Source: Macrostomum lignano
Taxonomy: Eukaryota
Length of the DNA stretch: 64,000 bases
Assembly (NCBI GenBank): GCA_002269645.1
Contig: NIVC01000530.1
Location: forward strand, 434,001 to 498,000
Reading direction: 5' to 3'
Shown here: positions 1 to 64,000 of the stretch, one piece after another
How positions within the stretch are numbered: the first letter of the stretch is position 1
Layout: each line of letters starts with the position of its first letter
Translations under genes and position numbers: made by a program
Notes under the pieces: generated by a model
The model's input: only the letters and a program-made list of their open reading frames with translations
The model's database searches: none
Told to the model about the DNA's origin: nothing

Positions 1-39
1 AAAATCCTCATACTTAAATCCCATCTTTTGTCCCCCTTC

Positions 40-635
40 CTCAGCATTTCAAATCTCCGCCCTAAAGCATCCCAAGTTTCCAATTTTAGCATCGCAAATC
101 TCCATCCTCAGCATCCCAAGTCATTATCCTCCGCGTCCCGAATCCTCATCCTCAGCAGCCCGAATCACCATAACCTGAACATACTAAATTCCCATCCTCA
201 GCATTCCAAATCCCCATATCCTCAGCATCCCAAATCCCCATATCCTCAGCATCTCAAATCCCCATATCCTCAGCATCCCGAATCACCATAACCTGAACAT
301 ACTAAATTCCCATCCTCAGCATTCCAAATCCCCATATCCTCAGCATCCCAAATCCCCATATCCTCAGCATCCCAAATCCCCATATCCTCAGCATCCGAAA
401 TCCCCATATCCTCAGCATCCCAAATCCTCATATCCTCAGCATCCCAAATCCCCATATACTCAGCATCCCAAATCTCCATATCCTCAGCATCCCAAATCCC
501 CATATCCTCAGCATTCCAAATCCCCATATCCTCAGCATCCGAAATCCCCATATCCTCAGCATCCCAAATCCTCATATCCTCTGCATCCCAAATCCCCATA
601 TCCTCAGCATCCGAAATCCCCATTGTCAGCATCCC
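40..635. repeat. 24-bp minisatellite in EXOC5 intron
   Basis: (CCTCAGCATCCCAAATCCCCATAT)n. Confidence 0.95.
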
Positions 636-681
636 AAATTCCATCCCATCTCCAATCCAACCCTCCATCTCCGCCACCCAC

Positions 682-3600
682 CTGTACAGCCGGATCCCCA
701 GCTCATCCCGGAACAGCTGCCCATTCTTGCCGTCCAGGAAGGCCAGCCGCCCCACCACGTGGCCGCTGATGTAGGCGCAGACCTGGGCGCAGGCGTGCGT
801 AGCGCCACCGCTGATGCTGGCGCCGCCGTCTGAACCGCCGATTGGTGGGCGAAAATCAGCAGCTTTCTGCTCGGAGTTCAACAGGTGCCGGACGTGGCCG
901 ACAATGGCGGCCAGGGTTCGCTCCAGGCCTTGCTGGATTTGAGCTTCCAGACCGCAGCTGATTGCTCGACGACGCTCTTGCACCTTGGGTGGGGGATTTG
1001 AGAAGTGGGAGTCAAGTCTGGACAATGAAATCCCACATGTAAACAGTTGAACCAGATATTTATACAATTTATCTAAAATCAAAGCAGAGATCTACACAAT
1101 CAAATCAGAGATCTACACAATCAAAGCAGAGATCTACAAAATCAAAGCAGAGATCTACACAATCAAAGCAGAGATCTACACAATCAAAGCAGAGATCTAC
1201 ACAATCAAAGCAGAGATCTACACAATCAAAGCAGAGATCTACACAATCAAAGCAGAGATCTACACAATCAAAGCAGAGATCTACACAATCAAAGCAGAGA
1301 TCTACACAATTGATCTACACAATTAAAACGGAGATCTACACACTGATCTACACAATCAAAGCAGAGATCTACGTACACACTGAGCTACACAATCAAAGCA
1401 GAGATCTACACACTGAGCTACACAATCAAAGCAGAGATCTACACACTGAGCTACACAATCAAAGCAGAGATCTACACACTGAGCTACACAATCAAAGCAG
1501 AAATCTACACACTGAGCTACACAATCAAAGCAGAGATCTACACAATTAAAGCAGAGATCTACACAATCAAAGCAGAGATCTACACACTGATCTACACAAT
1601 CAAAGCAGAGATCTACACACTGAGCTACACAATAAAAGCAGAAATCTACACACTGAGCTACACAATCAAAGCAGAGAACTACACAATTAAAGCAGAGATC
1701 TACACAATCAAAGCAGAGATCTACACACTGATCTACACCATCAAAGCAGAGATCTACACACTGAGCTACACAATCAAAGCAGAGATCTACACACTGAGCT
1801 ACACAATAAAAGCAGAAATCTACACACTGAGCTACACAATCAAAGCAGAGAACTACACAATTAAAGCAGAGATCTACACAATCAAAGCAGAGATCTACAC
1901 ACTGATCTAAACAATCAAAGCAGAGATCTACACACTGAGCTACACAATCAAAGCAGAGATCTACACACTGAGCTACACAATCAAAGCAGATATCTACACA
2001 CTGAGCTACACAATCAAAGCAGAGATCTACAAACTGAGCTACACAATCAAAGCAGAGATCTACACACTGAGCTACACAATCAAAGCAGAGATCTACACAC
2101 TGAGCTACACAATCAAAGCAGAGATCTACACACTGAGCTACACAATCAAAGCAGAGATCTACACACTGAGCTACACAATCAAAGCAGAGATCTACACACT
2201 GAGCTACACAATCAAAGCAGAGATCTACACAATTAAAACAGAGATCTACACACTGATCAACACAATCAAAGCAGATATCTACACACTGAGCTACACAATC
2301 AAAGCAGATATCTACACACTGAGCTACACAATCAAAGCAGAGATCTACACACTGAGCTACACAATCAAAGCAGATATCTACACACTGAGCTACACAATCA
2401 AAGCAGATATCTACACACTGAGCTACACAATCAAAGCAGATATCTACACACTGAGCTACACAATCAAAGCAGAGATCTACACAATCAAAGCAGATATCTA
2501 CACACTGAGCTACACAATCAAAGCAGATATCTACACACTGAGCTACACAATCAAAGCAGAGATCTACACACTGAGCTACACAATCAAAGCAGATATCTAC
2601 ACACTGAGCTACACAATCAAAGCAGATATCTACACACTGAGCTACACAATCAAAGCAGATATCTACACACTGAGCTACACAATCAAAGCAGAGATCTACA
2701 CAATCAAAGCAGAGATCTACACACTGAGCTACACAATCAAAGCAGATATCTACACACTGAGCTACACAATCAAAGCAGATATCTACACACTGAGCTACAC
2801 AATCAAAGCAGATATCTACACACTGAGCTACACAATCAAAGCAGAGATCTACACAATCAAAGCAGAGATCTACACACTGAGCTACACAATCAAAGCAGAG
2901 ATCTACACACTGAGCTACACAATCAAAGCAGAGATCTACACACTGAGCTACACAATCAAAGCAGAGATCTACGTACACACTGAGCTACACAAAGCCACAA
3001 GCTGCACCAACCTGAGCAAGCTGTGGCGAAGCGCCACCAGGCGCGGATTTAAGCGCCGGCGCCAAGATCTCGGAGTACTTGCTCTCGCACAGATGAAAAA
3101 TCATATTGGCTTCGCGAACAGCTTCTAAGAAGCTGAGATTCGGCCTCTGAGCAACTTCATCAGTCTGAGGCAGGCCCAGAGCCGCCAAGCGCAGTCCATA
3201 GGTCACGTGCTCATCGTAGATGTACCTAAAGAATATGTCGGCCAGCTCTTTGGCCCGTTGGAAGAACTCGGAGCTCTGCGACAGATGCCTGCAACGCGAG
3301 CAGCTCTGAGACACTTCGGCAACGATGTTAGCGACTGACAGGCCGCAGAGCAGAACCCGGCCGGCGCCCTGCTCTTCGGACACGCCGGAGAAAATGTGCT
3401 GCAACAGGTTGTGCGGCCCCACCTGCTGCTGTTGCAGCACCTGCATTTGTGTGCGCAATAAAAAAATAATTAAAAATTCTGAACTCACTACTATAAGTAT
3501 ATCAGACATTTGGCTTGAGAATATCCCAGGATACGATGAGAGATAATGAGAGAATTATGAGAGATGATAAAATAATAAGAGATGATGAGATGAGATAATC

Positions 3601-6600
3601 GTGAGATAGATAATAAGATAAGAGAATCGCGAGAGAGATTATGAGATGAGAAAATCGTGAGAGAGATGAGAGAAGATGAAAAAATCGCGAGATGTTGAGG
3701 GAATCGCGAAAGATTCTGACAGATAAAAAAATCGAGAGATGATGGAGAGAATCGAGAGAGAGAGAGAGATGATGAGAGAATCGAGAGAGAGATGATGAGA
3801 GAATCGAGAGAGAGATGATGAGAGAATCGAGAGAGAGATGATGAGAGAATCGAGAGAGAGATGATGAGAGAATCGAGAGAGAGATGATGAGAGAATCGAG
3901 AGAGAGATGATGAGAGAATCGAGAGAGAGATGATGGAGAGAATCGAGAGAGAGATGATGAGAGAATCGAGAGAGAGATGATGAGAGAATCGAGAGAGAGA
4001 TGATGAGAGAATCGAGAGAGAGATGATGAGAGAATCTAGAGAGAGATGATGAGAGAATCGAAGAGATGATGAGAGAATCGAGAGAGATGATGAGAAAACC
4101 GGGAGAGATGATGAGAGAATCGAGAATGATGAGAGAATCGAAGAGATGATGAGAGAATCGAAGAGATGATGAGAGAATCGAGAATGATGAGAGAATCGAG
4201 AGAGATGATGAGAAAACCGGGAGAGATGATGAGAGAATCGCAGAGATGATAAGATACTATCAGTCACAATATACGTCGGTGCCAAAAACAACAGAACACT
4301 CGCCTCCTTCCGTCGCACATGCCCCTGCTCCTCGTAATACCTATCGAGCACCATCTGGCACCGTTCGTTAAGATTCTCCCGTTCCACTTGGAAGTAGCCG
4401 GACAGGTAAGGCAGGAACAGGGTGTGGCTCAGCTTGGCGAGGTCCACCCCCAGATGCAATTCGGCCAGGTCGTCGCAGGCTCGCCGATTCTCTTGATGGA
4501 CAGACTCGAGCACTTTCAAATAGGCCGTCCGATCGTTGGGATCTACTTGACGAAATCGGTTAGCAACTAGATCTTTGAGGCGTTTGGAGAATATAGCCTG
4601 TTATAATTGAGGTAGGGAGAGAAATTGCTGCTGCGGTGAGGTTCAAGTAATCGTTTATTCAGGTAGCAACTAATTACACTTCAGGTAGCAACTGATTGCA
4701 CTTCAGGTAGCAACTAATTACACTTCAGGTAGCAACTAAATATACTTCAGATAGCAACTAATTACACTTCAGGTAGCAACTAATTACACTTCAGGTAGCA
4801 ACTAATTACACTTCAGGTAGCAACTATTTACACTTCAGGTAGTAACTAACTACAATTCAGATAGCAACTAATTACACTTCAGATAGCAACTAATTACACT
4901 TCAGGTAGCAACTAATTACACTTCAGGTAGCAACTAATTACACTTCAGGTAGCAACTATTTACACTTCAGGTAGTAACTAACTACAATTCAGATAGCAAC
5001 TAATTACACTTCAGATAGCAACTAATTACACTTCAGATAGCAACTAATTACACTTCAGGTAGCAACTAATTACACTTCAGATAGCAACTAATTACACTTC
5101 AGGTAGCAACTAATTACACTCCAGATAGCAACTAATTACACTTCAGGTAGCAACTAATTACACTTCAGATAGCAACTAATTACACTTCAGGTAGCAACTT
5201 ATTACACTTGACTAATTACACTAATCATCTTGATAACCCACCTGAATAAAATCGCACATAACAGGTTCCGGACTAGCAAAGATCAACCGCGCCGATTCCA
5301 TCGTCCGGCTAACGCACTGCTTCAATTCTCTGTGCACATCCGAGTCCAAATATGGCAAAGTTTTCAAACTTTCGGTCACGAATCGTTCGGTGCATCTTGA
5401 ATAGGCTTTGAAGCTGGCAAGAATGACGGATAGGCGATGGCAGTAGTTGTAGTCTTTGCTCAGAAATGCCGACTCAAATTCTTTGTAGAGAAACTCGTCT
5501 ACTTTCTTGTATTGCTCTGCAATTTGCGAGGGAGGTTGTGGTAGTAGACTTGCATATTTTAGATCATGCTGATGATGTCAGGTGATGCTAATGATGTCAG
5601 ATCATACTGATGATGTCAGGTGATGCTGATGATGTCAGGTGATGCTGATGATGTCAGGTGATGCTAATGATGTCAGATCATACTGATGATGTCAGGTGAT
5701 GCTGATGATGTCAGGTGATGCTGATGATGTCAGGTGATGCTGATGATGTCAGGTGATGCTAATGATGTCAGATCATACTGATGATGTCAGGTGATGCTGA
5801 TGATGTCAGGTGATGCTGATGATGTCAGGTGATGCTAATGATGTCAGATCATACTGATGATGTCAGGTGATGCTGATGATGTCAGGTGATGCTGATGATG
5901 TCAGGTGATGCTGATGATGTCAGGTGATGCTGATGATGTCAGGTGATGCTGATGATGTCAGGTGATGCTGATGATGTCAGGTGATGCTGATGATGTCAGG
6001 TGATGCTGATGATGTCAGGTGATGCTGATGATGTCAGGTGATGCTGATGATGTCAGGTGATGCTGATGATGTCAGGTGATGCTGATGATGTCAGGTGATG
6101 CTGATGATGTCAGGTGATGCTGATGATGTCAGGTGATGCTGATGATGTCAGGTGATGCTGATGATGTCAGGTGATGCTGATGATGTCAGGTGATGCTGAT
6201 GATGTCAGGTGATGCTGATGATGTCAGGTGATGCTGATGATGTCAGGTGATGCTGATGATGTCAGGTGATGCTGATGATGTCAGGTGATGCTGATGATGT
6301 CAGGTGATGCTGATGATGTCAGGTGATGCTGATGATGTCAGGTGATGCTGATGATGTCAGGTGATGCTGATGATGTCAGGTGATGCTGATGATGTCAGGT
6401 GATGCTGATGATGTCAGGTGATGCTGATGATGTCAGGTGATGCTGATGATGTCAGGTGATGCTGATGATGTCAGGTGATGCTGATGATGTCAGGTGATGC
6501 TGATGATGTCAGGTGATGCTGATGATGTCAGGTGATGCTGATGATGTCAGGTGATGCTGATGATGTCAGGTGATGCTGATGATGTCAGGTGATGCTGATG

Positions 6601-9600
6601 ATGTCAGGTGATGCTGATGATGTCAGGTGATGCTGATGATGTCAGGTGATGCTGATGATGTCAGATCATACTGATGATGTCAGGTGATGCTGATGATGTC
6701 AGGTGATGCTGATGATGTCAGGTGATGCTGATGATGTCAGGTGATACTGATGATGTCAGGTCATACTTATGATGTCAGGTCATACTTATGATGTCAAACG
6801 ATACAGAATGGTAGATGATAAAATTGAGTGCAAATGTGGCAACAAAAAAATATCCTACCAATAATTCGCTGCTTAGTCTTGAGGAATTCGTCAGTGTCAG
6901 GAAACTCTGAGCAGATCTGGTACAGCTTCTGAATGGTGGCCGCGGTCTCAGCAAGCTGGAACAGAGTGCATGTGGCTTGATTTAAAAATTTAGGGGCCGA
7001 CGCATACAGAAGCCTATTCAGATAGCTGTGTACTAACCGCGGCCAACTCTGCTTAACTTTCAGGCATTATTGACGAGGTCACAACCTATAGAATAGAACC
7101 TATATAGCATCCACTGCAGAATCAGTGGGGGGGGGGTAAAGGGTTTAATGCGGCATTACCCGAAGAATGGGGGTTCAATGCGGCATCCCCTGAAGAATGG
7201 GGGGTCAATGCGGCATCCCCTGAAGAATGGGGGGGGGTCAATGCGGCATCCCCTGAAGAATGGGGGTCAATGCGGCATCCCCTGAAGAATGGGGGGTCAA
7301 TGCGGCATCCCCTGAAGAATGGGGGGTCAATGCGGCATCCCCTGAAGAATGGAGGGTCAATGCGGCATCCCCTGAAGAATGGGGGGGTCAATGCGGCATC
7401 CCCTGAAGAATGGAGGGTCAATGCGGCATCCCCTGAAGAATGGGGGGGTCAATGCGGCATCCCCTGAAGAATGGGGGGGGGTCAATGCGGCATCCCCTGA
7501 AGAATGGGGGGTCAATGCGGCATCCCCTGAAGAATGGGGGGGGGGTCAATGCGGCATTCCCTGAAGAATGGGGGGTCAATGCGGCATCCCCTGAAGAATG
7601 GGGGGTCAATGCGGCATCCCTTGAAGAATGGGGGGTCAATGCGGCATCCCCTGAAGAATGGGGGGGGGGGTCAATGCGGCATCCCTTGAAGAATGGGGAG
7701 TCAATGTGGCATCCCCTGAAGAATGGGGGGGGGGTCAATGCGGCATCCCCTGAAGAATGGGGGGGTCAATGCGGCATCCCCTGAAGAATGGGGGGTCAAT
7801 GCGGCATCCCTTGAAGAATGGGGGGTCAATGCGGCATCCCCTGAAGAATGGGGGGGTCAATGCGGCATCCCCTGAAGAATGGGGGGTCAATGCGGCATCC
7901 CTTGAAGAATGGGGGGGTCAATGCGGAATCCCTTGAAGAATGGGGGGTCAATGCGGCATCCCTTGAAGAATGGGGGGTCAATGCGGCATCCCCTGAAGAA
8001 TGGGGGGGGGTCAATGCGGCATCCCTTGAAGAATGGGGGTCAATGCGGCATCCCTTGAAGAATGGGGGGTCAATGCGGCATCCCCTGAAGAATGGGGGGG
8101 TCAATGCGGCATCCCTTGAAGAATGGGGGGTCAATGCGGCATTCCCTGAAGAATGGGGCTGGTTCAATGCGGCATCCCCTGAAGAATGGGGGGTCAATGC
8201 GGCATCCCCTGAAGAATGGGGGGGTCAATGCGGCATTCCCTGAAGAATGGGGCTGGTTCAATGCGGCATCCCCTGAAGAATGGGGGGTCAATGCGGCATC
8301 CCCTGAAGAATGGGGCTGGTTCAATGCGGCATCCCCTGAAGAATGGGGCTGGTTCAATGCGGCATCCCCTGAAGAATGGGGGTCAATGCGGCATCCCCTG
8401 AAGAATGGGGGGGTCAATGCGGCATCCCCTGAAGAATGGGGGGGTCAATGTGGCATCCCCTGAAGAATGGGGGGGTCAATGCGGCATCCCCTGAAGAATG
8501 GGGGGGTCAATGCGGCATCCCCTGAAGAATGGGGGGTCAATGCGGCATCCCCTGAAGAATGGGGGGTCAATGCGGCATCCCCTGAAGAATTAATGGGGGG
8601 TCAATGCGGCGTCCCCTGAAGAATGGGGAGTCAATGTGGCATCCCCTGAAGAATGAGGGGTCAATGCGGCATCCCCTGAAGAATGAGGGTTCAATGCGGC
8701 ATCCCCTGAAGATTCATACTAACTACGGGTATTTCAAATGAATATTTCACCTTGGGCGAGCCATGCGTCAACTCGAACGAAGTGCGCGACTCCAAGCAGA
8801 ACTCGTGCAGGTGCCTCACTAGCAGCTCCATCTCGGCTAGCCGCTCTCTTGGCCCGTTGGCCGACTCGAGCTGGTCGCCAAGGTGACCGGCCTTGTGCGA
8901 CACGGCGGTGATTCTGCGATCCAGCTGATCGAAGTGATCGCGCACCTGTTTTGGGTTAATTGGTGAACTTATTAGATGGTTTAACCTGAACTCATTAGGT
9001 AGTTTAACCTGAACTCATTAGGTAGTGTAACCTAAACTCATTAGACAGTTTAACCTAAACTCATTAGGTAGTGTAACCTAAACTCATTAGATAGTTTAAC
9101 CTAAACTCATTAGGTAGTGTAACCTAAACTCATTAGACAGTTTAACCTAAACTCATTAGGTAGTGTAACCTAAACTCATTAGACAGTTTAACCTAAACTC
9201 ATTAGGTAGTTTAACCTAAACTCATTAGGTAGTTTAACCTAAACTCATTAGGTAGTGTAACCTAAACTCATTAGATAGTTTAACCTAAACTCATTAGGTA
9301 GTGTAACCTAAACTCATTAGACAGTTTAACCTAAACTCATTAGGTAGTTTAACCTAAACTCATTAGGTAGTTTAACCTAAACTCATTCGATGGCTAACCT
9401 AAGCTAAGCTAATTAGATTGGTTGACCTAAATTCATTAGTTGGTTAACCTAAACTTATTTAGATGATTATTATAACACCAATGTCAATATATGAATTTTA
9501 TCCTATGATTCCAAACTAAACTAATTCTACAGTGTCCACTAACCCAGACGAGGCTGCAGTTATCAACAATCTCACCTGCTCAAACGTGGCATAGATACTA

Positions 9601-9821
9601 GCCACTTCGTCTCTGCATCGAGTCTCCTCAGTTTTGGCCCGCTCAATCAGCCTGCTCTGGTCCTGATGCAGAGCCGCTCTCAGCTCGTCTAGCTGGGCTA
9701 CAACGCGCTCAAAACAGGCGGTGAGTCTGTCTGGATCGAATGCTCCGGGTTTCTGGCGAGCTGGATTTTCTCTGAGCTCCTTCAAAGCTTGGGTGTCAAC
9801 AAAGTGTAGACAGTCGAAGTC
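682..9821 (-). CDS. EXOC5: Exocyst complex component 5 (Sec10), multi-exon; 5' exon not located, 3' end beyond window start
   Basis: Exons inferred from splice signals and frame: 9576-9821, 8751-8945, 6859-6955, 5242-5516, 4304-4597, 3012-3440, 682-983. Peptides AFDPDRL, HLGDQLESANGPRER, ANMIFHL, EQKAADFRP and LDGKN..ELGIRLYR match the EXOC5 family in collinear order. Exon phases join without frameshift. Confidence 0.92.
1078..2990. repeat. Composite 21/33-bp minisatellite in EXOC5 intron
   Basis: (AATCAAAGCAGAGATCTACAC +/- ACTGAGCTACAC)n. Confidence 0.95.
3540..4245. repeat. Purine-rich ~21-bp minisatellite in EXOC5 intron
   Basis: (GAGAGAGATGATGAGAGAATC)n. Confidence 0.9.
4661..5215. repeat. 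22-bp minisatellite in EXOC5 intron
   Basis: (CAGGTAGCAACTAATTACACTT)n. Confidence 0.95.
5560..6795. repeat. 19-bp minisatellite in EXOC5 intron, highly homogeneous
   Basis: (GATGATGTCAGGTGATGCT)n. Confidence 0.95.
7140..8712. repeat. ~30-bp minisatellite with variable G-run in EXOC5 intron
   Basis: (CAATGCGGCATCCCCTGAAGAATG[G]nT)n. Confidence 0.95.
8980..9440. repeat. 23-bp minisatellite in EXOC5 intron
   Basis: (AACCTAAACTCATTAGGTAGTTT)n. Confidence 0.9.
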
Positions 9822-11923
9822 CTTTAATTAGTTGTAGGAATTGTGCAGTCGGTTAATTAATCAGATAGGGCAGGGGTTTGAAACCTTCTGTACTCAGTAG
9901 CTAATATAACAAAATAAATTGACAAAAATAGCTTTTCCTTCTGTGTATATACACTGTAAAGAGAGAGGTAAGGAGATAGGAAAGGGGGAGAGAGAAGAGG
10001 AAAGAGAAGAGGAGAGGAGATGGAAAGGGGAGAGGAGAAAGGAGACGACACGAGATGGACAAAAGAAGAGGGCAAAGCAACAAGCAAGTGATAAATTTAC
10101 ATGCTTCGAAAAAAATTAGGTGCTCATACAGCAACTTCAACTACAAGTTTATGATAAATAGTTGAAGACAGATAGGGAGGCCAGATATTGCCAACATGTG
10201 AGGTAGGGATATTATTATGAATCATTACTTTAATAAAAAATTAATTTATTTAATGGATTATTACCTCAATTGTAAGCTCATCTTGAAGTTTAGTTAGTCC
10301 ATCCATTGTAAAAAGTTTTGTTGGCAAAATTCATGAATAAAATTTAGATGAACTATTTTATAAAGCTTTCTATATATATAGTTTATAGAATATGCTATGG
10401 TCATAGCAACTTCTCTGTAAAAACATATTTGCAAACCATATAAAAATATTAACATACTAAAGTCAACTTTTCATTTAAAAGAATTTAAATTATAGCTTCA
10501 ATTCAAGCTTAAGGTCTTATTTATAAAAGACAAAGAAGTACATATAACATAAAATTTTTAGAATATAAAATTTTTATAAGCTGTGCCTAATATAGTTTTA
10601 GATGAAAAAAAAATTTGTTAATATATATTAGGCTTTTTGGGCTTAAATGCAATATCACTAAGTGGTTATTATCTTATTCTTAGCAACTATAAACATATAA
10701 TAAAAATATTTATTCTGTAAAAATATTTATTTTATAAAAAATTGATATTAGCTACATACCTTGACTATATTATAAATATAAAGTTTTAGACTTAGCAATA
10801 GTATGTATTTGTTTATTGATAAAAATATTTTTATATAAAATAATAGGGGGCCTATAAAAATCATTATTAATTAAGGAACTAATATTTCAATTTGCTTAAA
10901 CATATTTATAAAACATAGGCCTAGAGGTATTGTGCAAATAAAAAATGTACCAATTTTGTTTTGAAAAAAGATATGATTTAGTTTCGCAATTTATTTAACA
11001 ACAAAAATATTTTTTTATTATTTAGACTAATAGTAATACTATTTATAATATTTAAACAAATATATATTTGTTTATTTGTCTTCTATATTATACTTTTTAA
11101 TGAAGAAAGACTTGTTTAGAATGGACCTATAAAAGGAAATTATATAGCCATATGGGTATTCCTATAGATGCTATACTGTTATCTATTTTGTAGCCTTAGA
11201 AACATAATTCAATTAGATTGGGCCTAAATGCTAAAATACTATACTAAATAATATGTTTAGTAACTTTAAGTTTAGGAATTTTGTTAAAATTTGTCAAATT
11301 AAAGTTTTAATCAGTCCCTATTTCTATGAGTTCATAATGATGAGAAAACATGTCTACAACAATGAGTATGAATCATGATTGATTAGGTGATCACTGATTA
11401 TTAGGCCTTCTTGTTTCCTTTCCTAATCTCTGCCTTCCTCAGGTTAGCTTGCATATCTCATTATTTTTACAGTAAATACCATAGGTTGAATGCCTTTGTC
11501 GTGGTATGCTATATATATTATAATATATATATTTTTTGCATAAGCTTTATGCTCAGGCAAAAACACTTTGTTCATTGGCCAACCTAGCCAGAACTGTATA
11601 TTTTCAATTGCTTCGTAGAAAGTGCAAAAAGTTGAAAAGTTGGAAATATTTACTAATGTCCCCAAAAAATATTTAATTTAATTTTGACAAAGAAATTATA
11701 TCATGGAAAAATTTTATTCAACGCTTTTGTATTCTAAAGGATACTAATTTTTAAGAATTTTTTCTTTTCTTTTTGTTATACTCAGTTTGCGCGATAAAGC
11801 ATGCAGACTTTAATTAAATTGTATAAATCCAATTATAGTGTTCACCTAAAATACAACGGTCAGAAAAAGATACAATTACTTAATACTAAACTCGAACATA
11901 GTCCCTAGGATTTTAAATACCAA

Positions 11924-14256
11924 ATGCGGCTTGTTTACTTCATAATATTGTTTGCATTGGCGGCTGTCGTCGCTCTGACCGCCTCGGATGAATCAAAAGC
12001 GACTGGTGGAGATCCCTCTGCGAATTCGAAGGAAGAGAATAAGGAAGAACTAAATGAATTCGATCGACAGCATGAAGAGGCTGGAATCTTGGTTTTGACG
12101 GATCAAAACTACGAAGAAGTAATTAAGTCATATCCAGCAATGTTAATTAAGTTTTGTAAGTTATTGTGCATATTATAATATACATGTTGTGGTCCATAAT
12201 ATTGTTATGATATTGTAATATTTACCATGATTTTTAATTTACAAATAGTCAAAAGTTTCGAACATCACTTAAATTAAATATATGAATGTTAAATAAATAT
12301 TGAATGGTATTTTATTTGTACAAGTACGTCCATCTGATCAAGTTGATGAGCTACGAGCGTAGAATGAAATGTATTAAACCTAACACGTTCAATTGCCATA
12401 ATCTAATAAACTACTACAATGTAGCTACGAAATATCCCTCAGATCCCACTCGATAAACATGCATATTCCACATCTTTCAGACGCTCCGTGGTGCATTCAC
12501 AGCCGCGAGTTTGCTCCAGAATTTGTGAAGGCCGGCTTCATTCTCAAAGAAAAGAATTCCCCAGTCAGACTGGCTCGAGTCGACGCTTCTGTTGAAAAGA
12601 AGTTTGCCGAAAAGTACGACGTCAAAGGTTACCCAACGTTGAAGTTCTTTAAAGGCGACTTAGTCATTGACTACAACGGTGGAAAAACTGGTGAATCCGT
12701 TGTATCGTGGATTGAAACGAAGATGAAGCAGGCAACCACTGCTATTACGACTATCAAAGAGGCTGAAGAATTTACAACGGCTGATAGTGTCACCCTGTTA
12801 GGTCTGTTCTCAAAAGATAACTTCACAGAGATGTCCAAGCTTCTAGAAGATACTGCGTTTACTCGACTTAACGAAGTACCATGTGGTGTGACCGACAACG
12901 AAGAACTGATGGCACACTACCAAGTTGCCAGGGACACCATCTTGATGTTTAAAAATGTTGACAAAGAACGTTTAAGTTATGAGGGGCCGTTCGATGTTGA
13001 CAGTATCGCTGCGTTTGTTAAAGCAAACAAACTACCGCTGGTTGTCGAGTTCACCCACCACAGCGCCCCGGACATCTTTGGTGGCGACATCGCCAAACAC
13101 GCGCTGCTGTTTGTCCGCAAGTCGCAGGAGCAACAGTTCAAATCTTCGTTCAGCCAGTTCCGCGAGTCAGCCAAGAGCTTCAAAGATCGCGTGATTTTCA
13201 TCTACATTGACGTAGACAATGGCGACAACGAAAAGATCTTGCAGTTCTTCGGCGTCAAACCGTCGGATCCGCCGTCAGTCAGGGTGATTGCCCTGGACAG
13301 GAACATGTCCAAGTTTCGACCAACTTTTGAAAGCGTCACTACCGAAGGGGTCACCGAGTTTGTCCAAGACGTGCTGGACAATAAGATTGATCCGCATCTT
13401 GCTTCGCAGGAACTGCCTGACGACTGGGACAAGGAGCCGGTGAAAGTTCTAGTTAGAAAGAACTTCGACGAAGTGACGATGGACCAAAACAAGACAGTCT
13501 TTGTCATGTTCTACGCTCCCTGGTGCGATCACAGCAAGGAGCTGGCGCCGGTGTGGGAGCAGCTGGCTAAGGACTATGCTCACAACGACACGATTATGAT
13601 TGCCAAGATGGACAGCTCAGAGAACGAGCTGCCGGACATGAAGGTCATGAGCTTTCCAACGCTGAAACTGTTCCCAGCGAACTCTAACGACGTCATTGAT
13701 TACTATGGAGTTGATCGTAAGCTGGAAAGTTTAAAGATTTTCCTCGACTCCAACGGCAAAAAGCAACCGGTGAGCGTTCTTAACTACGAGTATATCGTAT
13801 CATAACTTTTACTGCAAGGAAGGACAACTTATGTATATATACGTTTCTTTTAGACATCCTTGGTAGGGGGTTGTAGCCTAGCGGTTAGAGCGTCGGACTC
13901 ACGACTGTACGGTCGGGGGTTCGATTCTCGACCCTCTCGGAAAAATTTCTTTGACCAAGACACTTCTTTCTGCATTGCTTCAGTTCACTTAGCTGGGGTA
14001 ATTGAGGGTGTGTGTGGTGACCCCCAGTCCTTGGACTGAACAGCCGTAGCTATTAGACTTCTTAAGATTTGTTTTAAACTGTATTGAACAAATCTAATGC
14101 AAATTTCAGGGAATTAACGACTTCAAAGAGCCAAATGAGCCTGGAAACAACGAGGATTCTGACAAGACCAAAGATGAAGAGGAGAAGTCGGATAAAACAG
14201 ACGATGAAGGGGAGGTGAAGTCAGAGGAAGACACCGACGCCAAGCAAGAGTTGTAA
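11924..14256 (+). CDS. Protein disulfide isomerase-like protein (a-b-b'-a'), CIHS/CDHS active sites, C-terminal KQEL
   Basis: Exons 11924-12155, 12481-13769 and 14110-14256 with GT-AG boundaries. Signal peptide MRLVYFIILFALAAVVA; thioredoxin motifs FYAPWCIHS and FYAPWCDHS; VKGYPTLKFF and FPTLKLFP; acidic tail ending KQEL-stop. Confidence 0.92.
13866..14070 (+). mobile_element. tRNA-derived SINE in PDI intron 2
   Basis: tRNA-like head with A box TAGCCTAGCGG and B box GGTTCGATTCT but an imperfect anticodon stem. It is followed by TTGACCAAGACACTT...TGCTTCAGTTCACTTAGCTG, which resembles the conserved central domains of invertebrate SINEs. 3' end approximate. Confidence 0.6.
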
Positions 14257-14469
14257 AAATCGACAACGCAAAATCAGAGAGTCATCTTCATCGCTTGTTG
14301 AAGAGAGTTAACTTTTTGGATAAGTTACTCGTACAGCTAGGCTAGTAAAATTAACTTCCTAATGCTCTCTCTCTCTCTCTTCCTCACCAAAATTAATAAA
14401 CTGTTCGCTATCGAAATGTTGCGCTGTAAATTGGCGAGCTCAAAGAGATATAAATTAGACCGATAGGGG

Positions 14470-14832
14470 GGAGATAGGAAGAGAGACCAGGGAGAGATGG
14501 GGAGAGTAGAGATGAGAACAGGGAGAGATGAGGAGAGTAGAGATGAGATCAGGGAGAAGATGGAGAGAGTAGAGATGAGAACAGGGAGTAGAGAGGAGAT
14601 CAGGTAGAGATGAGACCAGGGGGGTAGAGAGGAGATCAGGTAGAGATGAGACCAGGGGGGTAGAGAGGAGATCAGGTAGAGATGAGACCAGGGGGGTAGA
14701 GAGGAGATCAGGTAGAGATGAGACCAGGGGGGTAGAGAGGAGATCAGGTAGAGATGAGACCAGGGGGGTAGAGAGGAGATCAGGTAGAGATGAGACCAGG
14801 GGGGTAGAGAGGAGATCAGGTAGAGATGAGAC
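14470..14832. repeat. 36-bp minisatellite
   Basis: (GATGAGACCAGGGGGGTAGAGAGGAGATCAGGTAGA)n. Confidence 0.9.
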
Positions 14833-15404
14833 TTATTTTTAAATAGTGAGCATCTAAATTTAAACAAAATAAATTATACAAGGAGACAATGGAAATATCA
14901 AAGGCTTATTAAGCAAAGCAAAATATTTCAATAGAGTATACTAAATACTTTACAATACAAATTGCTTCAAATCTATCGTAAGAGTAGCATAAAATCTGTA
15001 TACAAAACCTGAGAATGTGGTCAAACCCTTCTTGTATTGTGTGTGCCGATATGAAATAAACACACGTCACCAATAGATATTTTACCTACACGGTGGTCCC
15101 ATTCGCTTCTTGTGCTTGAGAAATTTAGCAGATGCTCCTCTGCTTGTACAATTTTGAGTTTCTGAAGAGGCGAACAAGCTAACGCTATAGACAATGGAGA
15201 AGCTAATGATAAAAGCATTTTTAAGATTATTCTTGTACGTGACAATTTTTTGGGATTTTTAAATAATAGAACTCTGAATATCGAATAATTTTACGGCTTT
15301 GAGTATCTGATAGGGGAAATTAAACTGCTAACAGACCTGCACCCCTTATCCGCCCCCTTATCCGCCCCATATGTCCTCTCATCTCATCCGCCCAAAGCTC
15401 CAAC

Positions 15405-15870
15405 CCTCTTATCCGCTCCTAATGATTCCAACCCAACCCATCCGCTCCTAATGATTCCAACCCAACCCATCCGCTCCTAATGATTCCAACCCAACCCATC
15501 CGCTCCTAATGATTCCAACCCAACCCATCCGCTCCTAATGATTCCAACCCAACCCATCCGCTCCTAATGATTCCAACCCAACCCATCCGCTCCTAATGAT
15601 TCCAACCCAACCCATCCGCTCCTAATGATTCCACCCCAACCCATCCGCTCCTAATGATTCCACCCCAACCCATCCGCTCCTAATGATTCCACCCCAACCC
15701 ATCCGCTCCTAATGATTCCACCCCAACCCATTCGCTCCTAATGATTCCACCCCAACCCATCCGCTCCTAATGATTCCACCCCAACCCATCCGCTCCTAAT
15801 GATTCCACCCCAACCCATCCGCTCCTAATGATTCCACCCCAACCCATTCGCTCCGAATGATTCCACCCCC
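15405..15870. repeat. 29-bp minisatellite
   Basis: (CCGCTCCTAATGATTCCAMCCCAACCCAT)n. Confidence 0.92.
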
Positions 15871-16504
15871 ATCCTCCCCCACCCACTGCGTCTGCGCTTT
15901 TTGTGATCTAAAACGTTCTAGGAAATCAGTTTGTTAGAGGAGTTATAAAAAGCTTACCATTCTACTTATTTGACTACAGAAGTAGTGCAATAAGATTTAA
16001 ATTTTCTTAGATTTTTAGATATTTGGATTTTTTCAGTTCAGTTTTTCAAAAACAAACAAGCTTTGAGTCTGAGCAGGATGGAGAAGTCTGTTGCAATTTC
16101 TCAAGATTGCCCAATCAAAGCAATTGAAATTTCCTGCATGCCCAAAGTAAACACCGGGGCTTACTCTGCAAATCCTAGGCTCATTTCAGAGCAAGCCGCC
16201 ACCGCTTCCGTGCCTCCTTTGTAACCTTTGTAACCTGCAAGCCGTCTATCCCGAACGCTACTGAAGAAATAATTAACTTTTGTCCTTCTTTTCGTCTTCA
16301 GCCTAGTCTAGAAATTTCGGTTCACTAAAGGCCACCATTTTCTTCTTTTAATCAAGCAAATTAGAAAAAAGCCATCCTTTGATAAATAAGATCGGGAAAG
16401 CTAAAGAAGAAGCACGGAAGGACAACTTGAAACTACTTTATAGTTTTAAAAGTCATATTATAAACAGTACGTAATGTCCTTACGTGAAACTTAATATATC
16501 TACG

Positions 16505-16835
16505 CTCGTATCACGTGACTTTACAATATCTATCACGTGATTATACAATATCTATCACGTGATTATACAATATCTATCAATTGACTATACAATATCTATC
16601 AATTGACTATACAATACCTATCACGTGACTATACAATACCTATCACGTGACTATACAATATCTATCACGTGATTATACAATATCTGTCATGTGACTATAC
16701 AATATCTATCACGTGAGTATACAATATCTATCACGTGAGTATTCAATATCTATCACGTGACTATACAATATCTATCACGTGACTAAACAATATCTATCAC
16801 GTGACTAAACAATATCTATCACGTGACTATGCAGT
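16505..16835. repeat. 22-bp minisatellite carrying TCACGTGA
   Basis: (TATCTATCACGTGACTATACAA)n. Confidence 0.9.
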
Positions 16836-17221
16836 ATCACAAATTCACGAATCTAATATACATTGTTTGCATTCATTCAGGCCAACTAAGTACAGAATGT
16901 AGTCGCTGGGCGGCCGTCAAATTGTAAACTGCGTGACATGTCATGTCCGGGCATGCCATGACGTATGCACTTGACAGCCCCGGTTTGATGAGAGCCATCG
17001 TTAGGGCAGTTGATATCTTTCAGCTTGCTTAAACATGCGCTGGTTGGACCTCCGCGCATTGCGGTTGTGTCCCAATCCAACTAGGGATTATCGGGGAACA
17101 GAGATTTAACTGTCCCACTAGCCAAACATTCCACTAGTAATGCATATACTTTGCATTTTTTTCAGATTGTTCCACAGCTTTGTTGATAATTGTTGCTCAT
17201 AGATGATGTGACGGATTTTGA

Positions 17222-19610
17222 TGTGGCGCTGCCGTAATCTGGGAGTTGAGAGTAGCGCTGCCATAATCTGGGAGTTGAGAGTGGCTCTGCCATAATCTGG
17301 GAGTTGAGAGTGGCGCTGCCATGATCTGGGAGTTGAGAGTGGCGCTGGCATAATCAGGGAGTTGAGAGTGGCGCTGGCATAATCTGGGAGTTGAGAGTGG
17401 CGCTGCCATAATCTGGGAGTTGAGAGTGGCGCTGCCATAATCTGGGAGTTGAGAGTGGCACTGGCATAATCTGGGAGTTGAGAGTGGCGCTGCCATAATC
17501 TGGGAGTTGAGAGTGGCGCTGGCATAATCTGGGAGTTGAGAGTGGCGCTGCCATAATCTGGGAGTTGAGAGTGGCGCTGGCGTAATCTGGGAGTTGAGAG
17601 TGGCGCTGCCATAATCTGGGAGTTGAGAGTGGCGCTGCCATAATCTGGGAGTTGAGAGTGGCGCTGCCATAATCTGGGAGTTGAGAGTGGCGCTGCCATA
17701 ATCTGGGAGTTGAGAGTGGCGCTGGCATAATCTGGGAGTTGAGAGTGGCGCTGCCATAATCTGGGAGTTGAGAGTGGCGCTGCCATGATCTGGGAGTTGA
17801 GAGTGGCGCTGGCATAATCTGGGAGTTGAGAGTGGCACTGGCATAATCTGGGAGTTGAGAGTGGCGCTGGCATAATCTGGGAGTTGAGAGTGGCACTGGC
17901 ATAATCTGGGAGTTGAGAGTGGCGCTGGCATAATCTGGGAGTTGAGAGTGGCGCTGCCATAATCTGGGAGTTGAGAGTGGCGCTGGCATAATCTGGGAGT
18001 TGAGAGTGGCGCTGGCATAATCTGGGAGTTTAGAGTGGCGCTGCCATAATCTGGGAGTTGAGAGTGGCGCTGGCATAATCTGGGAGTTGAGAGTGGCGCT
18101 GGCATAATCTGGGAGTTGAGAGTGGCGCTGGCATAATCTGGGAGTTGAGAGTGGCGCTGGCATAATCTGGGAGTTGAGAGTGGCGCTGGCATAATCTGGG
18201 AGTTGAGAGTGGCGCTGCCATAATCTGGGAGTTGAGAGTGGCGCTGGCATAATCTGGGAGTTGAGAGTGGCACTGGCATAATCTGGGAGTTGAGAGTGGC
18301 GCTGGCATAATCTGGGAGTTGAGAGTGGCACTGGCATAATCTGGGAGTTGAGAGTAGCGCTGCCATAATCTGGGAGTTGAGAGTAGCGCTGGCATAATCT
18401 GGGAGTTGAGAGTGGCGCTGCCATAATCTGGGAGTTGAGAGTGGCGCTGGCATAATCTGGGAGTTGAGAGTGGCGCTGGCATAATCTGGGAGTTGAGAGT
18501 GGCGCTGGCATAATCTGGGAGTTGAGAGTGGCGCTGCCATAATCTGGGAGTTGAGAGTGGCGCTGGCATAATCTGGGAGTTGAGAGTGGCGCTGGCATAA
18601 TCTGGGAGTTGAGAGTGGCGCTGCCATAATCTGGGAGTTGAGAGTGGCGCTGCCATAATCTGGGAGTTGAGAGTGGCGCTGCCATAATCTGGGAGTTGAG
18701 AGTGGCGCTGGCATAATCTGGGAGTTGAGAGTGGCGCTGCCATAATCTGGGAGTTGAGAGTAGCGCTGCCATAATCTGGGAGTTGAGAGTGGCGCTGGCA
18801 TAATCTGGGAGTTGAGAGTGGCGCTGGCATAATCTGGGAGTTGAGAGTGGCACTGGCATAATCTGGGAGTTGAGAGTGGCGCTGGCATAATCTGGGAGTT
18901 GAGAGTGGCGCTGCCATAATCTGGGAGTTGAGAGTAGCGCTGGCATAATCTGGGAGTTGAGAGTGGCGCTGGCATAATCTGGGAGTTGAGAGTGGCGCTG
19001 CCATAATCTGGGAGTTGAGAGTGGCACTGGCATAATCTGGGAGTTGAGAGTAGCGCTGCCATAATCTGGGAGTTGAGAGTGGCACTGCCATAATCTGGGA
19101 GTTGAGAGTGGCGCTGGCATAATCTGGGAGTTGAGAGTGGCGCTGCCATAATCTGGGAGTTGAGAGTGGCACTGGCATAATCTGGGAGTTGAGAGTAGCG
19201 CTGCCATAATCTGGGAGTTGAGAGTGGCACTGGCATAATCTGGGAGTTGAGAGTGGCGCTGGCATGATCTGGGAGTTGAGAGTGGCGCTGCCATAATCTG
19301 GGAGTTGAGAGTGGCGCTGGCATAATCTGGGAGTTGAGAGTGGCGCTGGCATAATCTGGGAGTTGAGAGTGGCACTGGCATAATTTGGGAGTTGAGAGTG
19401 GCGCTGCCATAATCTGGGAGTTGAGAGTAGCGCTGGCATAATCTGGGAGTTGAGAGTGGCGCTGGCATAATCTGGGAGTTGAGAGTGGCGCTGGCATAAT
19501 CTGGGAGTTGAGAGTGGCGCTGGCATAATCTGGGAGTTGAGAGTGGCGCTGGCATAATTTGGGAGTTGAGAGTGGCGCTGCCATAATCTGGGAGTTGAGA
19601 GTGGCGCTGT
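17222..19610. repeat. 29-bp minisatellite, ~2.4 kb
   Basis: (GAGTTGAGAGTGGCGCTGSCATAATCTGG)n. Confidence 0.97.
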
Positions 19611-20249
19611 ATCTACTAACTGTTTGATTGACGTCAGAATGAGGAGATTTCGGAGTGCCAGCATGTATAATGGGATCTCCTGTTACTATAGACTTGGCCC
19701 ATCAGCGCAAACCAGTGGAGATGCAAGGAAGCTTATTCGAAAATCAAAGTAGCAATCTAACACAGATGCAAAGTTTAGCGCCAAAATGCAGTCTTGCCTC
19801 TTTGGCCAATGCAAAATGGCTCAAATGAAAGTCATCAAAGGCTTAGTCGAATTTTTGAGGATGCTACCGCGACTCGTGTTCCTCTTCTTCTACGAGCTAC
19901 TTCAAATCTCTTTGGCGAACAAGAGGCTGCATAGCAGGAAATTCTAAAAATATAATGTCGCCGCATGGATAGCAGAGGAAGCACTTCTACTACAAAGACA
20001 AACGTCCCTATCCTGACTCCGGTACGAGTATCTTGACTTTCACTGATTGATAAAATAGTTCTACATGTTACAATGACACAAGTTTCATTCGAGTAGGGAG
20101 GCAAAGACTCGATGGATTAGAGAGCAAATCACGTGACTAGAGTGTCTTTCTAGCAACAATAAAGTGTATATAACGTGACTTGACAAAAATTGTGGCACAT
20201 GGCTATAGTGTTAACCACGTTCCTATACAGTGTTCATCATGTTCCTATA

Positions 20250-21225
20250 CATGTATAATATTCATCACGTGACTACAAAGTCTATCACGTGACTATACAG
20301 TGACCATCATGTGACTCAAGAGTCTATATCATGTTGCTATGCAGAGAACATCACGTGACTCTAGAGTCTATCATGTAACTAGAGACCATCATGTGACTGT
20401 AGAGTCTATATCATGTAACTATACAGAGACCATCACGTGACTGTAGAGTCTATATCATATAACTATACAGAGACCATCACGTGACTGTAGAGTCTATATC
20501 ATGTAACTATACAGAGACCATCACGTGACTGTAGAGTCTATAACATGTAACTATACAGAGACCATCACGTGACTGTAGAGTCTATATCATGTAACTATAC
20601 AGAGACCATCACGTGACTGTAGAGTCTATATCATGTAACTATACAGAGACCATCACGTGACTGTAGAGTCTATATCATGTAACTATACAGAAAACATCAC
20701 GTGACTGTAGAGTCTATATCATGTAACTATACAGAGAACATCACGTGACTGTAGAGTCTATATCATGTAACTATACAGAGACCATCACGTGACTGTAGAG
20801 TCTATAACATGTAACTATACAGAGACCATCACGTGACTGTAGAGTCTATATCATGTAACTATACAGAGAACATCACGTGACTGTAGAGTCTATATCATGT
20901 AACTATACAGAGACCATCACGTGACTGTAGAGTCTATAACATGTAACTATACAGAGACCATCACGTGACTGTAGAGTCTATATCATGTAACTATACAGAG
21001 AACATCACGTGACTGTAGAGTCTATATCATGTAACTATACAGAGACCATCACGTGACTGTAGAGTCTATATCATGTAACTATACAGAGACCATCACGTGA
21101 CTGTAGAGTCTATATCATGTAACTATACAGAGACCATCACGTGACTGTAGAGTCTATATCATGTAACTATACAGAGACCATCACGTGACTGTAGAGTCTA
21201 TATCATGTAACTATACAGAGACTAT
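20250..21225. repeat. 44-bp minisatellite carrying TCACGTGA
   Basis: (AGAGACCATCACGTGACTGTAGAGTCTATATCATGTAACTATAC)n. Confidence 0.95.
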
Positions 21226-21629
21226 TACTCGTAAGTGATTTATCGACCCTATGTGCCTTAAACAAAAACTTGATGAGCAAGTAAGAAAATCTACACAGAG
21301 AAGTAAGCATGTATTATGGTAGTGAAAATCAGCCTGGCAACCTGGTTCAGATTGAATAATACACGCATAATAATACTCATTTGCGGTCGAAACTTATCGG
21401 TTGCTTAATATCGCAGCATAATAATACGCTGCCTGACAGTGCCAGTGTTATCAAGGTTCTCACGTTTCGATAAACTCACCGTTGGTTCTTAGTCTCTTAC
21501 TATCTACTCGTAACTATCTTTGCGTAGGATAGATAATTCGTAGATAGATATGTAGCTAGCGAGGAACTTATAATTACTACAAAAAGGAGCCCAGTTCAAG
21601 AGCACATACTATACTCACAGCTCATAATC

Positions 21630-23429
21630 ATGGAGCAAACTCAAGCAGTGCTGGTTGTCGTGCTCTGCGCATTTGTTGCTGTACTTTTCATTCTGGTGCT
21701 GTCGTTTTACACGCCGCTGTGCGACGCCGGCCTTGGCTGCTGTTTTAAGAGGAGAAGACGCCGATCGACAGCAGTTACTAGGAGAAAACAGTATCGAGCC
21801 AAGCGATCGATCTGTAGCTGCTTACCGTTGAGCTGTCAGTCAAGATGCTGCAGCAGCGACACATCGAGCAGCGACAGCGACAGTCCAAGTGACGCCGCCG
21901 CTCAAAAGCAGCCGCCGCCGCCGCGACCGCCGCCGCCATCCTCGGTGCCGCCGTCGCCTCATCTGCTGCATCCACCACCGAGTCGGCCATCAAGTGTTCG
22001 AGTCGGCCTGTCGAATCCGAGCCTGGTGTCAACTCTCACCTCTGAGACCAAACCGGTTCAGCCACCGGCTGCTGCTCCTGCTTCCGCTGCTCCTCCAGGT
22101 GCGTCTGGCTCTGCAGACAGCGCCCATCCAGCTCCGCCCATCGTCGGTGCAGTTGGCGTCGCCGCCGCTGACAACCCGGATGCCAACCATCCTGCTGACG
22201 CAGATGATCCGCTAATCCGCGACGAGTTAAACGACGAAGGTCGCGACCACGGATTGGGCCGGATTCGGTTCTCGTTGACCTACGATTGGACCAGCAGGCA
22301 GTTGAGCGTGAAAATTTGCGAGGCCAGAGGCCTGCCAGCGATGGACTTCCCGTTGGGAACTTCCGATCCCTACTGCAAGGTACGAGAATTTGCAAGGTTC
22401 TGAGCAGGATATTTGGGGCTTTACATCAGATGCTCTAATTTAGAGATTAGTGAAGATTTCAAAATAAAGGCCATGCTGTTCTTTAGGTTCTTTGTAGGTT
22501 TCTTAAGCCTTGCGGGAAATGTAAAATGGAACAACTGAGCCTTTGTAATAGAATCGTTAAAGAGCCGCACAACCAAGAGACTGTCTTAAGAAGGCAGACT
22601 CCATAGGAATGGAAGAGGAGGCGTCTTGTTTTGTGTCGATCTTAATACCGGTAGATAATTGACCGAACGGCTGAATGCAGACTGTAGCTAAAGTGACAAA
22701 GGACAATATTTTCTCAACCACAAATCACAGGTGAGCATCCTGCCTGACAAAGCAAATCGTGTGCAAACCAAAGTGCGACCACGAAAACTGAATCCAACCT
22801 GGAATGAAGTGTTTTTATTCGAGAATTTTCCCGGCGAACGCCTGCTAGATCGGACTCTGCTAATCCAGGTGCTGGACTACGACAGGTTCAGTCGTGACGA
22901 CCCCATCGGGGATGCGCAGTTCCCGTTGGTGTTTCTGCACACAGTCGACGGTGCTCGCCGATCGCTGACTCTTTGGCGCAATCTGCAGCCAAACCGGAAG
23001 ACTCGCGGATTCGTTGGCGAACTGCTGCTAGCGTTGAGCTATAATCCGCATTCCAATCAGCTCAATCTGGTGCTGATGCGGGCAAAGGATCTCAAAGCGA
23101 TGGATCTAAGTCGGACCTCCGATCCCTATTGCGTGGCCAAGCTGGTGCACAGCAAGACTAGAAGAGTTTGCCAGCGACGAAGGAGCACCGTAGTGCGTCG
23201 CTCGCTCTCGCCCCAGTGGAACGAGTCCTTTACCTTCGGCGTGCCTGCTGACAAAGTGCACGAGTATCATCTTGAACTGGTGGTTAAGGACAAAGACTTT
23301 CTTGGCTCTGAAACTATTGGCAGGATTAGATTAGGTACCAGATCCTGTCCCAGCGAGACGGCTCACTGGACTGAGGTGCTGAGCAAGCCGAGACAACAGG
23401 TGGCTCGTTGGCACACTCTCAAGCACTGA
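21630..23429 (+). CDS. SYT7: Synaptotagmin-7-like protein (N-terminal TM, C2A, C2B)
   Basis: Exons 21630-22379 and 22731-23429 join in frame. TM segment AVLVVVLCAFVAVLFILVL; GTSDPYCKV, FLFENFP, VLDYDRFSRDDPIG, LKAMDLSRTSDPY and KPRQQVARWHTLK resemble Syt7. Confidence 0.85.
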
Positions 23430-25391
23430 TTCATTCGAAAGCATGGGTACCTCAGTAATTGACAGCTCGGTGACTCAATCTCAAGCACTGATTCGGAAGC
23501 AGGTATCTCGGTAATTGACAGCTCGGAAGAAATCTTAAGCACCAATTCGGAAACAGGTATCTCGGTAATTGACAGCTCGGTGACTCAATCTCAAGCACTG
23601 ATTCATTCGGAAACAGGTACCTCGGTAATTGACAGCTGGGTGACTCAATCTCAAGCACTGATTCATTCGGAAACAGGTACCTCGGTAATTGACAGCTGGG
23701 TGACTCAATCTCAAGCACTGATTCATTCGGAAACAGGTACCTCGGTAATTGACAGCTGGGTGACTCAATCTCAAGCACTGATTCATTCGGAAACAGGTAC
23801 CTCGGTAATTGACAGCTGGGTGACTCAATCTCAAGCACTGATTCGGAAGCAGGTATCTCGGTAATTGACAGCTCGGAAGAAATCTTAAGCACCAATTCGG
23901 AAACAGGTATCTCGGTAATTGACAGCTCGGTGACTCAATCTCAAGCACTGATTCATTCGGAAACAGGTACCTCGGTAATTGACAGCTGGGTGACTCAATC
24001 TCAAGCACTGATTCGGAAGCAGGTATCTCGGTAATTGACAGCTCGGAAGAAATCTTAAGCACCAATTCGGAAACAGGTATCTCGGTAATTGACAGCTCGG
24101 TGACTCAATCTCAAGCACTGATTCATTCGGAAACAGGTACCTCGGTAATTGACAGCTGGGTGACTCAATCTCAAGCACTGATTCATTCGGAAACAGGTAC
24201 CTCGGTAATTGACAGCTGGGTGACTCAATCTCAAGCACTGATTCATTCGGAAACAGGTACCTCGGTAATTGACAGCTGGGTGACTCAATCTCAAGCACTG
24301 ATTCATTCGGAAACAGGTACCTCGGTAATTGACAGCTGGGTGACTCAATCTCAAGCACTGATTCATTCGGAAACAGGTACCTCGGTAATTGACAGCTGGG
24401 TGACTCAATCTCAAGCACTGATTCAGAAACAGGTACCTCGGTAATTGACAGCTGGGTGACTCAATCTCAAGCACTGATTCGGAAACAGGTACCTCGGTAA
24501 TTGACAGCTGGGTGACTCAAAAAATCTCAAGCACTGATTCGGAAACAGGTACCTCGGTAATTGACAGCTGGGTGACTCAATCTCAAGCACTGATTCGGAA
24601 ACAGGTACCTCGGTAATTGACAGCTGGGTGACTCAATCTCAAGCACTGATTCGGAAACAGGTACCTCGGTAATTGACAGCTGGGTGACTCAATCTCAAGC
24701 ACTGATTCATTCGGAAACAGGTACCTCGGTAATTGACAGCTGGGTGACTCAATCTCAAGCACTGATTCGGAAACAGGTACCTCGGTAATTGACAGCTGGG
24801 TGACTCAATCTCAAGCACTGATTCGGAAGCAGGTACCTCGGTAATTGACAGCTGGGTGATTCAATCTCAAGCACTGATTCGGAAACAGGTACCTCGGTAA
24901 TTGACAGCTCGGTGACTCAATCTCAAGCACTGATTCATTCGGAAACAGGTACCTCGGTAATTGACAGCTCGGTGACTCAATCTCAAGCACTGATTCATTC
25001 GGAAACAGGTACCTCGGTAATTGACAGCTGGGTGACTCAATCTCAAGCACTGATTCGGAAACAGGTACCTCGGTAATTGACAGCTGGGTGACTCAATCTC
25101 AAGCACTGATTCGGAAGCAGGTACCTCGGTAATTGACAGCTGGGTGACTCAATCTCAAGCACTGATTCGGAAGCAGGTACCTCGGTAATTGACAGCTGGG
25201 TGATTCAATCTCAAGCACTGATTCGGAAGCAGGTACCTCGGTAATTGACAGCTCGGTGACTCAATCTCAAGCACTGATTCGGAAGCAGGTACCTCGGTAA
25301 TTGACAGCTGGGTGACTCAATCTCAAGCACTGATTCGGAAGCAGGTACCTCGGTAACTGACAGCTGGGTGACTCAATCTCAAGCACTGATG
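23417..25391. repeat. 56-60-bp minisatellite starting in the last codons of the Syt7-like gene
   Basis: (TCTCAAGCACTGATTCATTCGGAAACAGGTACCTCGGTAATTGACAGCTGGGTGACTCAA)n. Confidence 0.95.
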
Positions 25392-26799
25392 CAGAGAGTT
25401 TGCTAATGTAATTGCAGCTCATGCTGGTAATGTGACTCAAACTAGCAAAGAAGAATTACAGTATGCAAGGAATTAATCATACTCTTGTGTCCTTGACGTC
25501 AATAAACTAACAGGCCTCTCTCCTGTCCATCTCAGGGTGCTCATGTGTCTTGCGGCTTCTATTTCGCTAATTAAAGCTTGCGGGCCCCGCACATTTTTGT
25601 TCCTGTACGAGTTAGTTGGACTGTCCATCGTCCAGTGTTCCATTTCTGCCGGAGTGAGCACTTGCACCTGTCAGTCAGTTACCACGCTCCGCTGGACTGG
25701 GAGCAAATCATTTTTTTGTAGATCAATATACCCGTACTACATGAGCGCTACAATGTAAAACAATGCTTGCTACCTGCTCTTGTTTCTTCATGTCGCTAAA
25801 CTGATCCAACATACTTATAGTTGGCTATCATAAAAGTATATTGCGCATAGATGCCTTTTCTACATGCATATATAGTGCATGCAAATTTATACAGAGGAAT
25901 TTGGTAAAAAATTATGGGAAGAGGGAGACAGGGTTGTGAGATAAAAAGAGCGCTAGAAGCAGGACTTTGTTCGCTGGTGGTCTTGATAAAGAGAGGTTGG
26001 AGATTAAGAGGTGAGAAAGAGAGAGGAGGAGAGCAGAGAAAGCAGAGAGGAAGGCAAAGAAAACGGATAAGGATAAAAAACGTGTGAAGTTAGAAAGTTT
26101 CAGAGGGAGAGAGGAAGAGGGAGCGAAGTATTGAAGTGGAAGGGGTAGAGAGAGGAGATTGTGGATAGGGAGAGGGGAGAGGGGAGAGAGGGTAGAGAAG
26201 AGAGAGGTGGGAGAGGGTAGAGATGGGGGAGGAAGAGAAGATATAGAGAGGGGAGAGGGCGGATAGGGAGAGGAGAGAAGGAGAGAAGGTAGAGAGGGGA
26301 GAGAGAATTGAGATGTGTGTAGGTCGTCGCAGCTAAGCCAGCAAAACTCTGTAGCTAGCAGTAACCATTGCATAAGTACTCGACTTACAGTAGTAACAGG
26401 GGGCAAAAAGCACTTTACAGTTGCCATGCCAGCGTTGAATGCAGATTCAAGGAGTCCCAAACGAGAGAGGTGAATGATGAAAAGAAAGGGAGAGTGGGCA
26501 GTCCCTCTCTAACGAACTGCCTGACTACCTTTGCAGAATTGGGAAAATTAAATTACAGCTCAGGCCGTCCGGTTGCGTCCCTGTGTAGTTTAGTGTAGAC
26601 TCAGCTGCTGCGCGCCATCAAGTGTATTAATTTACTTCATTTGCCATCGCTTCGCGCTTGGATAGTGAAAAACAAATGTAATGTTATATAGTAAGCATAG
26701 TTTACTATGAACCATGAATTCGCGTAATATAATGCTCATAATCTGATTTCTGTTCCTTCCTATTTTGTTCTTTTTGAATTGTTTTCAAAAATTGTGTTT

Positions 26800-27200
26800 T
26801 CCAATCTGTTAGACAAAACAGCATCAAACCTGTTAGATACAACAGCTTCAAACCTGTTAGATACAATAGCCTCAAACCTGTTAGATACAACAGCTTCAAA
26901 CCTGTTAGATACAACAGCTTCAAACCTGTTAGATACAACAGCTTCAAACCTGTTAGACAAAACAGCATCAAACCTGTTAGATACAACAGCTTCAAACCTG
27001 TTAGACAAAACAGCATCAAACCTGTTAGATACAACAGCTTCAAACCTGTTAGACAAAACAGCATCAAACCTGTTAGATACAACTGCATCAAACCTGTTCG
27101 ATACAACAGCTTTAAACCTGTTAGATACAACAGCTTCAAACCTGTTAGATACAACAGCATCAAACTTGTTCGATACAAAAGCATCTAATCTGTTAGACAT
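26800..27200. repeat. 24-bp minisatellite
   Basis: (AAACCTGTTAGATACAACAGCTTC)n. Confidence 0.92.
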
Positions 27201-27631
27201 CATGACAACAATAACTAAATTGTCTAAAATATCTAGCAAAAATGAGTAAATTTAATGAAACAAAAGCATTAGTAAGCAGAAGCCTATCTTTGCAGACTTG
27301 TTTTGTACTTTAGTGTCACAAAGCGCTTATACCTGCAAAGTCGAATTTGTAAATTAGCAAAGTGTTGTATACTTTCACTTTTATAAGTCTCTCAAGAATA
27401 CATCTACAGATATATGCTCTGAAACAATCTGTGGTGACCTCTAAAAAATAAAGCGCAATGCCCTTGATGTGATAATAGGTAAGCATCTTACTTATTTTGA
27501 AAAAACGGACAAAAGGTCGCAGCATGGTGAGCAAAAAGCTTTAGAAAAAAGTACAATACTTTAACCAGCGTTGAACTAATTGTCAGATAATTCGCACACT
27601 TGCATAATCCTATTTACTGTGTTTTGAATTG

Positions 27632-28900
27632 ATGCCAATCCTCATGACCATAGAGGAACCAATCCTCATGACCAGAGAGGAACCAATCCTCATGACAATA
27701 GAGGAACCAATCCTCATGACCATAGAGGAACCAATCCTCATGACCATAGAGGAACCAATCCTCATGACCAGAGAGGAACCAATCCTCATGACCATAGAGG
27801 AACCAATCCTCATGACCATAGAGGAACCAATCCTCATGACCAGAAAAGAATCAACCCTCATGACCATAGAGGAACCAATCCTCATGACCAGAGAGGAACC
27901 AATCCTCATGACCAGAGAGGAACCAATCCTCATGACCATAGAGGAACCAATCCTCATGACCAGAAAAGAATCAACCCTCATGACCATAGAGGAACCAATC
28001 CTCATGACCAGAGAGGAACCAATCCTCATGACCAGAAGGGAACCAACCTCAATGACTAGAGAGGAACCAACTTCAATGACTAGAGAGGAACCAATCCTCA
28101 TGACCATAGAGGAACCAACCCTCATGACCAGAGCGGAACCAATTCTCATGACCAGAGAGGAACCAATCTTCATGACCAGAGAGGAACCTCATGACCAGAG
28201 AGGAACTAACCTCAATGACCAGAGAGGAACTAACCTCATGACCAGAGAGGAACTAACCTCAATGACCAGAGAGGAACCAACCCTCATGACCAGAGCGGAA
28301 CCAACTCTTATGACCAGAGAGGAACCAATCTTCATGACCAGAGAGGAATCTTATGACCAGAGAGGAACTAACCTCAATTACCAGAGCGGAACCAACTCTT
28401 ATGACCAGAGAGGAACCAATCTTCATGACCAGAGAGGAATCTTATGACCAGAGAGGAACTAACCTCAATTACCAGAGCGGAACCAACCCTCATGACCAGA
28501 GTGGAACAAATCTTCATGACCAGAGAGGAACCTTATGACCAGAGAGGAAATAACCTCAATGACCAGAGAGGAACCAATCTTCATGACCAGAGAGGAATCT
28601 TATGACCAGAGAGGAACTAACCTCAATTACCAGAGCGGAACCAACCCTCATGACCAGAGTGGAACCAATCTTCATGACCAGAGAGGAACCTTATGACCAG
28701 AGAGGAAATAACCTCAATGACCAGAGAGGAACCAATCTTCATGACCAGAGAGGAATCTTATGACCAGAGAGGAACTAACCTCAATTACCAGAGCGGAACC
28801 AACCCTCATGACCAGAGTGGAACCAATCTTCATGACCAGAGAGGAACCTTATGACCAGAGAGGAAATAACCTCAATGACCAGAGAGTAACCGATCTTAAT
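27632..28900. repeat. 24-bp minisatellite grading into a 158-bp higher-order repeat
   Basis: (CCAATCCTCATGACCAGAGAGGAA)n; the variant AGAGGAATCT recurs at 28433, 28591 and 28749. Confidence 0.9.
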
Positions 28901-29078
28901 GACCAAGAGCGGAATCTGAGCTGCATGACTGAATAATAATCTTCTAAACTTGATTCCCAGCACAATCGCAAAAGAAAAATTGACAACATAAAAATATGCG
29001 AAATCTTTAATCTAGTGTCCTTCATTGCACAGCAACTGAAATCAACCAAGTGAGGAGGAAATTATTACATTATCAGCA

Positions 29079-30721
29079 TCACAGCAGACAGCACGCCGAA
29101 GTCGCGAGTTCGAATCGCCGACTCGAAGCGACGCCAGCTGCTCGAGTTTTTTCGGCGGCGGCGGCTCGCAGGCCGCACAGCATCGCCTTGCCGCTCTTCT
29201 CCAGGTGCACGCGCCTGTTCAAGCCGTACACGTGCAGCCGGTGTCGGCGCATCGGTGGCGGCGGCAGCGGTGGTCGAATTCTCTGATCTTCTTCTAAACC
29301 GATTCTCGATGACGCGGTCGGGGTCGGTGGCGTCGGCGCGGACTCGAGCCAGCCGAAGTCACAGCAGCAGACGGGAATGCGGCGAACCGAATGCCGCTGA
29401 AGCAGCAGGCGGGTGCTGGCCGATCGGCAGCCGGAAGCCAGGAGGCGATGTCGGGCGAGTAGGAAGTCGCTGGCGACCGACAGGCCCGGTGGACAGCCGG
29501 CCGGCAGGCGGACTGTTGGGCCCGTCTTGGTCGAATGGGTATCGGCAGGATTTTGGAGCAATGCAATTTTTCATTGGTTTAACGGCCTCGAAAGTGAATA
29601 AAAAGTAGCGCGTGCTGGTGCCCTCAGCGAGGACACAACTACAGACAGACGCCCTCAGCGAGGACACAACTACAGACAGACGCCCTCAGCGAGGACACAA
29701 CTACAGACAGACGCCCTCAGCGAGGACACAACTACAGACAGACGCCCTCAGCGAGGACACAACTACAGACAGACGCCCTCAGCGAGGACACAACTACAGA
29801 CAGACGCCCTCAGTGAGGACACAAGGACACATACGTACAGGCGTAAGCACACCCACAGACGAAAAGTATGAGAGCAAGCACTTCATTAACCTGACGATGG
29901 ACAATGCACCCGTCGGCTTCAGTGAGCTTGTGAGACGGCAGCTCTGTACCATTGAGCACCACGTAGTCCACGGCCAGTGTCCAGGTCACGTGCACCAGCT
30001 GGTAGCGCTTCAGCCGGCCAGAGCCCGCGCATTCCAGACATTCAACGCCGACTGCGCGACCGCGGCAGGCCGGGCAACGAATCGATCCGCGGCCGGAGCA
30101 GACCAGACAGCGCAGCGGGTCGTCGATCGTCGACGATGAGCGTCGAACAGACGAGCAAGTCGACGTTGACGAGGAATGATTGCTGTACGATGCTCGGCCG
30201 AAGCCGCAACCGCCGCCGATGCCACCGCCGCCGCTCCCGCCGCGGCACCCGTAGCAGGCGATGCTGCCTTTTCGTCGGCACCTGCGGCAAGCCGTGTAGC
30301 CGACGCCGTAGCAGCGCGGACAGGCGAAGGCCTCCTCGCTGTGCGGCAGCGACAGCAGGCACTCGGCCTCGCTGAACGGCTCCGGCAGCGGGCGCTTGAG
30401 GTCCCAGGTGTCCGGCGGGTCGCCCTCCAGCCGACTGTCGAGGCGGCCGCCCATGTAGGGCATGAATCGGTCCTGGACGGTGTGGCATTCGAACCAGCTG
30501 GCCAAGGTGTACACGAACGCCTCCGAATAGCCGATGCCGGTGAGGCTGAGCGACTTCATCGCCGCCCCGGCTGGGTAGCACCAGCAGCACCACCGGCTGG
30601 TGAGGTGCTCCGACAGCAGCTCGCGAAGGTCGTCCTCAGTGAGGAAAGACTGGCGCTGATCCTGCTGATGGCGACGCTGAAGCTGCTGGTCATCGTCGCA
30701 ATTTTCCTCTTCGACTTCCAT
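29079..30721 (-). CDS. SSUH2: SSUH2-like protein (DnaJ-type CxxCxGxG zinc repeats, C-terminal CaaX-like CCLL)
   Basis: Exon ~29890-30721 has LTEDDLRE, WDLK..PF, LPHS, CPRCYGVG, CLVCSGRG, CPACRGR and CLECAGSG. Exon ~29079-29530 has LLLQRHSVRRIP and LHVYGLNRRV. Internal splice sites approximate. Confidence 0.75.
29620..29824. repeat. 31-bp minisatellite in SSUH2-like intron
   Basis: (CAGACAGACGCCCTCAGCGAGGACACAACTA)n. Confidence 0.92.
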
Positions 30722-31639
30722 CGTTTCCGCAATTGTCTTTGATTTTCAATCGACTCTGGTCTCTCTCTATATATATATAGCTAGACAGATTTATTCAACG
30801 AAAGACGAGTGGGCGTCTTCAGTTTTGTTGAATCGAGTGGAATGCGAGGTCTGACTCGGGCCCGTCTCGAACCCGCCTACACCTCTCTCTCTCTCCCTGG
30901 CTCTGCCTCTGGGTCTCTCTTTCTCTCGGCGAAATCGATAATTTCCTGCTCACCTTGCAGGTATAAGTGGTGGGTGGCCTTCTACTAGTATTTTGGCTCA
31001 GTCTATCCGTTCTGCTCTGGCTGCTGCCTGCCTGCCTGTCTCTCTTTCATTCTCTCTCAACTCGCTTGCAACCCCTTTTGTAGCCTTAGATGCAGGATTG
31101 CAGTTTGATGCGGGCAGCAGCTGCGGCTCCCATGCAGCTCCCAGCCTGGCAGCATGGGCTGGCTGGGATAGGGGGAGCGAGGTGGAAGAGGGGTGGCTCA
31201 GTCCTGGGGTTGGCCCCCGTGAGGCGAGACAGTTTTCCCATTCTCACCGCCCGCTCCCCTCTCTTGCTCAGATCCCCATCAAGACTTCACAATGCGGTCG
31301 GCCGTCAATATATGAAACGGCTGAGTTGAGTGCTAGGCTTGAGTACCCTAACCTCTCTACTATTGTGCGCTCAATCAGCCACCGTCAGCCTATCCCGACC
31401 CCCTCTGCCGAGATTCCTTGCATCCGGGTACAAGGTAGACAAAAGGCGGCGGAGACTGTGAGCGGGGGTGGGCAGGAACAGCCAGGACCCGATCAAAATC
31501 TGAGAGGCCACGGAGCTGCGCTAAAAAACTCTCCTTTTCTCCCCCCACTATAGCCCTGATCCATGCAATCCCGCTAACCTTAAAATATCGGCACTCTTGC
31601 AAGGAGACACCGTTTGGCGTATGCTTGAGAATGAGGGAG

Positions 31640-31640
31640 G

Positions 31641-31736
<96 letters not shown>

Positions 31737-31739
31737 AGG

Positions 31740-31825
<86 letters not shown>

Positions 31826-31910
31826 GAGAAGGAGAGAGAGAGAGAGAGGGAGAGAGAGGGAGAGGGAGAGAGAGAGAGGGGGAGAGAGAGAGAGAGAGAG
31901 TTGAGAGAGT
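31640..31910. repeat. (GA)n microsatellite
   Basis: Direct reading of the sequence. Confidence 0.95.
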
Positions 31911-32109
31911 TGAGAATGGGATTTACGCATATATTACATGCTAATAATTAATTGCTTAGCTGCATTCAAATATTATAGTTTTATGAGTGCATTGTGTCCA
32001 CAAGCTTTGTGTGTCTTGTTTCGATAGAAGAGCTTATTTGCGTCTTTGTGTATTGCCGATGATGTTTATCTATGTATTGTTGTCTTGCTGATGGTCTTAT
32101 AAATGTATT

Positions 32110-32985
32110 TGTGTCTTTGCCGAAAGGCGCGTTTATTCATGAATTTGTGTCTTTGCCGAAAGAGGTGTTTATTAATGAATTTGTGCCTTTACCGAAGGGG
32201 GTGTTTATTAATGAATTTGCGTCTTGCCGAAGGGGTGTTTATTCATGAATTTGTGTCTTGCCGAAGGGGGTGTTTATTCATGAATTTGTGTCTTGCCGAA
32301 GGGGTGTTTATTCATGAATTTGTGTCTTGCCGAAGGGGGTGTTTATTCATGAATTTGTGTCTTGCCGAAAGGGGTGTTTATTCATGAATTTGTGTCTTTG
32401 CCGAAAGAGGTGTTTATTAATGAATTTGTGCCTTTACCGAAGGGGGTGTTTATTAATGAATTTGTGTCTTGCCGAAGGGGGTGTTTATTCATGAATTTGT
32501 GTCTTGCCGAAGGGGTGTTTATTCATGAATTTGTGTCTTGCCGAAGGGGTGTTTATTCATGAATTTGTGTCTTGCCGAAGGGGTGTTTATTCATGAATTT
32601 GTGTCTTGCCGAAAGGGGTGTTTATTAATGAATTTGTGTCTTGCCGAAGGGGGTGTTTATTCATGAATTTGTGTCTTGCCGAAGGGGGTGTTTATTCATG
32701 AATTTGTGTCTTGCCGAAGGGGGTGTTTATTAATGAATTTGTGTCTTGCCGAAGGGGGTGTTTATTCATGAATTTGTGTCTTGCCGAAGGGGGTGTTTAT
32801 TAATGAATTTGTGTCTTGCCGAAGGGGGTGTTTATTCATGAATTTATGTCTTGCCGAAGGGGGTGTTTATTCATGAATTTGTGTCTTGCCGAAGGGGTGT
32901 TTATTCATGAATTTATGTTATTGCCGAAAGGGGTGTTTATTAATGAATTTGTGCCTTTACCGAAGGGGTGTTTATTCATGTATTT
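32110..32985. repeat. ~35-bp minisatellite
   Basis: (TTTATTCATGAATTTGTGTCTTGCCGAAGGGGGTG)n. Confidence 0.93.
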
Positions 32986-33444
32986 TTATGTCTGCATCGG
33001 CTTTGCTTTGAGGGTTAAATACGGACATGAGTAAGCATTTTTATGAGCATAAAGATATCGATATTTTACAAGAAAGGAATGTTTTTATTGATGAATTCAA
33101 CTTTCAGAAAGCTGTGCGTAGTATTTGCAGCGCCATGCCACAAGTGCACAAAAAGGCGAGGTTCATGCACCTGGTGTTTAAATCAATTTTCCTAACTCAG
33201 GTAGCTTTTTCAAAAAGAGCTTTTTACCCAGGGAAAATTTATTGCCGCATTGATTAAAGCTCTTCCCAGTGACACCGCCCACGCAATGACATCAATTTTG
33301 TTGCTAAAGCAAACAGCTCCAGACCTCGTCGCTAAGTCCAAAATTACCAGCCTTTTGGATTTGGTTAATTTTTGCATAGAAATTTGATGATGAATAATAA
33401 TCAAAGAATGTGCGTATCTACCTACTGCTGATGACTATTTGAAC

Positions 33445-35205
<1,761 letters not shown>

Positions 35206-35554
35206 TCAATAGCTTGTAGGTATTCTCTAAACACTTTAGTTACCTTTCAGTAGTCTGAACATATTGAAACAAATCCTGTTTGACTTTGCGTGGGCGTGTC
35301 TCTTTAGTCTTAACCAATGATTTAAAGCCCGGGCGGTATACCAAATAAATAAAAAGTCGACAGCAGCAAAGTAAACATTGCGAACAATAGAAGCCCAATT
35401 CCTAAATGTGGTGGCAATAAAATCGGACTGGGCAGTGGGCTTTTCGAGAGATTTATTAGGGTAAACCACAGTCAAAAGGTAATTAGAATGTAAAACTGCT
35501 CACTTGGTCTTGATCAATCAACAATATTTTTATTTGAGCCTCTACGTTCTCTAG

Positions 35555-35763
<209 letters not shown>

Positions 35764-36529
35764 TCGATGGACCCTGTCTTTATTTTCTGCTGCCCGATTT
35801 TATTCAGATTGTTATGCATTGTAAACGTTTGCAATGCCCACCAGCACACGTAACCACTCGTTCACAATACTGGCAATAGCTAATGCTACGATGGAACATC
35901 CCGTAGATTGGACTCCAAAGTCGAGAGGGCATACTTCAGCTACATGTTTAGCAGGGCTAATATAGACCCAGTGATCCTCGGATCTGGGAGTTTCCCAATC
36001 CTCATTTACAGCAGCAGCCCACGCTCCATCTTTAGAATCGAGCCAGCTGGCTTCCAACAGACCGCAAGCTGCAGTTAAGCCGAAGTCAAATGCCCTGGAT
36101 TTGCCTAGCATTTCCAGACTGAAAAGTGCTCATCTAATCCGCGCGGGAAAGAAGGAGAAAGGATAAATAATCGCATGGATTAACTGTAGCGTCAAATGCA
36201 TTATAGCGACAAGCTATAGAGATCAGCTAGGCCGAGGATCTGGCCAAAACGAAAACGAATTTTACTTAGCAAATACGGAGATAAAGTTGCAGACATAGTT
36301 ATACTCATACGAAGAATTAAAGGGAAACGAGAGTGAACACATTTTGTAGTTTAGTTAGACTTGCAGTATGCGATAAAATAGGCAAACTATTCCAAAAACA
36401 TTTGGCCTATGCTCGTACATGAGCAAAATTGAGGGAGCAAATTATAAACCGCATGTACACAGCGACAACTGAAGCAGAAGGACGCTAAACTGCATTTTCT
36501 TAGAAATTATTTGGAGGCCGGTCACTCGC

Positions 36530-36935
36530 TGTTGGTGTATCACTCCCTGCATTGATGTGTAACTCCCTGCATTAGTGTCATGATCCCTGCACTGGTGTGT
36601 CACTCCCTGCAACTGGTGTCACTCCCTGCATTGGTGTATCACTTCCTACACTGGTGTGTCACTCCCTGCACTGGTGTGTCACTCCCTGCACTGGTGTGTC
36701 ACTCCCTGCACTGGTGTGTCACTTCCTGCACTGGTGTATCACTCCCTGCACTTGTGTAGTATCACTCCTTGCACTGGTGTATCACTCCCTGCACTAGTGT
36801 CACTCCCTGCACTGGTGTATCCCTCCCTACACTAGTGTAGTATCACTCCTTGCACTGGTGTATCACTCCCTGCACTAGTGTGTCACTCCCTGCACTGGTG
36901 TATCACTCCCTACACTAGTGAGTCACTCCCTGCAC
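36530..36935. repeat. ~20-bp degenerate minisatellite
   Basis: (CACTCCCTGCACTGGTGTGT)n. Confidence 0.88.
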
Positions 36936-38522
36936 TTTTATATGGTATGTATACGAGCGTACATGGGTAGATTTAATGAGATTTCCACCGTTTTATGTAC
37001 ATGTATGTCACTGTCTGTATTGTCCTGGTAGCTCAGTCCCAGTGATCGAGCGCGGCGCTATGATGTGCCTGCGGCCCAGGCTCGATTCCAAGTGCAGTCA
37101 CATTAATTTGGGGCTAAATTGGAATCTCGGCTTGGCTCTGCTCGTGCAATTAAGGGCCTTGAAAGCCAACCCAAGGCACAGTGAAGTGTACATGCCTAAC
37201 AATAAATAAAGTTAGGGCCGCTGTACACTGTGCCTGGGCAGGTAGGTCGGTAAAATGGGTAGTAATGCCTCTCGCCGGTCGTGTCACTTAATGTCGCTTG
37301 AAGGGGATAGCGACGTTTGCCTGCGGGACGTTTGCCAGCCAACATTAAGTCAGTGAGTGAAAATACTGAAATATTCGCAGTTTAGCGGATTGAAAAAAAG
37401 TTTTTCTAGTCCAACTTTTTGACGGTTATTCGCACGTATAAAAATTCGAAAACAAAATCTATACAAATTATGCAGTTCATCAATCTAGCATCTAGTTTAA
37501 CAACAATTTCTTTGAATGTGAAAACATTATAAAGTTTACTTCTGACAGTTTTGTATCGCTTTTCCCAGTTTGAGATGTTTGATTTCTGATTTGCGAATCA
37601 AAGTTTTGGGCAAATAAAAGACCTGCTGAACGATAATTCTGGCTTATATATTTATTTCCCAGTTCATTTGGAGATCCAAAAGTAAGCGAATTAATTCCAG
37701 TGCAGCTTGTCAAGTGCACGCTGTCATGGCCAAACTCCGTTAAGCAGAGTTTGGCTTTTGAGTTAAGTATATATATGCGAGACTAAGCCAATACCATTAT
37801 GGATGTCTCAGTCTTTTCCCATTTAGCCTGTTTGGCCACATGAGATGGAAAAGGCCATTCCATGGCATACATAGACATCAACTATGACGATGGAAACTCC
37901 TATTTTGTATTTTTAATTTACCTTTCTTTTTAGGCAGACAAGAGCAATAACTTCAATAAGCCTGAACAGTAGTTTGTTAGTAACCTGTATATATTTAATA
38001 GCAGTAGTAGGGAGCGAGGTGAAATTAGATTAGTGCTGTGCCGACAGTTTTCAAATGCAAGTACATGTAAGCCTAGAGAGGGCATTACTTCTTTAACCAA
38101 TTGCCGCCTGCAAATGTCCGCTGGTAAACGTCGTCTGGCAAACGTCGGCTGGCAAACATCCCACAGGCAAACATCCCACAGGCAAACGTCCTGCAGGCAA
38201 ACGTCCCGCAGGCAAACGTCCCGCAGGCAAACATCCCGCAGGCAAACGTCGGCAGGCAAGCGTCGTAGACCCGCTTGAAGTGCGCAAGGGTGCACAAAGC
38301 CCCCTGACTTTAACTGGTCCAACAAACTGAAAGGCACAAATAATCAAAAATAGTTGAAGCAATTAATAGAGTTTTATAGAAGTTTAACAAATATTGATAA
38401 ATGCGAAAGCAGAACGAACGATGGCGAAACGGAAACGGGTTTATTGAAGAATTACCTTGAGATTAAGATAAGATATATACAAATACACCTTAAAGAAGGC
38501 GTGTCCTTCATCAATGGCATCA

Positions 38523-39525
<1,003 letters not shown>

Positions 39526-39600
39526 TCAGTCAGACTTATTTAACTACTACAAGTAGGCAGGATGCTATTATTGAATTTCAACTCATTGTCAGCAAATCAA

Positions 39601-42600
39601 TCAACGTTTAAACTTCCTAAACAGCGGGTGCCGCTCCTGCAACCGCTTGGCGGCCGACTGTCCCGAGCGGAACTCGGTGTACACGGTCTCGTCCGCGCCG
39701 GACAGGCTGGCCATTGTGGCCGAGCGGCGCTGGAATGCGGGCGCCGATTGGACTTTTTTCATTGCGCCGCCGCCGGACGAAGCCGTCTGGCCGGGCTCCT
39801 CCTCGTCGCGAGCGTCCGACTCGGAGGTGGCCAGCACCTGCTGGAGCAGCTGCAGCTGCGACTCCTTGGTTGACAGGCCGAGGCCCTCCTCGGACTCCAT
39901 GCCGGGCAGCCTGGTGACCACTTTGAATGCGTAGCCCTGGGCGGGAGGGAGCGGCGGTAAGGTGCTGCAAACAAATCGTCACTAATCGATGGAATTCCAC
40001 ATCAACAAATCGTCACTCGTCGATAGAATTCCCCACTCAACAAATCGTCACTCATCGATAGAATTCCCCATCAACAAATCGTCACTAATCGATGGAATTG
40101 AATTCCCCCTCAACAAATCGTCACTAATAGATGGAATTCCCCATTGACAAATCGTCACTAATAGATGGAATTCCCCCTCAACAAATCGTCACTAATAGAT
40201 GGAATTCCCCCTCAACAAACCGTCACTAATCGATGGAATTCCACATCAACAAATCGTCACTAATCGATGGAATTGAATTCCCCCTCAACAAATCGTCACT
40301 AATAGATGGAATTCCCCCTCAACAAATCGTCACTAATAGATGGAATTCCCCCTCAACAAATCGTCACTAATAGATGGAATTCCCCCTCAACAAATCGTCA
40401 CTAATAGATGGAATTCCCCCTCAACAAACCGTCACTAATCGATGGAATTCCACATCAACAAATTGTCACTAATAGATAGAATTCCCCCTCAACAAATCGT
40501 CACTAATCGATGGAATTCCACATCAACAAATCGTCACTAATCGATGGAATTGAATTCCCCCTCAACAAATCGTCACTAATAGATGGAATTCCCCCTCAAC
40601 AAATCGTCACTAATAGATGGAATTCCCCCTCAACAAACCGTCACTAATCGATGGAATTGAATTCCCCCTCAACAAATCGTCACTAATAGATAGAATTCCC
40701 CCTCAACAAATCGTCACTAATAGATGGAATTCCCCATTGACAAATCGTGACTAATAGATGGAATTCCCCCTCAACAAATCGTCACTAATAGATGGAATTC
40801 CCCCTCAACAAACCGTCACTAATCGATGGAATTCCACATCAACAAATCGTCACTAATCGATGGAATTGAATTCCCCCTCAACAAATCGTCACTAATAGAT
40901 GGAATTCCCCCTCAACAAACCGTCACTAATCGATGGAATTCCACATCAACAAATCGTCACTAATCGATGGAATTCCCCATTGATAAGTCGTCACTAATAG
41001 ATGGAATTCCCCATTGATAAGTCGTCACTAATAGATGAAATTCCCCATCAACAAATCGTCACTAATAGATGGAATTCCAAATATCGGTCTGAAACGAACC
41101 TGATTAACCAGAAACCGCTGCCTCTTCTCGGCAAAGTACATCTCAGCCGTGTCCTGCGACACCAAGCTATAATAGTACGCGTTGTACTCGTCGCCCGGCC
41201 CGGTGCCGCGCTTGGCCCGAAGAATCCGGCCAAGACGCTGGGCCTCCTGGCGCCGGGAGCCGCCGTGACTGGTGATCTGGATCAGCACGTTGGCCTCAGG
41301 CAAATCGAAGCTATTATCCGCCACCTTGGATACGAAAATCGTATTCACTTGGGGATTGTTTTGAAAGTTTTTCAACACGTACATTCGCTCAGTTTGAGAA
41401 GTCGGCCCGTACAAATACGGCTTATTCAAAGCGTTGGCGTAGTACTTCAGAGCGAACACGTTGTCAGAGAATACGATGATTTTATCTTCGCGTCTAGCGT
41501 GATAGTTAATTAGAAACTGACAGACGCGAAACTTATTGGGATTCATCTGATACAACAGTGTACGCCTAGCCCAGGATTTCTGGCTGCAATATTCCCGATA
41601 AAACTCTGGCGTCATTGGGCACCAGACCTCGGCGCATTGAACCCTGGCAATGTAGCCACCGCGCTGCAACTCTAACCAATTAGCCTCGTACAGCTTCGGT
41701 CCAATTAGAAAGTTCAAATCCGCGATTTTGTCATCCTCGCGTACTAAAGTGGCTGTCAGGCCCAGCTTGCAGTGCGAGCGTACTATGGTTAGCACTCGCC
41801 GAAACATCTTGGCCGGGATTGTGTGCACCTCGTCTAGCACCATTAGGCCCCATTCTTGGTCGCGAAGCCAGGACATTACCTATGGGTGGTAAGGAGATTG
41901 TAAGAATTCAATATATTCTAATTATAAAGCCAATAGTTGTAAAGCCTGTTACTAGTGCATAGTGCAATATACCGGAAATGAGATAGAACAGTGGCTTTTT
42001 AAACAATTGATATTGGGAATAATTAAATAACCGGAAGTGGATTATTCGCAGTTGGTTAAAGGAACTGGAAATGAGTTAGAAGCAGTTTACTAACCGGAAG
42101 TGAAGATATTAGCAGTTTATTAACCGGAAGAGAAAATATAAGCAGTTTACTAACCGGAACTGGAGAAATTAGCAGTTTATGAAACGGAAGTGGATTATTA
42201 TCTTTTTATTGACCGAAAGTGGATTATTAGCAGGTTATTGACCGGAAGTGGGTTAGTAGCTATTTATAAACCGGAAGTAGATTATTAGCTGTTTATTAAC
42301 CGGAAGTGGGTTAGTAGCTATTTATTAACCGGAAGTAGATTATTAGCTGTTTATTAACCGAAAGTCGATTATTAGCTGTTTATTAACCGGAAGTAGATTA
42401 TTAGCTGTTTATTAACCGGAAGTGGATTATTAGCTGTTTATTAACCGAAAGTAGATTATTAGCTGTTTATTAACCGGAAGTGGGTTAGTAGCTATTTATA
42501 AACCGGAAGTAGATTATTAGCTGTTTATTAACCGGAAGTGGGTTAGTAGCTATTTATTAACTGGAAGTAGATTATTAGCTGTTTATTAACCGGAAGTAGA

Positions 42601-45600
42601 TTATTAGCTGTTTATTAACCGGAAGTGGGTTAGTAGCTATTTATTAACCGGAAGTGGGTTAGTAGCTATTTAACCGGAAGTGGGTTAGAAGCTATTTATT
42701 AACCGGAAGTGGGTTAGTAGCTATTTATTAACCGGAAGTAGGTTAGTAACTATTTATAACCCGGAAGTGGATTATTAGCTGTTTATTAACCGGAAGTGGG
42801 TCCTCAAGTGGGTTACTGGTGGCTTGATGAACTGCAAGCTAGTAGTAGGGCGAATTATGATACTGCCGCACTAGCACTGGCGAGATAGGCGGCAATGCAA
42901 ATGTATAGGGAAAAATACACTGCGGAGATATGAGCCCTATCTCTGTGCATTGGGGACGGCTAAGCACTGCAGAGATATGAGCTCTATCTCTGTGCATTGG
43001 GGACGGCTAAGCACTGCAGAGATATGAGCTCTATCTCTGTGCATTGGGGACGGCTAAGCACTGCAGAGATATGAGCTCTATCTCTGTGCATTGGGGACGG
43101 CTAAGCACTGCAGAGATATGAGCTCTATCTCTGTGCATTGGGGACGGCTAAGCACTGCAGAGATATGAGCTCTATCTCTGTGCATTGGGGACGGCTAAGC
43201 ACTGCGGAGATAGAGGCGATTCATGATACTGCCGCACTAGCGCTGGCGAGATAGGCGGCAAAAAGGATATAGGAAAAATACACTGCGGAGAGGATCCTAT
43301 CTCTGTGCATTGGGAACGGCTAAACATTGCAGAGATAAGAGGGGTGGCCAATCTCTGTGCTCTGTGTTAGGGTAAGGTTATAAAGTTTTACAACTGCACA
43401 GAGGACGGCTGGTGTTGCTTACCTGGATAAGGGGACGGGGGGATACACTAATTACAGCCAGTGGCCTCTATAACGGTAAAGTAATTATTACCTGAGCATG
43501 GCTGGATGTTCATATACGATATGATAAGGAGAGGGCATGCATGTACAAATTACTATATAAGCAGCCACGCAAGTACAAATAAACAAATAGACAAAAACAA
43601 ATTGTATAAAAGGATTTTTAAAAACCTTACTACTTCTAAAAAACAACTCTTTCTCTTTCAAAATGAAAACTTTTAAAAGTTGTCATAGAGACCTCTATGA
43701 GGTCTGTATAAGCTGCGAAGTGTGCCTGCTTGGAGGCGTGTCCCCAAGACACCACGAGAATGAGAACTGTCTGGTCTCATGCTGGTTGGCATGCGACCAG
43801 TGCGGCACCGTCGAAGCTCTGCAGGAGGGAAAAATTCCAGCATATCATCGAGGACACAAGATCGTCAGCGATGACAAGAAAAAGCAAGAAAGTAACCGCT
43901 GGAAAGTAATCCGCGCCATCAAAAAGAGCAACGAGAGAGAAAAGAAGAGCCAGCAGAAAAAGGGAGCCAGCAGGAGTCTGCTATCAGCTCACTTGAGTCA
44001 AGTAATTGACTCTACATTGAAGAGGATGAGGCCAAGCGGGTCTTCAGCAGCTGCAGAATTTGAAGTTGAGCTGTCTGCTGGAGTCGAGGCTGCTGGAGTC
44101 GAGGCTGCTGGAGTCGAGGCCGCTGGAGTCGAGGCTGCTGGAGTCGAGGCTGCTGGAGTCGAGGCTGCTGGAGTCGAGGCCGCTGGAGTCGAGGCTGCTG
44201 GAGTCGAGGCTGCTGGAGTCGAGGCTGCTGCTGTCATAAACTTCATAGAGGAAGATGTCCTGGATCAGTTCCTCAGGGAATTCAACGCTGGTCAGCAGCA
44301 GCAGCAGCAGCAACCTGTCTCTTCGGTTCCGGTGATTGCTGGAAAACAACTTCATCTAATTGAAGACGACCACGAAATGGAAATCCTAGAAGAGGAGGGC
44401 AGCGACAATGAGTCGCATAATGCAATTGTGCCACCTGCAGCTCCAGCCGCCCCAGCTGCTCTGGCCGCCCCAGCTGCTCTGGCCGCCCCAGCTGCTCTGG
44501 CCGCCCCAGCTGCTCTGGCCGCCCCAGCTGCTCTGGCCGCCCCAGCTGCTCCAGCCGCCCCAGCTGCTCTGGCCGCCCCAGCTGCTCCAGCCGCCCCAGC
44601 TGCTCTGGCCGCCCCAGCTGCTCTGGCCGCCCCAGCTGCTCTGTCCGCCCCAGCTGCTCTGTCCGCCCCAGCTGCTCTGGCCGCCCCAGCTGCTCTGGCC
44701 GCCCCAGCTGCTCTGGCCGCCCCAGCTGCTCTGGCCGCCCCAGCTGCTCTGGCTGCCCCAGCTGCTCCAGCCGCCCCAGCTGCTCTGGCCGCCCCAGCTG
44801 CTCCAGCCGCCCCAGCTGCTCTGGCCGCCCCAGCTGCTCTGGCTGCCCCAGCTGCTCCAGCCGCCCCAGCTGCAGCCTCTACAATTCCAGCTTCTCAATC
44901 CGAAACTCCACCCGTGCCAGCTGGAGTTGCCTTCTTTCTGCCTCCTGTCGGCGGGGCTGGGTACGAGGTAACGATTTTCGAAAATCGTATTAGAATTGTG
45001 CCGCTGTGACTAAGCAATTTTTGTACTTTTTTGCTTTCTGTGTGGAGTGAGAAATCTACCCATTTATTGCAATTATTGCTAAAACTTTATTTCAACTAGC
45101 TTTTTAAAGTTGAAAGTAGGTACATTAATTAATGATTTGATCATCTCATAACTCTGTATTCGCTTCTAGGAATCTTGCTTATAAGTTTTCAGTTTTCATT
45201 TCCAAATTAGTTTTAAAAAAAGCTCGTAGCTCGTAGTGGCAACCAATATTTTTTTGGTATCCGAGGTAAAAAAAAATTATTTGAAAAGTAGGTGAAACAT
45301 TATACAGTTGAATTTAACAAATTAAAATCAACATAACATACTTTCAATAAATTGGTGATGGTTTCGTATGCTTGGTGCGATTGATTAGGTATAATTTTCT
45401 TTCTACTGCTTTGATGCGGTGTTTCCTCATTCTTTAATTATTGAACTTTTCAGCTATATTTCTGCTTCTAAACTCTCGTCTGTATTTGTAATTCATTGTT
45501 CCATGCATTGTTTATTGACTATGATTGCACCATGTGAATTCGATATTTTTTTAAAATATATATATATAATGTCAGCATTTTTCCACTCGGTGATTGGTTT

Positions 45601-48600
45601 GTTAATTAACTATTGGCTTCATTTTGCATTTTTTACCGATTGAGTCTGCGTAGGAGGCAAATAGAAACGAACTTTTACGAATAGGGATCAATAGAATATG
45701 CATGCAGAGAGCTAGCTTAAGGGAGAACCAAAAAAATATAACCAGCATCTACTAGCTTGTAAGTGTGGATATTGTACCAGTATTGCAGCAATAAAGACTT
45801 ACGAAAAAAGATTTCAAATATTCACTCCCAGTTGCTTATGACACTCAGTTGCAGCCAGTAAACACTGTCAGCTTTTAACTGCTTGCCTTTTCTATGGTTG
45901 AGCACTCCTGGATGGAGCAGGAGAATGACCACTCATGGATGGAGAATGACCACTCATGGATGGAGAATGACCACTCATGGATGGAGAATGACCACTCATG
46001 GATGGAGAATGGCCACTCGTGGATGGAGGATGACCACTCGTGGATCGAGTATGACCACCCTTGGGTGGACCATGACGTCAGCAGCGAGTCAGCAGCCAGC
46101 AGCGAGTCGGCAGCCAGCAGCGAGTCGGCAGCCAGCAGCGAGTCAGCAGCCAGCAGCGAGTCAGCAGCCAGCAGCGAGTCAGCAGCCAGCAGCGAGTCAG
46201 CAGCCAGCAGCGAGTCAGCAGCCAACAGCGAGTCGGTGACTGATGCACACCAAGGTAAGTGCCTTTATTTATCCTTTTCAACTTACTTAAAAATTTTCTT
46301 ATCAATGCGATGTATATTATGCAGTCTAAAATTTTAGTCCAAAGAATGGGAGAAGGGGAGATAAAAGACTTTATACCGGTAGGGTTGTACATGTATGCTT
46401 GGGTACAGACGTTTAGTTTAGTATCTTTGATATTTGAAACTATAGGCAGCAAAAAACAAAAATATTATCCTAAAACCACAAACCAGGTTCAACAGTCAGC
46501 TTCAGCAGAGTTGCCCAAGCCTATGATCAATCACTGGAAATACTGAGGCTCAGATCGAGTCACCCAGACACGCTTCCGTCAGAATTTTTTGTCCAAGCTG
46601 GAGACAAAATTATTGAGGCAGTTCAGCAAAGAATTTCAAGACATCATTACAAAGTTCAGCTAAAGGTGAATATTCGAATGGTCCGAATAAGAGATGGGGA
46701 GATGCTTGCCGAAGAGGACAGATGGATAAGCTGTAAAATGCAGGCCCTAGACCTAGGTGGTGAAGCAGGCCGTTTAAACAACTGGTTGATTGAGCAGGAG
46801 CAGGAGTTGGAGAGGATCTGTAGTATGATTAATACGAACGGCAGTGGCTGGACAATTAAACAAATTAATTTTCTAGACATCAACCTTGCCAGGTACAATC
46901 CAATTCGATTTCGCCAGGGCAGAGCCGTTAGATTCAATCTTCCTGCCAGTTTGAAGAACAAAAAGGCTGTTATCAATCCACCGAGCACAGGCAAAGACTG
47001 TTTCCTGTACGCCTGTCTCGCTGCACTGCACAGCGCCGATCCGAAAGTTCAGAAATCGCCCAACAGAATATCCTCTTACGATGAATGGTTGCGTGAGCTG
47101 GACTTTGCAGAAATCTCCATGCCAGTGAGTGTCGCTGATATCGATCGCGTCGAGTCTAACAATCCAGGAATTTGCATTTCTGCGTTCTCTTGGCAGCAGG
47201 GCAGTGTGACTCTTCTCCGTCGCCGCAAGCATGAGTCAGATGACCGAAGACACCTCATGCTTTTGCTAGTTAAAGACAGCTACGGATCGGAGCACTGGTG
47301 TGCAATTACTAATTTTGACAGGTTAATGAACAGTCGTAATGGTCCCGCCATGAGGAAGTGGTGCACGAAATGTTTAACATCATTTTATAGCAACGAGAGG
47401 CTTCAAGAGCACAGGAACGAATGCAGCATTACTGCAGAAAATCCTGTCAAAGAAACGCTTCCAGTTCCAGGACAGAATGAAATAAAGTTCCGAAACTGTC
47501 AAAACACTGTCAGTCCACCATTCGTTGCCTATGCCGACCTGGAAGCCATTTTGCGAGCGAACACAGACCCTGCTAACCTGATCTCAAAGCATGAACCATG
47601 TGCAGCAGCTTTTCTTGCAGTGCCTCGTGAAGGCATGACAGGACCTCCGCTTAGGCCAGAAGGAGACATGTACAAGGTCTTTTGCAATGCGGACCCTGAT
47701 GAGTGTATCCTTGGTTTTCTCAAATCTCTTGAAAGCCTGGCTCAGGATATATTTCACTGGAACCAGAAGCATAGCCACCAGCCGGCTGACCGATCATCCG
47801 CGACCGTCATGGATGATTTCAATTCTGCTGAGGTATGTCACTACTGCAAGAAGAACTTTAAAAGTTCTACAGATAAACATTTTGACCACGATCATTTAAA
47901 TGGACAGTACAAAGGTGCAGCATGTCAAGAATGCAACCTGCGAGCACAGCTCCGACGCCGGTTTCTGCCCCTGGTTTTTCACAACTTAGGCGGCTACGAC
48001 CTTCATCTTCTACTTTCCACTGCGCTTGGGAGCATGAAAAATTGGAAACTTAGTGTTGTTCCGCAATCATCCGAGCGATACTTGTCACTAAGGGCGGAAT
48101 TCCCTGTTGCAAGTTACGTAAAGAACGGAAAAGTTGTGCCAATCATGTTTACAATTCAGTTCATCGACTCGCTCTGCTTTTTGAAGGGAAGTTTGTCCAA
48201 TTTGTTTGCTAATCTTCCCGAAGCTGAATGCAAGCTGACAATGCAAATGCTTGAGTCAAGACCACATCTTTCAAGAGAGCTACTTCGAAAAAAAGGGATT
48301 TTCCCATATGATTACCTCACAGGATTTGAGATTCTCGAGCAGTCGGTTTTGCCGCCTAAAGATGCTTTTTTTAATCGACTTTCCGATCGGGGAATTTCCG
48401 ACGACGACTACAATAGAGCAAGAGCGGCATGGGCGGCATTTCAATGCAAAAGTTTGAAGGATTATATGCTCGCCTATCTTGAAATGGATGTAAGGCAGCT
48501 GGCTGACATTTTCGAGACATTCCGACAGGCCAGTCTGAAAGAGGACGGATTGGATCCGGTACACTACTTTACTACTCCTGGTTTGTCTTACGACTCAGCT

Positions 48601-51600
48601 CTAAAGTCGACTGGAGTGGTTCTAGAGCAGCTGACTGATGCTGACATGTATCATCTGTTTGAGAAGGGAATACGAGGAGGCATGTCCTTCATTAATGTGC
48701 ATTGCGTCAAAGGTAATAATCCTAGCTTGCCAGGTTATGATGATCAGCAAGAGAGTGTAAGCCTCATGCGATCGATATGAACAACTTGTATGGCTTTGCC
48801 CTGTCGCTTCCGCTTCCATGCAGGGAATTCAGGTGGGTACCGGAACAGGAAATCCAGTTCTGGGACTCCAATCGGTTTCTGTCACTCAATCCAGAAGCCG
48901 AGATCGCCTACCTTGTTCAACTCGATCTAGAATACCCAGCTGAGATTCACGATTCGACTCAGGAGTTACCGTTTGCACCTGAAAAATCAAAACCACAGCC
49001 AGATCAATTCTCGCCGTACATGGCCGAACTATGGAAAGAGATTGCTGAACAGCGAACTGGCAATGCTGAAGCTAAGTTTCAAGCAACGGAGAAGCTTCTA
49101 CTCACCTGTACCGACAAGGATTCTTACGTAGTTCACAGCACCGTTTTAAGATTTTACCTGCAACACGGAATGCGGATCAAGTGCGTCAAAAAATGATTTC
49201 GTTCAAGCAGGAAAATATTTTCGCGCCGTACATTGCCAGCAACAATGAAAAAAGAGCTTTGGCAACTTCCGAGTTTGCTAAGGATTTTTACAAATTGAAA
49301 AACAATTCTCTCTTTGGAAAAACTATGGAGAACGTTCGAAAAAGATGCGATGTTCGAATTTGCACTAACCAGACTCAAGCAGAAACTTGCGCCTCTCGAC
49401 CAAACTGTGCCGCATTCTCGATTATCAATGAGTCGTTGAGCATTTTTCAGCTCAAAAAAGATAAAGTCACGCTTGACAAGGCCATTTTCGTTGGCCAGGC
49501 AGTTCTCGATCTCTCTAAGATGGCCATGTACAGCCTACTATATGACAGGCTCCGACCGCTGTTCTGTCATTCAGACGGTTCCAGAGACATGATGCTTTGC
49601 GGAGGTGATACTGACTCATTTTTTCTAGCTTTCAAGAATCATGATTTAACATCGGAGGTAATCCCGAAGCTTAGAGAGGAAAAAATACTTGACACATCCA
49701 ACTATTCTCGAGACCATCCGCATTTCTCTGAAGAGTTAAAAGGAAAGCTGGGCTGCGTTAAAGATGAATCTGCTGGTGGAATTTACCAGGAGTGGATTCT
49801 TTTGCGTCCAAAACTTTATTCGTTTCTCCCTGCCGAGAATTCGAGTGCAAAGATCAAGAAAACTGCCAAAGGCGTGAAGCAGTCAGTAGTAAGACAGCAA
49901 ATTTCGCATGCGAACTATGTCGACGCGTTCGAGTCCAAGCAAGAGCAGATGGTTGCCATGACAGCGATTGTTTCCAAGAAACACGAAATCTTCACGTCGG
50001 TCATGGAGAAAAGAAGCCTATCGGTGTGGGAGGATAAGCGAGTGTGGCTTAGCAGTAATCGAAGCCTGCCCTACGGACACTATGCGCTGACGCCCGCATC
50101 CCACGATCAGCTGAAGCGCATCCGACTGGTCTAGTGCGGGTGTTTAACAGACTGTTTAGTACTTTTTCTTGCTTTTAGAGTTGTTTAAATTGCCAAATTC
50201 TGTTTTAAATGTAGTGACTTGCATGTAGTAACTTTTACAAATTTGTATGCTTGGCTAATTGCGCTAGATTTAGCTGTCAATTTGTTTTTGCGGCGTGAAA
50301 TATTGATATCAATTTAAGTTTTACTTTTTATAAAGCTGTGTGGCAAGTGCGCTCATACAATATTAATTCATTTTTGTTTGCTTTGTGTACTACTTGTTTA
50401 AAATGTGTTTTTGGTTTTTATCTGACACAAATTGTTCCTGTAAATTCAATCAGCGTTTTAATCATATTTTCTCTATCACTTTTCTATTTCTCTTCTCTCG
50501 GTGCACATCGTTTGTTATAACGATGGTAGTATTGTTTACTTTCGGATTTGATATGCGTTTTGCGATACTTTTGGTGATGGGCTAAATACGTTTTTGAAGT
50601 GTTCCATAGCTGTCTGCCTGGGAAAATGAATGTAAAGAATACCAAGTTTATCCTTTTATTCACTTTTCACTAATCATTGAAATATTTGCGGCAAATTGCT
50701 TGACTTGACTTTATTTTTATTCAATGGAAAGAACTACATTGAGTAGACGCATGCTATCGGTATGCAACTGATTCAAGGACCGAGCTCCACTGAGAACAAA
50801 AGAGCCGCTGTGAAAAAGCAGACATTTACAAAAGTTTAAATTGAAAATTAAAGCAGAAAAGGATTCTGGTTCATATTCGGCGTTTGGGATAATTGATTTT
50901 AACATTAATAAGGAAAGTGCGGAATGAACTGGGAGCTGTCCATGAGCAGTAATAGTTTTAATTCGAACACAAATTGTTTGATGAGGCAGCAGTTGAGCCG
51001 GCACTCTCCGATGCAGCATAGCCACGAAGCGACGGGCAGCCCTTTTGGCGTCTGCGTGGGTCTTGGCACCGCAGATGCTCAGTTGCCCAGTAGGGTAGAG
51101 TAGGAGAGTCACTCTGGGAATCCGCATCCGCTTGATGAGCACCCGGGGCCAGACGGGCCGGTAGATCACATGAGCCATGCTGAGAGCCAGTTCCCGTAGA
51201 GGCAGCTGAGCGCCCCTGCCACCATCCAGTCTCAGATCTACTCCGCCAACCAGATTGGTCACTCTTAGGGCTGTAGCTGGTGGGCTCATTTCGATCGTCA
51301 ACTTCTTCACCAAATCTGCTTCTGCCAACTTTACTGCTCGTGTGCCACGGACACTGCTCGCTTCTTAAGTTGATGCAGAACTTTGGCTTAAGCCAACTGT
51401 AGTGCAGCAACGAATTTCTCACTGCACAGCCAGTATCTGAATCTTCAGTCGAGGGTGCTCCCAAATCTTCTAGGTTATAAACCTGTCTTCCAAGCAGCTC
51501 AGTCAGAAAAATCGACTTCCTTTCCCCATTTGACCAGATCGGACCACTGGCAATGCTCAGAATGTCTTCCGCCAGTTCCATGTACGGACGGGTTCCATCA

Positions 51601-54600
51601 TTCCACTTAAACTGGTGCAGACTCTTAGATAGCTGTCTGTAGTAAACTCGCATGTCAGGTGAGACTCTCTCCCATGGATACGGAGGTGCGTACACATGGT
51701 GAGCAATGTGGTAGCTCCCCGCTCTGATTTGAACAACTGCCAACTCCTTCACAACAAATTTTTTGCTTGTGCTGTTGCACGGGAATCCTTGGAAGTCAAT
51801 GTAGTTCATGATGCAGCTTTCCTTCGAAAATTTCGGAGTCAGTCCACCTTCTTATATACTTTTCTGGCAGGCAATTTCAGCCAGGCTGTGTTGCTCCCGT
51901 ACCCCTTGACTAGACTCTCCTGTTCTTTCTCCAGTTCACCCCTCTGCTGGTTGCCATTTTCTTCTTAACTGATTTACCAACAGCGGAAAGCGGAACATTA
52001 AGCTTTTTCTGCTGCAGAAAATCGATGAACTCGTTCCACCCAACTGGTTCACGCTCACATGGCGAATCCCTCACTGTGTGCTGAATCAAGTCCAGTATGT
52101 TTGAGGAAGGGATTGACGTGCCTGCGATTTCCACCTCCCCGTTTTCACAAACTCGAATCAGCTCTGGATTGGTGGACAGGATCGTCCACAGACTGCGAGC
52201 CCTGGTTTTGAATTTCTGTGGCACCGACTTGCTGATCTTCTCTTCCCAGGTGCTTATCTGGGGTGTCTCTGTTTTCATCAACTTGGCTTCAGTATTGCGT
52301 GCTCCTTCTTTTCCAGCGTGCTTGCGCTTGGCCAGCAAACTTTGCATTGCACTTTGGTACATGGCGGTTTTCACATCTTCTGGACAATCCTCGGCATACA
52401 AGATGTCATCGCATTTCTTCTGAGCCTGCTTCAAGTCAGCTTCAGTGGTAGTCTCATTTGGCTTCAAATTCTGCATCAACATCTCATACTCTGCTTTAGG
52501 AATCAGAACCATTTCTGAAAATTTGTTCATTTTGCTTCTTCTTCTTTACCAGCTTAAGCAGAATCGGGAGTATTTTGATGAAGCCAGCCTTCAACAAGTC
52601 TGTCTTTCTTCTTTTGTGAGTAATTTTTCGAATTATCTCTTTTGACTTTGCAAGAACAGCTTTTTCATCGAGCGAAAACGATAGATTGTTTTGTAAGAGA
52701 TTATGGCAGGCCTCGACAAGAAAATAACGCACTTCTTTTGGACAATTTTTTATCAACAGCCGCTTGAAGCGCACGGTATATTTAGGTGACGCAAGAACCG
52801 CAAAAAACTTGCATATGAATCAAGCACTTCCATTGCGATGAAAACAATAGCTGATAAAAACAAGCTTCACTTTCTTAAGCAAATACAAGATGGGGTCGCT
52901 GGTTGGGCAGAATTCTGGCCCGCACTCGCAGCTCATCGGGAGTTGATGGTGAAAGTCTAGGAACAGGTAGGCTCCCCTGCCCTGCGCGGTCACGTGCTTG
53001 AACACTGACAGCAGAAAGCCGGGCTTCTCTGTAAAGCACTGCCTGCCCAGTGCTGCAATCTGCAGCTGGTCTCGGGGTTTTTCAAGATAGCTAAGTACAT
53101 TACATTCAAGCTCATTGTTCGCGACTCTTTTCCCTTGAAAAATATATTCTGAGTCAGCATCACCAAAAAGCACGGCAAGTGATGTGCGATTCCTGTGAAA
53201 AAATTTCGCATTGAAGCAGAGTTTGAAGTTTCCTCTATTAAGTCATCGAAAACAACCAGGTCATTGGGCCTAAGTGCTGCCTCGATGTTGGTGGGAAATC
53301 CCTGGCGCAGCTGCACACCTAGGCTGTTCAGTTCTGCATGGCCTGCCTGTGAGATCCCATAGTACCACAGAACTCTGCCAGGCTTCACATCAAACATGAC
53401 GTCTCTGTACTGGATCAGGTGTTCGACAAAGGTTGTTTTTCCTGCATTGGTGGGCCCGCAGACAATCATGCAGCTTCCCTGCCTGAGGCGGATATCGTAG
53501 CAAACTTGCTTTTCTCCCATGTTTAATGCATAAATATTAGAAATCACGGACATCTTTTTCTTAAGTTGGCTTCAAACCTCTGTAAGATTCTATCATTCAA
53601 ATGATTTTTCATTAGCATGCAAATGCTTCAAAATCCCCTCAAATGACCGATTGAACAGAAACTTTTGATAAGCAAAATAGATGCAAAACATTCCGCATTT
53701 ATTAGAGTTAGCACATTGAACTCTGTTTATATTGCTTCGGAGCCAAAAGCCAGTTGTTTTAATCTCTCGAAACAAATTATAAACCAAAGATAAAATTTCA
53801 GGTTCCCAGCCGAGGGAGTTGAACAACTCAATGCGATTTCCTTGCCCAACATAGCACACCACCCAGTGACCAAATGAGCCATTGTGCTGAAGTAGGACAA
53901 AAACAAACTTGTTTTCAAAGGAAATTGATGATCTAAATTTTCTTTTTACATTCAAGGGCAGAGAATTTTTATAGCGCAAATGTAAAGTAACTATGAGAAA
54001 TTTTTGGTAAGGCAAAAATTTTCTGGCGAGATTAAGTAGTTGAATTGCATCCATGTCAATTAAGAGGAATAGTCCAGCAAAAGCTCTCGTGCTTGGTGAC
54101 CTCAATCAGCGAGTCATACAGGCACATAGCAATCAGGGACACCGCTTCATTCAGAGCCTGTTGGAAGCGAATCTCCAGCCGCAGGTTGCCCTCCTTCTGT
54201 CCGTACCACAGAGCCGCTCCCTCGGGTGTGAGATCGAATGCAAACACCGTGGTGTTGTTGGAGAAGAGCTGGTAGGGGATCCACGGACCGAGTTTGTGTG
54301 GCTTGCAGATTGACAGCTTTTCAGGTAGTGCAAGTATTCTCTTACAAGGAATTGTTTTCAGGTGTGAAGGCGCCGTGGCACACGGTTTCCCCACCTTTCT
54401 TTAGAGCCAATCGGCTAAGGTTGAAGCTCTGGAACTGGAACGGGCTCGCGTGATGATGACCGTTGAATGCTCGGTGGCTCACGAAGGCCAGCATGATGAA
54501 CTTCGGCAATTTTCCATGAGTGAATCCTTCAATGTTTTTGACTGAATACCCTGGGTAGGATGAAGTTCTGCATTTCAGTTCGCTCGATGGGATACAGTGC

Positions 54601-57600
54601 ATTTTGGTTTGTCAGCCCCTGCTCATGGGCCAGGCTGATGTGGGGCATCACTTTGACTCGGCGAAGATGCAGAATGCTGTGAGAGATTTCCATTCGGTAT
54701 GCCGCGTTGTTTGCATTCGGGGTTCTGATGGCAAAGGCCCCATCGCTGGGGACCAGTTTGATGTGCAGGTGCAGATTGCTTAGCAGAAACACTGGGCACT
54801 GGAAAACATCGCTGAAGAGCGGCCCCGCATACTCCATCCATTGGGATTCCCTGTGGCTCTCCGTGTGCTCTTCAGCTGCCGAGTTCGGCTCCAGGAAGCC
54901 AGCAGGGTAAAGTTTTAGTTGCTGGGCATCGGATGAGCTCATTAGTGCTTTGAAGTACGCATGGTAGGGATAGAGCTGGTCTCCACCAGACACCACTCGC
55001 TGGTTAATGCTCACATTACATCTGAGAAGGCTGTAGACAGAACAAAATTTTCTGGGTGCACGTCACTGTCTCTGCGCTCGGTGATGATGCCATCTCCATC
55101 TCGAACATCCTCCTCAGCAAACCCCCATCCAGTCTCACAAGGCGGCAGCGAATATAAAGAAAAGAATTAAGCAGATCTGTATTCATCGGCAGATTGTGGC
55201 AGTCAAATTCAATGGGAGAGTTTGCAACAATGGAATTAACTGGGTGAATATCAACATAAGTAGCTTTTTCAATGCAGGTTTGTAGAACGGGCGTCTTAAA
55301 TAAATCAAGTCTGGGATTGAATCCGTAAGCCATGTCTATGACAGAGAGTCGAGCACGCGTTTCACAGTTTTCTTTGCTGACTTTTGCTTTCGCTTTCCTC
55401 CGCCTGCTCTATTCTTCTTTGCTTTCGTCTTCCTATTCTTAAGCTTTTTCCCACTAGCCTTGCTCGACCTCTTACTGCGATTTCCACCAGTTGCCTTTCG
55501 GGTGCCCTTCTTTTCTTCAATCGTTTCGGACTTGCTTCAGTATTTCTTTTGCGCCTGACGTTGCTAAGCGTCGAGGCTGATGATGATGATATAGCCGCTG
55601 GCGGAGGCTGGTATGTCATGATCCCTGGGAAGCTCCCACAGCCATAGAGTGCAGGCTTTTCGTGTCCTGTCCTCACCCCGAATATTGCTGGATTAGCTGC
55701 TGGTAGTTCATTGAATGCGTTTCTCCTGAATTTGAACTGTAAGCAGAACAGGGCTGTGAGTCTGTGCAATCAGTGGGCAACCATAGATGTCCGCAGCTGA
55801 ACTCGAATGCTGTGAAGAAGACTGATTCGTTGAATCGGGAAGAATATTGTTTTCTTAAATATTTTTGTTTGATAGTTGCCCCATTCAATGCCAGCTTTCA
55901 TTCCAACTGTTCTCAACAAGGAGCTCCAGTTGCAATTAGTTGACTCAACGATACTGCAGTGCACATTGATTAAGCTGGTGCGCGGGCAGCCAATGCAATG
56001 CTCGGATACGCGGCTCCCTGGCTGGATTTTCACAGCCTGGTTTCCAAATCCCAGCCAATGCAGAATTTTACTAGATGGAAGAAACAGCTCTGCTCTCGCA
56101 GTGTTGTTGTGCACCACAGTTCGTGAGTTGCGGATTTCGAACTTCATACCAAATTCCCTGTTGCCACTACGCCCCATCAGGCCGGACTCATCAGCCTCCA
56201 TCTCAGACTCCCTGTCACTCATTGCATCAAAGAACAGCGAATCAGAGTTGGCCAGCAGCTCATTCAGGCGCCACCAGCTCCTCCACTCTAGCAAAGCGTC
56301 CGGGTTGAAGAACCAGGGCCTCATGCTCTCTTCCATCTGAGACAGTGAAGCAGTAAGGCTCGTCAACATTGAACCATGCAGCAGGCAGATGGATTTCAGC
56401 CAGACCTGCCTCATAGTCCACATTTCGATCCAAGTAAATAGGTGAAGGCAGGTAAAAATTAAAGTCACTAGGAGTACCTTCAGCATGCTCACTGTTAATC
56501 AAAATAGTTCGCATTATAATCATAAACTACATGATGAGGGCTGTGCCAAAGCTAAACCTTTCTTAAGTCTTTTCATCCACCCAGCCAGTCGAGTCGTAGC
56601 CCGCCCATTTCACCAGATAGCGAATTTTTCCCTTCCGCTTCTCCGTTTTCAGGATCTTCTCAATCACATACAGCCGCTGTGAGTCCGGGACAGCCTGCAG
56701 CTCGTGCTCATGGAAGAGTCCTCGAATCTCTTGCCCCCGCATGTCTTTAATCTTGTACATGTAGGGATAATGTTTTGGGGCTCTGCTCACCACGGTGTAC
56801 ACTTCCTCACTCCAGCTCGCTTTGTATCCCTTTTTGAATATCCGTGGAGCATTGGAAATTCTCACTGACTGGTTTTCAGCGAACTTAGGCTTCTTTAATT
56901 TTTCTAGAGTCTCGACTGCTTTTCCATCGTACAGGTTCATCCACACTTCAGATTCATTCTCTTTGCAGACACTAGTGGGTGCCATTTTGATGCTTCTGTG
57001 GTAGGTATTGTTGTAGGATTTTACCAGCTTAGGCAGCACATCAAGCCAGTGCAGTGTGCTCTTGTAGGTGAAGTAGCGCCACATTCTACTTTTCAGAGTT
57101 CGATTCCATCGCTCAATGACAGCTGCCTTCTGCTCGCTGTTAGTTGGGAAAGCCAGAATCCCTCTGTCAATGCAGTATTGACGGAAAGTGGAGTTGATAA
57201 ATTCCTTCCCCTGATCTGTGCGAACTGTGCGTGGCTGGCGCTTTGAACTTCTCAGTATGCTCTCGAATGCTGACTTCACTTCTGCAGCAGATTTTTTTTC
57301 AGTGCCTTGGCCCAAGCACATTTTGAGAGCACGTCAATGCATGTGGAATATATTTGTAGCCTTTATTATGCTTTGCGAATGGAATCATTTCCACTAAGTC
57401 AAGTTCCCACTGATCATCGATTGCGCGCACTATGATTGGGGCCCTTGGATATCGCCTCCTAGCTGGCTTGTGCAGAGTGTGCACTGGCTGCTCGCTGAGC
57501 CACTGCTCAATGCTCTTTGCAGATATTCGATCACCTCTTTGCCTCACTTCATGCAGCAACTTTGAGGCACAAGAAAAACTAGCCGGTTGCTCAGGTTTCA

Positions 57601-60155
57601 AATAAATTTTCTCCATCATGGTTTATCAAGATACGTGCCTATCCACCTGCTCTAGCTGTACAGTATTTTTTCTTAAGTAGAAATTTATATTCCAATTAAA
57701 TGATAGAGAAACGAGTGGCAAATTAATTTATTACTGTCAGATTGAAACCTCTAACATCGTAACAGTCGGTGTATTTTCCGAAAGCAAACAATCCATAAAA
57801 ACGAACACTAAAACACTCGCACACCAGCATTTCAGAAATAGCAGAGATAAAAAACAGCATAGTGCCGTCAGGCTGGATAATCATGTGCAAGCTAAAAGTA
57901 ATTTAGTTAGTCCAATGCATTCAAAGCATTCTAGCTGTTCAGTTATCAAAGCGAACATTGGGCTGCAGCCTCATCGCGTCCTGCCGACGAAGTTGAAATG
58001 GCAGCTTTCGCTTCTGCTGCTGCTGCTCACCGTCGAAGCCGCTGCATGCGCCCTGAACTGATACCACACCGGATCTTCCTCAAGGTTGGTGTCCCGCTGC
58101 GGAAGCAGTCCAGCATCAGAATCAACCGAAGGTATCGGTGTGGATGTGATTGGCTCAGTCACAATGCGCGGCCTTGTGGGCGAGCTAACGTCCTCGTCAT
58201 CAGCATGATCTCCGCCCTCATCAGTCTCCATTATGGGCTTCGTGTCCTGGTCAGCCTCCAACTTGAGCTTCTTGTCCTCTTCCTCCTCTTCCTCATCAGA
58301 CTCCAGCTCGTACTGCATTGTGTTCCTCAAGGGAGCCACCAGCTGACCGTCGATCCAGGAGGCGATTTTCCAGAGCTTCTGCCACAGCGGCGGAGTCAGT
58401 GGTACGGCGTTTCGTCTCAAAAACTCCTCGCAGCAATCTTCCGGCAGCCGTTTGAGCCAAATGATGCCGCCTTTGACTTCCACAAACTTATCGAAGCCGA
58501 GTTTCACGACCTTGGGCTCGTTGTTGCGTGCAGAAATCACAAGTGAGCGTTTCACCTCCTTCAATTTCTTCCATTGGTGAACATTCAGGTTGAATCCTGG
58601 GACGCCTGGCTTCAGACTTGCCGTGCTGCCGTGTCGGTAAAATTTGCGAATAGCGATAAATTTTTGTCCTTCAAACTCCTGGACTTGTGCCTTATAGCCT
58701 TCACAGATGTCCATTTTCCTTTCGCAATTGAAAACTCACAAAAGTTAAAAGCTGAGGAAAATTTCGGATGAAATTTTGGATTTGAAAATTGAGAATTCTT
58801 TCTTGTCAATTTCGGGGCTTATATACCCTCGACCGAACCACCCCAAACCACCCATCCCACTCCGGGCTCTGTGATTGGCTCTTTCGCAAACATTATTTCC
58901 ATAGATTACACATATCTCTGCATTAATGCATACTCTTATCTCTGCAGTGTTAACCACCCCCAATGCAAAGAGATAGGCCGCCTCTCCTCCTATCTCTGCA
59001 GTGTTAACCACCCCCAATGCAAAGAGATAGGCCGCCTCTCCTCCTATCTCTGCAGTGTTAACCACCCCCAATGCAAAGAGATAGGCCGCCTCTCCTCCTA
59101 TCTCTGCAGTGTTAACCATCTCCAGTGTAAAGAAATAGGCCGCCTCTTCTCCTATCACTCCTGTGTTAAGCAGAGATAGAGCTCATATCTCTGCAGTGCT
59201 TAGCCGTCCCAATGCACAGAGATAGAGCTCATATCTCTGCAGTGCTTAGCCGTCCCCAATGCACAGAGATAGAGCTCATATCTCTGCAGTGCTTAGCCGT
59301 CCCCAATGCACAGAGATAGAGCTCATATCTCTGCAGTGCTTAGCCGTCCCCAATGCACAGAGATAGAGCTCATATCTCTGCAGTGCTTAGCCGTCCCCAA
59401 TGCACAGAGATAGGGCTCATATCTCCGCAGTGTATTTTTCCCTATACATTTGCATTGCCGCCTATCTCGCCAGTGCTAGTGCGGCAGTATCATAATTCGC
59501 CCTACTACTACTCAAGCTCATTATCCTCACTGTTCAGCCTCAAAAGGATCGCTTACTGCTGTGAGCAATCATAGAATAAGTGGATATGCAAATCCCTGCG
59601 CTACCCGGTCGCTCTTTAGACTCGCTGGTGAATCGACATATCTGAGAATCTTCGATAGTCGACCAGAGCCGGAACTGGCTGCGCCATTGTTCAACGGCTA
59701 CGCCGGAAGTGCACAGCACCAGGCATCGCTTACGCACAGTGCAAGCGGCCGTAACGCCTACTAAAGTTTACCAGCTCCGCATGGCAGCACAATGACACCG
59801 CTGCGAGCTCTGCCATTGCCGAACATCTTATGCAACGATCTCTCCTGATACGGCCGCAGTGTAGTTAGCGGCTTCAAATCTATAGACAGATTCGGATTCT
59901 TCGTATCCTGACGGAAGTCGTACGGCCATCAGAGGATAATCCAGTTCAGTGCAGCGCTTCTGCAGCACTTCAATCATGCTCTGTTGCACTTCTAGAGATA
60001 CTCGGCTGGCCGATGCGGCCAAGTCCTCCGCGGTGGCGTCCTCTCGTCCAGCCGATCGTATAGGTCAAGGATGTCGCTAGAGTGTCGGTTGTCGATGCGG
60101 CGGCGGCGGCTGAGTCAGCCTGCTGTTCAGCCGCTGCGGCTGGCACAGTGCGGCC
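39601..60155 (-). CDS. ERCC3: TFIIH helicase/translocase XPB; 3' exons present, one intron holds the Polinton
   Basis: Exon ~59531-60155 has [25 protein letters not shown] and [14 protein letters not shown], with several 1-bp indels. Exon 41100-41879 has [23 protein letters not shown] and [13 protein letters not shown]. Exon 39601-39936 runs from GYAFKV to HPLFRKFKR-stop. 5' exons not resolved near the gap. Confidence 0.93.
39970..41080. repeat. ~34-bp minisatellite in last XPB intron
   Basis: (CAACAAATCGTCACTAATAGATGGAATTCCCCCT)n. Confidence 0.93.
41970..42800. repeat. ~29-bp minisatellite carrying CCGGAAGT in XPB intron
   Basis: (AACCGGAAGTGGATTATTAGCTGTTTATT)n. Confidence 0.88.
42835..42840 (+). 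other. Left target-site duplication CAAGCT (right copy 59513-59518)
   Basis: The same hexamer directly abuts both element ends; 6-bp TSDs are typical of Polinton integrases. Confidence 0.95.
42841..43180 (+). repeat. Left TIR including six 47-bp units
   Basis: AGTAGTAGGGCGAATTATGATACTGCCG... is the reverse complement of 59171-59512. Unit GCACTGCAGAGATATGAGCTCTATCTCTGTGCATTGGGGACGGCTAA. Confidence 0.95.
43554..43561 (+). promoter_or_regulatory. Candidate TATA box (TATATAAG) of left-end ORF
   Basis: 109 nt upstream of ATG 43663; the same octamer precedes the PC4-like and exonuclease genes. Confidence 0.6.
43663..45009 (+). CDS. Polinton left-end ORF of unknown function (Cys/His-rich N-terminus, basic patch, EAAGV and APAAL repeats)
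   Basis: Uninterrupted 448-aa ATG ORF with unique N- and C-terminal sequence; internal repeats of 15 and 18 bp keep the frame; preceded by a TATA box. Confidence 0.7.
   Translation: MKTFKSCHRDLYEVCISCEVCLLGGVSPRHHENENCLVSCWLACDQCGTVEALQEGKIPAYHRGHKIVSDDKKKQESNRWKVIRAIKKSNEREKKSQQKKGASRSLLSAHLSQVIDSTLKRMRPSGSSAAAEFEVELSAGVEAAGVEAAGVEAAGVEAAGVEAAGVEAAGVEAAGVEAAGVEAAGVEAAAVINFIEEDVLDQFLREFNAGQQQQQQQPVSSVPVIAGKQLHLIEDDHEMEILEEEGSDNESHNAIVPPAAPAAPAALAAPAALAAPAALAAPAALAAPAALAAPAAPAAPAALAAPAAPAAPAALAAPAALAAPAALSAPAALSAPAALAAPAALAAPAALAAPAALAAPAALAAPAAPAAPAALAAPAAPAAPAALAAPAALAAPAAPAAPAAASTIPASQSETPPVPAGVAFFLPPVGGAGYEVTIFENRIRIVPL
45894..50134 (+). CDS. Protein-primed family B DNA polymerase (pPolB), split by apparent frameshifts; probable 5' exon 45894-46254
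   Basis: Terminal-protein-like region with GSGW; DCFLY and EHW (vOTU-like Cys/His); exonuclease motifs [13 protein letters not shown] and YLEMDV; EndoVII-like CHYC..DHDH..CQECN; polymerase motifs [18 protein letters not shown] and GGDTDS. Frame changes near 48775 and 49190. The reading frame is open from 46474. Confidence 0.95.
50717..51289 (-). CDS. Divergent TATA-binding-protein (TBP)-like protein, ~190 aa
   Basis: Two TBP half-repeats. Repeat 1: [64 protein letters not shown]. Repeat 2: [30 protein letters not shown]. These align by eye with TBP QNIVSTVNL / [34 protein letters not shown] / YEPELFPGLIY..LLIFVSGKVVLTGAK. Confidence 0.88.
   Translation of the reverse strand: MSPPATALRVTNLVGGVDLRLDGGRGAQLPLRELALSMAHVIYRPVWPRVLIKRMRIPRVTLLLYPTGQLSICGAKTHADAKRAARRFVAMLHRRVPAQLLPHQTICVRIKTITAHGQLPVHSALSLLMLKSIIPNAEYEPESFSALIFNLNFCKCLLFHSGSFVLSGARSLNQLHTDSMRLLNVVLSIE
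50958..51809 (-). CDS. DEDD/DnaQ-like exonuclease-family protein (recognisable domain ~51390-51809)
   Basis: YIDFQGF..FVVKELA..H..YAPPYPW..KWNDG..Y..G.RK..V.NLEDLG.P..CA..N..W resembles the small nuclease-fold proteins of Polintons and insect DNA viruses. The 3' part of the ORF overlaps the TBP-like gene in another frame. Confidence 0.6.
   Translation of the reverse strand: MNYIDFQGFPCNSTSKKFVVKELAVVQIRAGSYHIAHHVYAPPYPWERVSPDMRVYYRQLSKSLHQFKWNDGTRPYMELAEDILSIASGPIWSNGERKSIFLTELLGRQVYNLEDLGAPSTEDSDTGCAVRNSLLHYSWLKPKFCINLRSEQCPWHTSSKVGRSRFGEEVDDRNEPTSYSPKSDQSGWRSRSETGWWQGRSAASTGTGSQHGSCDLPARLAPGAHQADADSQSDSPTLPYWATEHLRCQDPRRRQKGCPSLRGYAASESAGSTAASSNNLCSN
51851..51858 (-). promoter_or_regulatory. 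Candidate TATA box (TATATAAG) upstream of the exonuclease/TBP-like cassette
   Basis: Plus strand reads CTTATATA; 49 nt upstream of ATG 51809. Confidence 0.5.
51910..52530 (-). CDS. Conserved uncharacterised Polinton protein (PW/PZ-type)
   Basis: Intact 206-aa ORF; the [32 protein letters not shown] pattern resembles a conserved Polinton core gene. Assignment to a named family is uncertain. Confidence 0.65.
   Translation of the reverse strand: MNKFSEMVLIPKAEYEMLMQNLKPNETTTEADLKQAQKKCDDILYAEDCPEDVKTAMYQSAMQSLLAKRKHAGKEGARNTEAKLMKTETPQISTWEEKISKSVPQKFKTRARSLWTILSTNPELIRVCENGEVEIAGTSIPSSNILDLIQHTVRDSPCEREPVGWNEFIDFLQQKKLNVPLSAVGKSVKKKMATSRGVNWRKNRRV
52496..52774 (-). CDS. Small basic Polinton protein, probable structural accessory (true start may be ATG 52814 via a frameshift)
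   Basis: [38 protein letters not shown] pattern and position between the ATPase and the PW/PZ-type gene. Confidence 0.5.
   Translation of the reverse strand: MRFKRLLIKNCPKEVRYFLVEACHNLLQNNLSFSLDEKAVLAKSKEIIRKITHKRRKTDLLKAGFIKILPILLKLVKKKKQNEQIFRNGSDS
52875..53520 (-). CDS. A32/FtsK-like genome packaging ATPase (two apparent frameshifts)
   Basis: Walker A GPTNAGKT, Walker B LVVFDDL, then HH..LTQNIF, RTMSLN and YL.ILKNP, continuing in another frame as [18 protein letters not shown]. Confidence 0.92.
53593..54054 (-). CDS. Adenain/Ulp1-like maturation cysteine protease
   Basis: GHWV (His), FNSLG, RVQ (oxyanion Gln) and CGMFC (Cys) in the canonical order; lies between MCP and ATPase. Confidence 0.88.
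   Translation of the reverse strand: MDAIQLLNLARKFLPYQKFLIVTLHLRYKNSLPLNVKRKFRSSISFENKFVFVLLQHNGSFGHWVVCYVGQGNRIELFNSLGWEPEILSLVYNLFREIKTTGFWLRSNINRVQCANSNKCGMFCIYFAYQKFLFNRSFEGILKHLHANEKSFE
54060..55333 (-). CDS. Major capsid protein (double jelly-roll, PY-type), broken by about five apparent 1-bp deletions
   Basis: LDLF.TP..QT.IE..YV..P..PIEF, DL..S.LY, INQRVVS..YPY.AY, LP.FIMLAFV..AFNG and L.LEIRF..AL are found in successive frames. Confidence 0.88.
55362..55711 (-). CDS. Small Arg/Lys-rich putative core (DNA-condensing) protein, one apparent frameshift
   Basis: ATG at 55711 overlaps the inferred mCP stop (ATGA). Reads [12 protein letters not shown], then LYGCGSFPG and a basic tract [24 protein letters not shown]. 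The 350-nt span becomes whole codons if one base is restored. Confidence 0.55.
55708..56523 (-). CDS. Minor capsid protein (penton, single jelly-roll), two apparent frameshifts
   Basis: F.FYLP.PI.L..YE.GL.EI.LP..W.N at the N-terminus; [21 protein letters not shown] near the C-terminus. Confidence 0.8.
56563..57619 (-). CDS. Retroviral-like (RVE/DDE) integrase with C-terminal chromodomain, two apparent 1-bp deletions
   Basis: [52 protein letters not shown]; chromodomain [15 protein letters not shown]. Confidence 0.95.
57971..58714 (-). CDS. PC4/Sub1-like ssDNA-binding protein with a second degenerate PC4 repeat and acidic tail
   Basis: [37 protein letters not shown] matches PC4 VRDFKGKVLIDIREYW..KPGRKGISLNPEQWSQLKE. 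Intact 247-aa ORF. Confidence 0.85.
   Translation of the reverse strand: MDICEGYKAQVQEFEGQKFIAIRKFYRHGSTASLKPGVPGFNLNVHQWKKLKEVKRSLVISARNNEPKVVKLGFDKFVEVKGGIIWLKRLPEDCCEEFLRRNAVPLTPPLWQKLWKIASWIDGQLVAPLRNTMQYELESDEEEEEEDKKLKLEADQDTKPIMETDEGGDHADDEDVSSPTRPRIVTEPITSTPIPSVDSDAGLLPQRDTNLEEDPVWYQFRAHAAASTVSSSSRSESCHFNFVGRTR
58818..58825 (-). promoter_or_regulatory. Candidate TATA box (TATATAAG) of the PC4-like gene
   Basis: 111 nt upstream of ATG 58714; CCAAT-like element on the minus strand at ~58871-58880. Confidence 0.6.
58937..59150. repeat. Right subterminal 54-bp tandem repeat (~4 copies), related to the TIR unit
   Basis: TATCTCTGCAG recurs at 58937, 58991, 59045 and 59099, and shares the CAATGCA.AGAGATAG motif with the 47-bp unit. 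Confidence 0.85.
59171..59512 (-). repeat. Right TIR including six 47-bp units
   Basis: Near-identical inverted copy of the left TIR; differs by one extra terminal AGT and a 1-bp indel. Confidence 0.95.
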
Positions 60156-60659
60156 CTGTCAATCACATTTTCATGGTATTTATTTTATTTAGGCTTTTAT
60201 AGTAACAAGCAATGGATAATAGCGCAGTTATATTTTGTATTCATATTGCTTCAGTGTCAAGGCAAATAGGATTTGGATAAATAATTTTTGTCCCTTGTTT
60301 ATTGTGCGCCCTAGAGTCGTGTTGAAGGTAACACAGGTAAAATAGAAAAGAAGTGACTGCACCAGGGGTCGGGCAAACTTTTTTATTTGAAGAATGGAAA
60401 AGGAACAGGAGGAAGAGGAGACGAGAGGAGAGGCAGCTGAGAAGAGAAAAAACCTTGAGCGGGCGGATTGCTATTGTGAGGTTTCAAAGAACCCGAGGGC
60501 CGGATAGAGAGGCTTTGCGGCTGCATATGGCTCGCGAGCCGGAACTTGCCGACCCTAAAACGACGGCTGCAACTCTGAAACGACTCTAAGGCATGCAACG
60601 CAAGTGACTCTGGTGCCGTAGAGTCGTACACTGAGGCGTGCTAACAGTAGAGTTCAGTC

Positions 60660-61184
60660 NNNNNNNNNNNNNNNNNNNNNNNNNNNNNNNNNNNNNNNNN
60701 NNNNNNNNNNNNNNNNNNNNNNNNNNNNNNNNNNNNNNNNNNNNNNNNNNNNNNNNNNNNNNNNNNNNNNNNNNNNNNNNNNNNNNNNNNNNNNNNNNNN
60801 NNNNNNNNNNNNNNNNNNNNNNNNNNNNNNNNNNNNNNNNNNNNNNNNNNNNNNNNNNNNNNNNNNNNNNNNNNNNNNNNNNNNNNNNNNNNNNNNNNNN
60901 NNNNNNNNNNNNNNNNNNNNNNNNNNNNNNNNNNNNNNNNNNNNNNNNNNNNNNNNNNNNNNNNNNNNNNNNNNNNNNNNNNNNNNNNNNNNNNNNNNNN
61001 NNNNNNNNNNNNNNNNNNNNNNNNNNNNNNNNNNNNNNNNNNNNNNNNNNNNNNNNNNNNNNNNNNNNNNNNNNNNNNNNNNNNNNNNNNNNNNNNNNNN
61101 NNNNNNNNNNNNNNNNNNNNNNNNNNNNNNNNNNNNNNNNNNNNNNNNNNNNNNNNNNNNNNNNNNNNNNNNNNNNNNNNNNNN
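60660..61184. other. Assembly gap (N run)
   Basis: Direct reading of the sequence. Confidence 0.99.
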
Positions 61185-64000
61185 TCATTCTCAAACAAGC
61201 AGGTCATCATTCTCAAACAAGCGGGTCATCATTTCAAACAAGCAGGTCATCATTCTCAAACAAGCAGGTCATCATTCTCAAACAAGCAGGTCATCATTCT
61301 CAAGCAAGCGGGTCATCATTCTCAAACAAGCAGGTCATCATTCTTAAACAAGCGGGTCATCATTCTCAAACAAGCAGCAGGTCATCATTCTCAAACAAGC
61401 AGGTCATAATTCTCAAACAAGCAGGTCATCATTCTCAAACAAGCAGGTCATCATTCTCAAACAAGCAGGTCATCATTCTCAAACAAGCAGGTCATCATTC
61501 TCAAACAAGCAGGTCATCATTCTCAAACAAGCAGGTCATCATTCTCAAACAAGCAGGTCATCATTCTCAAGCAAGCGGGTCATCATTCTTAAACAAGGGT
61601 CATCATTCTTTAACAAGCAGGTCATCGTTCTAAACAAGGGTCATCATTCTTAAACAAGCGGGTCATCATTCTTAAACAAGCGGGTCATCATTCTTAACAA
61701 GCAGGTCATCATTCTCAACAAGCAGGTCATCATTCTCAAACAAGCAGGTCATCGTTCTCAAACAAGCGGGTCATCATTTAAACAAGCGGTCATCATTCTC
61801 AAACAAGCAGGCCATCATTCTCAAACAAGCAGGTCACCATTCTCAAACAAGCAGGTCATCATTCTCAAACAAGCAGGCCATCATTCTTAAACAAGCAGGT
61901 CATCATTCTCAAACAAGCAGGTCATCATTCTCAAACAAGCAGGTCATCATTCTCAAACAAGCAGGTCATCATTCTCAAACAAGCAGGCCATCATTCTCAA
62001 ACAAGCAGGTCATCATTCTCAAACAAGCAGGTCATCATTCTCAAACAAGCAGGTCATCATTCTCAAACAAGCAGGCCATCATTCTTAAACAAGCAGGTCA
62101 TCATTCTCAAACAAGCAGGCCATCATTCTTAAACAAGCGGGTCATCATTCTCAAACAAGCAGGTCATCATTCTCAAACAAGCAGGCCATCATTCTTAAAC
62201 AAGCGGGTCATCATTCTCAAACAAGCGGGTCATCATTCTCAAACAAGCAGGTCATCATTCTCAAGCAAGCAGGCCATTATTCTCAAACAAGCAGGTCATC
62301 ATTCTTAAACAAGCAGGCCATCATTCTCAAACAAGCAGGTCATCATTCTCAACAAGCGGGTCATCATTCTAAACAAGCAGGTCATCATTCTCAAACAACA
62401 GGTCATCATTCTCAAACAAGCAGCAGGTCATCATTCTCAAACAAGCAGGTCATCATTCTCAAACAAGCGGGTCATCATTCTCAAACAAGCAGGTCATCGT
62501 TCTTAAACAAGCGGGTCATCATTCTTAAACAAGCGGGTCATCATTCTTTAACAAGCAGGTCATCATTCTCAAGCAAGCGGGTCATCATTCTTTAACAAGC
62601 AGTTCATCGTTCTCAAACAAGCGGGTCATCATTCTCAAACAAGCAGGTCATCATTCTCAAACAAGCAGGTCATCGTTCTTAAACAAGCGGGTAATCATTC
62701 TTAAACAAGCGGGTCATCATTCTTTAACAAGCAGGTCATCATTCTCAAGCAAGCGGGTCATCATTCTTTAACAAGCAGTTCATCGTTCTCAAACAAGCGG
62801 GTCATCATTCTTTAACAAGCAGGTCATCATTCTCAAACAAGCGGGTCATCATTCTCAAACAAGCAGGTCATCATTCTCAAACAAGCAGGTCATCATTCTC
62901 AAACAAGCAGGCCATCATTCTCAAGCAAGCGGGTCATCATTCTTAAACAAGCGGGTCATCATTCTTTAACAAGCAGGTCATCGTTCTTAAACAAGCGGGT
63001 CATCATTCTTAAACAAGCGGTCATCATTCTCAAACAAGCAGCCATCATTCTTAACAAGCAGCAGGTCATCATTCTCAAACAAGCAGGTCATCATTCTCAA
63101 ACAAGCAGGTCATCATTCTCAAACAAGCAGGTCATCATTCTCAAACAAGCAGCGGGTCATCATTCTCAAACAAGCAGGTCATCATTCTCAAACAAGCAGG
63201 TCATCATTCTCAAACAAGCAGGTCATCATTCTCAAACAAGCAGCGGGTCATCATTCTCAAACAAGCAGGCCATCATTCTTAAACAAGCAGGTCATCATTC
63301 TCAAACAAGCAGGTCATCATTCTTAAACAAGCAGGTCATCATTCTCAAACAAGCAGCAGGTCATCATTCTCAAACAAGCAGGTCATCATTCTCAAACAAG
63401 CAGGTCATCATTCTCAAACAAGCAGGTCATCATTCTCAAACAAGCAGGCCATCATTCTTAAACAAGCGGGTCATCATTCTCAAAAAAGCAGGTCATCATT
63501 CTCAAACAAGCAGGCCATCATTCTCAAACAAGCAGGCCATCATTCTCAAACAAGCGGGTCATCATTCTCAAACAAGCGGGTCATCATTCTTAAAAGCAGG
63601 TCATCATTCTCAAACAAGCAGGTCATCATTCTCAACAAGCAGGCCATCATTCTCAAACAAGCAGGCCATCATTCTAAACAAGCGGGTCATCATTCTCAAA
63701 CAAGCGGGTCATCATTCTTTAACAAGCAGGTCATCATTCTCAACAAGCGGGTCATCATTCTTTAACAAGCAGGTCATCATTCTCAAACAAGCAGGTCATC
63801 ATTCTCAAACAAGCGGGTCATCATTCTCAACAAGCGGGTCATCATTCTTAAACAAGCGGGTCATCATTCTCAAACAACACGTCATCATTCTTAAACAAGC
63901 GGGTCATCATTCTTAAACAAGCGGGTCATCATTCTTAAACAAGCAGGTCATCATTCTTAAACAAGCGGTCATCATTCTTAAACAAGCGGGTCATCATTAT
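61185..64000. repeat. 22-bp satellite array running off the window end
   Basis: (TTCTCAAACAAGCAGGTCATCA)n. Confidence 0.97.

What the first reader, a model, noticed from the sequence alone, without database searches (positions are those of the whole stretch)
42835..59530. Young, complete Polinton inserted 18 nt from the splice donor of an essential TFIIH gene
Seen: perfect TSD, near-identical TIRs and a full gene set. The right end lies at intron position 19 after the GTGAGG donor at 59530, enlarging the XPB intron to ~17.6 kb. The structural genes run sense to XPB, so the host pre-mRNA would read through them. Inference: recent and possibly still active or polymorphic.
Basis: partly seen in the sequence, partly recalled or inferred. 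Interest (0 to 1): 0.75.

Follow-up and report, generated by a model that had tools for sequence, protein, structure and literature searches.

The report
Young Polinton inside flatworm XPB intron
A 16.7-kb virus-like Polinton (Maverick) element really has inserted recently, 18 bases into an intron of the DNA-repair/transcription gene XPB of a Macrostomum-type flatworm. This is an ordinary kind of element, and the draft assembly is too error-prone here to say whether this copy, or this XPB copy, is intact.

Summary
The element spans 42841-59512 (16,672 bp) and has AG...CT termini, a perfect 6-bp target duplication (CAAGCT) and inverted ends that are 100% identical over 303 nt. It sits 18 nt after a GTGAGG donor of XPB on the minus strand and enlarges that intron from 973 to 17,651 nt. 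It carries a protein-primed DNA polymerase, an rve+chromodomain integrase, an adenovirus-type protease and a P-loop ATPase. Two capsid candidates are assigned by position only. There are also TBP-like and PC4-like genes.

"Complete/active" is not shown. As assembled, five core genes hold at least 9 frameshifts but no in-frame stop. A 6.9-kb module is 94.7% identical to a Polinton in Macrostomum lignano (NIVC01000096.1). The two copies differ with dN/dS 0.23 and no stops, although about 11 stops would be expected under neutrality. They also differ by 38 frame-changing indels, mostly 1 nt. Together with the identical ends, this points to long-read assembly errors rather than decay.

The adjacent XPB 5' exons show the same damage, so "essential gene" cannot be asserted for this copy either. 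Verdict: a new member of a known kind, a young insertion whose intactness is undecidable without reads. Interest is modest.

The parts
42835..42840 (.). Left copy of the 6-bp target-site duplication, CAAGCT
   Evidence: Read directly; identical hexamer abuts the other end.
42841..59512 (.). The Polinton/Maverick element, 16,672 bp, termini AG...CT
   Evidence: Bounds come from the TIR and the junction reads. No other copy or fragment lies in the window.
42841..43212 (.). Left terminal inverted repeat arm: a terminal unit followed by a 47-bp tandem array (6.3 copies). A second, internal copy of the terminal motif lies at 43215-43261.
   Evidence: It is 100% complementary to the right arm over 303 nt.
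59171..59512 (.). Right terminal inverted repeat arm: a 47-bp array (5.6 copies) followed by the terminal unit, with one extra AGT at the tip. A 54-bp array at 58933-59169 lies just inside.
59513..59518 (.). Right copy of the target-site duplication, CAAGCT
43663..45009 (+). 448-aa ORF with a Cys/His-rich N-terminus followed by peptide tandem repeats; function unknown; open
   Evidence: The positional homologue in the M. lignano copy is 26% identical, E 7e-13.
46666..50134 (+). Protein-primed family-B DNA polymerase with an Endonuclease-VII-like zinc module. As assembled it is broken by 2 frameshifts and has no in-frame stop.
   Evidence: Pfam gives Endonuclease_7 at 6.5e-6 and DNA_pol_B_2 at 3.7e-4. 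It is collinear with the uninterrupted 1198-aa homologue P0121 over 94% of that protein, 47% identity. The two frame changes have essentially no gap, so they are not introns. Palm motifs are visible in the translations.
50717..51809 (-). TBP-like gene: a 129-aa N-terminal part in one frame and a two-repeat TBP domain in another. The same arrangement occurs in the M. lignano copy. A 94-nt GT-AG interval (51329-51422) would join the two parts in phase.
   Evidence: Pfam TBP 1e-24; PDB TBP 1mp9 5.6e-19. dN/dS is 0.28-0.29. The intron model is an inference.
51910..52530 (-). 206-aa ORF, function unknown, open
   Evidence: The same ORF is present in L004; dN/dS 0.47.
52496..52774 (-). 92-aa ORF, function unknown, overlapping the next ORF by 35 nt in both copies
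52820..53553 (-). P-loop ATPase, candidate genome-packaging ATPase. As assembled it is broken by 1 frameshift and has no stop.
   Evidence: A Walker A motif is in the translation and at least one frame switch is needed. The uninterrupted 226-aa orthologue in L004 gives only weak hits: AAA_22 at 0.016 and Pox_A32 at 0.026. PDB returns P-loop proteins only.
53593..54105 (-). Adenovirus-type cysteine protease, open
   Evidence: Pfam Peptidase_C5 at 1.4e-4, 22.0 bits against a cut-off of 21.3; dN/dS 0.24.
54056..55333 (-). Candidate major capsid protein (~430 aa). As assembled it is broken by 3 frameshifts and has no stop in the coding frames.
   Evidence: Relatives P0139 and P0140 (73-77% identical) together span it, and at least 3 frame switches are needed. 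dN/dS is 0.09-0.55 by piece. Identity as a capsid protein rests on position and size only; there were no Pfam or PDB hits and the models were unusable.
55362..55769 (-). 135-aa ORF rich in basic residues, function unknown, open
   Evidence: present in L004; dN/dS 0.42.
55711..56523 (-). Candidate minor (penton-like) capsid protein, family of ~250-270 aa. As assembled it is broken by 2 frameshifts and has no stop.
   Evidence: It is collinear with P0134 (269 aa, 99% covered) across two frame changes. dN/dS is 0.09. Function is inferred from position and size only.
56563..57619 (-). Retroviral-type (rve) integrase with a C-terminal chromodomain. As assembled it is broken by at least 1 frameshift (up to 3 frame changes against the M. 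lignano copy) and has no stop.
   Evidence: Pfam rve 3.6e-6 and Chromo 1.2e-5. The L004 orthologue gives rve at 4.5e-13. dN/dS is 0.09-0.10.
57971..58714 (-). PC4-like (transcriptional coactivator p15) gene with an acidic C-terminal half, open
   Evidence: Pfam PC4 5.1e-8; PDB 4usg 8.9e-5. A 77%-identical stretch is present in L004.
41880..59530 (-). Host XPB intron holding the element: 17,651 nt, or 973 nt without the element and one TSD copy
59531..60160 (-). Host XPB 5' exon(s) covering the helicase motif I region; the upstream limit was not determined. As assembled they hold at least 4 small frame anomalies, including an out-of-frame stretch with 2 stops just before the donor.
   Evidence: tblastn with XPB homologues shows the frame changes. 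Sequence; splice test.
41100..41879 (-). Host XPB exon (260 codons, helicase core), open
   Evidence: It is 77-78% identical to metazoan XPB and follows an AG acceptor.
39601..39939 (-). Host XPB last coding exon with its stop codon
42081..42799 (.). 29-bp satellite (24.8 copies) filling most of the original intron, 35 nt from the insertion site
60660..61184 (.). Assembly gap (525 N), 1.1 kb from the element's right end

Best explanation
This is a genuine, evolutionarily very recent integration of a Polinton/Maverick (polintovirus-type) element into an intron of one XPB copy. The host is Macrostomum lignano or a close relative.

Mechanism, inferred from the family's established biology: the element's own retroviral-type integrase joined the linear double-stranded DNA to a staggered 6-bp cut, giving the CAAGCT duplication. 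Replication is by the protein-primed polymerase from the terminal inverted repeats. The protease, ATPase and two capsid candidates form a virion module.

The insertion begins at intron position +19. It therefore leaves the core donor and the distant branch point and acceptor untouched, so the intron could still be removed, although it is 18 times longer and carries sense-strand genes and poly(A)-like signals.

The lineage this copy belongs to has been kept functional by selection. The at least 9 frameshifts seen in five genes, and those in the neighbouring XPB exons, are most likely indel errors of a long-read draft assembly in a poorly polished stretch next to a gap. They are probably not real lesions.
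For: Shown:
- The TIR is 303 nt and 100% identical; the TSD is perfect; the termini are AG...CT; the size is 16.7 kb.
- The flanks are consecutive XPB exons.
- Polymerase, integrase and protease are identified by Pfam or homologues.
- Window 50784-57617 is 94.7% identical to M. lignano NIVC01000096.1. That copy has the same AGTAGTA terminus and subterminal motifs.
- Over 1893 aligned codons dN/dS is 0.23, against 1.09 and 1.23 in the two control frames. There are 0 stops, where 5.6-11.2 would be expected if unconstrained.
- The same 6.9 kb holds 49 gap events, 33 of 1 nt and 38 not a multiple of three, spread over both assemblies. They are enriched in homopolymer runs: 43-58% against 19% background.
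- No in-frame stop accompanies the frameshifts.

Inferred: if at least 9 real indels had arisen after insertion, roughly ten times as many substitutions would be expected, and so several differences between the arms. None is seen.
Against: - No reads were available, so no frameshift could be checked directly.
- Other host exons in the window are free of frameshifts over about 3.9 kb (PDI, C2-domain gene, XPB 3' exons). An error explanation therefore needs a locally poor stretch, not a uniform error rate.
- The two capsid genes and the ATPase are assigned by position, size or weak hits only.
- The host species is inferred from one 6.9-kb match and a polymerase best hit. No host gene of the window was found in the collections.
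Confidence: 0.72

Rival explanations
1. The frameshifts are real. The copy is a recently inserted but already defective (non-autonomous) element, moved by proteins supplied by intact relatives, or it was inactivated very quickly after insertion.
For: As assembled, five core genes need at least 9 frame switches. About 3.9 kb of host exons elsewhere in the window show none. The M. lignano copy is also interrupted, at other places.
Against: - There are no in-frame stops in either copy, although 244 coding substitutions separate them.
- dN/dS is 0.23.
- The arms are identical.
- The indels are mostly 1 nt and enriched in homopolymer runs.
- The flanking XPB exons carry the same kind of lesion.
Confidence: 0.22
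2. The XPB copy carrying the insertion is a redundant or decaying paralogue or allele, not the essential gene, so the insertion has no fitness consequence.
For: - The 5' exons hold at least 4 frame anomalies.
- The last codons before the donor contain two stops as assembled.
- The N-terminal exons are absent from the window, and satellite DNA and a gap lie upstream.
- From general knowledge, M. lignano carries a recent whole-genome duplication, so several XPB copies are plausible.
Against: The 3' exons (1.1 kb) are open and 77-78% identical to other metazoan XPB proteins. The damage is of the same indel-only type as in the element, which fits assembly error.
Confidence: 0.3
3. The juxtaposition is an assembly artefact: two loci were joined through a repeated Polinton.
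For: The family has other copies in Macrostomum. The window is a gapped draft.
Against: The same hexamer flanks both ends. The two flanks are adjacent XPB exons in the right order and orientation, and the GT-AG join keeps the up- and downstream frames in register.
Confidence: 0.03

Closest known systems
Polinton/Maverick elements (Kapitonov & Jurka 2006; Pritham et al. 2007; capsid genes in PMC4028283), now classed with polintoviruses
   Same: 15-20 kb size, 6-bp TSD, long TIRs, AG...CT termini, protein-primed PolB, rve integrase, adenovirus-type protease, P-loop ATPase, and two genes in the place of the capsid pair.
   Different: The capsid genes are not recognisable by Pfam, PDB or the models made here. 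Extra genes are present: TBP-like, PC4-like and a Cys/His-rich repeat protein. The integrase carries a chromodomain. The polymerase carries an Endonuclease-VII-like module.
Polinton copy in Macrostomum lignano assembly GCA_002269645.1, contig NIVC01000096.1:121098-142957 (locus L004)
   Same: 94.7% DNA identity over 6.9 kb, from the TBP-like gene to the integrase. It has the same gene order, the same AGTAGTA terminus and subterminal motifs, the same TBP-gene arrangement and a PC4-like gene.
   Different: The polymerase is only about 45-60% identical at protein level and the ends have diverged, so the two are mosaics that exchanged modules. It lies at a different genomic site. Its frames are interrupted at other places.
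Adintoviruses (PMC8502044)
   Same: Animal-associated, with PolB plus an rve integrase plus a virion module. That paper's figure legend lists a TBP-like gene among accessory genes of adinto-like viruses of non-animal eukaryotes.
   Different: No phylogeny was made here. No relative was found in IMG/VR viral contigs. This copy is chromosomal and has a TSD.

Membership tests
Polinton/Maverick | Length about 15-20 kb | tested here: met
   16,672 bp between the duplicated hexamers.
Polinton/Maverick | 6-bp target-site duplication | tested here: met
   CAAGCT at 42835-42840 and 59513-59518.
Polinton/Maverick | Terminal inverted repeats of hundreds of bases | tested here: met
   303 nt at 100%. The arms are about 340-370 nt including 47-bp arrays that differ in copy number.
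Polinton/Maverick | 5'-AG ... CT-3' termini | tested here: met
   AGTAGT... and ...ACTACT. The same terminus is present in the M. lignano copy.
Polinton/Maverick | Protein-primed family-B DNA polymerase | tested here: met
   Collinear with the 1198-aa homologue P0121 over 94% of it. DNA_pol_B_2 scores 3.7e-4, below Pfam's cut-off. Relatives are named DNA-directed DNA polymerase by UniRef. Two frameshifts as assembled.
Polinton/Maverick | Retroviral-type (rve, DDE) integrase | tested here: met
   rve 3.6e-6 in the window piece and 4.5e-13 (above the cut-off) in the 95%-identical L004 orthologue; chromodomain 1.2e-5.
Polinton/Maverick | Adenovirus-type cysteine protease | tested here: met
   Peptidase_C5 at 22.0 bits against a cut-off of 21.3, E 1.4e-4. 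The margin is narrow.
Polinton/Maverick | FtsK/A32-type packaging ATPase | tested here: inconclusive
   A Walker A motif is present. The best hits are weak: AAA_22 at 0.016, Pox_A32 at 0.026, and PDB P-loop proteins only.
Polinton/Maverick | Double jelly-roll major capsid protein | tested here: inconclusive
   The candidate lies at 54056-55333. There was no Pfam or PDB hit. AlphaFold models of the two halves had pLDDT 40 and 31, too poor for a fold search.
Polinton/Maverick | Single jelly-roll minor (penton) capsid protein | tested here: inconclusive
   The candidate lies at 55711-56523. It has only 5 relatives in 1.8 billion representatives, with no annotation and no Pfam hit.
Adintoviridae (proposed) | Placement of PolB, integrase and capsid genes within the adintovirus clades | not tested
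   No reference sequences were on hand. IMG/VR scans with the polymerase and the capsid candidate found nothing.
Host gene XPB/ERCC3 | Collinear, translatable helicase exons on both sides of the insertion | tested here: inconclusive
   The 3' exons are open and 77-78% identical to XPB. The 5' exons match XPB but change frame several times and show two stops before the donor as assembled.

The most novel reading that the evidence does not exclude
The window captures a currently live polintovirus lineage of the laboratory flatworm Macrostomum. The copy would be intact, present on only some chromosomes, and recombining by modules with sister lineages. It would carry its own TBP-like and PC4-like transcription factors and sit where it can interfere with expression of a TFIIH subunit. 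That would make Macrostomum a tractable animal in which to observe Polinton biology by sequencing and expression alone.
Probability: 0.3. Interest if true: 0.6.

Novelty: new member of a known kind. Interest (0 to 1): 0.35.

Why it matters
Polintons are widespread in animals, yet few copies are demonstrably young and few lineages have been shown to evolve under selection. Here the identical ends date the insertion as very recent. The comparison with a second copy shows purifying selection on the integrase, protease, capsid candidates and the TBP-like gene, together with exchange of modules between lineages.

If reads confirm open frames, a model flatworm would carry a candidate live polintovirus with its own basal transcription factors.

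The case is also a practical warning. In long-read drafts, repeats and regions next to gaps can carry dense 1-nt indels that mimic pseudogenisation of both the elements and the neighbouring host genes.

Tried and rejected
- **Introns as the cause of the split ORFs: rejected.** The junctions leave gaps of only -4 to 8 nt (50 nt in one lower-identity comparison) against uninterrupted homologues. The exception is the TBP-like gene, where a conserved 94-nt GT-AG interval fits.
- **Natural decay after insertion: disfavoured.** See the identical arms, the absence of stops and dN/dS.
- **First dN/dS run discarded.** One search used wrong frame anchors for four pieces; one search replaces it.
- **Capsid identification failed.** Pfam, PDB profile searches and two AlphaFold jobs gave nothing usable. 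No fold search was run because the models were meaningless.
- **Searches for other copies or an empty site failed.** Exact look-ups of five window ORFs found nothing. IMG/VR scans found nothing. There is no second copy in the window and no Rfam family.
- **More distant polymerase relatives** (L005, L006) share only the polymerase.
- **Literature:** no paper in the library links Polintons or Mavericks with Macrostomum.
- **Poly(A)-like hexamers** on the XPB-sense strand number 19, against about 14 in shuffles. This is not informative.
Full report
**1. The observation**

The two ends of the stretch pair as inverted repeats, 100% complementary over 303 nt (42840-43142 with 59208-59510). Each arm consists of a terminal unit followed by a 47-bp tandem array, with 6.3 copies on the left and 5.6 on the right.

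Reading the junctions places the element at 42841-59512 (16,672 bp). It starts AGTAGTAGGGCG and its reverse-complemented right end starts AGTAGTAGTAGGGCG, so the right tip has one extra AGT unit. The hexamer CAAGCT lies directly outside both ends (42835-42840 and 59513-59518). These are the textbook marks of a Polinton/Maverick: 6-bp TSD, long TIRs and AG...CT termini.

**2. Host context**

XPB/ERCC3 lies on the minus strand.
- A 260-codon exon (41100-41879) is 77-78% identical to metazoan XPB.
- The last coding exon is 39601-39939.
- Exon sequence for the helicase motif I region lies at 59531-~60160.

The exon ends at 59531 and GTGAGG follows at 59530. The acceptor AG precedes 41879.

The intron is 17,651 nt, and 973 nt without the element and one TSD copy. 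Most of that remainder is a 29-bp satellite. The residues encoded on the two sides are adjacent in XPB homologues. Together with the TSD, this makes a chimeric assembly join very unlikely.

**3. Gene content**

Plus strand:
- A 448-aa Cys/His-rich repeat protein.
- The protein-primed polymerase (46666-50134). Pfam gives Endonuclease_7 and, weakly, DNA_pol_B_2. It is collinear over 94% of an uninterrupted 1198-aa homologue.

Minus strand, sense to XPB:
- A PC4-like gene.
- An rve integrase with a chromodomain.
- A ~270-aa-family gene and a ~430-aa gene in the positions of the minor and major capsid proteins.
- A small basic ORF.
- A Peptidase_C5 protease.
- A P-loop ATPase.
- Two ORFs of unknown function.
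- A TBP-like gene with both TBP repeats.

The capsid assignments could not be confirmed. There were no Pfam or PDB hits, and AlphaFold models of the two halves were unusable (pLDDT 40 and 31). The ATPase gives only weak hits, including Pox_A32 at E 0.026 through the orthologue of the second copy.

**4. State of the reading frames**

As assembled, five core genes are interrupted by frameshifts only:

| Gene | Frameshifts |
|---|---|
| Polymerase | 2 |
| Integrase | at least 1 (up to 3 frame changes against the second copy) |
| Penton-like gene | 2 |
| Capsid candidate | 3 |
| ATPase | 1 |

That is at least 9 in all, with no in-frame stop. At the junctions essentially no sequence is missing relative to uninterrupted homologues, so these are not introns.

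The PC4-like gene, the protease, the TBP-like gene's two parts, the 448-aa ORF and three small ORFs are open.

**5. A second copy, and what it shows**

The best polymerase relatives are from Macrostomum lignano. The contig behind one of them, NIVC01000096.1 of GCA_002269645.1 (locus L004), holds a related element.
- Window 50784-57617 aligns to it at 94.7% identity over 6.9 kb.
- Its left end has the same AGTAGTA tip and subterminal motifs.
- Its polymerase and termini are far more diverged (about 45-60% at protein level).

The family is therefore mosaic. Synonymous divergence per segment runs from about 0.01 to 0.66, which also points to exchange of modules.

Over 1893 codons taken piecewise in the frames as they stand, dN/dS is 0.23, against 1.09 and 1.23 in the two shifted control frames. 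It is 0.09-0.10 for the integrase and 0.09 for the penton-like gene and one capsid piece. None of the 244 coding substitutions makes a stop in either copy. About 11 stops would be expected if all were unconstrained, and 5.6 if half were. The two lineages therefore diverged while coding for functional proteins.

The same 6.9 kb nevertheless holds 49 gap events between the two assemblies. Of these, 33 are of 1 nt and 38 are not a multiple of three. The window is the shorter sequence at 29 events and L004 at 20. The 1-nt events fall in homopolymer runs of three or more 43-58% of the time, against 19% background.

Selection against amino-acid change and stops cannot coexist with dozens of real frameshifts. 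In addition, at least 9 real indels after insertion should have been accompanied by several differences between the arms, and there are none.

The most economical reading is that most of these indels are consensus errors of long-read draft assemblies. I give this about 0.7. The main rival, at about 0.2, is a truly defective copy. I cannot decide between them without reads.

**6. The XPB copy**

The same kind of damage affects the XPB exons next to the element. Homologues align in changing frames across 59531-60040. The canonical GT-AG join 59531/41879 keeps the upstream and downstream frames in register. However, the last five codons before the donor are out of frame and contain two stops. An assembly gap of 525 N lies 1.1 kb further on.

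In contrast, about 3.9 kb of host exons elsewhere in the window are uninterrupted. Either the stretch from the element to the gap is locally of low quality, as would happen if the insertion-bearing haplotype had low coverage, or this XPB copy is decaying.

"Essential gene" therefore cannot be asserted for this copy. The N-terminal exons are not in the window.

**7. How it most likely works**

From the established biology of the family:
- The integrase joins the linear DNA to a 6-bp staggered cut.
- The polymerase replicates from protein primers at the TIRs.
- The protease, the ATPase and the two capsid proteins make particles.

The TBP-like and PC4-like proteins would, by inference, serve transcription of the element's own genes.

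For the host, the core donor (positions -3 to +6) and the acceptor region are untouched, so splicing remains possible. RNA polymerase must, however, cross 16.7 kb that includes eight or more sense-strand genes and poly(A)-like hexamers. There are 19 of these against about 14 by chance, with a cluster at the end of the gene block. Whether transcripts are lost is untested.

**8. Comparison and novelty**

This is a member of a known kind. Of the defining features, seven are met, including size, TSD, TIRs, termini, polymerase, integrase and protease. Three are inconclusive: the ATPase type and the major and minor capsid folds.

TBP-like genes have been listed among accessory genes of adinto-like viruses (PMC8502044). 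No paper in the library links Polintons with Macrostomum.

**9. What could not be done**

Copy number, the empty-site allele and expression could not be examined. No eukaryotic read or genome collection was available, and exact look-ups of window ORFs found nothing. Viral-contig scans were also negative. Short Logan contigs from runs SRR31628392, SRR31628403 and SRR31628425 carry relatives, including an uninterrupted 1198-aa polymerase ORF. Their organism is unknown to me.

**10. Verdict**

It is a young, well-delimited Polinton in an XPB intron. Its gene set is complete in content, but its intactness is unproven and is masked by probable assembly errors. Interest is 0.35.

Noticed in passing
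window 50717-51809 (-); L004 13911-15012 (-): The TBP-like domain ORF and a 283-aa ORF overlap in different frames in the same way in both copies. A 94-nt GT-AG interval (51329-51422) would join a 129-aa N-terminal domain to the TBP domain in phase. The best solved relative of the TBP domain is an archaeal TBP (1mp9, E 5.6e-19).
   Followed up: partly
window 57971-58714 (-): An element-encoded PC4-like (p15 coactivator / single-strand DNA-binding) domain with a long acidic tail. A diverged copy is present in the M. lignano element.
   Followed up: partly
window 50784-57617 versus 46666-50134; L004: The two elements share a 95%-identical structural/integrase module but have polymerases only about 45-60% identical. 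Synonymous divergence jumps from 0.08 to 0.66 within the integrase. Together these point to recombination between Polinton lineages.
   Followed up: partly
window 59531-60160 (-), gap 60660-61184: The XPB 5' exons change frame several times against homologues, once inside the codons of the nucleotide-binding loop, and show two stops just before the donor. A 525-N gap and satellite DNA lie upstream, and the N-terminal exons were not found.
   Followed up: partly
window 43663-45009 (+): A 448-aa ORF with a Cys/His-rich N-terminus, conserved with the M. lignano copy (E 7e-13), followed by 15-bp and 18-bp coding tandem repeats. Its function is unknown.
   Followed up: partly
window 46666-48780 (+): The polymerase carries an Endonuclease-VII-like zinc module (Pfam 6.5e-6). 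Its M. lignano relatives are named OTU- or ULP-protease-domain proteins by UniRef, which suggests an N-terminal cysteine-protease-like domain.
   Followed up: no
window 12459-13805 (+): A protein-disulfide-isomerase-like gene in one 448-codon ORF. Both of its thioredoxin active sites read C-x-H-S (WCIHS, WCDHS) instead of the usual C-G-H-C.
   Followed up: no
window, many places (e.g. 1356-2978, 17118-19664, 26705-28447, 38520-39510, 39927-41078, 61185-64000): The window is packed with long tandem arrays, several of them filling introns, including the XPB intron between the last two exons. Open reading frames run through them by chance.
   Followed up: no
L002 511-4107, L003 179-3775, L001 513-1124: Short Logan contigs from runs SRR31628403, SRR31628425 and SRR31628392 carry an uninterrupted 1198-aa polymerase (47% identical) and a capsid-candidate fragment (73-77% identical). 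They may be transcripts of related elements in another species.
   Followed up: partly
window 13885-14048; L004 3443-3634: A 194-bp stretch outside the element is 75% identical to sequence flanking the M. lignano element. It is probably a shared interspersed repeat and gives weak support for a Macrostomum host.
   Followed up: no

Follow-up and report, generated by a model that had tools for sequence, protein, structure and literature searches.

What does a Polinton gain from carrying its own gene for a TATA-binding protein (TBP)? The question is raised by a reading frame at 50717-51289 (minus strand) of a 64,000-nucleotide stretch of DNA from the flatworm Macrostomum lignano, the window of this study. 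The initial annotation had described the frame as an intact ORF of about 190 amino acids that carries both TBP repeats and lies inside terminal inverted repeats (TIRs), and this description holds. The frame runs from ATG to TAA with no internal stop, and its 190 amino acids make up two lobes with no N-terminal extension. PF00352 matches it in two stretches (E = 7.9e-25), and 35 of its 36 sequence matches in the PDB are TBPs. An AlphaFold2 model built from a 16-sequence alignment (pLDDT 91.8, pTM 0.82) has the two-lobe order of strands and helices, and the structure prediction and Foldseek search proposed in the annotation find the TBP fold, with top matches that are all TBPs (archaeal, human and plant; TM 0.82-0.84) versus TM values of only up to 0.74 for viral TBP-like models in BFVD. 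We regard membership in the TBP family, with two tandem lobes in a predicted saddle fold, as confirmed.

The gene resides in an element of 16.7 kb (42841-59512) that carries the hallmarks of Polintons/Mavericks (adintoviruses). Its TIRs end in AGTAGT (left, 42841-43142, with 47-bp tandem units; right, 59208-59512) and include perfect arms of 303 nucleotides (42840-43142 and 59208-59510), and a 6-bp target duplication, CAAGCT, flanks the element at 42835-42840 and 59513-59518. Genes are present for a protein-primed DNA polymerase B (pPolB), an integrase, an ATPase, an adenain-type protease and putative capsid proteins, the Pfam matches for pPolB and integrase falling below the curated cut-off. 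On the plus strand, a repeat-rich ORF of 448 amino acids (43663-45009) is followed by pPolB with an HNH-like insert (46678-50134; PF03175, PF02945), which is split into three ORF pieces.

The minus strand carries TBP and, overlapping it, a DEDD/Maelstrom-like ORF (50958-51809), whose label is a lead only (Atlas Maelstrom cluster, 0.88) and which has no Pfam match. Next come a conserved Polinton ORF of 206 amino acids, ‘PW’ (51910-52530), with counterparts in two other elements (L093 and L163), no Pfam match and a CTTAAGC sequence 28 nucleotides upstream, and a small ORF starting at 52833, presumably pX-like. A piece of the packaging ATPase (52990-53553) is recognizable by its Walker A motif, weak Pfam P-loop matches and tblastn matches to other Polintons, and the adenain-type maturation protease (53593-54054) by PF00770 (1.1e-4). 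The putative major capsid protein (54342-55333; tblastn matches between families) and what we take to be the minor capsid protein (55770-56523) are both in pieces. Their ORFs are conserved and sit in the expected slots without a Pfam match, and the labels MCP, mCP, PX, PW and PZ are our own, assigned by synteny and presumption rather than by a library match. Last in the arm are a two-piece integrase with a chromodomain (56563-57619; PF00665, PF00385) and a PC4-like coactivator/ssDNA-binding domain with an acidic tail (57971-58714; PF02229, 5.1e-8).

Several core genes are therefore in pieces in this copy (pPolB, integrase, ATPase and the putative capsid genes), and the breaks are possibly assembly errors, because contigs from four studies share indels relative to the window at the broken genes (at least 12 places listed). 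Contigs from four runs span all 30 bins of the stretch, intergenic parts included, with no joints, and 20 of the 24 listed sequencing runs contain the stretch, none of them on record as RNA. Loose read ends at 51279 were considered as a sign of a spliced leader, a candidate that was rejected when the ends were matched by eye to a sister subfamily.

TBP-like genes occur in four Polinton groups, namely families 1 (that of the window), 2 and 3 of M. lignano and a metagenomic element, L093. The family-2 TBP is 36-38% identical to that of family 1, its top 26 matches are all stop-free, and it occupies the same gene order (protease, ATPase, small ORFs, DEDD-like ORF, TBP) in elements that also carry the PC4-like gene. 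The unrelated Polinton L093 combines an ATPase gene, two small ORFs and TBP with an integrase-chromodomain gene and genes in the capsid slots, TBP lying near the same slot. Family 3 carries a far more degenerate TBP-like frame, which Pfam recognizes in one of the two copies tested (8.3e-5), which is open in 40 of 42 top matches, and which has no ATG ahead of its first strand. Its model, from an alignment that contained TBPs, reaches a pLDDT of 72.6, and the 44 best fold matches are TBPs at a TM of only about 0.45. A fourth family yielded no detectable TBP over the 20.5 kb of C2158:1-20500. Two elements considered as TBP-less controls (L163 and L164) were rejected upon finding a degenerate TBP-like ORF in both, and a weak TBP match in another (L162) proved to be a short tandem repeat.

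Sister copies, in which the initial annotation had suggested looking for decay, largely preserve the gene. A genome search with the element TBP yielded 152 matches, with 150 of its 231 candidates scored; these are not copy numbers, as the host TBP and a host TRF2-like gene are each counted three times. Of the matches, 25 agree with the element TBP at each of its 190 residues, and no stop interrupts 95 of the top 97. For nine subfamily representatives that we picked from 45 fetched family-1 loci (36 pairs), the ratio of mean dN to mean dS comes to 0.152 over codons 1-110 and to 0.143 over the remainder, a part in which 15 pairs have a saturated dS. A value near 0.15 in each lobe indicates that the gene is maintained by purifying selection. 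The claim of a strongly diverged TBP in a Polinton is thus borne out by the PF00352 match, the fold, an identity of 26% to host TBP and the action of selection. Directly past the stop codon is AATAAA (50710-50715, minus strand), a candidate poly(A) signal that is found within 70 nucleotides of the stop in six of nine family-1 representatives and in none of four family-2 loci.

The two lobes have different histories. In both deep groups there are subfamilies that share 93-100% identity over TBP codons 1-100 and only 30-90% past codon 111-120, and silent divergence rises from about 0.08 to 0.6-0.85 across the lobe junction. The near-identical block extends from mid-TBP to the start of the integrase (about 92% in both sisters tested), the PC4-like gene is 71% identical between sisters, and pPolB has only 51-54% protein identity in seven of eight comparisons, the eighth stretch having no pPolB match. 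Old polymerase arms have thus taken up a capsid/integrase block through crossovers that fall at the TBP lobe junction. The subfamilies recombine between the lobes, and the present TBPs are chimeric, joining a young lobe 1 to ancient alleles of lobe 2.

The wider relationships of the protein were examined with a tree (IQ-TREE, C20 PMSF) of 179 columns and 64 rows, the rows being picked by us from about 250 proteins, with family 3 left out. Families 1 and 2 and unnamed relatives form one clade of 11 proteins (support 99/92), which joins 17 compact ‘group A’ TBPs, including that of L093, and two more proteins (97/88). Canonical eukaryotic TBP and TRF2 form a separate clade (99/91). Group A has about 33 members, unannotated proteins of 151-200 amino acids encoded on small contigs. 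Forcing the 11-protein clade together with host TBP is disfavored (AU p 0.038) and forcing it together with TRF2, from which it stands apart in the free tree, is not rejected (AU p 0.127), with long branches weakening both the placement and these topology tests. A Thr in place of the second minor-groove Asn is common to 11/11 clade members, 16/17 group-A proteins and 2/2 of the further proteins, and appears to be an independent mark of shared lineage. These sequence comparisons support the view that the element TBP belongs to an older Polinton-associated lineage. Of the ‘captured’ TBP in the initial annotation, recent capture from host TBP does not stand, given the 26% identity and the AU test, though an origin from TRF2 is not rejected by the test (p 0.127). 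From the tree we also infer a Polinton origin for about 35 group-A proteins and for P0002-4, P0009, P0014 and P0158-9.

Database scans added one element to this picture. Among the best 80 of 579 group-A matches examined in metagenomes, one is a Polinton (L093). IMG/VR scans aimed at these TBP lineages or their neighbors found no Polinton, and a further IMG/VR scan gave 14 loci, none with a Polinton hallmark. The resulting 1 in 94 loci is not a Polinton frequency, because the scan patterns mostly caught cellular TBPs. A metagenome scan for family-2 TBP and a search of phage records returned no match.

How might such a protein read DNA? Compared with host TBP, the element protein keeps N12, V14 and L63 and has changed other DNA contacts, with T112 at the second Asn, T114 at the second Val, C73 and S167 at both Thr, and S145 at the proline equivalent to yeast Pro191. 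At the four Phe positions of canonical TBP are P48 (or W47), Y65, F144 and F159, so the four-Phe pattern is absent. The initial annotation had both repeat-2 Phe residues and the first Asn (N12) as kept and the second Asn as Thr, all of which stands. Of the Trp and Tyr that it read in repeat 1, the Tyr is Y65, and the Trp does not hold in an ungapped alignment to host TBP, where the first Phe aligns to P48, just after W47, with a loop register uncertain by one residue. The DNA face is altered alike across relatives that are only 30-38% identical: F144, F159, Y65, N12, V14 and L63 are kept in 11/11 clade members, and the Pro191 equivalent is Ser or Asn in 11/11. In group A this position is Ser, Asn or Ile in 10/17 and Pro in five. 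The proline is reported to forbid bases other than T at TATA position 1, and the TATA box is read in its 5′ half by the C-lobe (PMC1636458). The roles of the Phe residues have been described, and TRF2/TLF binds TFIIA and TFIIB and does not bind TATA (PMC3142196). By analogy, loss of the first Phe, both central Thr residues and one Asn could mean that the element TBP binds DNA weakly.

The opposite situation appears to apply to the contact with TFIIB, which in human TBP involves E284 and E286 (PMC7221094). The equivalent residues, E140 and E142, are Glu in 11/11 clade members within a lobe that is saturated at silent sites, and by this measure the acidic C-lobe stirrup for TFIIB is preserved. 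Of the basic N-lobe patch that in canonical TBP serves TFIIA, Mot1, TAF1 and Brf1, family 1 has K82, R86, R87 and R94 kept and position A90 lost, and family 2 has mostly lost the residues, the mapping onto published signature positions being approximate. Most viral TBPs lose the TFIIB-contact glutamates and bring their own TFIIB (PMC7221094). Among the 19 element ORFs scanned, which cover only some of the broken pieces and of the frames under 80 amino acids, Pfam matched neither a TFIIB nor a viral RNA polymerase.

Counted on its coding strand, the right arm of the element has no hexamer more over-represented than CTTAAG (8 seen versus 1.2-2.1 expected), which never occurs in pPolB and is rarer than expected in the host flank. 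The longer box CTTAAGAA occurs within 125 nucleotides ahead of 6/11 right-arm gene starts (null mean 0.97, P = 0.00015), a P value that, like the others for this motif, is post hoc because the motif was chosen by eye from the same upstream sequences. All six boxes are on the minus strand, 44-110 nucleotides from the ATG: ahead of the integrase (57670-57677, 58 nucleotides), the putative minor capsid gene (56560-56567, 44 nucleotides), the putative major capsid gene (55436-55443, 110 nucleotides), the second Met of the packaging ATPase (53558-53565, 45 nucleotides), the small pX-like ORF (52872-52879, 46 nucleotides) and TBP itself (51362-51369, 80 nucleotides). The protease, within 125 nucleotides of its start, and one small ORF lack the box. 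Canonical TATATAAG boxes are found instead ahead of the PC4-like gene (58818-58825, minus strand), the DEDD-like ORF (51851-51858, minus strand, 49 nucleotides) and the 448-aa ORF, which has several canonical TATA boxes upstream (one at 43554-43561).

The box ahead of TBP, a candidate autoregulated promoter, lies within the upstream ORF and is present in 45/45 fetched family-1 loci, 30 of them near-identical. Three deep lineages show no variation in its codons, although the same is true of 39 of the 80 codons that can be compared. In family 2, TAAGAA occurs on the coding versus the opposite strand 4 to 0 times (L031) and 5 to 0 times (L161), and in L093 10 to 0 times, with CATAAGAA located 31-56 nucleotides ahead of three gene starts. 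The WTAAGAA boxes of family 2 and L093, found on the coding strand only, start with T, C-T or C-A. Most family-2 boxes start with T and the family-2 TBP lies behind a canonical TATAAAAG, while the L093 TBP has no box within 110 nucleotides upstream, so any autoregulation would be limited to family 1.

The same survey sets limits on what the boxes can mean. The TBP-less fourth family has TATAAG(C/T) ten times on the coding and never on the opposite strand, T-starting in 10/10, with five located 30-97 nucleotides ahead of listed ORF starts. A box as such can therefore exist without an element TBP, and a G at its position 6 has no special meaning; this G had been considered as a mark of TBP-dependent genes and was dropped. 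Family 3 has canonical TATAAATA (or its /G variant) six times, though its Pro191 equivalent is lost. TATA-like boxes are thus general in these Polintons. What distinguishes the elements with a well-formed TBP (families 1, 2 and L093, few independent cases) is that C-starting boxes were seen in these only. A C at the start of the box fits the loss of the Pro191 equivalent, a correspondence that rests on three elements. Going by their titles, some PDB entries contain wild-type TBP in complex with the single TATA variants T(-30) and G(-26), and host TBP may therefore tolerate part of the deviation.

One further feature of the locus may concern the amount of TBP made. In the +1 frame, the tail of the DEDD/Maelstrom-like ORF extends over TBP codons 1-110. 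The overlap measures 323-335 nucleotides in all family-1 subfamilies with both ORFs and 389 nucleotides in family 2. The overlapping frame is open for longer than in synonymous shuffles (P = 0.0004-0.024; 11 loci, two independent families), yet at the protein level the tail shows no conservation (pN/pS 2.1). An overlapping upstream ORF would damp translation of TBP from a longer early message. High GC3 in this half of TBP is an alternative cause of the open frame.

Taking these results together, we consider the chances slightly better than even that the element TBP is a promoter factor for late genes that borrows host TFIIB and RNA polymerase II. This proposal draws on what was observed, namely the fold, the selection on the gene, its pattern of residues, the enrichment and position of the box, and the ORF overlap. 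Early on, host TFIID would transcribe the genes with canonical TATATAAG boxes, namely the PC4-like gene, the 448-aa ORF and the DEDD-like ORF. A transcript from the last of these would extend across TBP as well, of which little would be made at first because its start lies inside the DEDD-like ORF in the +1 frame. Once accumulated, the element TBP would bind the non-canonical CTTAAGAA box and, through binding of TFIIB to its kept acidic stirrup, recruit the host factor and RNA polymerase II. The integrase, capsid and packaging genes, and in family 1 TBP itself by autoregulation, would be turned on in an early-to-late switch. The suggestion in the initial annotation that the protein redirects host polymerase to element promoters is indirectly supported by the strand-specific, non-canonical box ahead of the structural genes and by the kept TFIIB glutamates.

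Among the alternatives, the best surviving is that host TBP reads the boxes as weak TATA variants. The element TBP would then act alongside the PC4-like protein as a general booster or stabilizer of initiation on element promoters, lacking its own specificity and useful, for instance, when host TBP is in short supply or has been evicted. TATA-like boxes in all five Polinton groups examined, whether or not TBP is present, the mostly canonical boxes of families 2 and 3, and the PC4-like gene in families 1 and 2 are all as such a booster would have them. Nevertheless, the confinement of C-starting boxes to elements with a well-formed TBP, and changes in the DNA face that are fixed rather than scattered, make this account unlikely.

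The initial annotation also entertained a decoy, which we favor less than a promoter factor and consider more doubtful than a booster. Such a protein would soak up host TFIIB, Brf1, TFIIA, NC2 or Mot1, or block host TATA promoters, and so damp host transcription or defense without activating element genes. Retention of the TFIIB glutamates and of a partly basic helix 2 (K82, R86, R87, R94) amid the loss of several DNA contacts would suit this role, as would an origin from TRF2 (AU p 0.127), which binds TFIIA and TFIIB without binding TATA (PMC3142196). However, a decoy role alone would not require that F144, F159, Y65, N12, V14 and L63 be kept in 11/11 clade members, the basic residues of helix 2 are not kept in family 2, and the C-starting box is left unexplained.

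A role outside RNA polymerase II transcription, such as DNA bending at the TIRs or in packaging or replication, or recruitment of RNA polymerase III through Brf1, seems improbable. The TFIIB-contact glutamate also touches Brf1/Brf2 (PMC7221094), and recombinants receive lobe 2 together with the pPolB arm; but the CTTAAG sites lie ahead of genes, with none listed in the TIRs, and the AATAAA past the TBP stop fits RNA polymerase II. Least credible by far is a recently captured host gene carried as a functionless passenger, for which only the strong divergence speaks and which is refuted by purifying selection (dN/dS of about 0.15) unless the pairwise estimates are wrong, as well as being at odds with 95/97 stop-free matches, the occupation of the same slot in family 2 at 38% identity and nearly the same slot in L093, and the disfavored clade with host TBP.

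Where does the element TBP stand relative to known proteins? With canonical TBP (PF00352; host gene G000:C713, L049) it shares the two-lobe saddle and the equivalents of F288/F305, N163 and E284/E286. It differs from the host protein in being encoded by a mobile element and lacking an N-terminal tail, in addition to its low identity, and from canonical TBPs in the missing first Phe and Pro191 equivalent, the Tyr at the second Phe and the Thr residues at the second Asn and Val. TRF2/TLF (TBPL1; host candidate G000:C3090, L050) likewise retains the TFIIB glutamates beside a changed DNA face, but the host protein is only 24% identical, has other substitutions and keeps one of the four Phe residues versus two and a Tyr in the element TBP.

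Nucleocytoviricota encode their own viral RNA polymerase, and none was matched in the 17-kb element. Their TBP-like proteins (ASFV B263R, mimivirus, phycodnavirus) also have a virus-encoded TBP fold, but the element TBP is 7-21% identical to them versus 24-27% to cellular TBP. These viral proteins mostly lack the TFIIB glutamates and are accompanied by a viral TFIIB (PMC7221094), unlike the element, in which no TFIIB was matched. Closest in the proposed action are the vTBPs of beta- and gammaherpesviruses such as KSHV ORF24, TBP mimics that direct host RNA polymerase II to viral late promoters (PMC12529657); homology with the element TBP is considered here at the level of the fold. ORF24 is a large multi-domain protein, of a system with a Pol II-binding domain and a viral cofactor complex, that needs viral partners and is predicted to be incompatible with TFIIB (PMC12529657), in contrast to a bare TBP of 190 amino acids with a TFIIB stirrup. 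The element TBP is thus outside the herpesviral vTBP system, the NCLDV TBP/TFIIB pairs and canonical TBP.

The statement in the initial annotation that a Polinton TBP had not been described mostly holds. The exception is a TBP label that Starrett et al. (2021) and their preprint give in the legend to Fig. 5, for a MELD virus with adintovirus-like PolB; the section concerns mostly non-animal datasets, and in the accessible parts of that paper the text has no TBP analysis and no use of ‘promoter’, nor does the supplement text mention TBP, TATA or Macrostomum (PMC8502044). Our literature search found no other description within its reach, which excluded papers behind subscription, notes in Repbase, and figures or supplements in picture form; any of these may contain a mention. 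TBP, TATA and PC4 have no relevant mention in PMC11161782, 10.64898/2026.06.19.733378, PMC8097293, PMC10748475, PMC11131425 or PMC12220804, and ‘polinton’ has none in the accessible text of PMC7221094. Viral TBPs are already known.

A broader proposal, which we advance tentatively and at somewhat less than even chances, is that a widespread, as yet uncatalogued lineage of animal Polintons uses a minimal orthogonal switch. In it, a bare TBP without the Pro191 equivalent would recognize C-starting YWTAAGAA boxes at the genes for capsid proteins, packaging and integrase and would work through host TFIIB and RNA polymerase II; in the flatworm, the overlapping upstream ORF would set its timing, and element subfamilies would swap its lobes by recombination. 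The lobe exchange shows that the two TBP lobes tolerate being mixed and matched, and the element TBP and its box would represent a natural pair of TBP and TATA with altered specificity, the binding being predicted. If the proposal is true, this would be the smallest known viral TBP that works with host TFIIB. Polinton gene expression, and the persistence of a viral programme in these elements, are a largely open field. A dedicated TBP with a matching box offers a concrete early/late scheme in a laboratory animal in which RNAi is available, and such a scheme would support a virus-like life cycle for the Polinton.

A PC4/p15 domain (PF02229) is common to two Polinton families, being encoded at positions 57971-58714 of the window (minus strand) in family 1, to which the window element belongs, and at 1864-2301 (plus strand) of L031, a locus of family 2, the second TBP-bearing family of this genome. 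Judged from its sequence, this domain is a predicted second homolog, basal-transcription or ssDNA-binding, beside TBP. A look-up by term found no mention of PC4 in the seven Polinton papers that it covered.

Within TBP itself, the junction between the two lobes (window ~50930-50960, TBP codons 111-120) is a repeated recombination site. The structural block is ~92% identical across subfamilies, whereas their protein-primed DNA polymerases B are 51-54% identical.

The DEDD-like ORF region with the motif spans window positions 51290-51809 (minus strand), and the closest Atlas clusters to this ORF are arthropod proteins without names. Because the motif reads D-x-Q in family 1 rather than the D-x-E of family 2, the family 1 ORF may be catalytically altered. 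At one locus (L054 333-1409, contig C2930), the DEDD-like ORF is fused in frame to TBP from approximately residue 44, with the same match on C2941; this fusion is either a mutant copy or an assembly error.

A third Polinton family carries a shortened TBP-like frame (L163 581-1117; L164 410-1003) that is open in ~40 copies. At both loci no ATG precedes the first strand and an upstream ORF overlaps the frame, for which a non-AUG start, a splice or a frameshift is possible. The TBP-less family, represented by L162 (608-1477, 1513-1758), encodes a dUTPase and also has four TATAAG sites within a short tandem duplication.

The TIRs of the window element include tandem 47-bp units of unequal copy number (42918-43341 versus 59171-59432), and the left end has one fewer AGT unit than the right. 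An exon of host XPB/ERCC3, the TFIIH helicase, lies ~1 kb beyond the left TIR (41028-41876, minus strand), probably reflecting a chance insertion site.

The core domains of host TBP (L049) and the host TRF2-like candidate (L050) lack introns, and each occurs three times in the assembly. Further divergent compact TBPs (P0020, P0031, P0060, P0119, P0012, P0120 and P0132) reside on Polinton-sized contigs, which for the first four reach 24.7 and 26.2 kb, and these seven proteins may represent additional viral TBP lineages.

Follow-up and report, generated by a model that had tools for sequence, protein, structure and literature searches.

An altered TBP and a matching box in a Polinton of Macrostomum lignano: a candidate one-protein late switch

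Baculovirus late promoters have the form (A/G/T)TAAG and are used by a viral RNA polymerase that starts inside TAAG, and the TBPs of NCLDVs mostly partner a viral RNA polymerase. KSHV ORF24 (EBV BcRF1, HCMV UL87) is a TBP mimic that acts on TATT late promoters (PMC12529657, available text). Adintoviruses, Polintons, and MELD viruses, as described in the accessible portions of Starrett et al. (2021; PMC8502044), have a gene set and ends in common with the element analyzed here. TBP and PC4-like labels on MELD/adintovirus maps are already published in those portions: the Fig. 5 legend includes 'TBP' among the genes of some MELD element, and Supplementary Fig. S2 has a map row with MAEL and MOSUB (PC4/Sub1-like) adjoining the ITR. 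The word 'promoter' is absent from the main text of that paper, and its accessible portions yielded no TBP role, box, or Macrostomum element. The terms TBP and PC4 are absent from PMC11161782, PMC10748475, and 10.64898/2026.10.13.758929, and a literature search of openly accessible text found no description of a system that pairs a TBP with a box in Polintons; within that text, we found no account of the box itself, of how it is conserved, or of how it pairs with TBP residues. Here, we describe a Polinton in which an altered element TBP and a matching CTTAAGAA box at most virion-module genes suggest a candidate one-protein late switch.

The element and its genes

The window, a 64,000-nucleotide stretch of Macrostomum lignano DNA (GCA_002269645.1, contig NIVC01000530.1, 434,001-498,000), contains a whole 16.7-kb Polinton/Maverick of adintovirus-like type (42841..59512), here called family F1. 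The element starts with AGTAGTAG, finishes with CTACTACT, and has the termini that define Polintons/Mavericks, with AGT-repeat ends on terminal inverted repeats (42840..43142, plus strand, and 59208..59510, minus strand; 303 nt, 100% complementary) and a 6-bp target duplication, CAAGCT, at 42835-40 and 59513-18. Its ORFs include the Polinton set of protein-primed DNA polymerase B (pPolB), retroviral integrase, adenain protease, and packaging ATPase by Pfam, with matches for pPolB, rve, and the ATPase that lie below cut-offs and with several genes split in this copy.

On the plus strand, a 448-aa left-end ORF (43663..45009), which has N-terminal CxxC pairs followed by low-complexity repeats and no Pfam family above cut-off, lies upstream of PolB in a position like that of adintovirus 'Oncoid' genes. 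The pPolB gene (46474..50134, plus strand) occupies three overlapping frames in this copy and matched DNA_pol_B_2 (E 4e-4, below cut-off) and Endonuclease_7 (E 7e-6). On the minus strand, reading away from the right end, the PC4-like gene is followed by a retroviral-type integrase gene with a chromodomain (56563..57677; two frames; rve E 2e-6, Chromo E 1e-5), a putative minor capsid (penton) gene (55770..56567; two frames), a small basic ORF ahead of the capsid gene (55362..55859), a putative major capsid gene (54056..55443; several frames), an adenain-like cysteine protease gene (53593..54054; Peptidase_C5 E 1e-4), a packaging FtsK/A32-like P-loop ATPase gene (52820..53565; two frames; weak P-loop matches), a small basic core-protein-like ORF (52496..52879; frame broken near its start), a conserved 206-aa ORF (51910..52530), and the MAEL-like and TBP ORFs. 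We take the minor and major capsid genes to be such from their position, the latter having no Pfam match, and the core-like ORF is presumably a core-protein gene. Pfam searches of the element ORFs gave no match to double or single jelly-roll capsid proteins and no encoded RNA polymerase, and a Pox_A32 profile search of the M. lignano genome gave no match. Contigs from four runs, three of which are only presumed to be RNA, touch all 30 bins, show no joints in those three, and are uninformative on transcript starts, strand, and level.

The TBP, MAEL-like, and PC4-like ORFs

The initial annotation called TBP-like and PC4-like ORFs in this element, and both proved real. The TBP ORF (50717..51289, minus strand) encodes 190 residues that form a two-lobed saddle only. 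It matched Pfam TBP in two stretches (E 1.2e-24), its best PDB match was Sulfolobus TBP (E 2e-18), and its AlphaFold model (pLDDT 90.9; TM 0.84 to TBP) agrees with these matches in predicting the two-repeat saddle fold of the TBP family (PF00352). Structural matches include cellular and giant-virus TBPs. That the element acquired its TBP recently from the host's TBP or TRF2 is not supported: it is only 25-29% identical to these proteins and falls outside both in trees, in which deep nodes are weakly supported. A sister group consists of short TBPs, which, like the homologues found in other collections, have no readable context; no relatives in context were found among viral contigs, and 32 metagenome loci had no Polinton genes except two weak ATPase matches. 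A family designated F3 and copy C362 carry another TBP lineage (atlas TBP clusters 0.95).

In what we take to be yeast numbering, the element TBP retains E186, E188, F190, and F207 and has the substitutions N159T, V161T, P191S, V203K, F116Y, V122S, and T124C. The acidic stirrup that binds TFIIB (E186 and E188) was present in 8/8 F1/F2-clade rows among those listed, and these glutamates predict contact with host TFIIB. Two of the four intercalating phenylalanines (F190 and F207) are still Phe, F116 is Tyr, and the F99 region has Trp/Pro. Altered residues are themselves conserved across the clade, and dN/dS ratios of 0.20-0.37 (six pairs) indicate that the element TBP is under purifying selection. 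Pro191, which is said to disallow bases other than T at TATA position 1 (PMC1636458), is lost in F1 and in a second family, F2, where boxes are often C-initial, and is retained in the F3 lineage, where TATAAG boxes are T-initial, a co-variation that amounts to two lineages.

The MAEL-like (Maelstrom/DEDD-like) ORF (283 aa; 50958..51809, minus strand), for which placement in a Maelstrom cluster (0.88) is no more than a lead, shares 332 nt with the TBP ORF in a different frame, across its C-terminal 110 codons. A database model (P0008) depicts a MAEL-TBP fusion protein. We rejected this model, as the TBP ORF had its own ATG and box in all 15 copies listed and the starts of the longer frames differ, and we therefore treat the fusions as copy-specific frameshifts.

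The PC4-like protein (247 aa; 57971..58714, minus strand) matched Pfam PC4 (E 5.3e-8) and consists of two PC4-type repeats (residues 1-126) and an acidic tail. It has the PC4 ssDNA-binding fold, which begins at residue 7, and lacks the Lys-rich N-terminal domain that is present in host PC4. Its best viral fold match was the MOSUB protein of a lancelet adintovirus, and dS was saturated in two of the three pairs used for dN/dS.

Two classes of box

The element combines two classes of box with a TBP that has a changed DNA-binding face and intact TFIIB glutamates. The canonical-type TATA box TATATAAG was unremarkable over the whole window (4 seen, 1.9 expected; 11/100 shuffles) and enriched within the element (3 seen, 0.2 expected; 1/300 shuffles). 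It occurs at 43554..43561 (plus strand), 109 nt ahead of the left-end ORF, at 58818..58825 (minus strand), 111 nt ahead of the PC4-like ATG, and at 51851-58 (minus strand). All three boxes are real. The initial annotation had the same box ahead of the units encoding the left-end ORF, PC4-like protein, and TBP, which holds for the first two; the TBP gene has its own CTTAAGAA box (51362..51369, minus strand), 80 nt ahead of its ATG and within the MAEL-like frame. The box at 51851-58, once read as the TBP promoter, lies 49 nt ahead of the MAEL-like ORF and about 570 nt from the TBP ATG, as part of a composite box, TATATAAGAA (51849..51858, minus strand), that combines TATATAAG with a TAAGAA core. 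Among the 15 copies listed, this box was TATTTAAGAA in five and TATAAAAG in one. A TATA-type box also precedes the homologous left-end ORF in 4/4 other copies, and in F2 the PC4-like and pPolB genes have one TIR-borne TATA box in common. We infer that the TATATAAG boxes of the left-end ORF and PC4-like gene belong to an early class.

Several results bear on the second class, which has the consensus YWTAAGAA. First, this motif occurs at eight sites in the F1 element, every one on the coding strand, ahead of the genes for integrase (CTTAAGAA, 57670-77), minor capsid (CTTAAGAA, 56560-67), basic protein (TTTAAGAA, 55852-59), major capsid (CTTAAGAA, 55436-43, 110 nt ahead of the ATG), ATPase (CTTAAGAA, 53558-65), core-like protein (CTTAAGAA, 52872-79), MAEL-like protein, and TBP. 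The CTTAAGAA form was found six times on the coding strand throughout (0.8 expected; 0/300 shuffles), and TAAGAA was the top unbiased 6-mer, present upstream of 7/12 genes with a P of 1e-7 that is uncorrected for 1044 k-mers. The protease gene has no conserved late-class box in F1 or F2, and the 206-aa ORF has none in F1. A CTTAAG ahead of the 206-aa ORF and a second one ahead of TBP were considered as boxes and rejected, as they are not conserved; CTTAAG alone is hardly enriched in the element (20/300 shuffles). Second, in comparisons with subfamilies at 76-77% DNA identity, five of six fully alignable boxes were identical and the sixth stayed within the motif, whereas both control CTTAAG sites decayed and only 16-17% of 8-mers were identical. 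The integrase box was retained in 10/12 copies despite unalignable flanks, and the capsid box was CCTAAGAA in 4/12, in copies of F1 that are related to each other rather than independent. Third, in F2, whose TBP is 38% identical, the seven YWTAAGAR sites of copy C2485 all fall on the coding strand, with one per gene. The P-value computed for F2 is inflated, since the ATPase box was counted a second time under the protease and four of the starts were placed by reference to positions close to boxes. The capsid box lies 107 nt ahead of its gene in F2 versus 110 in F1. F2 boxes include CATAAGAA and TATAAGAA, and F3 and C362 use TATAAGC in place of YWTAAGAA. As a point against the reading preferred below, the TATAAG-initial boxes of F2 and F3 are in principle readable by host TBP. 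Finally, a box preceded 0/14 genes in the TBP-less family F4, a negative control that consists of one distant, AT-rich family.

Candidate readings of the late-class box

We consider it probable that the viral TBP acts on late promoters through host Pol II, much as herpesvirus ORF24 does but as a single protein. The element would then run a two-class transcription program on host RNA polymerase II. Host TBP would read TATATAAG-type boxes, giving early expression of the left-end ORF, the PC4-like ssDNA-binding protein, and, in F2, pPolB. The element TBP would bind YWTAAGAA, expected to be a poor site for host TBP on account of its C at position 1 and its G at position 6. Some 25-32 nt downstream, it would bring in TFIIB and Pol II of the host for expression of the integrase, capsid, core, and packaging genes. 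As the F1 TBP gene has a late box, its product may feed back positively, and the MAEL-like ORF, being open across the TBP start, may block TBP translation from upstream mRNA. The viral-style TBP, early/late split, and possible autoregulation proposed in the initial annotation are supported, with a second promoter-like box, missed there, preceding the virion-module genes and TBP. Autoregulation is not general, because in F2 the TBP gene is headed by a canonical TATAAAAG and in F3 it lies in the replication block.

A broader version is possible, and we advance it tentatively: animal Polintons may carry natural orthogonal pairs of TBP and promoter, in which the TBP of each lineage co-evolves with a TATA variant of its own and base 1 is set by the Pro191 position; one small protein may switch host Pol II to virion genes without a helper virus or further viral factors; and the overlapping MAEL-like ORF may gate the loop on or off. 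The proposed pairs would be CTTAAGAA with the F1 TBP, CATAAGAA/TATAAGAA with the F2 TBP, and TATAAGC with the F3 TBP.

It is unlikely that the boxes are instead weak TATA variants for host TBP/TFIID, with the element TBP soaking up Mot1, NC2, TAF1, or TFIIB or repressing host genes. Many F2/F3 boxes start with TATAAG, and the TBP cavity is able to accept a G at position 6, which wild-type TBP does not select (PMC1636458); moreover, the element TBP has a heavily altered DNA face, with Trp/Pro at one Phe position, and the retained glutamates are what a decoy would need. However, Pro191 should exclude both the CTTAAGAA that predominates in F1 and the CATAAGAA of F2, the box is absent from the TBP-less family, and a changed DNA face that is shared across the clade also speaks against this proposal.

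Nearly every box contains ATAAG or TTAAG, a baculovirus-type core, with CCTAAGAA as a variant in 4/12 capsid boxes, and the element has no RNA polymerase of its own. The motif could on these grounds be an (A/G/T)TAAG late initiator, with the start inside TAAG, for the RNA polymerase of a helper virus or for another factor, and an in-frame ATG just 12-19 nt from the box in 4/56 cases fits such a start. We nevertheless judge this quite improbable. The distance from box to first long ORF is at least 30 nt in 52/56 cases, with a sharp edge at 30-35 nt; ATGs that lie out of frame at +7 to +26 are tolerated; and the box tracks TBP-bearing families. An upstream-ATG comparison for TATA geometry, with 14 in 1330 nt against 9 in 1415 nt, favors neither reading. 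We know of no such helper virus in flatworms.

The original proposal, that TBP-like and PC4-like proteins jointly form a self-encoded initiation module on common TATATAAG promoters, now seems very doubtful. In the available text of PMC2592824, the Lys-rich N-terminal domain of PC4 is needed for coactivation and the C-terminal domain is also able to mediate it, and the element protein lacks the former. TBP and PC4-like genes are found together in 11/16 F1 loci, the other five of which stop, or are interrupted, short of the PC4 end, and in 7/7 F2 loci, where gene order differs; by contrast, PC4-like genes lie beside pPolB in short elements without TBP, a published map row for a lancelet adintovirus has a PC4-like gene and lists no TBP, and no PC4 match was found in the TBP-bearing F3. 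The two genes also have different box classes, that of the PC4-like gene being a canonical TATA box. Because the PC4-like protein has no coactivator domain and is also found in elements devoid of TBP, it is more likely a replication SSB than TBP's partner coactivator, and it would serve pPolB replication, not initiation.

Least probable of all, and hardly to be expected, is an RNA-processing signal (branch point, trans-splice, or 3'-end) in a polycistronic transcript: M. lignano uses spliced-leader trans-splicing, head-to-tail packing makes 'before gene n+1' the same as 'end of gene n', and a T-rich tract and AG follow some boxes, but most boxes have no pyrimidine tract, the last gene is followed by AATAAA and not by a box, and, inside a single host, the motif changes from one TBP lineage to another.

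Recognition of the late-class boxes by the element TBP would bear on how integrated Polintons turn on capsid genes and on their need for a helper virus, and defined boxes, an element TBP, and an RNAi-capable laboratory host make the question directly testable. If true, the element TBP would be a natural altered-specificity TBP, informative on how TBP reads DNA, and the system an independent and simpler late-gene solution than the six-protein herpesvirus complex.

The PC4-like protein shares a fold and sequence signature with human PC4 (rmsd 1.0 over 64 residues) and differs from human PC4 and the phage T5 homologue, as described in the available text of PMC7549692 and PMC2592824, in its acidic tail, its two repeats within a single chain, and its lack of a regulatory domain at the N terminus; among type I tandem folds (Pur-alpha, Whirly), its best match was Pur-alpha (Z 10.5, rmsd 3.9, 117 aligned). 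With cellular TBP/TRF and the TBP-like proteins of NCLDVs and mirusviruses (PF00352), the element TBP has the two-repeat saddle and YEPE-x-F stirrup in common. As in baculoviruses, a TAAG core precedes structural genes, but the Polinton spacing looks TATA-like. The closest likeness is to beta- and gamma-herpesviruses, which, in the available text, encode no RNA polymerase of their own, place early genes on ordinary promoters, and use a TBP-like protein and a non-canonical box to express structural genes through host Pol II; on the Polinton side, we infer the same arrangement. None of the five further herpesvirus activators was recognized by Pfam among 22 ORFs, several of which have no family. 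According to the same available text, ORF24 is a large protein with an N-terminal domain for Pol II binding and a C-terminal one for DNA binding; it contacts Pol II directly, as a member of a six-protein complex, and does not have the TFIIB glutamates. The Polinton protein, a true homologue of TBP with 190 aa and a saddle only, keeps them. The Polinton box is YWTAAGAA rather than the herpesvirus TATTWAA, with TATTTAAGAA confined to the MAEL-like box of one subfamily.

A Polinton encoding a two-lobed TBP

A complete Polinton/Maverick occupies positions 42841–59512; its terminal inverted repeats measure 303 nt, its ends read AGTAGTAG, and CAAGCT is duplicated at the target site. It carries genes for pPolB, an integrase with a chromodomain, adenain, and a P-loop ATPase, plus putative major and minor capsid genes, so named from their position. 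Several genes are broken across frames in this copy. Many of its indels do not recur in contigs from four public runs, which marks those indels as either specific to this copy or errors of assembly. Long tandem-repeat arrays flank the element (17078–19600, 33304–35000, 42000–42800, and 61187–64000; 29-nt, 8/12-nt, about 30-nt, and about 22-nt units), an assembly gap lies to its right (60660–61185), and a 448-residue ORF (12459–13805, + strand) lies outside it. At least 152 TBP-like and at least 150 PC4-like genome matches, each count drawn from the 150 best-scored candidates, sort into F1, the family of this element (TBP mostly 73–100% identical), and a second Polinton family, F2 (TBP 38%).

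The TBP-like ORF of the initial annotation (50717–51289, − strand) encodes a true two-lobed TBP (Pfam E 1.2e-24; AlphaFold pLDDT 90.9; TM 0.84 versus Sulfolobus TBP). Judged from substitution rates, it is under purifying selection (dN/dS 0.20–0.37 in six pairs, with the 3′ half near saturation). Its identity to host TBP and TRF2 is 25–29%, and trees with weakly supported deep nodes place it outside both; its nearest neighbors are short, unnamed TBPs from other collections. Proteins P0039, P0040, P0080, P0083, P0090, P0114, and P0144, TBPs of 169–189 residues, group beside the Polinton TBPs, mostly share with them a Thr-for-Asn replacement in repeat two, and are candidate TBPs of other Polintons. 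Between F1 subfamilies, the second repeat (residues 112–185) is far more divergent than the first (dN 0.19–0.45 versus 0.01–0.08, with dS saturated), which suggests module exchange or a dual-coding constraint on the first half.

The final 110 codons of a Maelstrom/DEDD-like (MAEL-like) ORF overlap the TBP ORF in a different frame (50958–51289, − strand). In a survey of 20 loci, 3 of which were not parsed, this overlap was open in 17 of 17, F2 included (e.g., 4713–5101 of locus L022), and spanned 329–389 nt. Synonymous choices that would create a stop were avoided, with 0 of 12–15 sites used in four of five loci and 1 of 15 in the fifth, although these loci amount to about two independent observations. 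The open frame is a candidate translational gate or, alternatively, a real C-terminal tail.

Two classes of upstream box

The same TATATAAG box had been proposed to precede the TBP and PC4-like units. Three copies do occur in the Polinton (0.2 expected; the window-wide count is ordinary), but the middle one (51851–51858, − strand) lies 49 nt upstream of the MAEL-like ORF and heads that gene rather than TBP. By count, CTTAAGAA occurs six times in the element versus 0.8 expected (0 of 300 shuffles), always on the coding strand, ahead of TBP (80 nt), a core-like ORF, the ATPase, major capsid (110 nt), minor capsid (44 nt), and integrase (58 nt). Together with TTTAAGAA, ahead of a small basic ORF, and TATAAGAA, contained in the middle TATATAAG box, these form an eight-member YWTAAGAA, or putative late, class. 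In an unbiased k-mer count TAAGAA came first, standing upstream of 7 of 12 genes (uncorrected P 1e-7). The canonical-type TATA box of the PC4-like gene, by contrast assigned to a putative early class, was kept in 11 of 11 copies read. Directly upstream of it, in several subfamilies and either orientation, are CACCC/CCCACTCCG boxes (58838–58864), which resemble Sp/KLF sites.

Conservation is the strongest evidence for the putative late box. In subfamilies of 76–77% DNA identity, five of six fully alignable boxes were unchanged and the sixth had become TTTAAGAA, versus a background of 16–17% identical 8-mers and decay of both control CTTAAG sites. The integrase box was kept in 10 of 12 copies with unalignable flanks. 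Upstream of the protease gene, no box was found in F1 or F2. Gene order in F2 is unlike that in F1, yet there is one box per gene (CATAAGAA, CTTAAGAA, or TATAAGAA), ahead of integrase, minor capsid, basic ORF, major capsid (107 nt), ATPase (CATAAGAG), core-like ORF, and MAEL-like ORF; the F2 k-mer P-value is inflated because four starts were set near boxes and one entry was counted twice. In F2 the TBP gene is headed by a canonical TATAAAAG box, and the terminal repeats themselves contain a TATATAAT TATA box, which therefore stands ahead of pPolB at one terminus and ahead of the PC4-like gene at the opposite one (e.g., L067:5694 and L022:6479).

Another family, F3, and its relatives encode a second TBP-like lineage that is very divergent (72 genome matches; L112:1243–1857 on contig G000:C2285, also C1704, C4619, L149, and L150–L151), with no Pfam match and a weak hhalign score (19%), a profile E of 8e-5, and 0.95 for atlas TBP clusters. 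TATAAGC/T precedes their packaging and capsid-module genes, and TATAAG precedes 6 of 13 genes, two being early-type. The divergent gene adjoins deoxynucleoside kinase and pPolB genes, with a dUTPase, and its frame lacks a Met where the first repeat begins. In a TBP-less Polinton family (L108–L110, G000:C506; L137–L139, C2506), TATAAAATG or AAAAAATG abuts the start codon, reminiscent of the poxvirus late motif TAAATG; this family may depend on a helper virus.

Candidate readers of the boxes

As a whole, we consider the following mechanism reasonably probable. Host TBP would drive early genes; element TBP would then read YWTAAGAA and engage host TFIIB and Pol II to express integrase and virion genes. 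In F1, element TBP would also feed back on its own gene, and the MAEL-like frame, by overlapping TBP, may keep it from being translated off the upstream mRNA.

F1 and F2 TBPs retain the TFIIB glutamates and two C-terminal phenylalanines and share N159T, V161T, P191S/N, V203K, F116Y, V122S/T, and T124C (yeast numbering). In one study, the 5′ half of the box is the part read by the C-terminal lobe of TBP, Pro191 is thought to bar every base except T at position 1, position 2 depends in part on residue 203, and wild-type TBP does not select G at position 6, though its cavity could accept it (PMC1636458). F1 and F2 boxes are often C-first and their TBPs lack Pro191; the F3 lineage keeps Pro191 and its TATAAG boxes are T-first. 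Because only two lineages are involved, this apparent tracking of the first base by Pro191 status is a hint only. In 52 of 56 cases at least 30 nt separate the box from the start of the first long ORF, a TATA-like spacing.

That host TBP reads the boxes, with element TBP a decoy, is unlikely, though it is the rival to which we give most weight. A baculovirus-type initiator serving a helper polymerase is less likely. In family F4, our sole negative control, which is distant and AT-rich, there was no TBP or PC4 match, the late box preceded 0 of 14 genes, and gene starts had an A-rich TAAAATG in its place.

Still less likely is the originally proposed self-encoded initiation module of TBP plus PC4. 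The PC4-like ORF itself is borne out (57971–58714, − strand; Pfam E 5e-8), and TBP and PC4-like genes co-occur at 11 of 16 F1 and 7 of 7 F2 loci, but PC4-like genes also adjoin the polymerase in short pPolB elements with no capsid, integrase, or TBP match (L117–L119, G000:C173; L120–L122, C558). A genome pPolB search gave many matches of this short type. The protein is modeled as two PC4-type repeats in a single chain followed by an acidic tail (pLDDT 84.6), best matches Pur-alpha (Z 10.5), and, unlike host PC4, has no Lys-rich domain at its N terminus. That domain of PC4 is essential for coactivation in vitro, according to one report (PMC2592824), and a PC4 homologue of phage T5 is described in another as a replication factor (PMC7549692). 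Despite the co-occurrence, we read the PC4-like protein as a replication SSB. Finally, an RNA-processing signal is highly improbable. The initial annotation was confirmed in part as observation and supported in part as interpretation, with its wiring revised.

Relation to known systems

Our literature searches, with figures and subscription papers outside their scope, turned up neither a Polinton late box nor a function for a Polinton TBP. In Starrett et al. (2021, PMC8502044), a MELD-virus figure legend includes "TBP" and an adintovirus map shows MAEL and MOSUB (PC4/Sub1-like), and the best viral fold match of our PC4-like protein is lancelet adintovirus MOSUB; the gene labels therefore have precedent. 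The proposed Polinton system would work like beta/gamma-herpesvirus late transcription, in which ORF24 binds TATTWAA. It is not a member of the herpesvirus late system, since ORF24 carries additional domains, works with five partners, and lacks the TFIIB glutamates (PMC12529657).
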